This document shows, one piece after another, positions 1 through 64,000 of a stretch of 64,000 bases of DNA. The notes beneath the pieces were generated by a model. The model had not been told where the DNA came from and did not search any database. It saw only the letters and a program-made list of their open reading frames with translations. The position numbers and the translations under genes are program-made. The stretch is taken from positions 1,054,001-1,118,000 of the forward strand of contig CM039000.1 in NCBI GenBank assembly GCA_017499595.2. Reading direction: 5' to 3'. Numbering within the stretch: position 1 is the stretch's first letter; every line of letters begins with the position of its first letter. This stretch comes from Psilocybe cubensis. Taxonomy: Eukaryota.

Positions 1-758
1 TTGATTTCCGGTGAGTAGCTCCTACGCTCACTTCGTCTGATAGAACAAGGTACTGATCTCGATACGTGGACTTGAATTGAAAAGGCTACAGCGGTTCGAT
101 GGTCACCAACCCGAATGGAGAGGCTGTCATGCAAGGCCGAGACGAGCCCGCTACACTACCGCGCGTATCCCAGCTCATCGTTATCTCGCGACACTCCCCT
201 TGGTGCACGATAGTGAAAAAGGAGACGGGGGTGACAATCGGCGATCTGTGTTCGGCTCTGTTCAAAGAGTGCGTACTCATCCGCTTTGCCCTCTGCCCTG
301 TCTCTGCTTCCGTTGAGCTTCCGTATTGACACATGCATACCATATGATTGGGTATTAGGTACACAGAGAACTATGTCACCGATGCTGAGCTCTCTACTGT
401 CCCAGCGAGAGTGCAAGACCACATGAAGCGCACAGCAGCCAACAACTTCGTATCCGCACAGTCCAACCAGGTTCCCGCGGGCTGGGGATACAGCTACCCG
501 CCAGCCAACCTCCCCGACAAAATCAGGCGTGTAGGTGCGTGACCATTTTTTTCGAATTCGCATCGCGCGCGATTTATCGTGCAGGCATGCGTATGTTTGG
601 CATGGATGACTGATTGATGATATCCTGGTGCTTTCATTACTGTAGATTGGCTGCGCGAGCGAGTTTATGTGGATCGATTTGATAGGGACGATGGTTACGC
701 GCGATCGCGGCTTGGGTTTAAAGCACCTAACGTCCTCGTCATGGATCTAACTGGTTGA
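1..758 (+). CDS. DUF6699-like fungal protein, 3' part (starts upstream of the window), spliced
   Basis: Exons encode GRDEPATLPRVSQLIVIS...GVTIGDL and ...IRRV|DWLRERVYVDRF...MDLTG* (TGA 756-758). GT..AG introns. Shares the GRDEPATxPRVxQL motif with the neighbouring gene. Confidence 0.65.
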
Positions 759-1571
759 ATTCATCTATGTCGCCATATTCGTTATATATCTTTCTTTGGT
801 CTTCGTGGATACCTCTCACAGCGCATACCTCCCGGTACCCCATCTTCTTTTTTTTCTTCCTCGCTTGCCACTGTAATTACCATTTCTTGTATACATATTG
901 TTGTCTCGATATCAAAATTGCGGAATGTAAAATAAAAGAAAAAAAATGTTATTGAATCTGAAAGGGGATTGAAAATGGATGCATCGGGTCATAGGCTATG
1001 TAAGCAAAGCTTTTGGGAGAAAATGTCAGATATCGATAAAGTATGATAATCTGAAGCGGGGGTCATAAAGTTTGCATGAGAAGTGAGAGAAAATGAAATG
1101 ACGAGGAAGTCTTTAGGTATACATACGTCGTATGGCATAAGATATGAACCCAAAAGCAGAAAAAACGAAAAATAGAAAACGAGAAAGAAAACCTGACAAC
1201 ACATTTAAAGAGACAGAAAAGAAGATAAAAGGAAACGATGAACTGAGAGAAGAAAAGCAAGAAGTGGAAGTGAGATGGAGAACGGAAAAAATGGGAATGG
1301 TGGTTACAGTCACTGAAACGTGATAGTAGGATACAATACAGGGAGACGATATCTGTGCTGAGAGTACAGTGCGATAACAGTGCGAGTTGGGAGGGAATAT
1401 TGAGGAGGGATATGCAAGTGGCCTACAGTCCGTGGAGATCAAGGCTGAAAATGTTGCGATAGAAGAGCCGGAGTAGGATGCTGTTGCGAAGATAGAAGGG
1501 GAAAAACATAAACACGTAAAAATGAAAAAGGTGCAAAGGAGAAATGATCAAGGGCGGAGGGCAGAGGAGGA

Positions 1572-3178
1572 TCAACGATCATAGTCCGCAGAGTCGGTAT
1601 CAGAGCCACCCGTCGAGCTGGGCGATTCCACAGTGATACGTGCGTTCACCGAGCCAGCTCTAGATCGATGACCGTGCGAGCTCGCCGACTTCTGACGCGC
1701 CTCCTGGTCCCTCCGTTCCTTCTCCGTCATCGGGTACGAGGGCGACGTGCGCATCACCACGAAGCACGGGAGCGCCATGCCATGCATCCGCCGCACCACC
1801 CGGTCGTTCAGCTCGATCCCAGCGAACATCGTGCTCCGCCCGAGATAGTCTAGGCGCTTCATTCCCGCCCCCAGCTTGCCCCCCGGCACGTCCTGGTGGC
1901 GCTGCCTGTTGTACTCGTATGCGAACTTAAGGTCGCGTTTGGCCTGTGAAGATAGAAGCCTGTAGTCGGCTTCGGAAGCGAGGCGTCCGAGGCTGCGGCC
2001 TATTGCGTCGATGAGCTCTCCGCACGTCAGCCCACGGGCTTTCTCCGTCGCGCGCGCCTCTATGATCCATGGTAGGCTCTCCGTGACGATGCTCAATTGT
2101 GTAACACGTGGGAATGTCGCGGGCTCGTCTCTGCCTTTTGACCACGAGATATGAGATGGATCCGATGAGCGTTGTACGTCTGAAGTCGGGAAAAGCATGT
2201 TCCAGTTGAGGTGTACTTGATCAGATCCGTCTTCAGGCAGAGGCATCAGCAATGGGTTGATGCGTAACTGAACCCCAAGGATGTGAATCAAGCTAGGGTC
2301 GAGCACAGGACCATCTGAAGAAAAGAAAAAACATTAGTGGTTGCGGTCTCATGTAGTGGTGTTCGCTTTGGCTTACAATGAGGTCCTATAGCAAAGGGGG
2401 ACACTTGATCAGTTCTTTGATTTTCCGGAGCTACTCGTTGTGGGGGAGGAGGTGCATTGATGTGCGGAGGCGGGCCAAATCCTTGTTGTACCCAATCTGG
2501 AGGACATTGTGCACCGAAATAGCCGTGATGTGGTGGTCCCATTGGCGGGTGCATCTGCGGGTGCATTCCCATTCCTTGCATCCCCCAAGCTGGAGGTGCA
2601 CCACCGTGACCTCCAGGCAACTGTCCAGGAGGTGGGTATGCAGGTGTAAATGGTGAATAGGGTGAGTATCCTCCATGTCCTGGCGGTGGCACAGGTGGCG
2701 GTATGCCTCTCGGATTAGATGACCACTGTGATGGCAAGGGGGTAGAAGGGTTCCATGGTGTGTTGAAATTAGGATACGCCGCTGGCGCGCTGGCAGGAGT
2801 CTGCGGATGCCAGGGTGACATAGGGTTTCCGTAGCCAAGCATTGGCGTTGAGGGAAGGCCTTGAGCTTGTGCAGTCCAAGGGTCAACACCGTTGGGATAT
2901 CCAACAAAATCTGCAGAGACACCTTGTCTCGGTGGGAGACCCCTTGGTTGAGCCCCTCCAGGAATGACCGATGGAATCACACCTGGTGTTCCCATGGGCG
3001 ATATATTTGCAGGCGGGACGAAAGGGGTAGTGGCATACGGTGAGTGCAGATATGCATGCGCAGGATTAGGGCTGTGCCTGTTTGAAGGAAGATTTGGGAC
3101 AACAGGCGCTGGGGACCCGTCTGGGGATCCGAGAGGTGGAATGAAGGGCGTGTTGGGAGTTCGTGAGCGGTTTGACAT
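1572..3178 (-). CDS. Proline-rich N-terminus plus DUF6699-like C-terminal domain protein
   Basis: ORFs 2288-3178 and 1572-2306 join through intron ~2315-2376 to give GPHYGPVLDP. Motifs LNWNMLFP, GRDEPATFPRVTQL, GLTCGELIDAI, GMKRLDYLG. Confidence 0.7.
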
Positions 3179-4238
3179 CGTAATTGATTGTTCCGGGGTA
3201 TAGTATTACGGTTCCAGGGTTGTAGTCCTGCTGTGCAGCGTATTGCGTCAGCAATTGATAGAAAATGAATTGGGGAATCTTCTGCAGAAGGACCTTTAGA
3301 ATAGGTGTCGCTTACACGAAATGACTCACAAGTCTAGCGGATTGAGGGCGAAGAAGCACAAAACGGATATGAATGAAAAGCGTGCTGTGTCGAACGGCGG
3401 AAGCAGAGGTATACAAGATGAGTTTTTCGATAACTGTAACTGATTAAAGCTTTTAGTTGGTCTAGTACCCAGATTGCCAATGATTTCGCACCAAGAGGCT
3501 TAACAATATCTCAAGAACGAAGAACTCATGGTAGATTGGCCGTAAACGTTCGTGAAGTAGATTTCGTGCCAGGAGCTTTCCTCGACCTGATCGAAGAGGT
3601 TAGATTGTTCTATTGAAGTAGTAGTTGTCTCCTAGACTCACCGGTGCAGCTGTGGCAGTCCGATCTAAAAAACGGAAGGCTTGGGAAGTTGTGGTTGTAA
3701 GCACTAAGCTTTGCGATGGTTCACCGAATCCCGATCGCGTTCATTGATTCCACGTGACTTCTCGGACCGCATTGCGATGACAAGCAGTGCACAGAGTCTC
3801 TTTTCCAAGCGCTCGTTGATATCCGTTTACCTCATGGGCAACATGCTTCATGATTTTGCCCTAACCCTGTCGACTTTTCTGATGCCATATTGATGATAGG
3901 TATTCCTGCATACTATAAAAACGATTCCTCCAAGGGAGGACTCGTAATCAATTCAAAGTAGTACTATTTTAAAGTGATGCTACTATCACGATCAGGGAGA
4001 TTTAAATATTTGAACAAAGTTGTAAATTACAGAACGTACACTCACCCTACTGGCGTCAAACCTTGCACAATACTAGTACAGGATATACACTCCTTTCTTT
4101 TCAAAATTTAAGCCCATAGTGCAAACGGTTGAGGAACAAGAGCATTTCCGCGGCAGCAAGGACCCAAAATCGTAGAGATTCAAATTTTTCGTCACAGTTA
4201 GTCACGGTGCCGATTTCAAGCTCAGACGGTACACTTAC

Positions 4239-4822
4239 TAGTGTTGCCGCCAGAGCGCAGTCACTCTGCAGTGACTGTGACTGCACTCTGTTTTTTCATT
4301 CTCCGACACACTTCACAGCGCAACAAAGTCGCAGTGAAGTGCTCTACAAAGTGTGCCGTAAATTGCAGTTTCGGTTAATCTAGACTAAATATGGAAGTAT
4401 TACATGTATTTTTGTCGAATACATGAGAATGTTCGGGATATGGAGGATATTTACTGCACATGACCTTTATCTATCTAGATAAGATTGCAATAAAATATTC
4501 AACAGCGCACGTGGTCCAGCTCCTTTGATCTTGACGTCGACGCACATTTCTGCTTGGTTTTCGCTGGTTTTGCTGCGAAAAGTCAAACAAATTGCTACAT
4601 TGAGGTCTCTTGTACTATTAGTACACTGAATGAGCAAATACACATAGACAAAATGACTTGCAAAGCGTCATCCTTTCGTCGACCATTTTATGAGGTCGAG
4701 ACGGTGAATGACGTCACAAACACTTCACAGCACTTCACAGGGACTGTGATCACTGTGAAGCGTGTCACAGTCGCCCAAAAATGGCTTCACTGTCACTGCA
4801 CTGCACTCTGGCGGCAACACTA
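4239..4822. mobile_element. Non-autonomous hAT-type MITE (584 bp)
   Basis: TIRs TAGTGTTGCCGCCAGAG(C/T)GCAGT (22/23 match). Perfect 8-bp TSD ACACTTAC at 4231-4238 and 4823-4830. Confidence 0.9.
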
Positions 4823-6114
4823 ACACTTACCGACTTGAGACGCGACACGTTTCAGACGGAGTTTAAACACATCAATGTGACTTTGCAAGATGTCACTATT
4901 TCCATCGTTTGGCATCTGGAAAATCAAAGAAGTGGATTTACGGAATGAGACTTTGCAGACAGTGATCTTATACTGTAATTAATATGTGTACCAATTTCTG
5001 TGCTGATAGCATAAGTGGACAAAACAGAAATTGGCATTTGATGCCATGTTAACTTGATGGATGGCTGAAGATCATCAAATTTAACACGTTTCCAAGCATT
5101 ATTCTCATAATATTTTTGCATATTAATATACCTACGTACAATCTACACTTAAATGTGCAAAAATACTTGGGAAGAACGTAGTGTCAGGAGGCAAGAAACG
5201 GGAATTTGAATCTCTAGGTCAGTTTGAATTCCGATGATCACGTTAGTATTCCTGCTAATCTCCTTTGAATTTCCTCGGCAATGTATTATGCATTGGGAAA
5301 GCATGAAAGATTCACAATTGGCTTCACTCACGATTCACGTTTCTGATTCAGCAGAACAGCAAAGTTGGTTTTCTGCATGCAATTTTCAACTTACATGGCA
5401 TGCATAGTGATGCATAGTCCTTTTCATTTGATTGAAGGATTGAATATGTTATATTTGCTGCTGAGACCAGTATATTTTCTGTATTTACTTAATTTCCGTG
5501 TTCCGAAAGCACAAAGAGAAGGGAGGATTCTGATCAATTCAATGTTTTCAACACATATAGTAGAAGCATCCTTAAGAGGCTTTCCAATTGCTTCAGAAAC
5601 TACAGATTCTAAGAGGAACAAATTGTTTAAGACTCAATTCATAGAGGCGGAATCGCGATTCTGCGTCGATTCAGCGATTCCGATTCTGAGGTGATTCAAC
5701 GTCTTCCCACGCTTCTGAAGACCGGAATCGTCTCTGAATCGTACACTCTGACCTCCCCTATTGTCTGCCATAAAAGTTGAAATTCACAAAACCCAGTTTG
5801 GTTTTTGCTTTACTAGTACGAAACCGGAATATGATATCTATTTTCCAGGATTCAGAGTAATCAAACCTTTTTTGTAACGTGAATGGCCATTAAAATCGAA
5901 ATTCAAGACTTCAAGCCACAGAGTCCCGAGATCAGATATTTCGACATTAATGAATTCCTTCTAATGACTAAAGTAGGAAGTTGTGGCGCACCAGTAACGC
6001 CTGACATACAATGACCAGTGTCTATAAAATTGACACGGAATCTGTTTCTGAGCATACATGATAATTATAAAGAGCAAATATCACGCCAGTACCAAGGCCA
6101 GTGACTGGTTAAAA

Positions 6115-8913
6115 TCAAGTTTGTACTGGGTTTTCAAGTTTGACCTCTTTTCGTGGGGGCCACGCATAGAACTGCTTTTGAACCGAGTTCGAGTCAATCC
6201 TCACCGCAATATTATCTTTAACAGATGACTTGTCGATGCCATGCCTACACCAAAACATACTACTAAGTGACCCATACACAAACAAGCCGATAGTACGCAC
6301 TCTTTTAGAAGATGGCTTCTGAGGGTGACGGTATTGCCATGCTTGCAACATTGAGCACAAGCCAAACCTGTGTAGTCGGCCGCTGCACGTGTGCGCTCTT
6401 CTTCTTCGTTCAATCTGGCTCTGATCGTCTCTGCGTCTTCGCCTTTTAGAATTGAAATCCGCATACGACGTGCCAGAGTGGCGTATTTGTGCTCATTGTT
6501 GAAATGCCGAGACTATCCAATCAGGCATCAGCAAAGAAAGAAATAAAGAAAAAGAAAAAACACATACAGCCACCTGCCACCGCATAACCATCCTCCCTTT
6601 CTCCAATGCATTGCATGTCAAACACTCAACAATCGGATCCAATTCATCCATCTTCTCCTTCGTTGTCGTCTTTGGATCCAACCCACAAAGCTTTATAACA
6701 CTCTTTAACGCCACCGCAGCAGATGTATCGAACTCAATAATTTGGGATTGATTCCACGGCACAACACCTGTCACTTGCCGGAGAATTTTCATGTCGTCAT
6801 CCTCAACCGGCCGCTGATAGTGCCACTTCAATGCGTGGTGGTGCGCGAGCACACGCGGGTAGCGCATCAGACCCGCCTCTTGCCGGTTGCCCGATTCGCA
6901 GTCTGGGCACCGGAAAGTTGTTGTTGCGAGCTCGAGGACTATCGCTGGGTCCGCGGCGAATTCACCACCTGTTGTGGCAACCATACGCCTCAGTTTCTCT
7001 GTCATTAGCTTCACGATCTCCTGGGCAATTGCTGGCAGCCGTTCGAGGAGCGGGGCGAAGTCGGCGGCGCTTGTGATGCTCGGAGTGTTGATGACGAAGT
7101 CCCGGACGTCTTTGTGCGCGAAGAAGTCGCTTACCGCTGGGGAAACTTCGTTTGGCGGCGCCGTAGCAGTGTAGGCTTTAATAACGTTATTTAGATATGG
7201 GATTCGAGCTTTGAGCAGCTCCTCTCGCATTCGGAGACGCATATCCTCCCTATACTTTTCCATGAACGCTGCAAGCGCCGGGCTTTGGTTTTGGAAAACT
7301 GGGGTATAACATCCTGAGGTTAGCCAGCCCTATACGGTGTGCTTCATGTATAGGATTTGGATTGACTTACTTCGTTGTGTGATGTCTTTCTGGCAGATCT
7401 TCCGTATAAGAGGCTGTTGAGAGAACTCCCGCCTACGTTCCGGTTCGTTGGCAGTTCTGATGTCCTGGACTTCAGCCTGCCATCCTGTTGTTTCAAGGCG
7501 GTCAAGTATCCTTTGTTCACAAGATAAATCAGTGAACCAAACGCAAAACAGAACGAAACGGAAACATACGCATCTACACGCGCGTCAAAAGTATTCTTCT
7601 TCGTCTCTTTAACTACATCCAGACACTGCTGCTCCCATATTTCGCATGCTTTGGCGTGCTGCACCGTGCAAAGGTAAGTAATTTCGACATGGAGCTGAAT
7701 CGGGAAGCGTCCTCACCTCATTAATCACGGACCATTTTGCAACCATAGTCTTGACCCACGCCTTTATATCAACATTAGGAGAATAACGTTTTGAAGTCCA
7801 TCGATGGGCTGTTTCGTAACAGCTGTAGATACCACCTATGAAAAAAAAATAGTAAATATAAATATGTGAGCCACATATACACGCATAGAATACGAAGAGC
7901 GAAGCGGGAAGAATAAAGAACGAAGGACGTACTGTTGGATATAGTTATAGTAGGGAGAAATTTTAGCAGAGGCGCTATATCCTGGTGGTGTGAGTATCGT
8001 GGTTGTCCGTATAGGTACGCTGATTCGAAGCTACAGAATATTTAAAAAAATTGTTCAATAAAATGAATCGCGGAGTTAGATTTTGAGCACGCGCACTTCT
8101 TATTCAGGCATGTTGAGCACAAGCGCTTGCGCGCCGTCCAGACCGTATATAATTTCTTCGGTGCTGTCTTCCCGCATTTCTGTGTACATAGAGTTAGAGG
8201 AGTCACTGCTCACGATCCCACGCCAATGTAGAAACACGGGTATACGTACAAAACACTCCTTCCCAAACGCCAAATACGCGTACTGAGGCTCCGTCATATC
8301 ATCAGGACACTCTGGAAACCCAGGGAAATTCCTCCTTGCGGCTTTCCAGATGGATTTGCATTCGGGCGAATACAGAAATGCTTTGTTGGCTTTGTTCGAC
8401 AGTGCAATGTTCAGGAGGTCAAGGGGGCTTAGGTAGGAAAAGATCTGTTGTAGAGAGAGAGGAAAGTAAGTGGAAGTGGTGTGGAATTACAGAGTTGATG
8501 TGCGCGCGTACCTCATGTAGAATATCGAATGTCACCTCGGAGAGATTGCTCAGGTTCAAAATCAAGTGCTCCTCTTTTGCCTTTCCCTTTGCCTTTTTTC
8601 GAGGAGGTTTCTTCCCTGCCGCAGCACCAGCACTAGCAGCAGACTTTGACGACTTTGAAGACTTTGAGCCATCAGCACGCTTTCGCTTGCCGCGCGCACC
8701 CATGTGTGGTGCAAAGTCGTCGTTGTCCGAGTCGTCGTTGTCTGGCGCGGACTCGGAGAAGAAACTCGCGTCGTCGTCGTTCTCGGAGGTGGCATTGGGA
8801 TTGGAGTAGGTGGTTCCGGTTGTGGCCACGGCTCTGGACCCGCTGGGCGTCGCGATTCTCTGTGGTGCCCTTCGTCCGGACTCAGCACGGCCACTTGCAG
8901 TGCCTCGAGCCAT
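6115..8913 (-). CDS. F-box domain protein, paralogue 1 (multi-exon)
   Basis: ATG 8913. Basic/acidic N-terminus, then spliced F-box LSEVTFDILHE|IFSYLSPLDLLNIALSNK, then IWKAARRNFPGFPECPDDMTEPQYAYLAF. Cys-rich C-terminus (FRCPDC, VECLTC, ACAQC). Not every internal exon was checked. Confidence 0.8.
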
Positions 8914-9586
8914 AGTCACGATTCAATTGTAGCTTTGCCACGAAAGAATCTAGGTAGGGCTTTGCGAATAACGTGTCTGTATTATAACCTTCCGAAAGTT
9001 GTAGTTCGAGTCAGAGGTCCAGGTGCAAGTTCAAGGTCAAGTTGAATTCAAACAAGTAATAATTAGTGTACCTCAGACACCCTCGGTGGCTATTGTCGTT
9101 CCTGATGCCCATCAAATTTGTCAGTGCAAATATTTAAATGACAATCGCGTCGCGTTTTAAGCATCACGCGTATACCGACGCGCCACGTTACGAACCCCTA
9201 ATTCTGTCTTGATTTGAGCCGATACAAACAAACAATAGGTGTGGTAATGCCATGATGTTGGCAGAGGCCCAAATATCGTTCGCGTTGTGATTCCATAGTA
9301 CATATATTGTTTGCGTACGTACGTACAAAGCCGTATATGCACATTAATCTTACATCGGGGTAATCGAGTGAGCATTATCGCAATGTAAGTAGCTTTTAAA
9401 ATCAAATTTCAAGACACTAAATATGTCGGCATTAATGATTCCCTCTGATAGATGAGGCAGTACATTGCGCGCAAGTAAGCGCCAGACTCAATAACATGCC
9501 ACGGGAACATATACAAAACAACTATCGCGCAAAATAAAAGGCCAGAAACTATTACCCTTGCCATCATCTTCATGTTAACGTAATAA

Positions 9587-12407
9587 TCAATATTTTTTTG
9601 GTCTCACTACCAATTTTCCTTCATCAAGTTTGACCTCTTTTCGTGGGGGCCATGCACAGAATTGCTTTTGAACCGAGTTCGAGTCAATCCTCACCACAAT
9701 ATTATCTTTAACAGACGACTTGTCGAGACCATGCCTACACCAAAACACACCACTTAAGTGACCCACATTGCATACACACAAACAAGCCGATAGTACGCAC
9801 TCTTTGATAAGATGCCTTCTGAGGGTGGCGGTATTGCCATGCTTGAAACATTGAGCGCAAGCCAAACCTTCGTAGTCGGCCGCTGCACGCGTGAGCTCTT
9901 CTTCTTCGTTCAATCTGGCTCTGATCGTCTCTGCATCTTCACCTTTTAAAATTGCAATCCTCACAGCACCTGACAGATTAACGTATTTATGCTCCTTGTT
10001 GAAATGCCGAGGCTATACAATAAGGCATTAATAAAGAAAAAAAGGCAACAAAAAACACATACCACCACATCCCACCGCATAACCTTCCTCCCTTCCTCCA
10101 AGTTATTACATGTCAAACACTCAACAATCGGGTCTAACTCATCCATTCTCTCCTTCGTTGTCGTCTTCGGATCCAAGCCGCAGTGCTCTATCACACTCCT
10201 CATAATCACCGCAGCGTACATATCGAACTTAACAACCCCAGTTTGATTCCACGGCATAGCACCCGTCACTTCCCAGAGCACTTCAACGTCCTTCTCTTGA
10301 ATAGGCCGCCGACACTCTTCGTTCACTGCGTGGTGGTGCGCGAGCACACGCGGGTAGCGCATCAGGCTCGCCCTTTGTGCGTCCCCAAATTCGCAGTCCC
10401 TGCACTGGAAGATTGTTGTTGCGAGCTCGAGGACTACCGCAGGGTCCGCAGCGAAATCACCAGCTGTCATACCCACCATGGTCAACAATTTTTCTTTCAT
10501 GAGCTTCCTGAGCTCCTGGACGAGAGCTGGTAGCCGTTCAAAAAGCGGCGTAAAGTCGGCGGCGTTCGTGATGCTTGGAGTGTTGATGACAAAGTCCAGG
10601 ACTTCTTTATGTGTGAAGAAATTGCCTACCGTCGGGGTGACTTCGTTTGGCGGCACGGTTGCAGTGAAGGCTTTGACAGCATTGTTTAGATGTGGGATTC
10701 GGGCTACAAGTAGCTCCCTTCGCATTCGGAGATGCATTTGCGCCCTGTAGCTTTGCATGAGCGCTGCAAGAGCCGTGCTTTGGGTTTGGAAAACTGGCGT
10801 AAAACATCCCGAAGTCAGCGTGCCTGACAGAATGTACTTCGTACGTAGGTTTTGAATTGACTTACTTCGCTGTGTGAGGTCTTTTTGAAAAATCTTCTGG
10901 ATGAGGGGCTCATGACAGAACATCCGCCTACGTACTGGCCTGTTGACAGTTTTGATGTCCCGGACTTCAGCCTGCCAACCCGTTGCTTCAAGGCGGTCAA
11001 GTAATCTTGGTTCATAAAATAGATCAGTACGCCAAACATAAGACGGAACAAAATCGCAACATACGCATCAACACGCGCATCAAAGTTATTCTTCTTCATC
11101 TCGTCGACTTCATCCAGACACTGCTGCTCCCAAACCTCACAGGCTTTGGCATGCTGCACCGTTCAGAGGTAAGAAACTTCGACATTGAGTGCAGTCGGAC
11201 AGCATCCTCACCTCATTGATCACAGACCATTTTGCAACCATAGTCTTGACCCACGCCTTTTTACTAGCATTAGAAGAATTTGAACGCATTGAAACCCATC
11301 GGCGGGCTGTGTCGCGGCAGGTGTAGGCAATACCTATGAAAAATATAGCAAATATAAAAATGTGAGATGCCTATACACGTAGATAAAACGAAGCGAAAAA
11401 TGAAGGACGTACCGTTGGATAGAGTTACGGTAGGGAGAAATTTTAGCAGAGGTGCTATATCCGCGTGGTGTGAGTATCGTGGATGTCCGTATAGGCGCGC
11501 TGTTTCGAAGCTATAGAATAATTAAAGAAATATGTTAAATACAATGAATCGCGGAGTCGGATTTTGAGCACGCCTACTTCTGGTTCAGGCATGCTGAGCA
11601 GAAGCGCTTGCGCGCCGCCCAGACGGTATATGGTTTCTTCGGCGCTTTCTTCTCGCATATCTGTACATATAGAGTTAGAGTTAGAGGAGTTACTACTCAC
11701 AATCCCACGCCAATGTAGAAAAACGGGTACACATACAAAACACTCCTTCCCAAACGCCAAAAACGCGTACTGAAACTCCGTCATATCCTCAGGGCACTCC
11801 GGAAGTCCAGGGAAATTTCTCCTCGCGGCTTTCCAGATGGATTTGCAGTTGAGCGAATACAGAAATGCTTTGTTGGCTTTGTTCGACAGTGCGATATTCA
11901 GGAGGTCCAGGGGGCTTAGGTAGGAAAAGATCTATTGTAGGGAGAGGAATGTAAGTTGAAGTATTGTGGAAGTTTTGGCCTGATGATAGATGGCTGGAGG
12001 TGTGCACATACCTCGTGTAGAATATCGAACGTCACCTCCCAAAGATTGCTCAGGTTCAAAGTCAAGTGCTCCTCCTTCCCCGTTCCCTTTGCCTTTTTTC
12101 GAGGAGGTTTTTTCCCTGCTGAAGAACCAGTACTAGCAGCAGACTTCGACAATTTTGAAGACTTTGGGGTGTCACCGTCGCGCTTTCGCTTCCGCCTCGC
12201 ACCCGGCTGCTGTGCAAAATCGTCGTCCGAGTCGTCGTCGTCAGACGCAGAGGAGAAGGTTGCCTCTGGATCGTTGCTCTCCGAGGGTGCAATGGAGTTG
12301 GTGAGGTGTATTGTATCCTCGGTGGTGGAACCGCTGGAAGTCGCGTTTTTCTGCGCTGCCCTCTGCTGGGTCTTGCTACCGCGTTCGCTGGCAGCACGTC
12401 GTGTCAT
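9587..12407 (-). CDS. F-box domain protein, paralogue 2 (tandem duplicate)
   Basis: Same exon order and close similarity to 6115-8913: LWEVTFDILHE|IFSYL, MTEFQYAFLAFGKEC, GLDPKTTTKERMDELDPIVECLTC. Confidence 0.8.
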
Positions 12408-12780
12408 AGTTGCACTGCTTAGCGAGCAACGAGAGACGTATGTGTGCGTTAGTCTTCCAGTTGAAGTTTCCGAGATGAACGATAAAAGGGTGAAACAAAT
12501 CGGGAGTTCAACGATAAATCGATGAGGGCTAGTTCAAGTTCCCAAGTTCAACCTTCCAATTATTGGTCCCCCGGTGCCTATTGCGCTCGCCTGATGACAC
12601 ATCATAAATCACAATTAGTCGCGTCGCGTCGTGTCACGTATGCGAGATGCGAGACACGTTGTGTGACATCCCCATAATTTTGGCGCGTGGCAGTCGGACG
12701 AAGACGTCTTAACGCGTTCGTTGTTGTTTTCTCTCGTATTTCCTTTATCTTGGGTTGACGACTCTTTGATTTGATTACAG

Positions 12781-13380
12781 GGGTCCCGCCATTCCTTGTG
12801 GCAGGCCACGAGACGACGAGGTATACCCAACGTTTTGCTTATCAATTACGATACCGTTGCTAATCACCACGCAATAGTGTTTCCACCACAGGGGGCCTGT
12901 ATGCGCTGTTTTTGGACACAAGAGTTATCACCTTCGTGAAGCACTTTTCACCGTTGGAACAGACAATCTCACCATGGATGAATTAAACGCACTGACATAC
13001 CTCAATGCTGTTGTCAGGGAACCCCTTCGAGTCCATGCACCCGTAAGGAGTCTACATGTTCCCAGTCGCAGTGAAAGATGATGTTATCCCTCTTGGTAAA
13101 CCTGTCGAGATTCGAATGGTAATCTTTTGGACACAATACAGTAAGATTATTGTTTCCGACTTCTTATATATAGTGCCCATATAAGCGCATTTATCTGACC
13201 ACGTCGTTTAGAGTCTGCAAATGCCAGAGTGAACCGCAATAAAACAATATGGGGTACCAACGCAGCTGAATTCGAGTAAGTCGTATTGTACATTCCATGC
13301 GCATATAGCTAACCGCATCTGCTGCTAGACCCGAGAGCTGGAAACCTGATGCCGCTCATTCTCAAGCCAATCAGTCACTG
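12781..13380 (+). pseudogene. Cytochrome P450 3' remnant
   Basis: Retains the FLVAGHETT exon, VVREPLR (ExxR), IWG..A.EF and the terminal MPLILKP. The 5' exons and the heme-binding exon are missing, and indels are present. Confidence 0.85.
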
Positions 13381-13801
13381 TTGATTAAGATATTCAACCA
13401 ACAATGGCCATTTTTGCTGCCGGATGAACGCTTCCGGGCTCAGTTTGCCTCGCTGTTTGTGTCCTTCAAATCTCCTGCGGTAATGTTGTACCTCGTTGTA
13501 CCTCAAATCAGCATCATGCTAATGCCACTCGAATGTTAAACCCGACTTCCTGTGCACCACTTCTCTCCCTGATTTCATGAAAAGGCAGGTTGTCGACGCG
13601 ATGACGGTTTAGCCCAAATCTTCGCTTAGTGGCTGCCGTATTCAGGATCAGTTCTACCGATCTTCCGGGCAGCCGTGCCGCTTCAGCCTTACCCTTCAAC
13701 CCCAACCGCACCATCAAGAGGTCTAAAATAGTGGTGCTGCGAGAATGCATTAGGGCTTTAGAGCTTCGAATGCCGCCGCTTTTCGTGTAAGTTCAATATT
13801 A

Positions 13802-13838
13802 TGACGCGTTGGCATGCCGAAGCGGTCACTTTATATAT
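13802..13838 (+). promoter_or_regulatory. Conserved upstream motif and TATA-like box of P450 copy 1
   Basis: TGACGCGTTGGCATGCCGA (13802-13820) followed by TTATATAT. An identical 19-mer lies upstream of P450 copy 2. Confidence 0.5.
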
Positions 13839-13972
13839 TTCTCTGGTTCAAAGGCTGGTGTCTGCATAAACTACACAAGACAACTTTTCCCGTTCACTTT
13901 CTGTTATATCTGTGCTCATAACCGCGGACCACCGACCGTATCAGCGACTCTTGCACTTAGACTCCTCCCGGA

Positions 13973-16283
13973 ATGGGTTATCTACAATCGCTGCTCGCGT
14001 TTCTGGGATCTTTAGGTCTTTACCTGACCTACAGGATTGCAAAGGTCTATTACGATCAATGGATGTCTGCGCTGCACGTTCTCCCAGGTCCTCCCAGCTC
14101 TAGTTGGGTATATGGAAATATGAAAGAGATGCTTGAAGCAGTAGGTTCCCTATACATTCAGACAGACAGAAGTTGAAACCGCTGAATTGTGTTTGCTGTA
14201 GGATAACTTCATGCTGCAGGATAAATGGGTAGAGGAATATGGCTCAACAATCTCATATAAAGCTTATTTTGGGGTTCGTCATGTGTTACTATCAATACTT
14301 TTGCTGCGGGAAAATAACTGACTAACATTATAATTCGACAGTTAAATCGATTTTACACTGTAGATGTAAAAGCGATCAGTCATATTCTGAAGAATGACTA
14401 CATATATCAGAAACCAGAACATGCGCGTTATTCCCTGAGCCGGTTTTTAGGCAATGGAGTGCTTGTTGTCGAAGAAGACAAGCACAAGCAGCAGGTATGA
14501 TAATACTTTGACGTTTTACTGATAGAAGAGCGTTTTAAAACGAGTTTTACAGCGTCGAATCATGGTACCAGATGGCTCACAACTTTGTTATTTTTTCTCA
14601 CTAACTCAGCAGCTAGAATCCTGCGTTTGGCCCTGCCCAAATAAGAGAGCTGACGGAAATATTCGTTGACAAAGCTATTGAGGTAATTCGTTAGATTTTC
14701 CGGTGAAGATTTAATACTTATGAATATTATTCTGTTCCGTAGCTTCGTGAAGTTTGGAAAAAAGAAGTAAACAGCCAAGGCGAAACAGGACATGTAGAAG
14801 TCCTTTCCTGGCTCAGCAAAACTACGCTTGATGTCATTGGGCAAGCCGGTTAGTTCAAACTTAAGCTAATCTTATCTCTCTGACTTATAGCGATGCTGCA
14901 CAGGTTTTAACTACAGATTCAATGCTTTGACTAACGGCAAGAATGAATTAAACGATGCCTTCAAAGTTCTCTTTCAATCCTCCACTAGGATACCTTTGAT
15001 AAAGGCACTCATTCCTGCCCTACGTGTTATTGTACGTCATCTATTCTCTCATCTGATGCACCCAGTGGGTGCTAATTTAATGCCATACACATGAAGCCAT
15101 CCGAGGGAGACACCAAAGCCAAGGTTGCAATGACGACAATGAAACGCATAGCCAACGAACTATTACGAGACAGCAAAATGGGCCTCATGGCAGAAGACAA
15201 TAATATTAAGATGGATGATTACTCACTGAAAAGACGAGACTTACTGTCGCTATTGGTTCGGGCAAACACTTCCAAAGATCTCCCTGCCCATCAACGTATG
15301 TCCGATGAAGATGTAATGGCTCGTGAGTCTCTATTGTACTCCGTTCCTCCAAGAATTTAATTAAATGTTTTTTTTGGTTTGACCCTCTAGAGGTCCCTAC
15401 CTTCCTTGTGGCAGGCCATGAGACTACAAGGTATGTTAATGTATGTACAATTTCTTCTCCCGGCCAATTTAATTTGGTTTATCAGTGTCGCAACAACATG
15501 GGCACTGTATGCACTCTGCGTGGATATACAAATTCAGGAGAAACTTCGCGAAGAACTTTTTGCCGTTGACACCGAAAACCCGACCATGGATGTGTTAAAC
15601 TCACTGCCATACCTTGATGCAGTTGTAAGAGAAACTCTTCGAGTACACGCTCCGGTTGGATCCAGTATTCGAGTTGCTGTCAAGGATGATATCATTCCAC
15701 TTGGTAAACCAATTCGTGATAGGAATGGAAATCTTTTGGGCGCAATACAGTAAGCTAATTTAAATCTCTGTAGTCCTCTCTGCACGCTCATAAATTGTCT
15801 AGTGTTTGTAAAGGGCAAAGTATCCTCATCCCTATTCTTGCTTTAAATCGCGATAAGTCGATATGGGGCGACGACGCTGGGGAATTCAAGTAAGTGGATA
15901 TATTTCAAATTTTAAGGTGTTTGACAAGGCCTCCCTTCAGACCAGAGAGATGGAAAAGTGTCCCCCAAAGTGTTGGGACAATTCCGGGAGTTTGGGGAAA
16001 CATGATGAGTTTTCTTGGTGGCCCTCGTGCATGCATCGGATATCGATTTTCTCTGGTGGAGTAAGACACTTGTCTTTATGAAGTTAGTGAATGATACTCA
16101 CGATCATTTAGGATGAAAGCTCTACTGTTTACCTTGCTTCGAGCCTTCGAGTTTGAGCTAGGCGTTCCTAAGGAAGATATTATGAAGAAATCCAGTCTAG
16201 TCGATCGTCCACTCCTCAAATCAGACGTGGCGGCTGGAAACCAAATGCCACTCATCCTCAAGCCAGTTGGCTGTCCTCATTAA
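13973..16283 (+). CDS. Cytochrome P450 monooxygenase (Agaricomycete type), 13 exons
   Basis: N-terminal membrane anchor plus [29 protein letters not shown]. Manual splicing keeps the frame. 12-nt microexon at 14553-14564. TAA 16281-16283. Confidence 0.92.
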
Positions 16284-16810
16284 TTGATTATTTTGTCGAT
16301 TCTCAATTACAAGCAAAGTTATTCATTTACATTTCCGAGTTCAGTCCAATCCCTCATCGGTAGCGTGATTCATGATGTCTGCAGTAGTTGAACTAATTAT
16401 TACACCAAAGTTCGACATTGATTTGTGAGCTCGAGGTGCCCCATACTCAAAATGTTACTAGCCAGTGCCTTGAATCCATGTTTTAGATGCCAACTCAAAA
16501 TGGATAATATGCAAGCGGAGATGGGGTGTTACAATTCGATGAAGGCCCTAAGCATAAGATTTACAGGTATAGTGTCAGTACGTTCACTCAACAACCGAGA
16601 AAAATGTTCATAGTCTCACCAAATCTTCGATTAGATGCTGCAGGACAAGTGTTAACAGCTTTCCGGGTAGCCGCGAGGCAGCTTGGGTCTTACGTAAGTA
16701 CACTTGTAAGCGTGTATCAACCGGGCCGTTAAGGGGCTTATGAATACTATAGTGAGCGAACGCCGGCTTTCCAGTCAACCAATGATCCCACAACAATCGT
16801 CAGGCCTGTG

Positions 16811-16850
16811 TGACGCGTTGGCATGCCGAGCCACTGGTCAGTTTATATAT
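16811..16850 (+). promoter_or_regulatory. Conserved upstream motif and TATA-like box of P450 copy 2
   Basis: TGACGCGTTGGCATGCCGA (16811-16829) followed by TTTATATAT. Confidence 0.5.
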
Positions 16851-17018
16851 ACCTGCCATGGTCCAAGAATGAGTGTCTGCGTACAACCGCACAAGAAAAC
16901 TTCTAAGTATAACTTGCTATACTCATTTTCACTACCACGTCTGCGTGCCAGATACACTCGAACCGGCGACGGCTCTACCAGCAATCCCTGCAGATAACGG
17001 TTTCATTCATCCTTTGAG

Positions 17019-19361
17019 ATGGGCTACCAGCAGCTTTTACTTGCTTTACTAGGATCTTTGGGCCTCTACTTGGCCTACAAGCTTGCGAAGGTCTTGTATG
17101 ATCAATGGACATCACCATTGCGCGCTCTTCCAGGTCCTCCTAGCTCCAGCTGGATATACGGGAACATGAAAGAGATATATGAAGCAGTATGTCATATTTT
17201 CCCAGCATTCAAGTGAATTCAATCACTAAATCGTTTGCCACGTTGCAGGAGAACTCGGTATTGCACGAGAAATGGGTCGAGGAATACGGTTCAACAATCA
17301 CGTACAAGGCTTATTTTGGGGTTCGTTTGACATATTTATCCCATTGGTTATGGCTAGCTCATAGACTGATTGTGAATTAATATGACAGATGAATAGGTTC
17401 TACACCACAGATGTGAAGGCGGTTAATCATATCCTCATGAACGACTACATATACCAGAAGCCCGAGCAAACACGTTTCGCTCTCAGTCGGGTTTTAGGAA
17501 ATGGGGTGCTTGTGGTTGAAGAAGATAAGCACAAGCAACAGGTGAGCAGATAACCCTCTTGTCGATGCCTGAATGGCTTATAACATAAAATTTCAGCGGA
17601 GAATTATGGTACGCATGTCTGATTGACCTTGCGTTACTTGATTAACTTAGTGATTAGAACCCTGCTTTCGGACCGGCCCATATCAGAGAACTGACAGAGA
17701 TATTCGTCGACAAAGCTATTGAGGTGATTTATTGACAGCTCTTCCAGTGAAGATTTAACGCTGAATACCATTCCTTCAAACAGCTACGTGATGTTTGGAA
17801 AAGGGAAATAGACAGCCAAGGCGAAACCGGTCGTGTTGAAATTCTTTCCTGGCTGAGTAAAATGACACTTGACGTTATCGGACAAGCCGGTGAGCTCGAA
17901 CTTGAAGTGAAATTCATCAGCAAGATTGGATTAACTTACTGTACTATACAATACAGGCTTCAACTACAAATTTAACGCTTTGTCCAATGCCAAAAGCGAA
18001 TTAAACGATGCCTTTTCGATTCTCTTCCAATCCTCCACCAGGATAAGCCTGTTAGGGTTAATTAAGGTGTTCATACCTGCTCTACGCTTTATCGTATGTC
18101 ACCGATGTCTGCAATATAAGTCTTTGAGCTAATCATATAGCACACATATGCAGCCATCCGAGGGAGACGCCAAAGCCAAAGCTGCAATGACGACAATGAA
18201 GCGCGTAGCAAACGAGCTATTGCGCGACAGCAAAATGGGTCTCATGGCGGAAGACAACAATACCAAAATGAATAACAAATCATTGAAAGGACGAGACTTA
18301 CTATCGTTGTTGCTTCGGGCAAATACTTCCAAAGATCTCCCTGCTCATCAACGCATGTCGGACGAAGATGTGATGGCTCGTGAGTCTTTTTGTCAAATGT
18401 TGTTCCTCGAAGACTTGAGGACAATGTCTTATTCAAATCTCTAGAGGTTCCTACGTTCCTTGTAGCGGGTCATGAGACGACAAGGTATGGCAAGCTACTT
18501 AATCCCCTTTTGCTAGATTGCTGCTAAATAAAATCTGATAGTGTTGCAACAACGTGGGCGTTGTATGCTCTCTGCTTGGATATTGGAATCCAGGACAAGC
18601 TTCGTGAAGAGCTTCTCGCCGTTGGTACCGACAATCCCACAATGGATGAGCTGAACTCTCTGCCATATCTCGATGCAGTCGTAAGAGAAACTCTCCGAGT
18701 GCACTCTCCGGTGGGATCCACTATACGGGTTGCTGTTAAAGACGATATCATTCCTCTTGGTAAGCCGGTTAGAGATAGAAACGGAAAGCTTCTGGATGGA
18801 ATACCGTGAGCTACTTTTCTCTTTGCCATTGTTGTCATACACTCATGCCCTTGTGAAGAGTTCGTAAAGGGCAAAGTTTCCTTATCCCTGTTCTTGCTTT
18901 GAATCGCGATAAATCGATATGGGGTAGCGATGCTGGGGAGTTCAAGTGAGTGACTGTGCCTTCCCATAGCTATGTTCATCTGTTTAACAAATCCTGTTTT
19001 CGCTATTATTAGACCGGAGCGGTGGCAAAATACCCCCCCAAGGGCTGGATCAATCCCTGGTGTTTGGGGGAACATGATGAGTTTCCTGGGCGGTCCTCGT
19101 GCATGCATAGGATATCGTTTCTCCCTGGTAGAGTAAGCCTCCCAACTTCGCCTCAATATAAATAAAAGATGCTCACAAACACCCAGAATGAAGGCTCTGC
19201 TGTTCACTTTGATCCGGGCTTTTGAGTTCGAGCTAGGTGTTCCCAAGGAAGACATCATCAAGAAAACCAGTCTAGTCCAGCGCCCACTTCTCAAGTCGGA
19301 TATGGCTGCTGGAAACCAGATGCCACTCATCCTCAAGCCAGTCAGCCGCATTTCAGATTAA
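17019..19361 (+). CDS. Cytochrome P450 monooxygenase, tandem paralogue
   Basis: Same intron positions and motifs as 13973-16283 ([24 protein letters not shown]). Microexon 17597-17608. TAA 19359-19361. Confidence 0.92.
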
Positions 19362-21607
19362 ATTTAGCAAATCCTCGATGTCTGAAGATCCATTTTTATC
19401 GAAATTCTTCACTTCTGTTTTATCATCAAGGATACTATATTATCTCAGTTTATTACATGTATCATAATTCTAATCCTGTTCTCTCGGTTTCAAGAGTTTT
19501 GTGGCTGACGAACACATCCAACTTAGTTTGACCTAAAGGGTGAAAGGCTGTTAGTTCCTTCCGCTGGGTAATAGTTAACAGCGCCCAAACTGCTGGGTAT
19601 TGTATACCTTCTTTGTTATGGGCGGCCAGCACATGTATTTCCACCCACTTGTTGGAGGTCTCCCCATTGTTGTGAAAATATACGTAGGATGGGGACACTT
19701 AATAACTATGAAGGCCAAAGATTCAACGTTCAACGGCCATTTAGCTTGTGCAGGAGGATATAGACAGGAATACAGAGCCCTACCAGTGAAGATAATGTGC
19801 CACTCCTGATGCTTCTTTTATTTTGCACACATACATAGTTGGTTTTGATGGAATCTAATCAAATCTCTCTAGGGCCGCCGGCGCTGTGAGAATGCTCACG
19901 ACGTATAAAGTGGTGATCACAAGGAAGGATATCATCGCGTATTGGTATTTTTTAAGATACCTTCCGAGGCGATGTACACAAAAGACCGCCAGCTGACAGT
20001 GCGATCGACTCCCCATGGTCCAGCACGACTTTGATTGCTGGCCGTTTATATTTACTATCAATCGCCCCTCGAGGTGGGACTATGACTTGGTATGACTCAC
20101 TTTCGGCGATGAGTTTCTCAGATACTCTCTGCTTGATTATCTACTCATGTAGTAGCTTTGTCTGTTCTTCTTCCTCCCAATCACTCGTTTCTCATCTATA
20201 TCTTACTTCATCGCACTCTTATTCGCTAAAGCAAAGGAAATAAGCGCCCAGGAGCCCTACCGGCACATATTGTGCGGAGTCGACTCATAGCAATGAATCC
20301 ATCAACACTCATTGAAATGTTTACCCGGAGATCAAAGGCACTGTTCCCTCATGCTGATTTCCGCAGGCAAGTGGGGGGCCATTTCGCTATATCAGGTTGT
20401 GTGGATTGATTCTACATGAGGGCACGTGGATGTGCGAACATTAATCTGTCTGTTGTGGACAATGTTAACAGCAAGCTGAAGGGCGACTGTCCTCATGTTG
20501 TTGGTGTAATGTAGCACTATAAAACATTCGCAGAGATGGCATTTCTCTTTATTTTCTCAGCTTTTTAGCACTCCTTTTTTGATATTTCAACTGTGTAAAT
20601 GTGAGTTCCAACTCGTTTTTGGATCTTTGAGATTAACTGATGGTTTTCGATCGATGCAGACATGAATTTGAAGCAGGTCTTTCTTCGATATTTCTTGCCT
20701 ACTATCACCGAAGTTTATCAAGCCCAACACGTATGAGTCATCCCCAGTTTTACCTCCAAATATACCGTTTCCCAACACTTGTTATAGGAACAATACAAGA
20801 AGGAATATGAACCCACCATCGGCGCTCTAGAGATCGAACTAGGGATCATCGAACGCTGCATTGTTGATCGTCGACGAATGAGGTCGGCGCTGGTTAATTC
20901 GATGCGATATTCGAAGTGCATCCCTGTTCCGTCGTCCTCAGTATGTTCGATATCCGCGAGCTGCTCCATTGGATTCAGGGCCTAACTGATCACTATCTAG
21001 GAGGCGTGGCCGAGCTCTGAAAGGCGCTGCGGGCAGGCGCCTTCCCGTTCACAATCCTGGGACTCAGTCTCCACCGTCTTCGGACCTGCAAACTACCCAT
21101 CTGTATGTGGCAGCAGTCCCCGCCACTCGCTGGATGACAACGCAATCTTCGAGCTCCGGGAGAGGATCGAAGATGTACAAGCGCTTCAATCATACGTACG
21201 CTGCCTCCGCTTCAAATTCTCGCGCCTGCCCTTCACTTCAAACTGATGCACACTTTACATTCAATTAGGCAGAAGAACTCAAGAAGTCCATCAACGACTG
21301 TCGTTTCTTGGTAGACACCCAAGCCACGGCGGACCTCACTGGATACCGCGAGCTGCGGGACTGGGCAAAGGTGTGGCTAAATACTGGCATTGCAAAAGAA
21401 TATTCTCTCACTGCCAAGACACGTCTAGACAATGCTCCAAGCCTACGAATATGCGACTACCGTGTTGATCAGTATATCTACAGTCGGCGCTAGTCTGGTG
21501 TACACGACGATCTTCAGGTGGGAGTCAATCCAGAGTATTATGACACGAACGTATATTCTGGAGACTGACTAAAGAGTTATAGTGCTTCAAGAGGCAATAT
21601 CGGATAT

Positions 21608-22171
21608 ATGTGCCTAACATTCCCCCTCTTTATCTTCGCCTTTGTCGTATCTGTCATGGTACAGATATCACTCCGCTGGGCAGCAAGCCTCCCCAACCCC
21701 GTCGCCTTCGCCTCACAAACACTCTGGAAGTACATCATCAGGCAAGCCCACCTTCCCACCTCACTCCCTTCTGAGCTCACCTTGATATACAATGAATCAA
21801 CGTTCAACGATCGTGTTCCTTTTTCTAGAATCTCGCTGGCGCTCGCCGCGCTCTCCGTCCTAAGCGCATTGGCCGTCTTGAACGTGACAATATTCTTCCT
21901 GGACCCAGGCTCAAGCTCAAGTAGCATCGACAACGACATCTCCCTCAATACCGTGGGCGGCGTGACCAAAGGGATCGTGTCCATCCCCGGCATTGCCGTC
22001 TTTGCAGTTTGTGTACTAGGGTTCCTCATCCTGTGCGGGGCGATTGGAGTGAGCGTGTTTGCCTGTAGAAGAAGTTGTTTGACGCGCCATGACCCGGTGA
22101 ACCTGACAGCTGATGCAGTGAAACGGAGGAATGAGCTGTCCCTTGAGTCTTTTAAGTCTTGTAATATATGA
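21608..22171 (+). CDS. Putative membrane protein, last exon (upstream exons from ~20.5 kb unresolved)
   Basis: 187-aa ORF with about three hydrophobic segments, preceded by an intron-like stretch at ~21518-21581. Family not recognised. Confidence 0.35.
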   Translation: MCLTFPLFIFAFVVSVMVQISLRWAASLPNPVAFASQTLWKYIIRQAHLPTSLPSELTLIYNESTFNDRVPFSRISLALAALSVLSALAVLNVTIFFLDPGSSSSSIDNDISLNTVGGVTKGIVSIPGIAVFAVCVLGFLILCGAIGVSVFACRRSCLTRHDPVNLTADAVKRRNELSLESFKSCNI

Positions 22172-23808
22172 CCATTATGTTTTTATGTTGTCTTTTCTTG
22201 TTTGCGAATAAGTAATCTTGCTATACTAAGTACTTTGATGTTCCATCGTATACCTATGCCGTCTATGCCACCACTTTTGCAACTTAAAAAAGCAGCCATG
22301 CATACTCGATTCAAATGCAACCATTTCGAACAGACATGAAACAACTTCAACCCCGACGACGTATCCCAAGACAAATTCAACTCGACATACAATCAGAACA
22401 ACACCAACATAACAAACCACACCTCCCACACTTCACCTCCCACATCATCATCGATCATCTTTTACACAAACCACGCCAAACCAAATTTGCAAACAAAGAG
22501 AACACACACATAAAAACAAGATACAACATCGACACAAATAAAACCTAAACCTAAAAACCAACACAACACAATAAGTAGGTGTGCTTTTTTGCTTTTTTTG
22601 CAACAGGCATATGATACACTACAATTATAAATGCCAAGTAAAGAGACACTCAGAAAAAAAAAAGAAGAATAAAAATAACGTAAAGTAAAACAACTGATAA
22701 AAGAGGGGAAAGGGGGAAGGGGCGTACATGAAGATTACAAGTTTTCCAATTACAGATGCGATTATGTGACAAGAAAGAAGGGGGGACAGATGAGAATGAG
22801 AGTGAATGTGAATGTGAAAGTGCGAGTGAGAGGAGGGAAACAGCCACAATAAATTAAAAAAGATTTAGAGGATTGGAAGGGGAATAAGAAAGACATCGAT
22901 CGCAATGATAGGTTGGGTTGGATTCTAGCATGTGTGATGCTGTGATTGATGATGTTGAAAATTGTGAAAAAATGTCAAGGGAGCGGGAAATGAATGAAAC
23001 TAACAGAAAATGTTTTTGCGTTGAAAGAAAAGATATAACAGTGTCCATATAACTGAGAAATTAAAAGGGATGCGAATGATGGAAATTGACAGTCAGGATA
23101 ATGATGATTCCAAGAGAGTCGAAATGGGAAGAAAAAAGCATAGGGGAACTGAAGGAGCATCAACAAATGGGAGATCCAGAAAGGTGGGGGCAAAGGGAGG
23201 GGGAGGAATGAATGATAGCAAGCCACCAAGTTCGAACAAAACAAGCGCCCGTGCTCGACGCTCGTGCCATGTGCCATAAAAGAAGTCTTTACAAAGTAAT
23301 GAAGAAGCATCGGATTAACCCGCGAACCCGCGAAACACGCGACGCGAAGGGTTCATAAAAATCCCTTCAGTCCTCGTGTGATCCGCATGGCCCAATTCTT
23401 CTTCTTTTGAAGTAAAGTTGGATAATGAGAGCGTCGACCTTGGTCCAGGGAATAGACGACGAGTACGAGTGTTGTTGCCAGGGAGATGCCAGACTCAAGA
23501 TTGATCAATGGTATAGAGGCGACAGACAGTTCGAGGTGAAGGAAGGGAGAGACGAATGAAAGGGAGGGGGGAGGATCCAAAAAAATAGGGGTCCAAAAAA
23601 TCCAGAACGCACAAGTAGCGGGAGAGGGGGGCGGAAGAGGCGGAACCAAAGCACGAGGATAATCTAAAAGCCTTTTTAAACCCTCTTAAGAGCAGGAATA
23701 CCACCTCCCAAAAAACTTCGAGCTTGCTGAACCGCCTTGGAAGTTGGATATGGGAGAGAGAAGGACCGATCCAAGAAATGGGAGAACCCCACAAGGGATG
23801 TGTCACGG

Positions 23809-26800
23809 TCAAATGACTTCTTGGCGAGTGATGCTGTCAATTCCTTCGTGATCAAAAAGGCATCCCCCCTCTTCTTCATCTTCATCGTCTTCCTCCTGCT
23901 CCTCCTCCCGTTCATCCTCCAATCTCCCATCTTCCCCATCCATATCTTCCCCATTGATCCTCAACCCAAGATGCGACGAGGACGTATCGTACAACTCGAG
24001 ATCCCTCCAAGACGAATCGTCCGGCCCATAAAAAGACCATGAATCGTCCGTCATGCCATCCACATCTAGCTGTTGCTGCTGCTGCTGACGAGCACGGCGG
24101 GATACCCAGTCCTCAATCTCCGCATTGTCCTCCTCCATCCTCATCATCCGCATCCGCATCTCCTTTTCCCGCCACCAAGCTTCGTCCTCACCGCCCTGCA
24201 TCCAAGCATCGTCCCACAAATCGCCCACGCGCGCACGCTTCTTCGGGTCCCGGACCAAAAGCCGACTCACAATCCTCCTCGCGCCCCGGCTTTTACACAG
24301 TCGTGCGCCAACGAGCTCGTGTTCGAGATCACGTACATCGTCGTCGTCGTCTCCTTCGTCCGCCACGTCGTCGCCTCCAGGCCATTCCCACTCACCCTTG
24401 GCGATGCGCATTAGCCAATGCCTCCTATCTGCAGCTGTCGCCCTACGCCCCACACCGCCGTCCTTTCCCCTCTCACCCCCTATCTTCGACCCAGTAGCCA
24501 TACTACCCCCAACCACCACCCCCTCTCCAAAAGGCAGCTGCCTACCCACAAGAGCATACAACACAACCCCACACGCCCACGCATCCGTCCGTCGCGCATC
24601 GTACACACCCCCACCGCTCCCACCTCCACCCGTGACAAGCTCCGGCGCAGCGTATGCCTCGCTCCCACACCGCGTCGACAACAGCTCCGCCTCGCCGTTC
24701 GCGTCGATCTCCACAAACCGCGATAGACCAAAGTCGGTGAGCTTGATGAACGGCGCGGGGGGCGCCGGCAGTGTCGACAGTGTGGGCCGCGGGGACGTGG
24801 GAGTTAGGGAGCTGAAGGCCGTTGTGGTGAGCAGGATGTCTGTTTTAGGAGTGATGCAAGGAAGGTCATGGGTCAGTGATACGGATACATTCCCATCAAC
24901 AAACAACGACATACTTTCGAGTTTGATGTCCCGATGAACCAGGCCCACGCCGTGCATCCATCCAACTGCTTTACAGATCTCACACCATATCCTCCTCAAC
25001 ACCGACTCGCCTGTAAAACCCGTACAAGGTGAGTTTCGAAAACGTTGGGATCAGAACGAAAAGTCAACCACGCACCCAGCATTCCCCATGCAACATCGTT
25101 ATTCACCAGACCAAGAAGATCGCCACCTGGAAGGTACGGAAGGACAAGGATATGGTGGCTCGCAGTTGAAAGATGGGCAAGGAGTGGGGTGATATTCGGG
25201 TGCGAGATATGCTGAGAGGTACGTACAATCAGTTCCGCGACGAAACACCCATCTACAAAACACTCACCTTCAGCACCTCAACCTCCCTGACGAATCCCAC
25301 CCTAGTCCGTTCCTCTTCCTCCCTGAGCCTCTGCTTCGTGATGCCCGCTCCACCTCGACCCTGTCCGACATCTGCAGCGTTCGCCCTTCTCGGTGTCATC
25401 TTGACAGCTACCAAGCGCCCATTTCCCTTGCTGCTGCTAGCATGTCCCAAACTCGACTGCCTCGACAAACTAGCGCTCAACCCAACCTCACCTCCGTCAT
25501 TCCCGGCGTCTGACACAGTCATACCACCATCACGACTACCCGACCCTGTTCCTCCCACTGCCGCTGCCACCGCCGACACATTAGTGACCGATGCAGAAGC
25601 GCTGTCCACGTCCCGGGGCTCCCCCATCTCTCCATGCCGTTCATCCAGGTACGCGCGGCCCAATCGGTACGCAGGCCTCGTCCCCCGTACGCGATCTCTA
25701 AACTTTTTCAGGCTCGAATCACGCGAAAGGGTCAGGTCTTGCTGGTGCGGGGGTGGTGCTAACCGCAAGCTCGCAGCGCGTGAAGGACCTTTGAACGACG
25801 ACGCAGCCGATCGTACACTCGAGTTTCTCGAAAGCGCACCTCCGGCATCCTCATCGCTATTGTCGAATCCTGTAGTAGAGTTGGGAGAGACGGGGGAAGG
25901 CCGTGATGATAAAGGCGAAGTTGCAGAAGACGCTCCCGATCCGTGAGTTGCGGACCGCGAAAACGAAAGCATGTTCATCAGACCCTCTCGAATCCTGTTT
26001 CTATTCGGCACACTTCCAGTCGTACTCGAATTTGCGTTCAACTTCTCGCCTCCGTCATGGGCGACGCTATTGTCCATAGCCATTTCTTCATCCTTCTCTC
26101 TTTCCCTTTCCTGTTCCCTCTCCCTCTCCCTCTCGCGCGCCTTGTCTCTTCCACTTGCGCGCCGCCTCAAATCCCTCACACTCTTTTTTGATACAAGGGT
26201 GAGCGGCACCCGGCTCAAATCTTCCGCCAGCCAAACCGCCGAAAAGGCCCCGTGGCCCAACGAGCGAAGGAGTCGCAATTTCGGGACTTGCGTGTGATTG
26301 TCCGCATCTTTTGCCGGAGGTGGTAGTGGCACACTTGATAAGCTAGAGGAGTGGGGTGGGGTTTGGGTGGTAATGGAATCGGCTAGGGCCCCGGATGGCG
26401 TGTGAGAAAGGTCGTGACCATCGGAAGAAGGAGGAGGGGACGGAAGGGGCTTGAAGTCAGGGCTGCCCAGATGGCTGGATTTGAGGGCGGCTAAAAAAAT
26501 GTGAGAATTAGCACAAAGTTGACAAACAAAATTCACGAAACAGGGACGCACCTGAAGACGTGGAATAATCATTCGTTGGCGTCGGCGTACCTCGATCTGG
26601 CGGCCGACTTGACAGACTGGGTGAGGGTGAAGCGATGGTGAACGTTAACGAGAGCGGCGAGATCGGAAGATGAGATGAGGGATGTTCAGGGCTAGGTAAA
26701 GAGATGATGCTTCCGGGACGGGGCTCTTCGTCCACGTTCTCGACGTCCTCGTAGTCTACTGGCTCTGGAGAAGGTGGTTTGGGAGTCTGACTAAGTTTTT

Positions 26801-27509
26801 GCTGTCTTGCCTGCCTCTCTAGAATTAGATCGCGCTCAAAGCGGAGTAATCCCGGCTGACGATCTGCTGGCCGCGGAGTGAGTTCGTCGTAGCTATCTCC
26901 CTCTTCCTGACGAGGCGTCGGGGGGAAATCGCCCTGCATGAGTGTATCGTCCCGCTGCGGAGTGCGTTCGTGAGATGGAGGCGGTGTAGGTAGTCGGGGT
27001 TCGTGAAATGAAGATGAAGAGAATGAAGAGCTAGAACCAGTGGATGGGGTCCTCACATGGCCATTAAATTTCGGTGTCTCATCAGTCACGCTATCCAAGT
27101 TGAGGATATTGAGACTGAAATCGGGGCTTCGTTCGGAGACAGAGGTGTAGCGCGAGGGAAATATACGAGAAAGGTGAGGCGTAGCACCGGTGTGCTTTGT
27201 GGAGATGGATGATGCGGGTGGAGAGGGAGGGCGAACCGGGGTACCGAAGAACTCTGCAGTGAGTGAACGCGGCTTGCTCTGCGCTGGAGTCGCTGGGGGG
27301 TGTGGGGTGGGCGAGGGCGGACGAGTTGAGAAAGGCCATGCGAAGAAAGCGTTTGTCTTTAGATTGGGCGGGGACGAGGAGGAGGCGGAGGTGGAAGAGG
27401 TAAGATCCGAAAAGGTCGAGGAAAGCGAGGAAGTACTGGAGCCTGAGGAGCGAGAGCGCAGTGAAGAGCCCCCAGTAGCAGCAGGACATTCCAAGTGAGA
27501 AGAGGCCAT
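23809..27509 (-). CDS. Ser/Thr protein kinase (CAMK-like) with long disordered N-terminus and an N-lobe insertion
   Basis: LGHGAFSAVWLA, VAVK, FVREVEVLK, HRDIKLE, TDFGLSR, CGSEAYAAPE, DAWACGVVLY across spliced ORFs 26508-27509, 25253-26572 and 23809-25002. Confidence 0.9.
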
Positions 27510-28497
27510 AGAGTTTGTTGGAGAGATATTATTGATCCATAGTCCGGATCCTATGTATGTTTGTTAGACTCCTTCATGTCACGCTCCGTAACACAACATA
27601 CATGTCACAATACACGTGGTTTTCTCGTCTCGGCAAATGCTTGGAAGAATCAACACAAAAGTCTCTGAACGTTTGACTCACCGCGTACCCAGTCTTCTCC
27701 TTATCTGCTAGCTATCTCTTTGAGCATCGAGTCATCATCTACATCAGTGATTGGTATCTTCACTCCGCATGTGCATTGTCGCCGGGAAACGCCTTATCAT
27801 ATGTCTCTTCACAATAAATTTAACGATGCCGCACTCCCCGGAAACGCGCATATATTCGTCACTTTGAGACACTTTATCAGCGAAATAGCATAAAGAAACA
27901 CAAAGTTAGTTCAAAACCTTACAAGCGCTTAAGAAAGCAGCAGTATCGGACTAAAGTCTCTCGGTAATGTGTTGACAACCCCTTCGTCTTGGTAACGTGC
28001 GCCACAATATCCCTGTTAGTTGATATCACCGAGATGCGCTATCAGAATACTTGCAAAAATCGCAGCGAAATTGTAGAGCGCAATACCTGTGTTGGGTAAT
28101 TTTTGCATAATAGCATACCTCACAATCTGCGAACGTGATGGAAGCTCCGGTAGAGATTGATGACTACAAGGGACCGGGGGGGGGGGGCAAGTTCTCCGAG
28201 ACAACGTCTCGGAATTTGGAGAATGAACAACTGCATAGTATACGGTGGTTATGGTATTGAAGAAAGGAGAATTGGTATGGAAAGTAAAAGGTATTCGTGT
28301 CGGAGACTCTCGGAATGAAAGCAAGGGTAATGTAATCCCGTGACGGCTCTCAGAAAGCTTGATCGAGGCGCGTAATGTTACACTCCTCCACTCCCTTTCA
28401 ATAGCAGATGTTTTAAATTTTTAAAAATATGGGTTGCATAACTATTCTACTAACCGGTGCAATCTATCAAAGACGAACTTGTTATTTCAAGTGCATT

Positions 28498-29245
28498 TAT
28501 GACACGATTTTCCGTTGAAAATGCGAAGTGTCTGTCTTCAGGTTTTGGTTAGTACAAAAATAGCAAATCTAGAACCTTAGTACGTACGTTAGTGTTGAGT
28601 TTCGTAACTAGGTACTTGGTTGTTAGTGTGTACACCCCAGTATGAACAGCATACTTTGGTGTGGTTGTGGTGTGGCTTTGGTTTAAGCTTGTGTATCTAA
28701 TGGTTTTCTTATCAATAACACAGTACTAAGAGGTTTACATGAACATATTCCAAATTCAATTCTCTCCGACAACTGTGATCATTATTTTGCAGTTTGTCGT
28801 TTCTAAAGTCTCTCGGCACCTTCGGCTTCAAAATCAATCAATGTCATTGTGCCGGAAACAGCCACAACAAGATGTATCCTGCAGCATTATGCTTTGCCGT
28901 CGATAACCCGATATAAACTCAGAAAAACATTAGATTATCTGGAGTAATTACAGTCTTAATCATCTTTTACAATAGCTGTCTTATAGAAGCCATTGCCAGA
29001 GGGACCACCCTTCAACAATATTTACATGTACGGCATTGGTTTTGATGAAAACCACGACTTGACCACAACCCGACCACGACACAGGTTTAGATTTACCACG
29101 GTCTGTGCTAATTTTAACTAAATACCAGGTACCTGGATGTTCACACATTCAAAAAGTTAGTACTACAGTATAAGGAAAGGCCGGAATCTAGTCAGTACGA
29201 TGCTACTTCTAAATGTTCGCATTTTCAACGGAAAATCGTGTCATA
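28498..29245. repeat. 30-bp inverted repeat pair, probable degenerate foldback/MITE
   Basis: TATGACACGATTTTCCGTTGAAAATGCGAA (28498-28527) and its exact reverse complement (29216-29245). AT-rich non-coding interior. Outer ends and TSD not identified. Confidence 0.6.
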
Positions 29246-29611
29246 TGCATCAGTAAATCCTGATTTTTGGTAATAGTGTACCTTGGTTAAGCAAATACCC
29301 CACAATTCTGTGATCTTCCCCGAACAGCATCATACCAAAATGTATTTATACGCATAAGCTGTCCATTAAGCTCCGATCTTCCTGCAAACTTTGAGTATAG
29401 CAGATAATGTCATACCGATAACCTCACCTATTTGCATCTCCATGCGCCAAAATTAGGGGCCGTCACGCACCGCATCGTACACGCGTGATACATTGACGCG
29501 ACGCGATTCATTGTCAAATTTGATGGGCACCAGACAACCTTAATAGCCACCGAGGGCCGGGAGGCACCCACATTTACTAATTTAAGGTTGAACGTTGAAC
29601 TTGAACTTGAC

Positions 29612-30033
29612 AGGACCCGGGAAGCTCCCCTAAGGCCTTGTCCGGGGTTTGGCGGATTTGAGGCCGAAAAAAGGCAAAATCCCTGTCCGTTTTTCGCGGA
29701 TTTATGGGCGCCGCAGGCCAACCATTGTCCGGGGCCTGCGGATTTGAGGCCGGGTCCACAGGTGGTCACCGGTCAGCGGCAGTCAGATTTTCTGAGATGA
29801 TCCCAACATTGCCAAATCGAGGTATTATGACTGCGAGACGCTGTTTAAAGCAAAATATTGTTAAAAACGACGTGGAGAAATGTGCTGCCCCGCAGGGAGA
29901 AAATTTCTTAATTAGGAAGGACCCTGAGGAGGTCTGTCCGGTTTCGCGGATTTGAGGCCCCAAATCTCGCGGATTTGAGGGCCAAATTCGGGGTCGAGGC
30001 CGGACAAGGCCTTAGGGGAGCTTCCCGGGTCCT
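29612..30033. mobile_element. MITE (422 bp) with 34-bp perfect TIRs and an 8-bp TSD
   Basis: AGGACCCGGGAAGCTCCCCTAAGGCCTTGTCCGG at 29612-29645 and its reverse complement at 30000-30033. TSD AACTTGAC at 29604-29611 and 30034-30041. Internal GCGGATTT(GAGG) repeats. Confidence 0.92.
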
Positions 30034-30184
30034 AACTTGACCGTGAACCTCTCACTCGAACCACATCGCTCTTCTCCCCTTGATCTTCGAAACTTGGGGA
30101 AGACTGTAATAGTAGACACTTTATTCGCATAAGCTCTACGTAGATTCTCTTGTAGTAAATCTTAGCAATTGACTCGCCGTGACA

Positions 30185-33100
30185 ATGGCTCGAGGTACTA
30201 CAAGTAGACGCGCTGCGTCCCGACGAAGGGCACCACAAAGAAACGCGACGCCCAGCGGATCCACAGCCTCGGTCACAACCAACCTCAGCAACACCAACTC
30301 CAACTCCAACTCCAATGTCGCCGCCTCCGAGAGCGAAGACGACGGGACCTTCTCTTCCCGAGTCCGAACCAGAGGATGACGACTCGGACGACGAGGATTA
30401 TGTACCACAGCCAAGTGCGCGGGGTAACAGAAAGCGCGCTGATGCTCCAAAGTCAAAGGGAAAGAAGATAAAGAAAATTTTGCTTCTGAATCTGAGAAAT
30501 CTCTCCAAGGTATCATTGAGCATTCTATATGAGGTACGTGCGCACCTCCATCCATTAATTCCACTCCATTTCCACACTTCCACTTACATGTCTCTTTCTC
30601 TCTGTTTTACTACAGATATTTTCCTACCTAAGCCCACTGGACCTTCTCAACATCGCACGTTCAAACAAAGCCAACAAAGCCTTTCTGTATTCGCCAGAAC
30701 GCAAGTCGCTCTGGAAAGCCGCAAGGAGGAACTTTCCTGGGCTGCCAGACTGTCCTGCGGATATGACGGAGCCTCAATATGCATTTCTAGCATTTGGGGA
30801 GGAGTGCCATGTACGTGTGCCCTCTCCCTCCCCTGTTTATTTTTTAAAAAATTGTGATACCAATTCGAACCCTACCTACATATACATAGGTACCGGAATG
30901 CGATACAAGGCTACCAAAGAAATTGCATACCATCTGGTCGGGGCGCACACGCTTGTGCACAAGATGCGTGCGTGGGAGGTACGCGTGCGCAAAAACCAAC
31001 TCCTCACTTCATTTTCTAAACATTTCTTTTCGGTGACTTTACAGGTTTGGGCCAGCATACATAAACGGGAAACCGCGAGGCTCCGATTCCGAGTTCTATA
31101 GCAAATTAAAGCCTCTGCTCGATTTGCTTCCTACTGTACGCATGCCCAACGGTAAGTTCTTCGTTCCTTTCACGATTTTTTTATCCCCTTGTTACTCTTT
31201 CTCGTCTCATTTTGTCTAACATGTTTGCATTTACCATTTCCATTTCATTCCTTTGTAGGTAATATCTACATCTGCGTCTCAACATCCAATGACTGGTTTT
31301 TTGAATTAAAATTTTTTCATCACACTAATAAGAAGGTATGGATCGAGACTATGGTTGCGAAATGGTCTGCGATCGCTGAGGTGAGATTCTGTTCGATTCC
31401 AACAATTGTCACGTACCTCTAAATACTGCATTTTTACTGACGCGTTGGTATTTCTACGTGCAGCATGCCAAAGCTTGCGAAGCCTGGGAGAAGCAGCGCT
31501 TAAATGCAGCCCACGACTCGAAGCTAAATCCTTTCAACGCCCGTGTCGATGCGTATGTGGCCAATTTGCTTTCTGATGTCATTCAAAGCGCTGATTTTTT
31601 TTTTGTTAACAAGGATTCTTGACCGTCTTGAAAACATGGGATGGGAGGCTGAAGTCCTGGATATCAGAAATACAGACGACCCAAACCGTAGACAGGCTTT
31701 CTGCGAGCTCCCTCTTATACGAAAGCTCTGCAAGAGGGATCTCACAGAGCAAAGTAAGTCAATCTAATCCTAAACGCCAATCATATTAGCGACGTTGACC
31801 CTGCTATGCTATACGTTGCAGTTTTTAAAAACAAATGGGCTGAGCTTGAAGAATACATGAAAATGTACAGTTCAGATATGCACATCCAGCGCCGGCAGTA
31901 TATTCTCAGCTCCCGAATCCCACATTTGAACAAAATCGTTACAAACTACAGTGCAACAGTACCACCCACCGAAGTCGCCCCAATGGTAGGCGACTTCTTC
32001 ACAAACAAAGACGTCTTCGACTTCCTGCTCAGCACACCCAACATCACGGGCCCAGCGGACTTCGCACCGCTCATCGCACGGCTCCCCACGCTCGCCCAGG
32101 AGGTCATAGCGCGCATGCACACAAAGCTGCTCAGCGTCATCGCTGAGACCGCAGGCAAATTCGCCGCGGCACCGCAGGATAAGGTGCTAGATCTCGCGAC
32201 GACAACATTCGAATGCAATCAGTGCTACGAAGGCTGGGTTTACACAGCGATGCCGCTGCGCTACCCACGGGTGCTGACCCACAATCACACGACCCATGGC
32301 CACGTCTCGCCCTGGAGCCTGGAGCCTCGCCAGAAGGAGGAAGCCGACTTGGATTTGCTAAAAGATGTGATAGATGTCGTGCCGTGGAATTGGCATGAAG
32401 TTGTGACGTTTGATAAGGACGCTGCGAATGTGTTGGAGAGCGTAATTCAGATGTGTGGGTTGGATCCGAAGACGACAACGACAAAGGAGATGGACGAGTT
32501 GGATCCAATTATCGAGTGTCTGTCGTGCAATAATTTAACTAAAGGTAGGATGGTTATGAGGTGGCAGCTAATAGTATGTATTTTTTATGTTCAAGTTTGT
32601 TTGCTTCTGAAGATGTCGTTGAGCTGACCCGTTGTAATTCTATAGTCTTTCCATCACAGAGGTTGTCATCAGAAATTCAGCTTCGCATATCCTATGGAGA
32701 TTCGAATTCTAGAAGGCGAAGATGCAGAGACGATCAGGGCCCGGCTGAACAAGGAAGAAGAACTCAGGCGTGCAGCGGCCGATTACGAAGGTTTGGCTTG
32801 CGCCCGATGCTTCAAGCCAGGCAATACTGTCACCCTCAGAAGGCCATCGGCAAAAGTGACCAAGTCCCCAAATGCCTTAGTAAGGCATTTGGGGACGCCC
32901 AAAGGCCCCAAGGCGCAAATGGCCTTTTATATCGACTAAGTAGAGACTCGCAATTTTGAAAGGCTACAAATCCTTCACTAGAATGAATGTTTTATCAAAA
33001 TCTAAATTTAATGAAATCATTTCGGTAAAATTTGGGAGACCCAAAAACATTTGGACAACATTTGAGTTGCATTTGAGAGACCCAAAAAAGATTTGAGGTT

Positions 33101-34328
33101 CACACAATGCTACAGCTTGTTTATTCTTATTTATAGCAGCCATTTCCCAATAATCACACACTTTGGAAATACTAACACAATAAAATTTGATTGACTACAA
33201 TGGAGGGTACATAGAAACGAGTACAGATGACGATAATGGTCAACCAGACCCTGGGAGACTCCGTGTGACCAGGTCACAATAACTCGTGTGATTTGAGATC
33301 TGGATCTGGATGTGTCACAGTGAGTCATGGTAAGCAAAATGCAAAATGTATGCGCATTTGATGCGCATATACTCACAATTAATTCAACATGCATGTCCGT
33401 AAGACTGTAATCTATACTTGATGGAAAGATGTATCAAAGTCGAAGGAGGAGCAAAGACATAAAAGAAATTGTCAGTTGGGTTGCACTGGCAGTTGGGGAT
33501 AATTGATTTACCTTGTGAGTTTAACTTTCAGGCCTATGTCATGTGCATGGGACACCAGAAGATTGTGTTGTCAGAACCAGGAGACATGAGAGTGAGGAAA
33601 GAAAGGAATTCGGGGCATGTCTCGAGTTATTATACACATAACATTGATTCAATCTCCGACTTAATTTGTAATCAGACCTGGGAGGCTCTTTGTCGATGGC
33701 TAGACAGAAACGGTGGACTTTGCCTTAAATTGACATTGTGCGATGATACTGTGAATAAATTTTTACATTGAAAAATCATTTTTTGCGCACTCTAAGGCCG
33801 GTAATCATTTGAGTGCATGTCAAGTTGAACTCAAGCTTTTCTTTTTCTTTTTATTTATGATCAATCATTCACTCTAAGTTCTATGGCAAACCAATAATTG
33901 AGAAATAAGTGTAAGTATGTGAAATATTTAGTAATAACTTTTGGGCTCTACAAATGTTTTTGGAGCCTCCAAATGCCTTCTAAATGTTTTGGGTGCCTCC
34001 AAATTTTACCCAAATGTTTTGTGTGACATAATTATGTCACATGAATCATTGGCCTTCCTTAAAAGGCAGCAAAGGCATTTTGGGACTTGGTCACTTTTGC
34101 CGATGGCATCTTATCAAAGAGTGCGTAACCTGCTCGTATGTGCACACTATGGATCACTTGATGAATTATTTTTGTGTAGGCATGGTGTTGCTAAGCCGGA
34201 TGTCAAAGATGGTATTGTGATGAAGATTGACTCTGATTCAATTCAAGAGCAATTTTATGCGTGGCCCCCACGAAAGGAGAATGAAGGCACTGAGATAGGT
34301 TTTCCGTTCGAGGATTCGTTCGAGGAGG
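30185..34328 (+). pseudogene. F-box domain protein, paralogue 3, disrupted
   Basis: Homologous exon by exon to paralogues 1 and 2. Frameshift near 30350 (DDGTFS shifts to PESEPEDDDS in another frame). A MITE at 32845-34105 splits TVTLRR/HLIKE and a second MITE starts at 34329. Confidence 0.8.
32845..34105. mobile_element. Non-autonomous TIR element (1261 bp) with a 2-bp TSD; possibly CMC/CACTA-like
   Basis: Ends CATCGGCAAAAGTGACCAAGTCCC...GGGACTTGGTCACTTTTGCCGATG. The empty site in paralogue 2 (AGAAGGCATCTTATC) shows that GC was duplicated. Confidence 0.88.
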
Positions 34329-35650
34329 CATCGGCAAAAGTGACCAGACCCCCAAATGCCTTTGATGCCTTTTTAAGCAGGTCAATGTTTTGCGTGACAT
34401 GTTAAGTCACACAAAAACATTTCACTAAAATTTGGAGGTGAACAAAACATTTGGAGAGCATTTGAATGCTCCACAAACATTTATACACCTCAAAGTTTAG
34501 TACAAAATATTCCATGTACTTACATTTATCTCTTAATGATTTGTTTGCCATAAAACTTGCAGGGAACAATTGATTAAAAATAAAAACAAGGAATAAAACA
34601 TTGAGTTTAACTTTTTGTTGACACAGATGATTAAAGGGCTTCAAATATGTTCAAAATGATTTAGGTACGAGAAATTTTACTGACCACACGTAATACCTAT
34701 GACGCTGGCAGGTTGTTTTCAATATGACACCATTGTCATAAGAATTACATGTACGTGAGAAATTTGACTTCAAGAAATACAAATTAGAGAGGCCGTCTCC
34801 TCTGACAAATTAAATCGGAGACCGAATATCCGTTTTGAGCATAATAATCTGAGACACGCCCACGTTGCTTTCTTTCTACCCTCTCATTTCCACCACTCTG
34901 ACGATGGCGCTCTCTGGTTTTACTTAACACTACAATGCCTCTTTCTTGGTACTTTGAGACTGGTATAGAGCTGAAAGGTAAGAGACATGCTCTTTTTTCA
35001 TCATACAACCCTAACTGACTGTTTTATACCTATTCATGGCTTGTTCTTCCTCTGCCTTGATTACTTCCTTCTCAAGAGTGTAGCTAATAACCAGACACCC
35101 ATTCTGGTCAACTTATTGGTATGTATATGCGCATATATTTCACATATACTTGACCGTGACTCATCACCAGTGTAGATCTTGTTGCGCATCAATTTGATCA
35201 CGTGACTCGGTATTTTCCCAGTGCCCAGATTGTAACTAGAATCTGCTTTCTCTCAGTCATGTCTATGTAGCGTCTTTTGTTTTGAATAGTTTCAATAATA
35301 TTTTTTCATTTAATTACTACATCATTGTGGGAATACCTGAAGTGGCTGCCAGGAGTAGAAATATTCAAAATATATCATTGTGTCAACATTGGGTGAGCTC
35401 TAAATGTTTTTGGGGCTCTCAAAGGCAACTTAAATGTTATCCAAATGTTTTTGGGTCTCCCAAATTTTACCGAAATGATTTGATTAAATTTAAATCTAGC
35501 TAAAACATTGGGTTTTGTAAATGATTTATAGCCTTTCAAAATTCCGAGTCTCTCGTTAGTCAATCTAAAAGGCCATTTGGGCCTTGGGGCATTTGGACGC
35601 CTCCAAATGCCTTGACAAGGCATTTGGGGACTTGGTCACTTTTGCTGATG
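34329..35650. mobile_element. Second, diverged copy of the same TIR element family, in opposite orientation (1322 bp)
   Basis: Starts CATCGGCAAAAGTGACC, ends GGTCACTTTTGCTGATG. Its right-hand end is the reverse complement of the left-hand end of 32845-34105, with divergence. The flanks (GG / TA) do not form a TSD. Confidence 0.85.
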
Positions 35651-36399
35651 TATGCCATCAATTGTTGGCACGTTGTTTGTTGATGTCGGTGTAACCAAAC
35701 AACTTGGGTATGCCAGTGTTTATACTGGTTGAGAAGTTATATGCTTCTGGTCTTGCACCGTGGCAAGCAACAATCTCAGAAAACCATTATATCAGAGTAT
35801 ACGGCCACAATGCCAATAAACCACAGAATAATGTGCAGAATAAGTGGAAATATAAAATTGATTTACTTATTCCGAATGATATATGTTCTAGGTCATTAAC
35901 TCTTAAAGGTGACCTAATAGTGTTGGAAAATGGGTGGGATATTTGTCTTTACATCGCCGCGGTGGGTGGAGGATTCAGCTAAATAATAGATCACTATACC
36001 TTGGTAATAGTTCTGACAGTTGCGTTGGACTCAATGGATTTAATTTAGATGAAAATAGGAGCTTCCAGTAGTAGTTTACTTGTACATCCCAGTCTCACAG
36101 CGTAAGCGTCACCCCCAGCAAGGCCTGATTGCCACCGGCAATCTTTTGTGAGTATACCAAATGGGAAATGACCCAAAAATGGAGACAAACAGAGAGAGGG
36201 TCACAATGCTCTTGATTTTACCCAGTTGCGTTAGTTGATGTTGGCAACCTAAATATGTACAAGTAGTGGAAAGAGTGGTTCATTTCCAGGTCTTGCGACT
36301 GGTGTAATATTTTCCCTATATAATTACCATGTATGCCTAGAATCGACTGGCTGGCCATTACAATCCAAGCTCACACTACCCGTAGCGAGCCCTTGCTGG

Positions 36400-38400
36400 G
36401 GGTGGTGGAATGTGGGTAGGTCTCACCCGAAGATAATCTGAAGAACTTGTGGGGGGATGGAACACACAAAACGATCTTCTTTACAATGGAAAGGCGTTCT
36501 TCCAGTTTTCTTCCCATGTTCTGTCAGGACCCACAATCGGCAAGCCACGGCACACCGTCTATTTTTGGTCGTTCAACTATTTTACACTGACCGGCTCAAG
36601 ACGCTCGCCATGAGTTGTGGATTCCCGAGCCTTATACGGATCCAGAGTCAATCGGTAAGAAGTCAGAAACAGACATCACCTTTGTAATTTGCATCGCTGT
36701 ATTGCTTCTCTGTTCGAATTTCGAAATAGGGTATCCCTGTCATCACTAGCATCGCCCAAAATACCCACTAAAACTCCGTTCACTATTTCTGACCAGTGTT
36801 CGGGTAGGTGCTTAGTCTTGCTTTCTGTCTTTCCATGTGCGGTACACCTGGTGCGGCGCCAGTTCCCCCGCCTATGTTTTGCTTTTTCCATTCCTACGTC
36901 GAGGCTTGTTCTTGGGTCATTGGCTGTCGTGAATCTGGCTTGTACTTCGGCTGTTGTGAATTCTTTGCCTTCATTGTTAATTACTCTCTCGCACCTTAGC
37001 TTCCATAATAGATGGGCTGCCTCTGCTGTCAGAATTCGGTAGAGTCTTTTTAGTAGGCCGGTCGCCTCTTCTTTCATGTCGTCGACACACAGTCTCATGC
37101 GCCAGCCGACCGGCCAATATTGTCGCTTCGTGGTTTTGGGTTCTATCTTCCCAGATTTCTCTCGTCAATTCCCATGTTGTGTCTTGTCCGGGTGAGGTGC
37201 AATCAAAGAGTATGTGGTGCATGGTTTCCGTCGTGTTTGCATTTCTTGCACTCCCCCCTCTCTCAGTTCCTCGTTGTATGATGTCCTCGTCCAGTTCTCT
37301 CCTATCATACTATATGCGTCGTGCATGGTCATCCAGAGGAAATATCTTGTTGTTCTGCTCAAGTCCTTGTGTCTTGTTGCCTTCCAAATATCCTTGGGTG
37401 ACACTTTGAGTTTCCAGATGCGCTCCATATATTCAGTTATGCTGCTCAGGACTTTCACTGTCCTCCTGCGTCCGGTGTATTTACTGTTTTTCTCGTTCCT
37501 GATGTGCTTGTATAAGGTTGATTGCGTTGCCTTGGCCAGCTTGATGCCCTTGAGCTGAAGGTCTGTCGCAATGGTAGTCGGCACTATCTTCCTGGTGTGC
37601 ATGCGTGCCGCCTTGGTTACTTTGCTTCTGACGCGTTTAGCTAGATCGTCTGAGGTGTTCAGGTCCAGTGCTATGTTTGTTTTGCCTGCTCTCTTCCGTG
37701 CCTTGGACGTTATTGCTCGGAGCAGGCCAGCAGCCCTTACTCCTGTGTAATCGGAGTCCTCCCATTTTTTGAGGTCTGTTGTCAACGATTTAAAAGCCTG
37801 TCGTGCGGGTGTGACGATTTCCAAGTTATCCGAGTCTCCCGCTTTGTCGAGGGTCAGCTAGTGCTAAGATGTAGGTGTCTTTGGCCTGTATTGGGTGTGG
37901 TCTGTAGCTCGCTTCTGTCATTGTGCCCTTCCGTCTAGCTTTGGTGACTTATACAGTCCTGTGTACACTCTCAGTGTTCTACCCTCCTCTGCGTGCGGTT
38001 TTTGGGTTTCTTTTTGGGAGGTGGCCTGAGGGTTGTCCTCTCGTAAATAGTCTATATGCATCGCTTAAGGAGGGAATCGGGTCGGTTCTCGTCGCTATCT
38101 GCCCTAGTCTGGCGTATTTGCCCATAGGGTCGTCATGTGGGGCTTGGGGAGGGTGGCTTGCCATTGACCTTCTTATGCTTGGTGTAACTCGCCACTGCCA
38201 ACGGTGAACAATTGCCCGGTCTACATAAGCAGGTGGTCTGTGCGCAGACTCACCAAACTGCGCAGCGCGGAAGAATCGTCCATATGATTTTCCGTCTTTC
38301 ATTATCCGCCAGCTTGACCCAAATACTATGAAAGCTCCGTTCTTCTGATATTCTTAGCATTTGATCGACAGAGGGGATTTAACAGTGTAAATCACTGCCT
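36400..38400 (-). mobile_element. Decayed, 5'-truncated non-LTR retrotransposon (LINE ORF2 C-terminal region)
   Basis: Frameshifted fragments LQLKGIKL..ATQSTLYKHIR, DIWKATRHKDLSRTTRYFLWMTMHDAY..GENW, MHHILFDC..PGQ..TWEL and RLYRILTAEAAHLLWKLRCERVI, typical of the zf-RVT/C-terminal part of basidiomycete LINE ORF2. No RT motifs seen. Boundaries approximate. Confidence 0.75.
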
Positions 38401-38594
38401 TTGGGGCACTGGCGATGATGACTGCCAAGAGAAGGAGCCTGGAGGCGGTGTAGGTGCTCCCCTTCTAATGGTCTCGGCACCACCATGGCGATTACACCAG
38501 AGACTCCAGACGAGACGTGACGCTATTTCAAGGGGTCGCCACTAATCTCTCATCATCCATTTCTATCCCTACATCCATCATCGCACACGACGCC

Positions 38595-40528
38595 ATGCAC
38601 AATCACGCACCGGAAGCGTTCATGCTCCTAAGTCTACCCGATGCCTCGCTAAGCTGGACAGGGGCCCGCACAGAGCACGGCGACCTCTACCTGGAGAGCG
38701 TCTCCATGCCCAACTACGACTCCAAAGACTCCAACGACCGCACCGTCTACCTCGTGCTCAAAGTCAACGCAAACGAAGCCCCGATCGACCCAGCGAGCAC
38801 CGTTAGGCGCACCGACGGCCCAGGTGGCGCCCACTTGCGCTCGTACACGCTGCTGCCCGCTCAGCCCTCGGGTGAGCAGCCCGAGATGACTCTGACGATT
38901 AATATGCAGCGGTATAGTGGGAACCACGAGCTGATGGATAAGTTGGAGGCGTTTGAGAATATTTTGGAGCAGTATGTCGCGGTGTATCATCCTGGACCTT
39001 CGCCAGTAGCGGGGTGGGGCAGCGGACCATCAGGCGCACCAGCGACAATCGCCGGGCAATCGACCCGAGTTGATCTGAAAGGCGGGAACAACAACGACTT
39101 CCGCGGGCAGCTTGTGATGGTGAACGAAGACACCGGCGAAGTCGTCGGTGCAGTCGAAGACCGGTTCAGAATCCGCGAAGACCCCGTCATGCACCAGAAG
39201 GGACACGAGAACGACCCCGTCATTATCGAAGTCGGCGACGAGGATCCCGTCGCGTCCGATGCGAATGCGCTGGAGGCGTTCGCTAGGACTGTGCCGCCTG
39301 AACAGAGGAACTGGATCACGTCGTCTGCGAATATCGCCAGGTACGATTTCTTCTGTGATATATGCGTTGAGAATGATACTGATGATGATTTGTTTCTAGC
39401 CATGCGATTTCGATGGGTACTAACCTACTGATCACGACCATAACCACCGCATCCTCATTCTACATCAACCACTCCGCGCCGTCCCCACACCACACCGCCT
39501 CTCCAAAGAGTCTTTCGCCCTCCACATCTGGGAGCGGCAGCGGCGCATCGACGCCCGCTTCTGCAGGCGGAAAACCACCACCTGTACCCCCACGCGCACT
39601 AACATTCCTCACCTCCGAAAAAACACGCAAGAACCTCGCGACAGTCCACGCGTACAGCGGCACAGCCGTAAAAGTCTCCGCGCAGACCGTAGGGCTCATC
39701 GACAAGATGATCAGGCGCGCGATCGGCGCGAACCCGAAGCGCGAGAAGTACTTTGCCAACGTTGGCCAACAGCAGCAGCAGGGTGGAGGCTCGTCTGCGT
39801 CGTTGGGGTTGAATGTACCACAGAATGGCTCGTCAGCGCCGAACACGCGCTCGCCGTCGCCTGGCCCGTCGTCGTCATCCCTGCACGCGCCCCCGCCATA
39901 CGCTCCGCGCCTACATAAGTCTGCGTCATTCAGCAACGACCGTGACACCCCCAGTTCAAGCAAAAGCGGCCCACCGCTTCCTCCTCGCCGCTCTCCGTCT
40001 CCCATGCCCATGCCGTCTCCACAGCATCAGTATCAGTCGCCTGGGACCAGATCACCAGCGTCGTATGCCCCGTCCCCGGCGCCTTCGGGAGGACCACCGC
40101 CCATCCCGCCTCGCCTGTCGACGAAAGATCATATTTTGATCTCGGCGGATCTTATCCTCTCCACCATCGACCATTCCACCCGGCGCGTGCTCGATACAGG
40201 CACTGAACAGCTCGGACGCGTTGTAGGCCACAAGTACGTTGCATCTTCCCTTCACTAATTATCTTTGCAATATTTCTGACTTGGTTTGTTTTGTTAATGC
40301 AGATATGGACCGGAGGCGGCACAGTCGTCCCTGCTTATGGCCGGGACCGCGCGGAATGTAGGGTTGGTATACGTCGATATGCGCGGGATTGGGAGGCGCG
40401 CGCTGCTTAAGCGCGCTGGGAAGACGTATGTCAAGTCCAAGGTGTCGAGTAATAAAGGGAAGAGCGCGGCTGTGCCTGTGGCCTCGAGTCAGTCTTTGCC
40501 TGTGCCGCAGACGTACGCGAAGAAGTGA
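38595..40528 (+). CDS. Senescence/spartin-associated domain protein
   Basis: ATG 38595, introns ~39341-39399 and ~40235-40302. Motifs RGQLVMVNEDTGEVVG and GRVVGHK|YGPEAAQ...ARNVGLVYVDMRGIGRRALLKRAGK. TGA 40526-40528. Confidence 0.75.
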
Positions 40529-41113
40529 TTGCTTTGTGGGTATCTTTGAGTTTGAGTTTCATTGTTTTTTTGTTTTTTTAAAAAAGGAAGAAGGAAAAGA
40601 AAGATTATACTGGTTGTATAGTTTTAATTTTTTGTGTTTGAGACAATTTACGGGACATTGTATTTCTACTGGTACTGGCTTCCTTTTTTTGTTGACAAAT
40701 AATTACTTACTTACTTGAACTTGAACTTGACGATGTATTTTTTTGTTCTTGGCCTTGCTGTAAGTAAGGTTCCCCTTGGTCGAAATTACCTATATATAGT
40801 AAGCGAGCGTTATTGAACAACTTATTTATTTGCTTTTCTGTGTTCCGCCAAATATGACCATACAGTTTACCCTACGTCTCTCCCTGGTTGATGTGTCCTC
40901 TTGAACAACTTGTTTACTCTTGTTTTTTAACGATGGCGAAACCTTGTGTCTTGCTCATATCTTTATTTCCTATCTCCGCTTGCTTGGGGTTGCTCTCCAC
41001 GCCTGTACACCTCCGATGCTACAGTTTTTCTATATACGATTCGCGCTTAGTGCTCCTTTACTGTGCGTCAGGCTATTTTGGCAATTACTTCAATTTAAGG
41101 GACTGTGGTGCTA

Positions 41114-44100
41114 CTACATGTGACTGCTACTATCCACACCGGCGAGCCCTTGCTTTTGCTCCCATTGCTTCCGCGTGATCTCGTTCAACCTCTCCATCCT
41201 TATCATATCCTTCCGAAGGTCCTCGCACGGATGGTGTAGGAATAGTTCCTCGTCAAAATCTCGCAGCAGTCTGATCGTGTCTCTTCCTCTGCTTCGTGAC
41301 AGGGCAACGTATGTCCCAAAAGGTGACAGCCTATTGGTTGGAGGCTTAGCTATGTCTATGATCACGTATTCTATTGTTTGTCCTTGCGCCTTGTAGTCTG
41401 TAAATGCGTATCCTGCGGTCATTGCATACTGTCTTCTTCTGCCCTTATACAGTATCTCATCTGACTTGTTTTTTATTATGAATGGTTGTTCTGTGGGTGT
41501 TATTGGAATGAGCCCTTTCGGTATTCCTTCGAATTGTAACTTGGTTCCTCTATCGGGCCTAAACAGAACCATGGCAGGTGGATACCGGAGTTTCACCACT
41601 CCTTCCTCGTCAGCTTGAAGGTCTTCATACTCCCTGTCATCCAGAATGATATCCTCTATTGTTCCCCTTGTCCCATTGGCTATTTCTGCCTCTGTTGAAA
41701 TATTTAGTAAGACCATTGCTTTCATGCCGACTGCCAAACTTATGACATCTGGCAGCTTCCCTACGTCTGCCTTTGCCACGGCTAAACGTCCTCGTATATC
41801 GAATGGTCTTTCCCATTCTCGATCGATATCTTCGGCCCTTGCCACATAACGTATGTTTCCGCTCTTTTTGCAATGCTTGATTATTGAATAGTCGTTCCAA
41901 GCTTCGCGCACTGTATGCCTTGGTGTAACCAGAATGGCATCCTCCCACGGCTTAGAATTGAAATCAGGTTTTTCACATTCTTTCTTGCTGAGTACCAGTC
42001 TTTTGATTTCTGATATATCTTCATCACCACAGTCGCCAATCCTCAACCGGTTCAGTATATCACTCCACCCCTCATCCCTGACCCTTATTTGCTTATTGAG
42101 CATGACCACAGTCTCAAACTCTTTGAATATGGATCTCCCTATGGCCAGCATCTTTCCATCATTTTCGTTTTCGACATAGAGTGGTACTCCTTTGACCGGA
42201 GGGAATTGATGGAAGTCACCTGCAAGTATGACGTGCATACCGCCGAAGGCATCCTCGACACTTCCCTTGAACTCCTTTGATCTGACCGATCCAACGACTT
42301 CTGATACTTGGTAAATCAGTCTCTTGTCTGCCATAGATATCTCATCGATGATTAGGAACTCTTTTCCTCTAATATTTTTATCTCTTTTGAGGATTGTATT
42401 TGGCTTCGCATTTTCCAGCCAGTCGTCCTGATAAGACGTGTTTCTCGCAATCCCTGCCCATGAATGCAGGGTCATACCCCCTATGTCCGTTGCTGCAATA
42501 CCGGTGGTTGCACATTTGGCTAGTATGTCTTCTTTACCATATAGCCTGAAGGTTTCTGTAATCGCCTTAATCAATGTAGATTTTCCAGTACCCCCTTGGC
42601 CCAGCAGCAGCATTTGTAATGGTTCTGCTCTACCACCTATATGCCAAGGTCAGCTAGCCGTTTTCTTTATACATTTGAATGATTTCCGCACTCTCAATGA
42701 ACTCCTTCAGTTTTTCTTCTATTATGGCATGCGCTCTCAGCTGCTCTTCATTTAACATCTCCAAGTCCTCTCGTCGTCGTACACCTGATACACTTCTTAT
42801 CTCCGCTTCGATTGCCACAGTATCCAAAACTGGATTTATGCCTGGTAAATCCTGTCCGCTTCCGGCTATCACTGCTGCTGTTATAACCTCAGCAGTATTT
42901 CCTTCTGCAGCCACCGTCTTTGTCGTTTCTTTAAGTTGCCGTTCCCAGGTACGTATTTGCAACATGTCATCTCTATTTGCTTTCTGAGCGCATTTGTTCC
43001 ACTGTACGCCCATCTCCATGTTGCTGATATCTGTGTCTTGGAATATACCAGCATCAAAAGCGTGAGCTATTGCACTTTCTCCAAACAACCTTTCTCTAAC
43101 GTTCTTCTTAGCAATTCTGGCTCTTTCTATATCTTCTTCGGTAATCGGAGGTCCTTCTACTTGTCTTGTATCTTCCATATCCTCATTCGGTTCCATGTCT
43201 TCTTCATCCCAAGCCATGTCTATGTTATTCCCTCTCCTCAATTCTTCCTCTGCTGCTTCCGCTGCTCGTCTAGCCTTTGCCCCATCTGAACATTCATAAT
43301 AATACTGGATGTTCTGTACGGTAACATGGACTCGCCTACTAGCCTCGGCCATCATTGCATCAAAGGCTGCTTGAAAGGTCGGGTTATCGCCTTTCAACTG
43401 ATCCATTGTGGTCCATGGCTTTAGAAGTAGCAGCATACATGCGCTGTAAAACTCTTGGTCGTTCTGATGGATACTGTCATTCCTTGGAAACCATTTACCC
43501 ACAAATCTGGGCACTGTCTCTGAGCCATCGGTCTTGATGACTCTGCATAATCCTTCCTTCCTCGCCCCAGCCTTATATTCGACTCTATCATTTCTCGGTC
43601 TCCCCTGTCTGGCTTCAGTTTCTCCTTCAACGATGTAGCTCTCCTTTGGTTTCAATGCCTTTCCATCATATGTGAGTGTCATGAAGTCAAAGAAATTCAT
43701 GTTCGCTAATGCATCTCCTCTGAACGTATAGTCCTTTATTTGATCTTTCATTACCATTGATCCATTCACCATGTTCATGGACCCTTTCTCCTTATGCTAT
43801 ATTTGGTATGCTTAGTGTCTCATCAACTACAGTTGCATATGAACTTACTTGGCCTTCTTCAGACATTTCTCCCCCATTTGCCGCTCCTAATCGTTGATAC
43901 CTTCAACCCATTGTTCAGTGAGGTCTCTATTTTAAAAAGTGACTACTCACATTGTTTGTCCAAGTTCTGGAAAAGTCTTCTTCAATGCACTGACAGCTGA
44001 ATCCCAGTAAATAGCTACAAATCTATGGGATTCGTACACATCGCCCCATCCCATAATGTAGGTTATAACTTCCGGTGCGCTGAACTCTCGATGACGAGTG

Positions 44101-47100
44101 AGTGCATTAGCACATCTTTGTATTAGCCTTTTGTTGATAAGATTAGCGTCGGTTTGTAGTCTGTCGTTCTTTTTCCCAAAAGCCAGTGTTGTTGCAAGGA
44201 GTGCCGATGTATTGGAAGATCGTTGCTGCTTCTTTGTGGCATAATTGGTTATATAGTAAGTGATAGTAGCTGTATCTGTACCACTGAGTATCATTTTGAT
44301 ATCATGGTTAGCTCTAATACACTCCATTACAGCAGGATTGAAAGAATTGAGCATATCACATAATCGTTTTGGTCCCCAATGTCCATGTTCGTCTACAAAA
44401 GCCCTAGAAGCTGTAGGGAAGGGAGCTCTCCGTTTGCATACCTGCAATCCTTTCACGGTTTTAAGGCAAGTCGTTGTTGAGCATGTATGATATTGAAGTG
44501 CTCGAACCAGCTTGCCCAAGCCTAGCTTTCGCTCGTTTATAGTCATGGTCCTTGGGTCTGTAGGTCTAGAATATGACACACTAGGTTCTTTGGGCATGTG
44601 TTGTATCTCTTCCTTGGATTTCCCGTCAATGTCTGCGCTTATTGTCTTGGCGATGTATGCTTGCATTTTGGATCTGAAGGACTCTGACTTTAAAGCTGTC
44701 TTCATCTCACTGGCTGTTGGCGCATCCTTCAGCCAAATCAGAGTATGCAGATGAAGCGTGCCTCTCCCTTGAGCCTCCACTGTTCCCACATAACCCTGTA
44801 CTTTCCCTAGTACCCCATACTCTCGCTTTGGTGGACCTTGTGGTTGCTGTGTAATACCAAACAACTCCTCAAAGACAGTTTTAACTATAAAATGAAAGTA
44901 TTCTGCTGAAGCAAATGGATCTTCTGCGATGTTCTGAGCCCTTTGAATATGATCTGGCCCAATATGCGGATCGAATCTATCAAGGTCGATGTCGAACACA
45001 CCTGCTAACACCTGTGCTAATGGATCCTGGGTATCTGCTGGATTTATTGTGATCCATAATGAAGGCGGGTTAAACAGTAAATTCATCCCCCAAATTTTTG
45101 ACCTGACGATGTGCCTGCTCTCATCAGTACCTTGCACCCTCCTTCGTACGGCGGACATCTCCTCGCGTAATGCTCTCATAGCTGGATTGCTATGACCTCT
45201 GCCTTGAGCCTCTTCTTTACTGGCTTGCTCCATATCCGCTGGCTTCAAGGTGTTTATCAGGTTTATGTTGCGAGTGAAACTTGACTTTTTCATTTGTAGC
45301 ACGGCTGCACGGCACACTTCTCTTTTCTGCATGACCCCAAAAACTTGGAAAGGATATTGATAGTCCAATCTGAACCGACGATCATGGTATTCCATAGTCC
45401 ATCTAATATGGGTTTCATATGGGAGATTGATTTCTCTTTCAACCTCTATACCTCCGCGCCCATAGGGGAAGAGGGTTGGGAAACATCCGAGGAGATGATT
45501 AGGATCACTAGGTCCTCCATCATTTCGCAGCTTGGTCTTCTGGTCATATCTTGGGTATTCGTTGACAAATGCACTGCCTTGTCGGATAGTAAATTCATCG
45601 GTTCCTCTATCCTTCTCAATAGCATTGGCTAAAGCATGTGTCATCAGCTCATCGGTTGTAATATCCTCCCCATTGATGTCAACGATACCCAAGGCTTGCA
45701 TGGGAATAACAGCGGGTTCCATATCGCTTGCTGAAACAGCCGCGGAGTCATCTTATTCAACATAACCTCATAATTCCTTCAGTGTTCCGAGGAGTTTATG
45801 GATTCACGTACCAGTCATATCCTCCACTACTTCCACTAATCCTGCCTCATTCAACGCCTCTTGAATACGCACTATCCACTCAATGTAAGTGGCTTATTGT
45901 ACTATGCACAGAATGTAAACTTACCTTGTTCATCAGCTGCATCTAGTGGTATATACCCAGCATGTTCTCTCTCCACCGCAGATATGTTGTCTGAAAATTT
46001 AGCAGCTAGAACCAACTCGTTTGGTACCGCGTCCTCAGGAAACAAAGCTAGGGCTTCTTCAGATATCTCTATGTGAGGATTGTGCTGCTTCAACCACATA
46101 AGAGCCTCCCTGACTTTTTGCCTTCGTACTCTGAACATTTTTGGCATTGTAGCTTCTGTGAGCCCTCTTGGTCCCACAAATGTTATACCTATTGTAGCTG
46201 ACAGTATCTTCGGGCTAGGTGGATATGATAGTCCGTTCACCATGCTAGCCACCTGTGTCGGATCAAGGCGATAGGTGGATACATTTCCTCTTAGCCCATT
46301 GTGCATTCTACTTCTGTCCCATGAACGTGCGCCTCTTTGCTTCGGGAAAAGCTTTACAATGTATGCCGCGCAGAAGTATTTGGACACTAGAATCCTTTCA
46401 GGTAATGTCAACCCCTTGCGCTCTTTTGGTATGTCCCCAATCCATAAATCGTTCACTAGACTGAATTTTGGCCGACAATTTCGTTTAAGGGAATTCAAAC
46501 ACTCGTTGCAAATGTCTATTGTCGTTTCGTTGCCGTGCAGTGATTCTTTATTCAGCAGGATACCGTCGACTAGATACTGTGCAGGATGCGGAGTTATGGG
46601 TTCTAAATGTCTTTTGTTGGGTATGTTGGCTATCTCTAGTCGGTTTAGCTGTTTTTTGTGCCTGTTTCGTGCACACGACCCACAAGTGTCTCTGCTTAAT
46701 GCATCGTTTCCTGTAGCGTCAATAAATTGAGCTATACACCCATTTATTTCCTCGTCCGTGGGTGTTCTGAGAAAATTGTTATGCTGGATCGGCTGGCTAT
46801 GCTGTCCCAAATCCACAGCAGCCTGCTCTACGTGCTGCCCTCCTGAATCATCCTCCACATTAGCTTCTAAGTTTTCCTCCGCCTCCACCTGTACCCTTTG
46901 TCTCTTTATTCTTCTCGTATTCTCCGTTGTCCTTTTCCTCTTTCTCCCGTGACCCTCAGATATTAGTGTAGTCGCTGAATTGTATATTGTTCCTATTATT
47001 TCAGGTGATAATTGTGTCAAGGCTGTGTATATAGTTGTTCTGGACACTCGTTCCTTTGCTGAAAGATATGCATGCCCACGACAGATACTCCGTAGATTAG

Positions 47101-47143
47101 CTACCGTAAGATTGTCGAGTATTTTTACCAGGTCTTCTTCCAT
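41114..47143 (-). CDS. Helitron-like Rep-helicase (DUF6570-like + HUH-Y2 Rep + PIF1-family helicase), spliced
   Basis: CGSC/CNEC with NDLWIGDIP..LTLPERIL..FRVRRQKVREALMWLK. CFPTLFPYGRGG, PSLWITINP, GTVEAQGRGTLHLHTLIW (HUH), YYITNYATK (Y2). GQGGTGKS, IIDEISM, GDFHQFPPV, YAFTDYKAQGQT, YVALSRSR. ORFs joined by GT..AG introns. Confidence 0.93.
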
Positions 47144-47362
47144 AGAATGTAGCGAGAATATTTGGTATGTCTGCACCAGCTTTGGACTTCGAGTAATTAT
47201 TTCGCGAACAGTATCAGGTCTTATTTGGTATACCCTTCGTAGATACTAATGGATCTACACTTCGTAATATTTATTTGATACCAACACGGTAGGTCCAAAA
47301 TAAAAGGGGGGAATTTGCTACTTGTCTCTCTATCTTCTTGCCATACATCCACTTACTCACTA

Positions 47363-48072
47363 ATGCAAACTCTCTCTTCCGATCATAAAGGACCAGAGTG
47401 GTGTACGGTGGACAACCTGGAGATTAGAGCCATGGGTATCAGACTTGATCAAATGAACATTGTAAGTTGTACTTTGTTCACGAGTTCTTAACATTTATCA
47501 GCACTAACGATTATCAGCCCGGTACCACAAAAATCTGTGCTTTCATTGGCGGTTGGTGTACAAGGTTACACTTTGTCAATGTACCGGCAATTTCTGGTAC
47601 ATCGGCCATATCATCACACAAGGACCTTGATGTTTGCCTTTGGTTGCCAAATTGCCCTTACCTTTTGCCCCACCTCACTGAGACCGACGAACATCGCACT
47701 GTTATCAAAGTTCCTTCATGGAAGCCCGAGTTTTGTTACATTTTTGTGCATTATAACCAAGTAACGTCCGGTCTTCTGTTCAAAGCATATGTTTCTGAGG
47801 TTTGGTATTAGAATGTACTCAAATCAATTCCTACATCCGTAAATCGCCTGGCAAGTACTCTGACCAACAGCCTTCAAACATTCTATGGAGAGATTATGGT
47901 GATCAAAACAACCCCTGGCTTCATGTTTGTTTTGGATATGGACGATCAAGATGGCATCATGCTTCCTTTAGCACTTCAGAAGTAAGCATATTGTCCCATA
48001 TTCATACTACTCCGTGTTATTTATCATTTGATCATTAGATTTCTCCGACTGCGGTCAATTTCTTCGATTTAA
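47363..48072 (+). CDS. Hypothetical ~180-aa passenger protein A (4 exons)
   Basis: Manual splicing gives an open frame: MQTLSSD...DQMNI|PGTTKICAF...VHYNQ|NVLKSIP...FYGEIMVIK..LDMDDQD...|FLRLRSISSI*. Divergent from RepHel, ATGs 220 bp apart. Confidence 0.55.
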
Positions 48073-48312
48073 TCGGGTTTCCCACGTATATGCATACACG
48101 GGCGCTTATATACTTTTATACTCTAAAGTAAATAGATCTGTCATTATTAGATCTTTACTACTTATATTGTTCTTAACAAACATGCATTCAAACATTCTAT
48201 GCAACCTGGCATAGATAACTTCAATTTATTGTGTTATTGCTACTAATACTCCGTACCAGCTCATACAATATTTAATGCTGATTTGACACGTAAAATTTCA
48301 ACTGCGTTCATA

Positions 48313-49338
48313 ATGGAGACTGCTCTCAGAAATAATTTTGGTACGTATAATTTCGTATAATTTCTGCTTAATCGCTGTGCATATTTACATTTTGCCTATA
48401 AGGTCGTCGTATGAGCCCTCCCGAGTTGATGTACCAAGTGGCTACACACTGTTCCTTGTCATCACTTGTAAACCTTGGTCACGCCGATATGAAATGGAGA
48501 CAAGTCGTGCTCAAGAGACTTGAGGATAGAGTACGGGTTTTTCTGGAACCTTTTATGAACAAGGGTTCTGTAGGCACCTTCTTAGAGCTCCTGTCTACAG
48601 AAGGTGCCGTTGTAATGGGTGCCTTGGTTAGGTGCATGTTGAGCCTCGATGACGACCACGACATCCTTCCTTCTCAAATAGACATCGTCTTACCACAGAG
48701 AAATGGTTACCAAATACCGTTTGAACCATTTTTTCGAAGGCTGGGATATGACCCAGATCCGGATGCATACTGGGAGGAGTATCCTGTAGGACTTGTTCCT
48801 ACTTGTAGAGACTGCCTTCGACTTATATCAGTGAGTCATTCAGAACATTATAATTGAAACTACTAACGAGCTACAGTCCACGCGCGGCAAATCTGTTGCT
48901 ATCTTCAGATCTAGGGTTGAAACAGTACTTCCCACGGTGCTAATGGGTGCTACAACTTCGCAGCTTTCAGTGCTATCTTCATCCAGCCTTTATTGTTTCT
49001 ATCCTTTGTTGCTTGCTAAAAAGGAATATCTCAGTATAATTGAGAATGTTTCTTCAAGGGACCTTCTTCCTTTCCATAACTTCAACTTCGGCCTCAAGTG
49101 TTTGGACGCTCATCCAACTTCTTGCCTATATGCTTGTCCTGTCAAATGGAGGAACTCTGGGTCATCGGCTATAGGAATCATGGCTTGGAACAATTCATCA
49201 GTAACGTCTTCGGCTGATCAGCAGTTAGCTAATGAAGATTTTATGTGGAGGAAGAATCGGTTGGGGTGTAGTAACCTAGAATGTCAGTGCAATCGACGAT
49301 CGGCAGATCTAACAGTTAGAAGTACGCTTATTTTCTAG
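48313..49338 (+). CDS. Passenger protein B: F-box-like N-terminus, degenerate nucleotidyltransferase-like domain, Cys-rich tail
   Basis: MSPPELMYQVATHCSLSSLVNL (F-box-like), GAVVMGAL...SQIDIVLP, TTSQLSVLS..LYCFYPLL, C-x3-C and C-x4-C near the end. Introns ~48341-48402 and ~48831-48876. Confidence 0.5.
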
Positions 49339-49476
49339 ATTAAACTATGATATTTATTTACTCAGTATGTCATAGCAACCGAACGGCTAATTAGCTCGTA
49401 TATATTACAGAACTTCCATGTATTGTTTTGAATACAGCCTCCTACTTCTCTCTTATAATTGTGTCTTATAACAATA

Positions 49477-50347
49477 ATGGTCAATATACGTGAGTACAGA
49501 TGCAAGCGCCTGTTAAGCCTTTCTCACGTCATGTAGGTAACTATCGTGACACTTTGTTGGTCAATCAAGACTATCTAGCATCTCCCCTTTTCTTGCCCAC
49601 TTGCTCCTGGTTGTTGGACTCTGCCGATAGGCATAGAGGTCATCTTGCCGGAGAGAGGGGTCAATATCGCAAGAAATGCAGAGTAGTGGGAGAACTTATG
49701 GAGACAAGCTTAAACGCTCTAGGGTTACTAGGCAATTACTTCGACGATATAGTGCCGCTTGAGACTGCACAACACAGGCTCTATTTGAAAGCCCCTGACC
49801 ATCCAAAGTATGGAAGCGACTTCAACACTGCATCCAATACCCTGGACATACTGCTCAAATCTATACCTGGCTTCACTCTTACTGAGGATGTTCGTTTCCT
49901 TCACAATTATAAAGGTTCTCGAGTGCTTTGTTTCTCAAGCCCTCTCTTTATACCTCAGGTACGCACATGCTTTATTATTTATTATCAAACAATGCTTATT
50001 CAGGCTGCTTGTCTTAAGACAATGTACTATTCATCTTTACGTTTGTCTCTTTTACCCAAGATTATTTGGTCAACGATGATACTTATGCTACTTTACCAGT
50101 GGACCTTGCAAATTATCAAGTTGACGCGGAGTACAAAGCATTGATCCAAACCATTCAAGGCACCCATATGCTTAGAAGACTTGATATCTACAACGGTATA
50201 ACTCAGATGCGTAGAAGACACTTACCTAATTTAGTAGGAAGACTTGTCGATGTTACGTTCGGCCTGTCCTACGACGAAGACTTAGGATTCGAGACCGAAA
50301 TACTGGTTATCAAAGCTTTGCCTCTTCCCTGGCCTAATCAGGATTAA
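49477..50347 (+). CDS. Passenger protein C: putative OB-fold/ssDNA-binding-like, related to 54803-56093
   Basis: Spliced ORF with VVGELM...LGNY and a C-terminal LDIYNG...LVGRLVDVTFGLSY..FETEILVIKAL that parallels gene F. Confidence 0.45.
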
Positions 50348-50990
50348 TACATCGTGGACTAGCGTGGACTAGCTGTAGTAGTTGTCTAGTACTAGGCGAT
50401 GGTTGTGAATAAGTGTGTTCTGTTAGATTTAGATTTTTGATTTACTCTGTTCACGATATTTTGTATGACGTACTAAGTCATACTCATATTATATGTGTGT
50501 CATATTAATGAATAGGTCAACGGCTTGTCCATTCAAATATCCAATTCTTACAACCGTTTAGGTGATAGGGGGTGTATTACTATATTTGGAACGCCTTTGA
50601 CATAATGCTTATCGAGTGGCTTGTTGAAGCAGTTTCATACTTCGACTCAAATTTCCTACGCTGATGTCAGTTCTTTCAATACGATGTATGTTTTCTGCTA
50701 TAGTAACGATCACGTAGACAGTCTTGACAGCTTCTGTGTACCAATCTAAGGTGTCTAAACTTATTCAAATATTGACTCTTCGTTGAATCTAATGAGCTTT
50801 CACAGCCTTGTAGATTCGACGCGTTAAATCACGTGATACTATTTACTTGTTTGTTCTAGAAGATGCTGCCGTGAAGATAACCCGTAATATGCAACCAATG
50901 CTCCAAACCTTCTACTACTCGACCTGCACCCTTTGAACCTCCCCCCATTAGACCACAATTGTATACCCGATTCTCCCCGCTAGTGGAACT

Positions 50991-52937
50991 ATGCCCGAAG
51001 TTCAAGTAACCCAGTCAATTGCAGAGATGATAAGGAGACGGAAAGGTATGGGCAAAGCCGAGAGTGAAGAATGCAAGTACTACGCTGAGTTGTTAGATAT
51101 ACTCTGTATGGTTTAATACATCTCACCCCCTCTAGTCTGCTTAGAAATTATACCTCTCACCCACTCAATGAAGCATCGGACGCTGACATGGCATGATATG
51201 CGCGCACATCCAATTTCAAGCTATAGGAGAGAAGACAACGATTGGTCGTACGCACCCTCATCGTGGATCAAGCGAGCTGATGAGTTCGGGTGGGCTCATC
51301 TCATGGCTAAAACTGACCCTGCCCCATTGTCATGCTTTGCAAGAGGAAAATTGATATGCCTTTATGCGGGTTGCAACCTTCTTGTCTTGTCTCCAGCATT
51401 AGAAACTAACATTATAGGAATGCCGCTTCAAACCTACCGTGATATAGCCATGAACGATTGCCCGGGTTCCAATAAAACCCGAGCTGAAGAGCTCAGGACG
51501 CTCGTCATCCCTAAGGAGTACGTGCGACCACACTCGTCTCGTGTGGATACCCCACGTACGATAAAAATCCTTGCAGCATTTGTGTCTAGGGACTGGGCAT
51601 GGGCCATCAATGATTTCTCAACCCTGGCACAAATGTACATTTTTACGAAGGATACGCCGTGGGATCGAGAATTGCGTCCAGGAACTTCAGTGAGTTTTGA
51701 AATTTTCATTTCCCCATTCCATATATTAAATTTGTTCGGAGTTATGGGACTTTGTATTCGCTCGTTTCACTGGTGGCCCTGACTGGTTTCTAGAGCCAGT
51801 GGATGCATTGCTCAAACTCCGTGAATGGAGGTCCTCAGTTTTGAAGGCTAGCAAATGTCACGAACGATATTGTCAAAAACAAATTTCAAGTTACTTCGGG
51901 TGAGTCGAGTCGTCCCCTTACCTGGAGTTCTCTTTCCCTAACAACGTTTAGTTTGGCGCCGCAAGAAGTAGACAGCCCATGCACTGGATATGGGTACAAC
52001 CGTCCTATCCTTCAAGAGCTGCTGAAAAATCGTAATGGATGCTTTGCAGGCATAGGACGTTACTCAGCAAATGATCTTTTGTACACACTAGGAATCTATC
52101 CCGGCACCCCCTCGCGTGTAATTTGCTCCGATCCAGCACTATATGCCGCTTTTGAAACAGGGCTGCAGAACTACCTGGCACAGTTTGGTACAGAACCTTT
52201 TTTGTCTCGGGCATCGTCTGTACCTAACACCACAAATCCTTTCGACTTTAACGAGCATTTAAACTCGGAATTTCTTAGAAAATGGGTGCTGGTCTATAGG
52301 AGATCAATGGCTGTAATGTCGGCTAAACTTTACAATTTTTACGCGTCGCGTGGACTCTTTGACGAAAACCATATCATAGGTGAGGGTCATCTCGTAATAT
52401 ATATTTTGTTTTGTGTTGATCCTTTTCGCTTAGGTGGTGCTTATGTACCCAACTGTAATCAATTGCTTGACATCAACCGACGCGTTCGTAAATATGTTCC
52501 AGTGTTTTTTTGTGAAGATCCTTTGGCTGCCTACACTGTCATTAGAGCTAAGATTCCGAGAGAATGGGGTTGTGATGTATCTAGGGTGAGTTGATTCAAT
52601 TCTACTAGTAACTAATAACTAACCGACGCTAATATTTCAGACGAGAGTTGTTGATGACATCAAGCGGTTCACATACTCTACCACCATTGGTACTGCACAG
52701 TTTAGGGTTCCCCTGGACAATCGCCCATTCTTCCATGATAAAGAGCCGGGTACCCTCATCATTGGCAGACCCAGAATCGTAGGTAATCTTCATTATCACC
52801 ATTCGTCATGAACTAATGTAAAGTTCGTCTTACGTCCGCAGGAACGTACAGGAAAAGTAGGTAGACCGAGGAAGGGTTTATCGAAGAAGAGACTTCTTAA
52901 ACTATACGATGTCCAAACGGGCAGAAAAGCGGTATAA
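50991..52937 (+). CDS. Passenger protein D: divergent Fpg/Nei-like DNA glycosylase/AP-lyase with C-terminal AT-hook-like motifs
   Basis: Starts MPEV (exon 50991-51105 splices in frame to 51136). Then ARGKLICL, AINDFSTLA, GGPDW, H2TH-like PILQELLKNRNGCFAGIGRYSANDLLYTLGIYPGTP, LVYRR, and IGRPR...KVGRPRKG. TAA 52935-52937. One junction needs a GAG acceptor at 51739-51741. Confidence 0.7.
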
Positions 52938-53179
52938 TATGTATGTATTATACAACAACATGCAAATTAAAATTTGTTAAAATTTGTTTCAAATCACCAC
53001 CCACTAAGTTCCCCTTGAATGGCATAGTTGTAATAAATACGATTGGTACCATTGCATGTCAAGGTGTTTATGACAATGCGCTGAACAGTATCATCTTGAA
53101 ACCTAAACCTTCGGTCAGTCTGATGTCTAGTTTAGTTAAAGTGTACACAAAGACTCACATTTGGGGCGGTTTAGGTGTT

Positions 53180-53281
53180 CTCCATATAGGAGCTTCACAT
53201 TTGGTCAGTGATGTATGTTTGAGGTGTTAGCTCCATATAGGAGCTTCACATTTGGTCAGTATTGTGTGTTTGAGGTGTTAG
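53180..53281. repeat. Tandem duplication of a 51-bp unit
   Basis: CTCCATATAGGAGCTTCACATTTGGTCAGT..TGT.TGTTTGAGGTGTTAG twice, with 3 mismatches. Confidence 0.85.
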
Positions 53282-53336
53282 CTTGCTACTGTATAACTGA
53301 ACTTGAGGCCTCCACCAACCAGCTTTTCCATCGAAT

Positions 53337-54680
53337 TCAATGTGCATCTATCTTCATTGTAATCGAAGATCCAAGTATTACCTTCAATAGATGATACCAT
53401 AGATGTTGGAAAATCAGTACCCGGAGCTTGTAAGTCCAACAGTTACTATCGCCGATGTGCCGAACCCCTTCAGGAAACAGTATTCGGGCATCCGATAAAA
53501 ATTTAACCCTGACAGTCTCTTTGTGCCCAGCTAAATAGTACGCGATTTTAGAGAGGGTCTTTTTCACCTGCGCCGCTTTTGTCTAGTATTCTTTGGCATA
53601 ATGGATCTATTGAAGAACCAGGTAAGGAATATACAATTCTCCATCCCGTACGATTGTATTTCAGGGCAGCTGTACGAGTTCTTCGCTTGGTCATTCCATT
53701 CATTAAGAGTGTGATCTTGTCGCCTGAATGAACTTGCTTTGGCTATCCACATGCGATTGTAAATGAAGGAAATCACCTAACGAGGTCCTAGGATATAGGC
53801 AATACATCTTGTCATAGGTAATAATATTCATCACTGCGGCTAAAATAAAGTTAGAAACATAACTAAGACTAAATAAAAGTCACTTAAATACTATGGAATT
53901 TGACAATAGATTCAACAACGGATCCATGGCAAGTGATCAAATGGAATTGTATTTTTCCTCGTGTAAATGTTAATATGGATCCACGATTACCGTGCCCCAG
54001 TTTGGTGTCAACGTTCCCTGGCCTGCTGAAATGTTCTAATGGCTTTAATTATGTTCCCGGAAAATGACATAAAACTGGCTATAATGGATGCATGGTGCAC
54101 TCACTTACCAAGAAACATTGGTGTCCGTAAGACTTGGCCGTCAACTGATATTCATATGGGTGTACTCATGGCTCAATCGACAGTATGCTTATCCGTGTAT
54201 CTCAGCCCATGAGAACTATGTTCTTTTTTGCAATGTTTGAAATTAATGGTGCTAATGATATTCATATGTCTGTGGGGGTTGAAACTAATTTAATATCATA
54301 GGTCATTGTTACAATGCTTATGCTATAAAAGAATCACAGTCGAGGGGGACAACAGTGGTACATTGCGTCCTCATTCGACTAATTATGATGGGAATACAGC
54401 CTTCCTGTCCAACCTATGCTACAGAGCAGACCAGGCGGGTGAACCTAGCATTATGGAATGCCAGAATGTCTTCTGTTCAATTCATAAGTTACAGTGTAGC
54501 TACAATGTTAGAATATTCCTACTGTGTAGTTTCCAACGACATAGCGCCGGGTACTTACCAAATAGGCTGTGGTTATTTCCTTATATCCCATGAAGACGCC
54601 TATCTGTGTTTGGTGTACACCTGGGTCTATCAGAAGGACTTTATTGTACTAAATAGGATATGCAAGGGATTCAGCATGGC
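53337..54680 (-). pseudogene. Passenger E: decayed member of the same family as passenger B
   Basis: Minus-strand fragments SIMLGSPAWSAL, LITCHGSVVESIVKFH|TAVMNIITYDKMYCLYPRTSL and VRHIGDSNCWTYKL, interrupted by stops and frameshifts. 5' boundary approximate. Confidence 0.45.
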
Positions 54681-54802
54681 TTTGGAAGGTATTTAATAGA
54701 CCTGTGTCGTATATACCATCCCATTAACAGCTGTGTATTCTTTCATTTCTTAACAATTAATCTCTCATCATCGTCAAGTGCAACTAGCGTCGTCTTATAA
54801 GC

Positions 54803-56093
54803 ATGACTGCCGAGTAGGTTCTACAACTTGAAAACTGTATAATATTGGCTAACGTCCTACTTAGTCAAACTAACAATGGTGAAGCTAATTTGCTGGTCGG
54901 AGCAGGTGGTCCCTTTACTAGGCAACAGATGCACGCCGATCCTCTTTACACTGCCAGAAAGGATTTTTCTGCCGGTGTCGTCTGGAAGAAGATTCGTGGG
55001 GTGGACACCCTTGTGGTCAACAATGGGGCCGATGGTCCAGTTGACATTGCTCACCCTGTATTAGTGGGGAGAGTATCTGACGACAGACCGTGGTTGGAAC
55101 CGCACGGTAGCTTCAATCCTAAGTACGATCCCGAGAAGGCCATCAAACAGGCTAAGCTGGCTATCACCGTTGTCAGCCCCATTGGGGATCCTGATTTTGA
55201 AGTCGATTTTACGCCGTCTATAAATTCGCTGATAAATGTGCAGAAAGCCATTGCCACTTCTAATATGCATCAGCATTTGTTGATATCAATTGGCGAAGGA
55301 ACAGGCATTCGCTTGAACTTCCCTATCTGGGAAAAGAAGGTAAGCATTTTCCCATATTTTCAGGCAGTTTTCCTTATATTTGGCAACACCATATAGACTG
55401 AACAAAACAAAGGTATGTTTAGTTATCAAAGATGCGCTAAATGATTATTCAAATTGGATATACAGATGGAGGGGCAGAACGTTTTACCAAATCGTATGCG
55501 GTCAATGATGAATGCGAGCCTTGGTTTACGACTATGAAGGAGAAACACTACATTAAACAATTCCCACTGTACGATTCAAAGGACGACTTGATTCAGGACA
55601 TCTCAGTCCTTGAGGATAAACTGGTGGGGGCTTTAGTAGAGGTTACTTTCTCTCTCAAGCATTACTACATCACCTCTAAGACCGATAAGCCCAATGATAC
55701 GTTCACAGCCATCATAGAAAACATCACAATCCTCAAACCCCCTCCGACAGTCTCACACGGGCCATACAGATCATTGTTATCACCCAAGAAGAAGCCGGCG
55801 CGAAGAATTCAAACACCTCTGGGCATTTCAACTAGGGGCAAGCAGATCAATGCTGCCAAATCTTTTATACCAGTACCTCAGCCCATTTTCACACCGAAAG
55901 GAACTGCTATAAATCCTTCGGGATCCGCGTCTTCGACGGCTTCTTCCAGCTCGTCTCACACTTTGGATGATTCCCAACAAGGTGAGTGTCGACATTGAGT
56001 CATTGAAACCGAGTGTTGATAAGTGCTTTAGAAGGGGATGAGAACGATGATGAAGGCCGCCAACAATCCCCCAAGAGACCTCGACTGGTCTGA
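54803..56093 (+). CDS. Passenger protein F: putative OB-fold/ssDNA-binding-like protein with disordered tail and NLS-like end
   Basis: Spliced: MTAD|QTNNG...VLVGRVSDD..LEPHGSF..AKLAITV...FPLYDSKDDLI...LVGALVEVTFSLKHYYI...DTFTAIIENITILKPP, a Ser/Pro-rich tail, then EGDENDDE...PKRPRLV* (TGA 56091-56093). Confidence 0.6.
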
Positions 56094-56269
56094 TTAGATC
56101 CTAATAAATTAGATTGTTTGTTCTTCGGCTATTGGATACAGATTAGATTGTTTGATAGACTTAGATTAGATTGTTAGAAACCTATAGTGACTGGACTGAC
56201 AAAGTTACGTAATGCCAATGCCCGACAATATTTATTTGCGAAATTGACAAGTACAAGTACTCCAATAGG

Positions 56270-57653
56270 CTATAGTCCAGAGCCCGATGGTGCAGATGGA
56301 TCATCTGGTGTCAGCTTGAGTCCAGGCAGCGGTTCTATATAAGGAGTGTCATAGTGTGATACACTCTCTACTACAGCGGGTTTGCTGGACCAATAGTCCA
56401 TATAAAAAGATGGTGCGGATACTGGGGAACTAGAAGTGGGAATGGTGTCAAATGAAGGTACCGGTGATAGCGGGGTTGGTTTATTGAGGTCCGGATATTC
56501 GGCTTCGGCGGTTGCTGAATACGAAGGGTCTACTACAGTACTGGCTCCCAAATCCACGGTACTGAACCTAACTTGTCTAACTGGTTGAGGTTGAGTGAGC
56601 GGTGGTTCTGGGTGCTTGTTGTTGACAGGCACCCGGTCGTCAGAAAAGAGTCCAGGTATAGCTGCAGCGATTGTTGTGTTTGTAACTAGAGAAGACAGTA
56701 TGGCCTATTTGAGTTTGTTAGTCAGCTTAAATAAATGTGAAGAGAAAGTTGAACATACCGAAAAATGAATAACATATATAATTAAGTAAGGGTGAATATG
56801 TCCTTGATGTAGATATATAACAAGGACTGCTGAGCTGCTTATGAACAGCAAGACATTACTACAGAAAGCTATTAGGGTGGCCTTCTGGCGAGTGTCCTTG
56901 AGTTGTTGGAAAGCCTCCCAATGCCCAAGAAACACCCAGTTGTGATACAACAATAACATATCAAAAAAACATTCAACTGGAATGTAGTCAGCAATGTGGT
57001 GATAATGTTGAGAATAAGGATAAAGCGGACCCATAAATGCACCGATGATAAGGGGTTTTAGTGGAATGCAAGCGCAAACGAGGTCTGTGCATGGTGACTG
57101 AACTACACATACAAATGCCGTGACGGACGCAAAGATAGAGCCCATGACTAGGATGATCACCGACAGTAAGCGCGCCCTGCTGACCACCGACGGACGTTCC
57201 TTCGTAAGACGTGTAGGAGAAAGAAGCAAGGAAGTTCTTGATAGGCTGAAGAGACATCACCTTATACTCGAAGATGAAAAGAAAAAAATGTACTCACCAG
57301 AGAGCCTCTATTGCCAAACCCAATTCCAACCTGTATCCATGCAAACTGACTACCCGTGAAGTGACTAGCGTAGACATCAGTAAGGGAGCATAAAGAGAGC
57401 AACTTAAGGATTCCTACCTATCACGTAGGTACGTACAAAAAAGTAGGCATTGACAATCATGGTGAAGACTGAAAAGAGGTCGTCCCACCAAAGAAATGAA
57501 CGTTTGATTCTAAACGATAGTCGAGTGTGGGTGAGGAGTATGACGAAGAGATGGCCTGCCAAAAAGAGGGCATAGGCTGCTGTAAGACACAATTCTATCA
57601 GTCATTATAAAAGAAATGAAACAACATGAAAACGTACTAAAAGGTAAGGTCAT
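56270..57653 (-). CDS. Passenger protein G: PTH11-like (fungal rhodopsin-domain) integral membrane protein
   Basis: ATG 57653. ILLTHTRLSFRIKRSFLWWDDLFSVF (RL..R....LWWDD motif), several hydrophobic helices in 56705-57229, Pro/Ser-rich tail in 56270-56632. Confidence 0.6.
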
Positions 57654-60600
57654 TGTGTAGGAAGTCTATTCAGGAGAACACGATTTTTGGTTGCTGTGGC
57701 TCCGGAACTGTCGTGAGAGAGTGTGTTGGAGAGATGTCCAGTCGGTCGCGTCGTGGTGCACGCGTCCGATATTGATCGTACTTCCTCCTGCTCAGTCACT
57801 ACCACACCAATAGCACTCATTCAAGAAAAGAAAACGAATATACTCATGTAACATAAACCAGCGGAGACTCTATACCAATACTTCACGACATATGAGGTTA
57901 TCAGCAACTAAACTCAGATAGACGTACGTTCAACCGTATATTTAGAGATAATAGAACCCTAAAACCTAATGTTAGCATGCAACAGAACAACTATAGGTCA
58001 CCTACCGAGACATTATACCTACTCTGTATACTGGAAGACAAAGTCAGTGTGCTAACGGCGGTCATTGAAGATTGAAATGGTCAAAAGGACGAGGCAAAGG
58101 GGGCGGGGGAAGGGGAGAATATATGACAGTGAGCGGGTGAGTCTACTAGTAGACTATGACAGGACAGGAAGTTACTTTTTTGAACAGAGTATTTCCCGTT
58201 TGCCTACTGCTGAGCGGTTCAGCATGTACGGAGTGGCCTGTGCCATCGTTGACAGAATGAACAAATAATGTCTACCCACAATTGAAGAAAGCTTGCGGGA
58301 GGAAGGAATGGAAGATAAGTAATGTCTATGATGCACAATTGTCATAAAGCTTACAATGCATGGACGGTACTGAGTGGGACAACGTAGATCGTTATACCGT
58401 GGTATTTGCGGTTTCTGGTTTGCTATGGATACACGACCCTTGGACTGACTGGGGCTTGGACTGACTGGGGCTTCAAACGATACAAGACTCTTGATAATCC
58501 CAAAAGAAAATAGCATCAGAGCCCATCTGGCAACACCTAACTGTCCATACACAAGCTTTAGGGGTAGTAACCAACACAATATCCAGCTAGCTGGGATTAT
58601 TGTGAACAAACCGATCGATCGATACGATACCGGACAGTGAACAAGTATTCAAACCACAGGGATCCTGTACCTAGAGAGAAAGGTCGTAACGAAGTCACTG
58701 GCTAACTTGAAAGGGTGGACTTACTGAAGGATTTTCCATACCTGAAGGATTATGGATCTCGGAACGGAATGCGGACTGTCTATTCAAAGATGTGGCCATT
58801 TTCAGTCATTGTGAAATGTGCAATACCCTCCAGACTTGTTCAAATCTTGGCTCTGGACCACCGATTGTATATACGGAGCAGTTGGCGTTACGGGTAATAC
58901 TGCATAGGGTATTGTAAATGGAGTAGGCGTCCTGGCTACTTGTTGTATTGGAAGGTGGACGTTGGTGGTATGGTGGTGGTATGGTGATGGCCGTCCAACC
59001 ATTTAGCATATCGCGTATCGACGGACGAGGTGTGTGAGCAATTTCTATGAATGTCTGGTTGAATTTGTTGATCCTTGCTACAGTATATTCTGGCAATATC
59101 CTACAGACCGAATGTTGGTTTACCTCGCTACTGAGTCGGAAGGGCATCGGTGTACGATATACAGGGGGGTAGAGAAGGCTGTCAGCGAGGGCATAGGCGC
59201 ATCGCCATACAGTGCTGCAGTGTAGAATGGTGTCGTGGTGATGTGTTGCTATCATTCAAGTGCGATGTATCAATAACTTGCACTTGGAACCAGAAATGTA
59301 GCTCAACGCACCGTTTTACCCCCAACGCGCACACCCAATGAAGCGTTACCACCCAACGCGCACATCGAAGCCTCCATACCGGCGAGCAAAAGAAGACACC
59401 TGTAATGTTGTTAGGATGTACAACCATGTCCAACAGCGAGTATGACCTGAGAAAACCATGACCTGCAAACACTTACACCTTTAGAGTACGAGACAGGAAA
59501 ATAAAAGGGGGCACACCAACAAAGCGTAGCGGTGGGGGTCAACCACATCAAATAGGAATAAAGGTGAGACTGAAAGGAAGATCTATGTGTTAGGAGTTGA
59601 TGCTGATGCAGCGTACCAGGGCCTTTGCAAATACCTAGAAGAAGGGAACGCTCGAGCATCATGTACAGATCACATGCCTGGTGGTAGGCCACACATTAGC
59701 ACTGAAGCCGTTCGGTTACCAAAAAAAAATGGGCCTATACAACCCAAACCATCATATATTAGGTCAGTACGTCACTTGGTCAATGTTGGAATATGTAGAC
59801 TTACGCGGAGGATATGTTCAAGTACAATAATTTGAACGATTTGTTCATGTACAAGTATTTGAAGGAAATACTAAACATCGCGTTATGCGAGGTTGTATTA
59901 AATTGATCAGAAAGATATCAACAATGTATTATATGCTTAAAAGGTATTATACCAATGGACATCCTACGTGTGTTAGGGAATAGCTCAGTCATCGAGCATG
60001 CTTCAACATACAATACTTACAGTATTTTGCAGCTCATAAGTGGGTAACAGTATGTCTACATCTACAAAGATGACTACTCTACGTACACCGAACTAGAAGT
60101 GTAGGACACGATGTATAAAGGCCTACAGGTTAGCATATATATAGAAGTACCCTATAGAAAGAAATAATGAATAAAGAGTCTTTAACGATGCACCGAGCAA
60201 ACTATCTGGAAAGCGTGACAGCCATTATTAAGCCATATTATGTGTGATACGTGTGACTAATAGGAATGACATGATTGGAGGCGGAATAAGCCAATGGGTA
60301 ATATGCGGAGAGTTGAATAGTCAAACTCTGAAAAGACGTAAAACAATGTTATTATCAAACTCAGACGGCAATAAATGATAACGCATCCCCCACTGTAGCG
60401 AATAAACAAAAAATAAGAAAATAATATAATAATAATAAGTGAAAAATAATGAAATGAACGTAAATTGTTGTGTCATATAACAAGCTCAGAAGCAAGCACA
60501 GCAAGGCCTTATTGCCACTGGCAATGCTTCATTACCAAAGGTGGACTAATGTACGTTAGTTACTCTTTAACACACAACTCTGCATGGACACCATGTATCA

Positions 60601-60824
60601 CCCCTGTCAACGTCTTGGGATATCATCAGTCATCCAATATTTTCATCGCAATTATTTAAACTTGAAGCGGGGTGTTAAATAACTAATGCTAATGACTAAT
60701 GGACACTAATGGACAAGGCATGGTGTAGAGCAACAAGCATGATTGAGTGATATTAATGCCGTACAAACAGAAAACATAGCGTAGTATACAATAATGGTAG
60801 GTGGATAGGATCGTTCAGAAATCA

Positions 60825-63578
60825 TCATAAAGCATCAAAGTTGATATGGTGAGAAATCTTCCTCCTCTCCAGCTCATCCTCTCTCTGTCCAAAACAAAAA
60901 CAAGAACGAAAAAAAAAAAAAAAAACAAAAAAAAAAAACAAAAAAAAACGGCATCAGCAAAATTGAGAAAAAAAAAGAAAAGGAATAACAGCAACACGCA
61001 CCTTCTCATTCAAATGCAGCACAAACACAATAATCGCCAACAACACGCTCGCGACGACCACCGTGACCGTCACCCACGGGATCCACTCGCCCGGGCGCAA
61101 AAACAACTCGCGCTTCCACGCCTCGCCCTCCACCACCGACGGCAGGATAACGACCTTGCTATTAGGGATGACACCCTCCATATTGATGTAGTGCTCCGCC
61201 GCGTGGACCGTCGTGCCCACGAAGAGGTTCTCGATGTAGTTGTTCGTGCGCCCTAGACCGAAGAAGGAGTAGGGCGTTTGAAGGGAGTGGTAGGATGTTT
61301 GAGGGAGTTGGCCGACTTGAGGGAGGGGATGAAAGGTTAGTTTTGGGGGGTTTGTGGGTGTGAAGGAGGTGGGGGCAGACCTTGCGCGGCGGAACGATGT
61401 CCTGAGGTGTCGAGGACTGTGTACTTGTATGTTGCACCGGAGTAGCTGACACCAAATGGCTAGACCACGAGACTTCAGGATTGCGAAAATGTACTGCGGA
61501 AAGTTTTCCTCACATGGTATCTCTCTGAGCCATTTGGGCTGTAACACCACCCATTATCGCATGCCCCGTTTAACACTATCATTTAACATCCAATTAGCAC
61601 GACGCAGCTGGAGAGCGATGAATGAGCCTACCAATGGCCTTCAGGAAGAATGCGTCGTAATAAAAGTTGTTCTGCACAAATAAGAAGTTTCCGTGACCAT
61701 CACTGCCTGAGCGCTGAACCATGATATCAAGGGTGCCCTGCACAAGACAATTGAGTCGCATAAAATCATCCAAAATCTCCTAAAAACAACGCACATCTTC
61801 ATCCATGTCCACGAAGCTCAAAGACCGCGCATCTTTGATGTTCTGCAGCGATGCGACGCCTTTCGTGGCCACCTCCCATCCACGCCGTCCTGTGCCGTCC
61901 TTCGCACAACCTACAACTCCCGCGGCGCAAGGAACGGAATAAACTAGATGTGGGATGTGATCGTTCCCTGATACAGTTATGGCCAACAAATCAGGGAAAC
62001 CGTCCAAGTTGGCATCTCCAAGCTTGAGCGAGACGGGAAGGGACGGTGTGAAGGATGTATCTGATACGAACAAAGATGGAGATGAGGGGAATAGGGAGGA
62101 AAGTGGGAATTTGACGAAATTCTACGAGTATGTGAGACTTCAAATGAAGTGGCAGTCAAAAAGTGCGTTCTCGCTTACTGGATTGCTAGTAGTATCAGTC
62201 AAGTCGTACTTGAAGTTGGGGTCCGCGATACATAGATCTTCCGGCCGCCTGCAGACGCGGACTCCTTTCTTAATTCCCGATTCCGTTGATGAAGTGCAAA
62301 GGGGGAGTTGCTGGTTATATGCTATGTTGATGTAGCAGTTGTCACCGACACCTTTGGACGACACACTCTGACAGGTCGAAAAAAACATGTCGATTGTTCC
62401 ATCGCGGTCTACAAAGTCATAAAAGTCAGAAATAAGTATTTCAAGGTGGCATGGTGGCATACCAATGTCAGCAAATGATATGGCCTGAGTACCAGAGGGA
62501 AGGTTGCCTTGCTGGGAGAGAGAAAACCCTTTATCTTTGGCGTTGACCCATACTTGATATGTCTTTCCGCCCCGTCCATCGTCACATACGATGAAAACGT
62601 CTAATAACATGTCAGCATGGACTATAAACCTTTGAATCCCGTCGACTTACCTGCTAAACAATCTCCATCAAGGTCGACAACAGCATTACTATGTGGGTTC
62701 GAAATGGTACACTGCTGTCCTTTGAAGTTGGCATCCTGCCTGTACTCCACGTCAGTGCCTCTATTCATATTCAGGTTTGAGACAATTTACACGTTAAACA
62801 GTACTGGATTCGGAGAAGAGGCATTCCACGTATTCTGCCAGATTTGGAAAATATCGCTGGAGCTGCCTGTCGAAGATGTAGTCATCCCAAGTAAGTCTAT
62901 CTTCATATCTCCATCGACATCAATGGGTATAGGTTGCGAAAGAGTTGAGGGTGGTAATTTAAGGGGGTTGTCGATGTCTGAAAAAACGGTTAGCATTCGG
63001 TGGACGTGTTTTTGGTGAGAAAGTTACCAAATCCATCGCCAGGAAGGGAGGGGTATAGGGTTAAGTCGAGCTGGCTGTTTGATCGGCTTTGGCTCATAAC
63101 CAGGATGTCTAGCTTTCCGGAATGCGTAAAGTCTCCTGGTACAACGTTGTAAACTTTTGTGGGATGTCTGAATGTGCCACCATCGACAAATTGGAATGCA
63201 TCTACGATTGTATAGTCAGCTTGAGTTTTAGCATTGCTTGAGCAGCGGATTCGGTACCATGATTCCAATGGTGGACTGAGAGCGTTTGCTGGTCGGATCC
63301 TAATACGAGAAGATCGAGACTTCAAGGGGCTAATCAATTATTTACATTCAATACAAACAATAGTATGCATACAGTTGGTCGCCGTCAAAGTCTCCAAAGG
63401 CTACTACCCTTCCGTCACCGCTCAACCCCAATGCACCAGCATCTACCAAGGAATTTCCAGAAAATCGCTTCGGTGGAAACGGCCAAATAGCAACTCCAGG
63501 CGAAACATAACAGACAGAAACGAGAATTGTCGATAGCAGGAAGATATTTCGCCGTCTTCCAGGACGCCTGAGATACAT
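60825..63578 (-). CDS. TIP/ITFG1 (LINKIN)-like FG-GAP repeat membrane protein
   Basis: Signal peptide. FG-GAP-like repeats AFGDFDGD, GDFTHSG, DVDGDMKIDL, GDANLDGFPDL. QTPYSFFGLGRTNNYIE, VIPNSKVVI, a C-terminal TM helix, then LHLNEK|REDELERRKISHHINFDAL*. Confidence 0.85.
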
Positions 63579-64000
63579 GTTAGATGTGCGCTGCGCGCAG
63601 GCAGACTAATAGTTTGGGTTCAACCTCAGGAGGTCATCGCCATTCAACGTTGCCGCATGGTGGCAGTGCTAATATTTGGTCTCAAGGACAATGACTTTGG
63701 ATACATTTTGGTTACATACTTCCCTTGTGACTCTATTGTCTTGTCACGTCACTCATTCCTCTTGAACTGTTCCCTTGACTTGTGCCGCACCCAGATTGTT
63801 TCCAGGCGTTTGCAATGGACGTTGTTTGTCTTTTCTATGGCTCTTGCTCCACCTATATGGCTCCGCAAACACAAGGTTATCCATCATTCAATCATTTGCC
63901 GAATGAATGTTCTCGCCCTTTGTTCAACTTCTGTCTGAAAATTCTCGGAAAGAACTGGTTGGACCCAATGGATTCCGCACAGGCTTCTTAGGTCAACAGA

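Follow-up and report, generated by a model that had tools for sequence, protein, structure and literature searches.

A probable 19.8-kb Helitron2-type transposon with two-layer gene cargo, polymorphic for presence in Psilocybe cubensis

The window analysed here is a 64,000-nucleotide stretch of the Psilocybe cubensis contig CM039000.1 (positions 1,054,001 to 1,118,000). An initial annotation had placed a multi-gene rolling-circle element of ~19.5 kb at 40780-60400, wedged between the convergent 3′ ends of two host genes. Both the place between these genes and the presence of a RepHel transposase were borne out: the insertion lies in a gap of ~640 bp, with a Senescence-domain gene on its left (plus strand) and an ITFG1/TIP-type gene on its right (minus strand). 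The RepHel gene occupies 41114-47245 on the minus strand in about four exons; translation probably starts near 47143 and stops at 41114. Its four ORF pieces matched the Pfam models DUF6570 (1e-36), Helitron_like_N (3e-33) and PIF1 (7e-25), and a 1923-aa homologue was collinear with it from 47125 to 41159 without frameshifts. The only stops in RepHel fell in a stretch that is missing from this homologue and looks like an intron, and the gene as a whole looks intact. In addition, its translations show motifs that we take to be of the HUH, double-Tyr and Walker A types.

A series of ORFs, A to F, follows on the plus strand from 47.4 to 56.0 kb. Gene A (47449-47982; core 47518-47766) is divergent from RepHel; its family alignment has the invariant columns C, G, C, P, L, D, W, L and P, and it had no Pfam match. 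Gene B (48402-49338) has two exons (~48411-48828 and 48871-49338). Its N-terminus is F-box-like and its C-terminus Cys-rich, and it holds a degenerate GS...DxD-like motif. In the protein atlas, B fell in unnamed Basidiomycota clusters (0.98), of whose members 10-11% have an F-box, and Gad2 came up at 0.90. The nucleotidyltransferase-like character proposed for B persists as a weak, sub-threshold lead, and the same proposal for E was not confirmed. Gene E/F (54818-55998, plus strand; E core 54908-55372, F core 55471-55917) terminates in a basic, low-complexity tail. E and F had been listed as separate genes; because a homologue at metagenome locus L053 runs through E and F continuously in one intronless 451-aa ORF, we read them as two exons of one gene. 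Gene C (49494-50347, plus strand), which a public 444-aa gene model joins to B, is the first of two E/F-type paralogues. Its second exon resembles F (E 0.007, with motifs in common), its first exon and E match the same place in locus L029, and these alignments indicate that the paralogy of C to E/F extends over the whole gene. The suggested internal paralogy therefore holds for C and F and, through L029, for the first half of C and E, while no similarity was detected between B and E. Significant Pfam or PDB sequence matches were absent for A, B and E/F, and neither type of search gave an RPA/OB-fold signal in A, B, C or E/F. The OB/SSB-like label given to C and F was not confirmed: Pfam and PDB searches gave no matches for them, and the single structure model had a pLDDT of 41.

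Gene D (50991-52934, plus strand) had been called glycosylase-like, and this was upheld. Its family profile matched NEIL3 (5e-4) and NEIL1 (4e-3), its structure model (pLDDT 81) returned only Fpg/Nei proteins among the best 50 Foldseek matches, and its alignment to NEIL1 in VIA-align reached a Z of 18.7 (rmsd 2.8 Å over 251 residues, from NEIL1 residue 2 to ~290). The family conserves an N-terminal Met-Pro-Glu, an Arg-Gly-Lys strand and the H2TH motif, and D retains 57 of its 70 strongly conserved columns; relatives numbered 269 at the 50%-cluster level, and Pfam models recognised none of the 30 family members searched. These results place D in a large, unnamed Agaricomycete family with the full Fpg/Nei (NEIL1-like) glycosylase/AP-lyase fold, from which it was probably captured. 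D resembles human NEIL1 and bacterial Fpg/MutM over the whole two-domain fold; however, identity is only 12-17%, and D, which has large insertions and an AT-hook-like C-terminal tail, is roughly double their length. The catalytic Met-Pro-Glu exon at the N-terminus is followed by an in-frame stop (TAA, 51114-51116), unless the gene uses a putative 90-nt intron at 51046-51135 that would splice the stop out. The public model of D begins downstream and omits Pro2 and Glu3.

Between D and E/F lies a spacer (52935-54817) with no convincing gene, no Pfam matches on its ORFs and a 51-nt tandem repeat at 53169-53283. Region G (56270-59255, minus strand) contains multi-membrane-span ORFs at 56.3-57.6 kb (hydrophobic-span pieces 56270-57601) and further, unassigned ORFs at 58175-59255. 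The PTH11-like identity suggested for G did not hold up, with no Pfam matches on its ORF pieces. Long ORF-free stretches were recorded at 52.9-54.8 kb and 57.8-60.5 kb.

The limits of the element were set by an empty site. Reads of two other strains under the same species label, X8 (12+12, 24 reads) and X9 (11+6, 17 reads), and one contig of the run that holds the element (X1) joined 40749 directly to 60532, skipping exactly 19,782 bp. Read depth in X8 and X9 was about zero between 41.3 and 60.0 kb, over RepHel and cargo alike. The other X1 allele was represented by a contig of 19,804 nt identical to window positions 40721-60524 (0 mismatches), and a linked SNP at 60536 was found on the empty allele; the latter is therefore a distinct second haplotype rather than the result of an excision. 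The insertion is thus heterozygous in X1 and polymorphic for presence/absence in the species. The element was single-copy in X1, where no second full copy was seen. The initial annotation was right that this is one multi-gene rolling-circle unit, as the empty site removes RepHel and A-G together, but its limits have to be moved to 40750-60531 (40751-60532 fits equally well, an ambiguity of 1 nt). The target is T|T, without target duplication, and the clean joint shares at most 1 nt.

Both ends have the structure of Helitron2, in which a 5′ T is accompanied by asymmetric terminal inverted repeats, the 5′ copy 0-2 bp from its end and the 3′ copy 20-40 bp from its end before a hairpin (PMC3627910; PMC5148889). 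With the plus strand taken as 5′ to 3′ by the Helitron terminal convention, the 5′ terminus (40750-40770) consists of a T followed by a 10-nt repeat at 40751-60, 1 bp from the left end, whose exact inverted match is 60499-60508. Together with bases downstream of it, this 5′ repeat can form a small hairpin, whose 8-bp stem includes two G-T pairs and whose z-score of -0.9 is not exceptional. The 3′ terminus (60499-60531) comprises the right repeat, 23 bp from the end, directly followed by a hairpin (60511-60525; 6-bp stem, 3-nt loop) and a 6-nt tail; compared with shuffled sequence, the terminal hairpins had no extra stability. The ends recur elsewhere: an 86%-alike copy begins precisely at 40750 in all four runs, a related copy with the same hairpin lies at window 36116-36142, and in X8, a strain without the element, depth over the final ~36 nt was ~160 against ~38 in the flank. 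Furthermore, short contigs of another run (X10) hold both ends together and look like non-autonomous relatives. RepHel is coded against the terminal convention; a reversed RepHel in some members and short non-autonomous derivatives are both described for Helitron2 and FoHeli elements (PMC3627910; PMC5148889). In its terminal repeats, hairpin, 5′ T and reversed RepHel the element is like Helitron2 as described by Bao and Jurka (2013; PMC3627910), and the class is assigned here from this terminal structure. That the whole 19.8 kb is mobile is inferred from its ends together with the empty site.

To explore the cargo, 80 metagenome loci were picked solely by a related RepHel, and their flanks were then searched for cargo homologues. 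Homologues of A, B, C/E or F were present at 29 of the 80 loci (E<=1e-3), membership being judged by adjacency to RepHel alone. The positive share was 29/59 among loci whose flank reached 1 kb or more, 23/40 for 2 kb or more and 15/24 for 5 kb or more; second-step queries raised the positive loci to 40/80, and reversed-query controls gave no matches. By gene, homologues were found at 6 loci for A, 5 for B exon 1, 2 for B exon 2 (16 for the wider B superfamily), 11 for E and 16 for F, the last being divergent from and upstream of RepHel in 13 of 16. At locus L006, A, B and E/F stand upstream of RepHel in the same order as in the window, and B is an intronless homologue of 361 aa. Nine pairs were tried for dN/dS, and the three with unsaturated synonymous sites gave 0.27, 0.12 and 0.17. 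Two loci (L003 and L004; 62% RepHel identity), which are closest among the metagenome relatives whose upstream flanks are long, had no accessory genes in the fetched DNA. The accessory module is frequent with related RepHel genes, not universal. D had no homologue at any of the 80 loci and is therefore considered a lineage-specific addition; region G had none either.

The recurrence, gene order and purifying selection indicate that, instead of being random passengers, A, B, C and E/F form a conserved accessory set of this Helitron lineage, in line with the stable set that had been proposed. The cargo may then be viewed in two layers, one formed by A, B and the two-exon E/F-type gene (present here as C and E/F), the other by the lineage-specific D and the membrane-protein-like region G. 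Because they co-occur with RepHel in independent elements under purifying selection, A, B and E/F most likely serve the element. As a guess, they could act in the nucleus as co-factors of transposition or of its control: the basic tail at the C-terminus of E/F would suit a nuclear DNA-associated protein, and B would come from a family whose nucleotidyltransferase-like motif is degenerate in this copy. D might help by clearing bases that are damaged or modified, either in element DNA or in its single-stranded intermediate. The proposed DNA-processing theme is weakly supported, since D has the only demonstrated DNA-enzyme fold and is itself absent from the related loci.

Taken together, these results favour, with a probability of about 0.8, one autonomous Helitron2-type rolling-circle transposon at 40750-60531 with two-layer cargo, polymorphic in the species. 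It is unlikely, though worth weighing, that the element is a dead relic, a lone surviving copy with decaying pseudogenes as cargo that has lost expression and mobility. Its single copy in X1 would fit, as would the finding that three other runs have no RepHel of 85% likeness or higher except in short patches (42.5 and 45.3-45.6 kb), the in-frame stop in D, the ORF-free stretches and the trouble that public annotation had with B/C. However, RepHel keeps its frame along a full-length homologue, the insertion still segregates, D retains most conserved columns, and in A, B and E/F the exons are uninterrupted and the conserved residues of their families still present.

A one-off event, in which a short RepHel-only Helitron picked up ~13 kb of unrelated passive DNA by read-through or nesting, is improbable. 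The standard model explains gene capture by Helitrons through bypass of the end (PMC6431247), a composite origin has been proposed for elements with a reversed RepHel (PMC5148889), and D and region G, which lack counterparts at the related loci, may well have arrived in this way. Against it stand the recurrence of A, B and E/F beside RepHel, in repeated order and orientation and with low dN/dS, the absence of any internal terminus within the element, including near 47.2 kb, where copies that ended would have spoken against the initial annotation, and the failure to find a parental cargo copy at 85% likeness or more in strains without the element, region G reads included. Presence/absence alone cannot be polarised without an outgroup, so the 19.8 kb could in principle be ancestral and lost from X8, X9 and one X1 haplotype; but the breakpoints match the Helitron2 ends to the base, these ends recur elsewhere and together on short contigs, and the joint is clean. 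A chance deletion would therefore not give such breakpoints, and we regard this origin as very improbable indeed.

An element of this kind has partial parallels. The FoHelis of Fusarium oxysporum, as described by Chellapan et al. (2016; PMC5148889), have at most one extra ORF (FoHeli3), whereas this element spans 19.8 kb with about six further genes, three of which recur in related elements. Plant, cnidarian and fish Helitrons are described as encoding RPA-like single-strand-binding proteins (PMC6431247), and so offer an earlier case of a conserved accessory protein, other than the transposase, that accompanies RepHel; unlike these, A, B, C and E/F gave no such signal in Pfam or PDB sequence searches. 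Fungal DNA transposons with TET/JBP dioxygenase genes include a Helitron2 of Agaricus bisporus, and the enzyme is proposed to counter methylation-based silencing (Kojima, 2025; PMC12730594). The present element is likewise an Agaricales transposon with a DNA-base-modifying or repair-type enzyme dispensable for transposition chemistry, but D has an Fpg/Nei glycosylase fold, and no ORF tested had a TET/JBP Pfam match; an anti-silencing role for D would be speculation by analogy. HELPO1 Helitrons of Pleurotus ostreatus carry one to four whole 'cap' gene-like sequences of no known function, capB homologues adjoin RepHel in a few other basidiomycetes, and HELPO elements vary in presence/absence between haplotypes (Castanera et al., 2014; PMC4289320). 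The element shares with HELPO1 its basidiomycete host, extra whole genes and polymorphism, but HELPO is described there with canonical T[C/G]...CTRR ends, A|T insertion, a length of up to 13.7 kb and cap genes downstream of RepHel, in contrast to the Helitron2-type ends, T|T target and 19.8 kb found here. One of capA-F, known here by description only, may belong to the same family as A, B or E/F. Two public RepHel gene models contain an F-like domain.

Four public sequencing runs were mapped on window 40650-60649 at 85% likeness. In X1, a run from a study other than the possible source, a contig of 19,804 nt corresponded to window 40721-60524 with 0 mismatches. In X8 and X9, two sets of raw reads with the same species label, depth was essentially none from 41.3 to 60.0 kb, and coverage in that interval was confined to 42.5 kb and 45.3-45.6 kb, in short patches. 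Reads that joined 40749 to 60532, skipping 19,782 nt, numbered 24 in X8 and 17 in X9, and X1 contained both alleles, the empty (joined) form at a depth of 52.5 and the filled form at 28.6; this filled:empty ratio was closer to 1:2 than to 1:1. A C>A change at 60536 was linked to the joined allele in X1 and was common to X8 and X9; X1 is therefore heterozygous for two haplotypes, and the joined allele did not arise by excision. At the empty-site joint, flanked by T and T, just 1 nt was common to both sides, so there was no target duplication, and the insertion was precise, as in the Helitron superfamily generally. The initial annotation had proposed a single multi-gene element at this place, and the empty-site test in X1, X8 and X9 bore this out: the transposase gene RepHel (minus strand, 41114-47245) and all of the cargo genes A to G were jointly present or absent. 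There was no sign of a shorter element stopping near 47.3 kb, and no further copy of either terminus was found inside the element. The description of the site also held, with a Senescence-domain gene on the left (plus strand) and an ITFG1/TIP-type gene on the right (minus strand). With this insertion polymorphism, activity of the element could be examined in a natural pair of genotypes.

With its limits fixed, the ends of the element were compared with those of known Helitron types. On the plus strand, the block starts with a T at 40750, followed by a 10-nt repeat at 40751-40760; its exact inverse occupies 60499-60508, 23 bp from the final base of the element, and is followed by a hairpin at 60511-60525 (6-bp stem, 3-nt loop) and a 6-nt tail to 60531. 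In the available text of two papers (Bao & Jurka 2013, PMC3627910; PMC5148889), Helitron2 is defined by a 5' T, a 5' repeat within 0-2 bp of the end, and a 3' repeat some 20-30 bp short of the other end, directly upstream of a hairpin; some of the described members carry RepHel in reversed orientation. The element agrees with Helitron2 in the 5' T, in the distances of both repeats, in the 3' hairpin and in the domains of RepHel. In contrast, it does not fit canonical Helitron1 (5'-TC...CTRR-3', inserted between A and T), as it reads TG...CA with flanks T and T. The terminal hairpins were thermodynamically ordinary; for the hairpin that Helitron2 forms at its 5' end, the 5' repeat can pair downstream in a predicted 8-bp stem with two G-T pairs (z -0.9; 35 of 200 shuffles equal). 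Depth in X8 rose to about 160 over the final ~36 nt of the element versus about 38 in the flank, indicating that this end is repeated elsewhere, and in the mapped runs an 86%-alike copy started exactly at the position equivalent to 40750. In addition, run X10 contained short non-autonomous relatives in the form of two contigs (821 and 1334 nt) in which a few hundred bases separate the two element ends. Upstream of the element, a related solo Helitron2 3' terminus at 36116-36142 shared 92.6% identity with the right end of the element over 27 nt and kept the 3' hairpin with a different loop base; no partnering 5' end was found nearby. An ATIR-like match at 25735 lay inside a GC-rich coding ORF and was treated as chance.

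The four minus-strand ORF pieces of RepHel matched DUF6570 (1.3e-36), Helitron_like_N (2.8e-33) and PIF1 (7.1e-25), that is, a Rep/HUH nuclease domain joined to an SF1 (PIF1-like) helicase, as demanded of a Helitron2. RepHel was collinear with a 1923-aa homologue from 47125 to 41159, and its in-frame stops were confined to an intron-like stretch missing from that homologue; for these two reasons the gene looks intact. The nearest public RepHel proteins, from Phlegmacium glaucopus and Psilocybe cf. subviscida, were merely 56-58% identical. Two public RepHel gene models, from Amanita muscaria and Leucocoprinus birnbaumii, carry a domain like that of cargo exon F at one end. Judged by its sequence, the element is an unusually large, polymorphic Helitron2, and it appears intact.

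The cargo had been read earlier as a stable accessory gene set, and we looked at its recurrence in 80 metagenome loci that a scan with a Rep-region alignment had selected solely by a RepHel relative (36-63% identity). When the cargo ORFs were compared with these loci by tblastn (E <= 1e-3), homologues were found in 29 of the 80. On the plus strand of the window, gene A (47449-47982) had matches in 6 loci, exon 1 of B (48402-49338) in 5 and exon 2 in 2, exon 1 of C (49494-50347) in 3, and E and F (exons within 54818-55998) in 11 and 16, respectively; the exons of D (50991-52934, plus strand) and the pieces of G (56270-59255, minus strand) matched in 0 of 80 at the same threshold. The flanks available were short (median 1.7 kb upstream and 0.2 kb downstream of RepHel), and the proportion of positive loci rose with flank length, to 23/40 when one side had 2 kb or more and 15/24 at 5 kb or more. 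A second step that used neighbouring ORFs as queries raised the union to 40 of 80 loci (B superfamily 16, E-type genes 27), a less strict count as these queries were chosen by hand. Reversed queries gave 0 matches in both steps.

The layout recurred as well. In 13 of the 16 loci with F, this exon was on the upstream side of RepHel and divergent from it, and going upstream from RepHel in locus L006 we met A, B and E, which is the order in the window. In loci L018 and L019 the same genes come after RepHel and on its strand, the arrangement expected from an inversion of RepHel with respect to the other genes. L018 and L019 are contigs of different records that seem to hold one and the same element, with RepHel, then A and then B at equal offsets and identities, a likeness that suggests a recently active or widespread copy. 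In the three pairs with unsaturated synonymous sites, dN/dS was 0.27, 0.12 and 0.17; six more pairs were saturated. The two closest long loci, L003 and L004, had no accessory genes in about 8 kb upstream. In locus L010, a stretch of 23 nt matched the 5' terminus; it is as far past RepHel as expected, with 25 nt between it and the end of the contig, and as a sign that the accessory genes lie inside the termini it is suggestive only. The reading as a stable set is therefore supported by 29 of 80 loci, by the recurring layout and by dN/dS values of 0.12-0.27, and, on comparison of these loci, the three accessory families (A, B and E/F) form a conserved module. Three recurring non-transposase genes under purifying selection suggest that rolling-circle transposition in mushrooms has accessory proteins not described so far. 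Among 10 large ORFs in the locus flanks, none was recognised by Pfam as a glycosylase or TET; the matches were to NLR-type, kinase and Transposase_21 genes. Large NACHT/NB-ARC genes that also have TPR or WD40 repeats stood beside related Helitrons, as neighbours or possible cargo, at L026:9574-11427, L054:1760-5401 and L057:20387-21664, and the Transposase_21 gene was at L006:13173-14153.

The metagenome loci also helped to define the genes themselves. E and F were continuous in one 451-aa ORF at locus L053, so they are one gene. C exon 1 and E matched the same place in locus L029, and C exon 2 resembles F; C is thus a whole-gene paralogue of E/F. A public 444-aa gene model (window 48313-50344) joins B and C into one protein and splices away the most conserved motif of B; contrary to this model, the homologues in the metagenome loci show B as a gene distinct from the E/F-type gene. 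A word-based protein search with B exon 1 returned this fused model only, and the same search with F returned no match. Neither A nor E/F had a significant match in Pfam or PDB, PDB profile searches with the F domain, B and the E domain gave nothing significant, and 10 locus homologues of the cargo matched nothing in Pfam at E <= 0.001. For the OB fold proposed for C and F, no match was found in Pfam, nor in PDB with a single sequence or an 18-sequence profile; a structure model of F from a two-sequence alignment reached a pLDDT of 41 and was unusable.

B and E had been labelled nucleotidyltransferases (NTases) resembling each other. This could not be upheld: E has neither the signature motif nor similarity to B, and the signature G[GS]-x(9-13)-D-x-[DE] is not present in window B, which reads Gly-Ala...Gln-Ile-Asp. 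B has an F-box-like N-terminus (a lead from a protein atlas) and a motif Gly-Gly...Leu-Asp-Ile-Val-Val-Pro in which the Asp varies; in its place, the homologues in L018 and L008 have His and Glu, respectively. Distant B-like genes at loci L009 and L012 have Gly-Ser...Asp-Ile-Asp and a sub-threshold match to NTP_transf_5 (E 0.073). B may descend from a nucleotidyltransferase fold, the window copy being without the catalytic pattern. G consists of hydrophobic ORF pieces, five of which gave no Pfam match at E <= 1, weak evidence as the pieces are short exons; it has a Trp-Trp-Asp-Asp motif, which we take to resemble the PTH11-like family of fungal membrane receptors with a seven-span domain. Most of the functional labels thus found no support, whereas the glycosylase fold of D stood.

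An exhaustive profile-free search (E <= 1e-3) found relatives of D in 269 clusters at 50% identity. All the named members that were looked up are 'hypothetical proteins' of Agaricomycetes; hosts include Gymnopilus, Lyophyllum, Hypsizygus (at least four paralogues), Pholiota and Amylocystis, with several diverged paralogues per genome. No Pfam model recognised any of 30 full-length members or any of 8 others. When a 30-member profile was run against PDB, 23 of the 24 sequences at E <= 1 were Fpg/Nei, the best being NEIL3 (5e-4) and NEIL1 (4e-3), via the Arg-Gly-Lys strand and the H2TH motif; the Lys of this strand and the H2TH motif are both present in window D. Furthermore, a model of a 46%-identical relative, built from a 30-sequence alignment (pLDDT 81), had the two-domain Fpg/Nei fold with N-terminal beta-sandwich, H2TH and finger. 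The top 50 Foldseek matches of this model were all Fpg/MutM/NEIL1, and VIA-align superimposed it on NEIL1 with a Z of 18.7 and an rmsd of 2.8 A over 251 residues (chain residues 2-290, from residue 2 in both). A Met-Pro-Glu start, with the catalytic Pro2 and Glu3, was found in 25 of 30 family members. Window D retains 57 of 70 strongly conserved family columns and has Met-Pro-Glu at 50991, with an in-frame TAA at 51114. A phase-preserving candidate intron of 90 nt (51046-51135) would remove this stop; in Gymnopilus, the corresponding stretch counts as coding sequence, and the public model of D is without Met-Pro-Glu.

D is a probably captured gene, and the modelled fold predicts its product to be a NEIL-like glycosylase. 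When 150 family members were compared with the 80 RepHel loci, the one marginal match (6e-4, locus L071) was treated as chance, and a metagenome scan with the family alignment found no relative. A nested transposon around D was also considered and rejected, as there were no flanking inverted repeats. The element exposes a large Agaricomycete family of the NEIL1/Fpg fold that is unseen by Pfam, one member of which is borne on a transposon.

According to the available text of one review, fungal Helitrons measure 6-7 kb and can reach about 14 kb, whole-gene capture being exceptionally rare (PMC6431247); in that of another paper, fungal Helitrons of up to 13.7 kb carry one to four whole 'cap' genes (PMC4289320). 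Compared with the roughly 14 kb in the accessible part of the review, the present element measures 19.8 kb, with ends that are base-exact by the empty site. TET/JBP genes have been described on fungal transposons, including a Helitron2 of Agaricus bisporus, in the available text of PMC12730594. Our literature search found no paper joining fungal Helitrons with an Fpg/Nei gene, none on transposons with Nei/H2TH in Basidiomycota, none on Helitrons in Psilocybe cubensis, and none on a conserved accessory set in Agaricomycete Helitrons. Cap gene or terminus sequences in the supplementary tables of the cited papers may overlap with those given here.

We consider it possible, with a probability of roughly one in five, that the Agaricomycete Helitron2 elements of this lineage are multi-gene mobile elements rather than mere carriers of a transposase, with A, B and E/F as their own conserved toolkit for transposition, plus a recruited NEIL-like glycosylase with an anti-silencing role. 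On this proposal A, B and E/F would be needed for, or would regulate, rolling-circle transposition, and the toolkit, made from folds not yet described, would be to fungi what the RPA-like genes are to plant Helitrons. The D enzyme would clear the DNA of the element, or its single-stranded intermediate, of oxidised, deaminated or modified bases. If true, this would be a second route, beside transposon-borne TET/JBP, by which fungal transposons act against silencing based on base modification.

As for the origin of the cargo, not one read from the strains without the element covered a cargo gene at a likeness of 85% or above, which indicates that no gene here is a recent copy from the same genome; no other cargo copies were found in the four mapped runs. 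The genes of the window are fungal and spliced, and two public P. cubensis hypothetical proteins are identical to the cargo over shared exons. Comparison of the DNA with itself, together with tblastx, found no internal paralogues besides a 51-nt tandem repeat at 53169-53283 (2.3 copies, 91% matches), in the spacer, poor in genes, that separates D from E/F. Elsewhere in the window, we observed two tandem segmental duplications (6134-8742 versus 9624-12242, 82%; 14000-16267 versus 17045-19342, 73% identity) and, upstream of the element at 30.0-35.7 kb, a cluster of inverted repeats that also matches the 6-12 kb segments. These duplications and inverted repeats probably represent a gene family or repeated elements of another kind.
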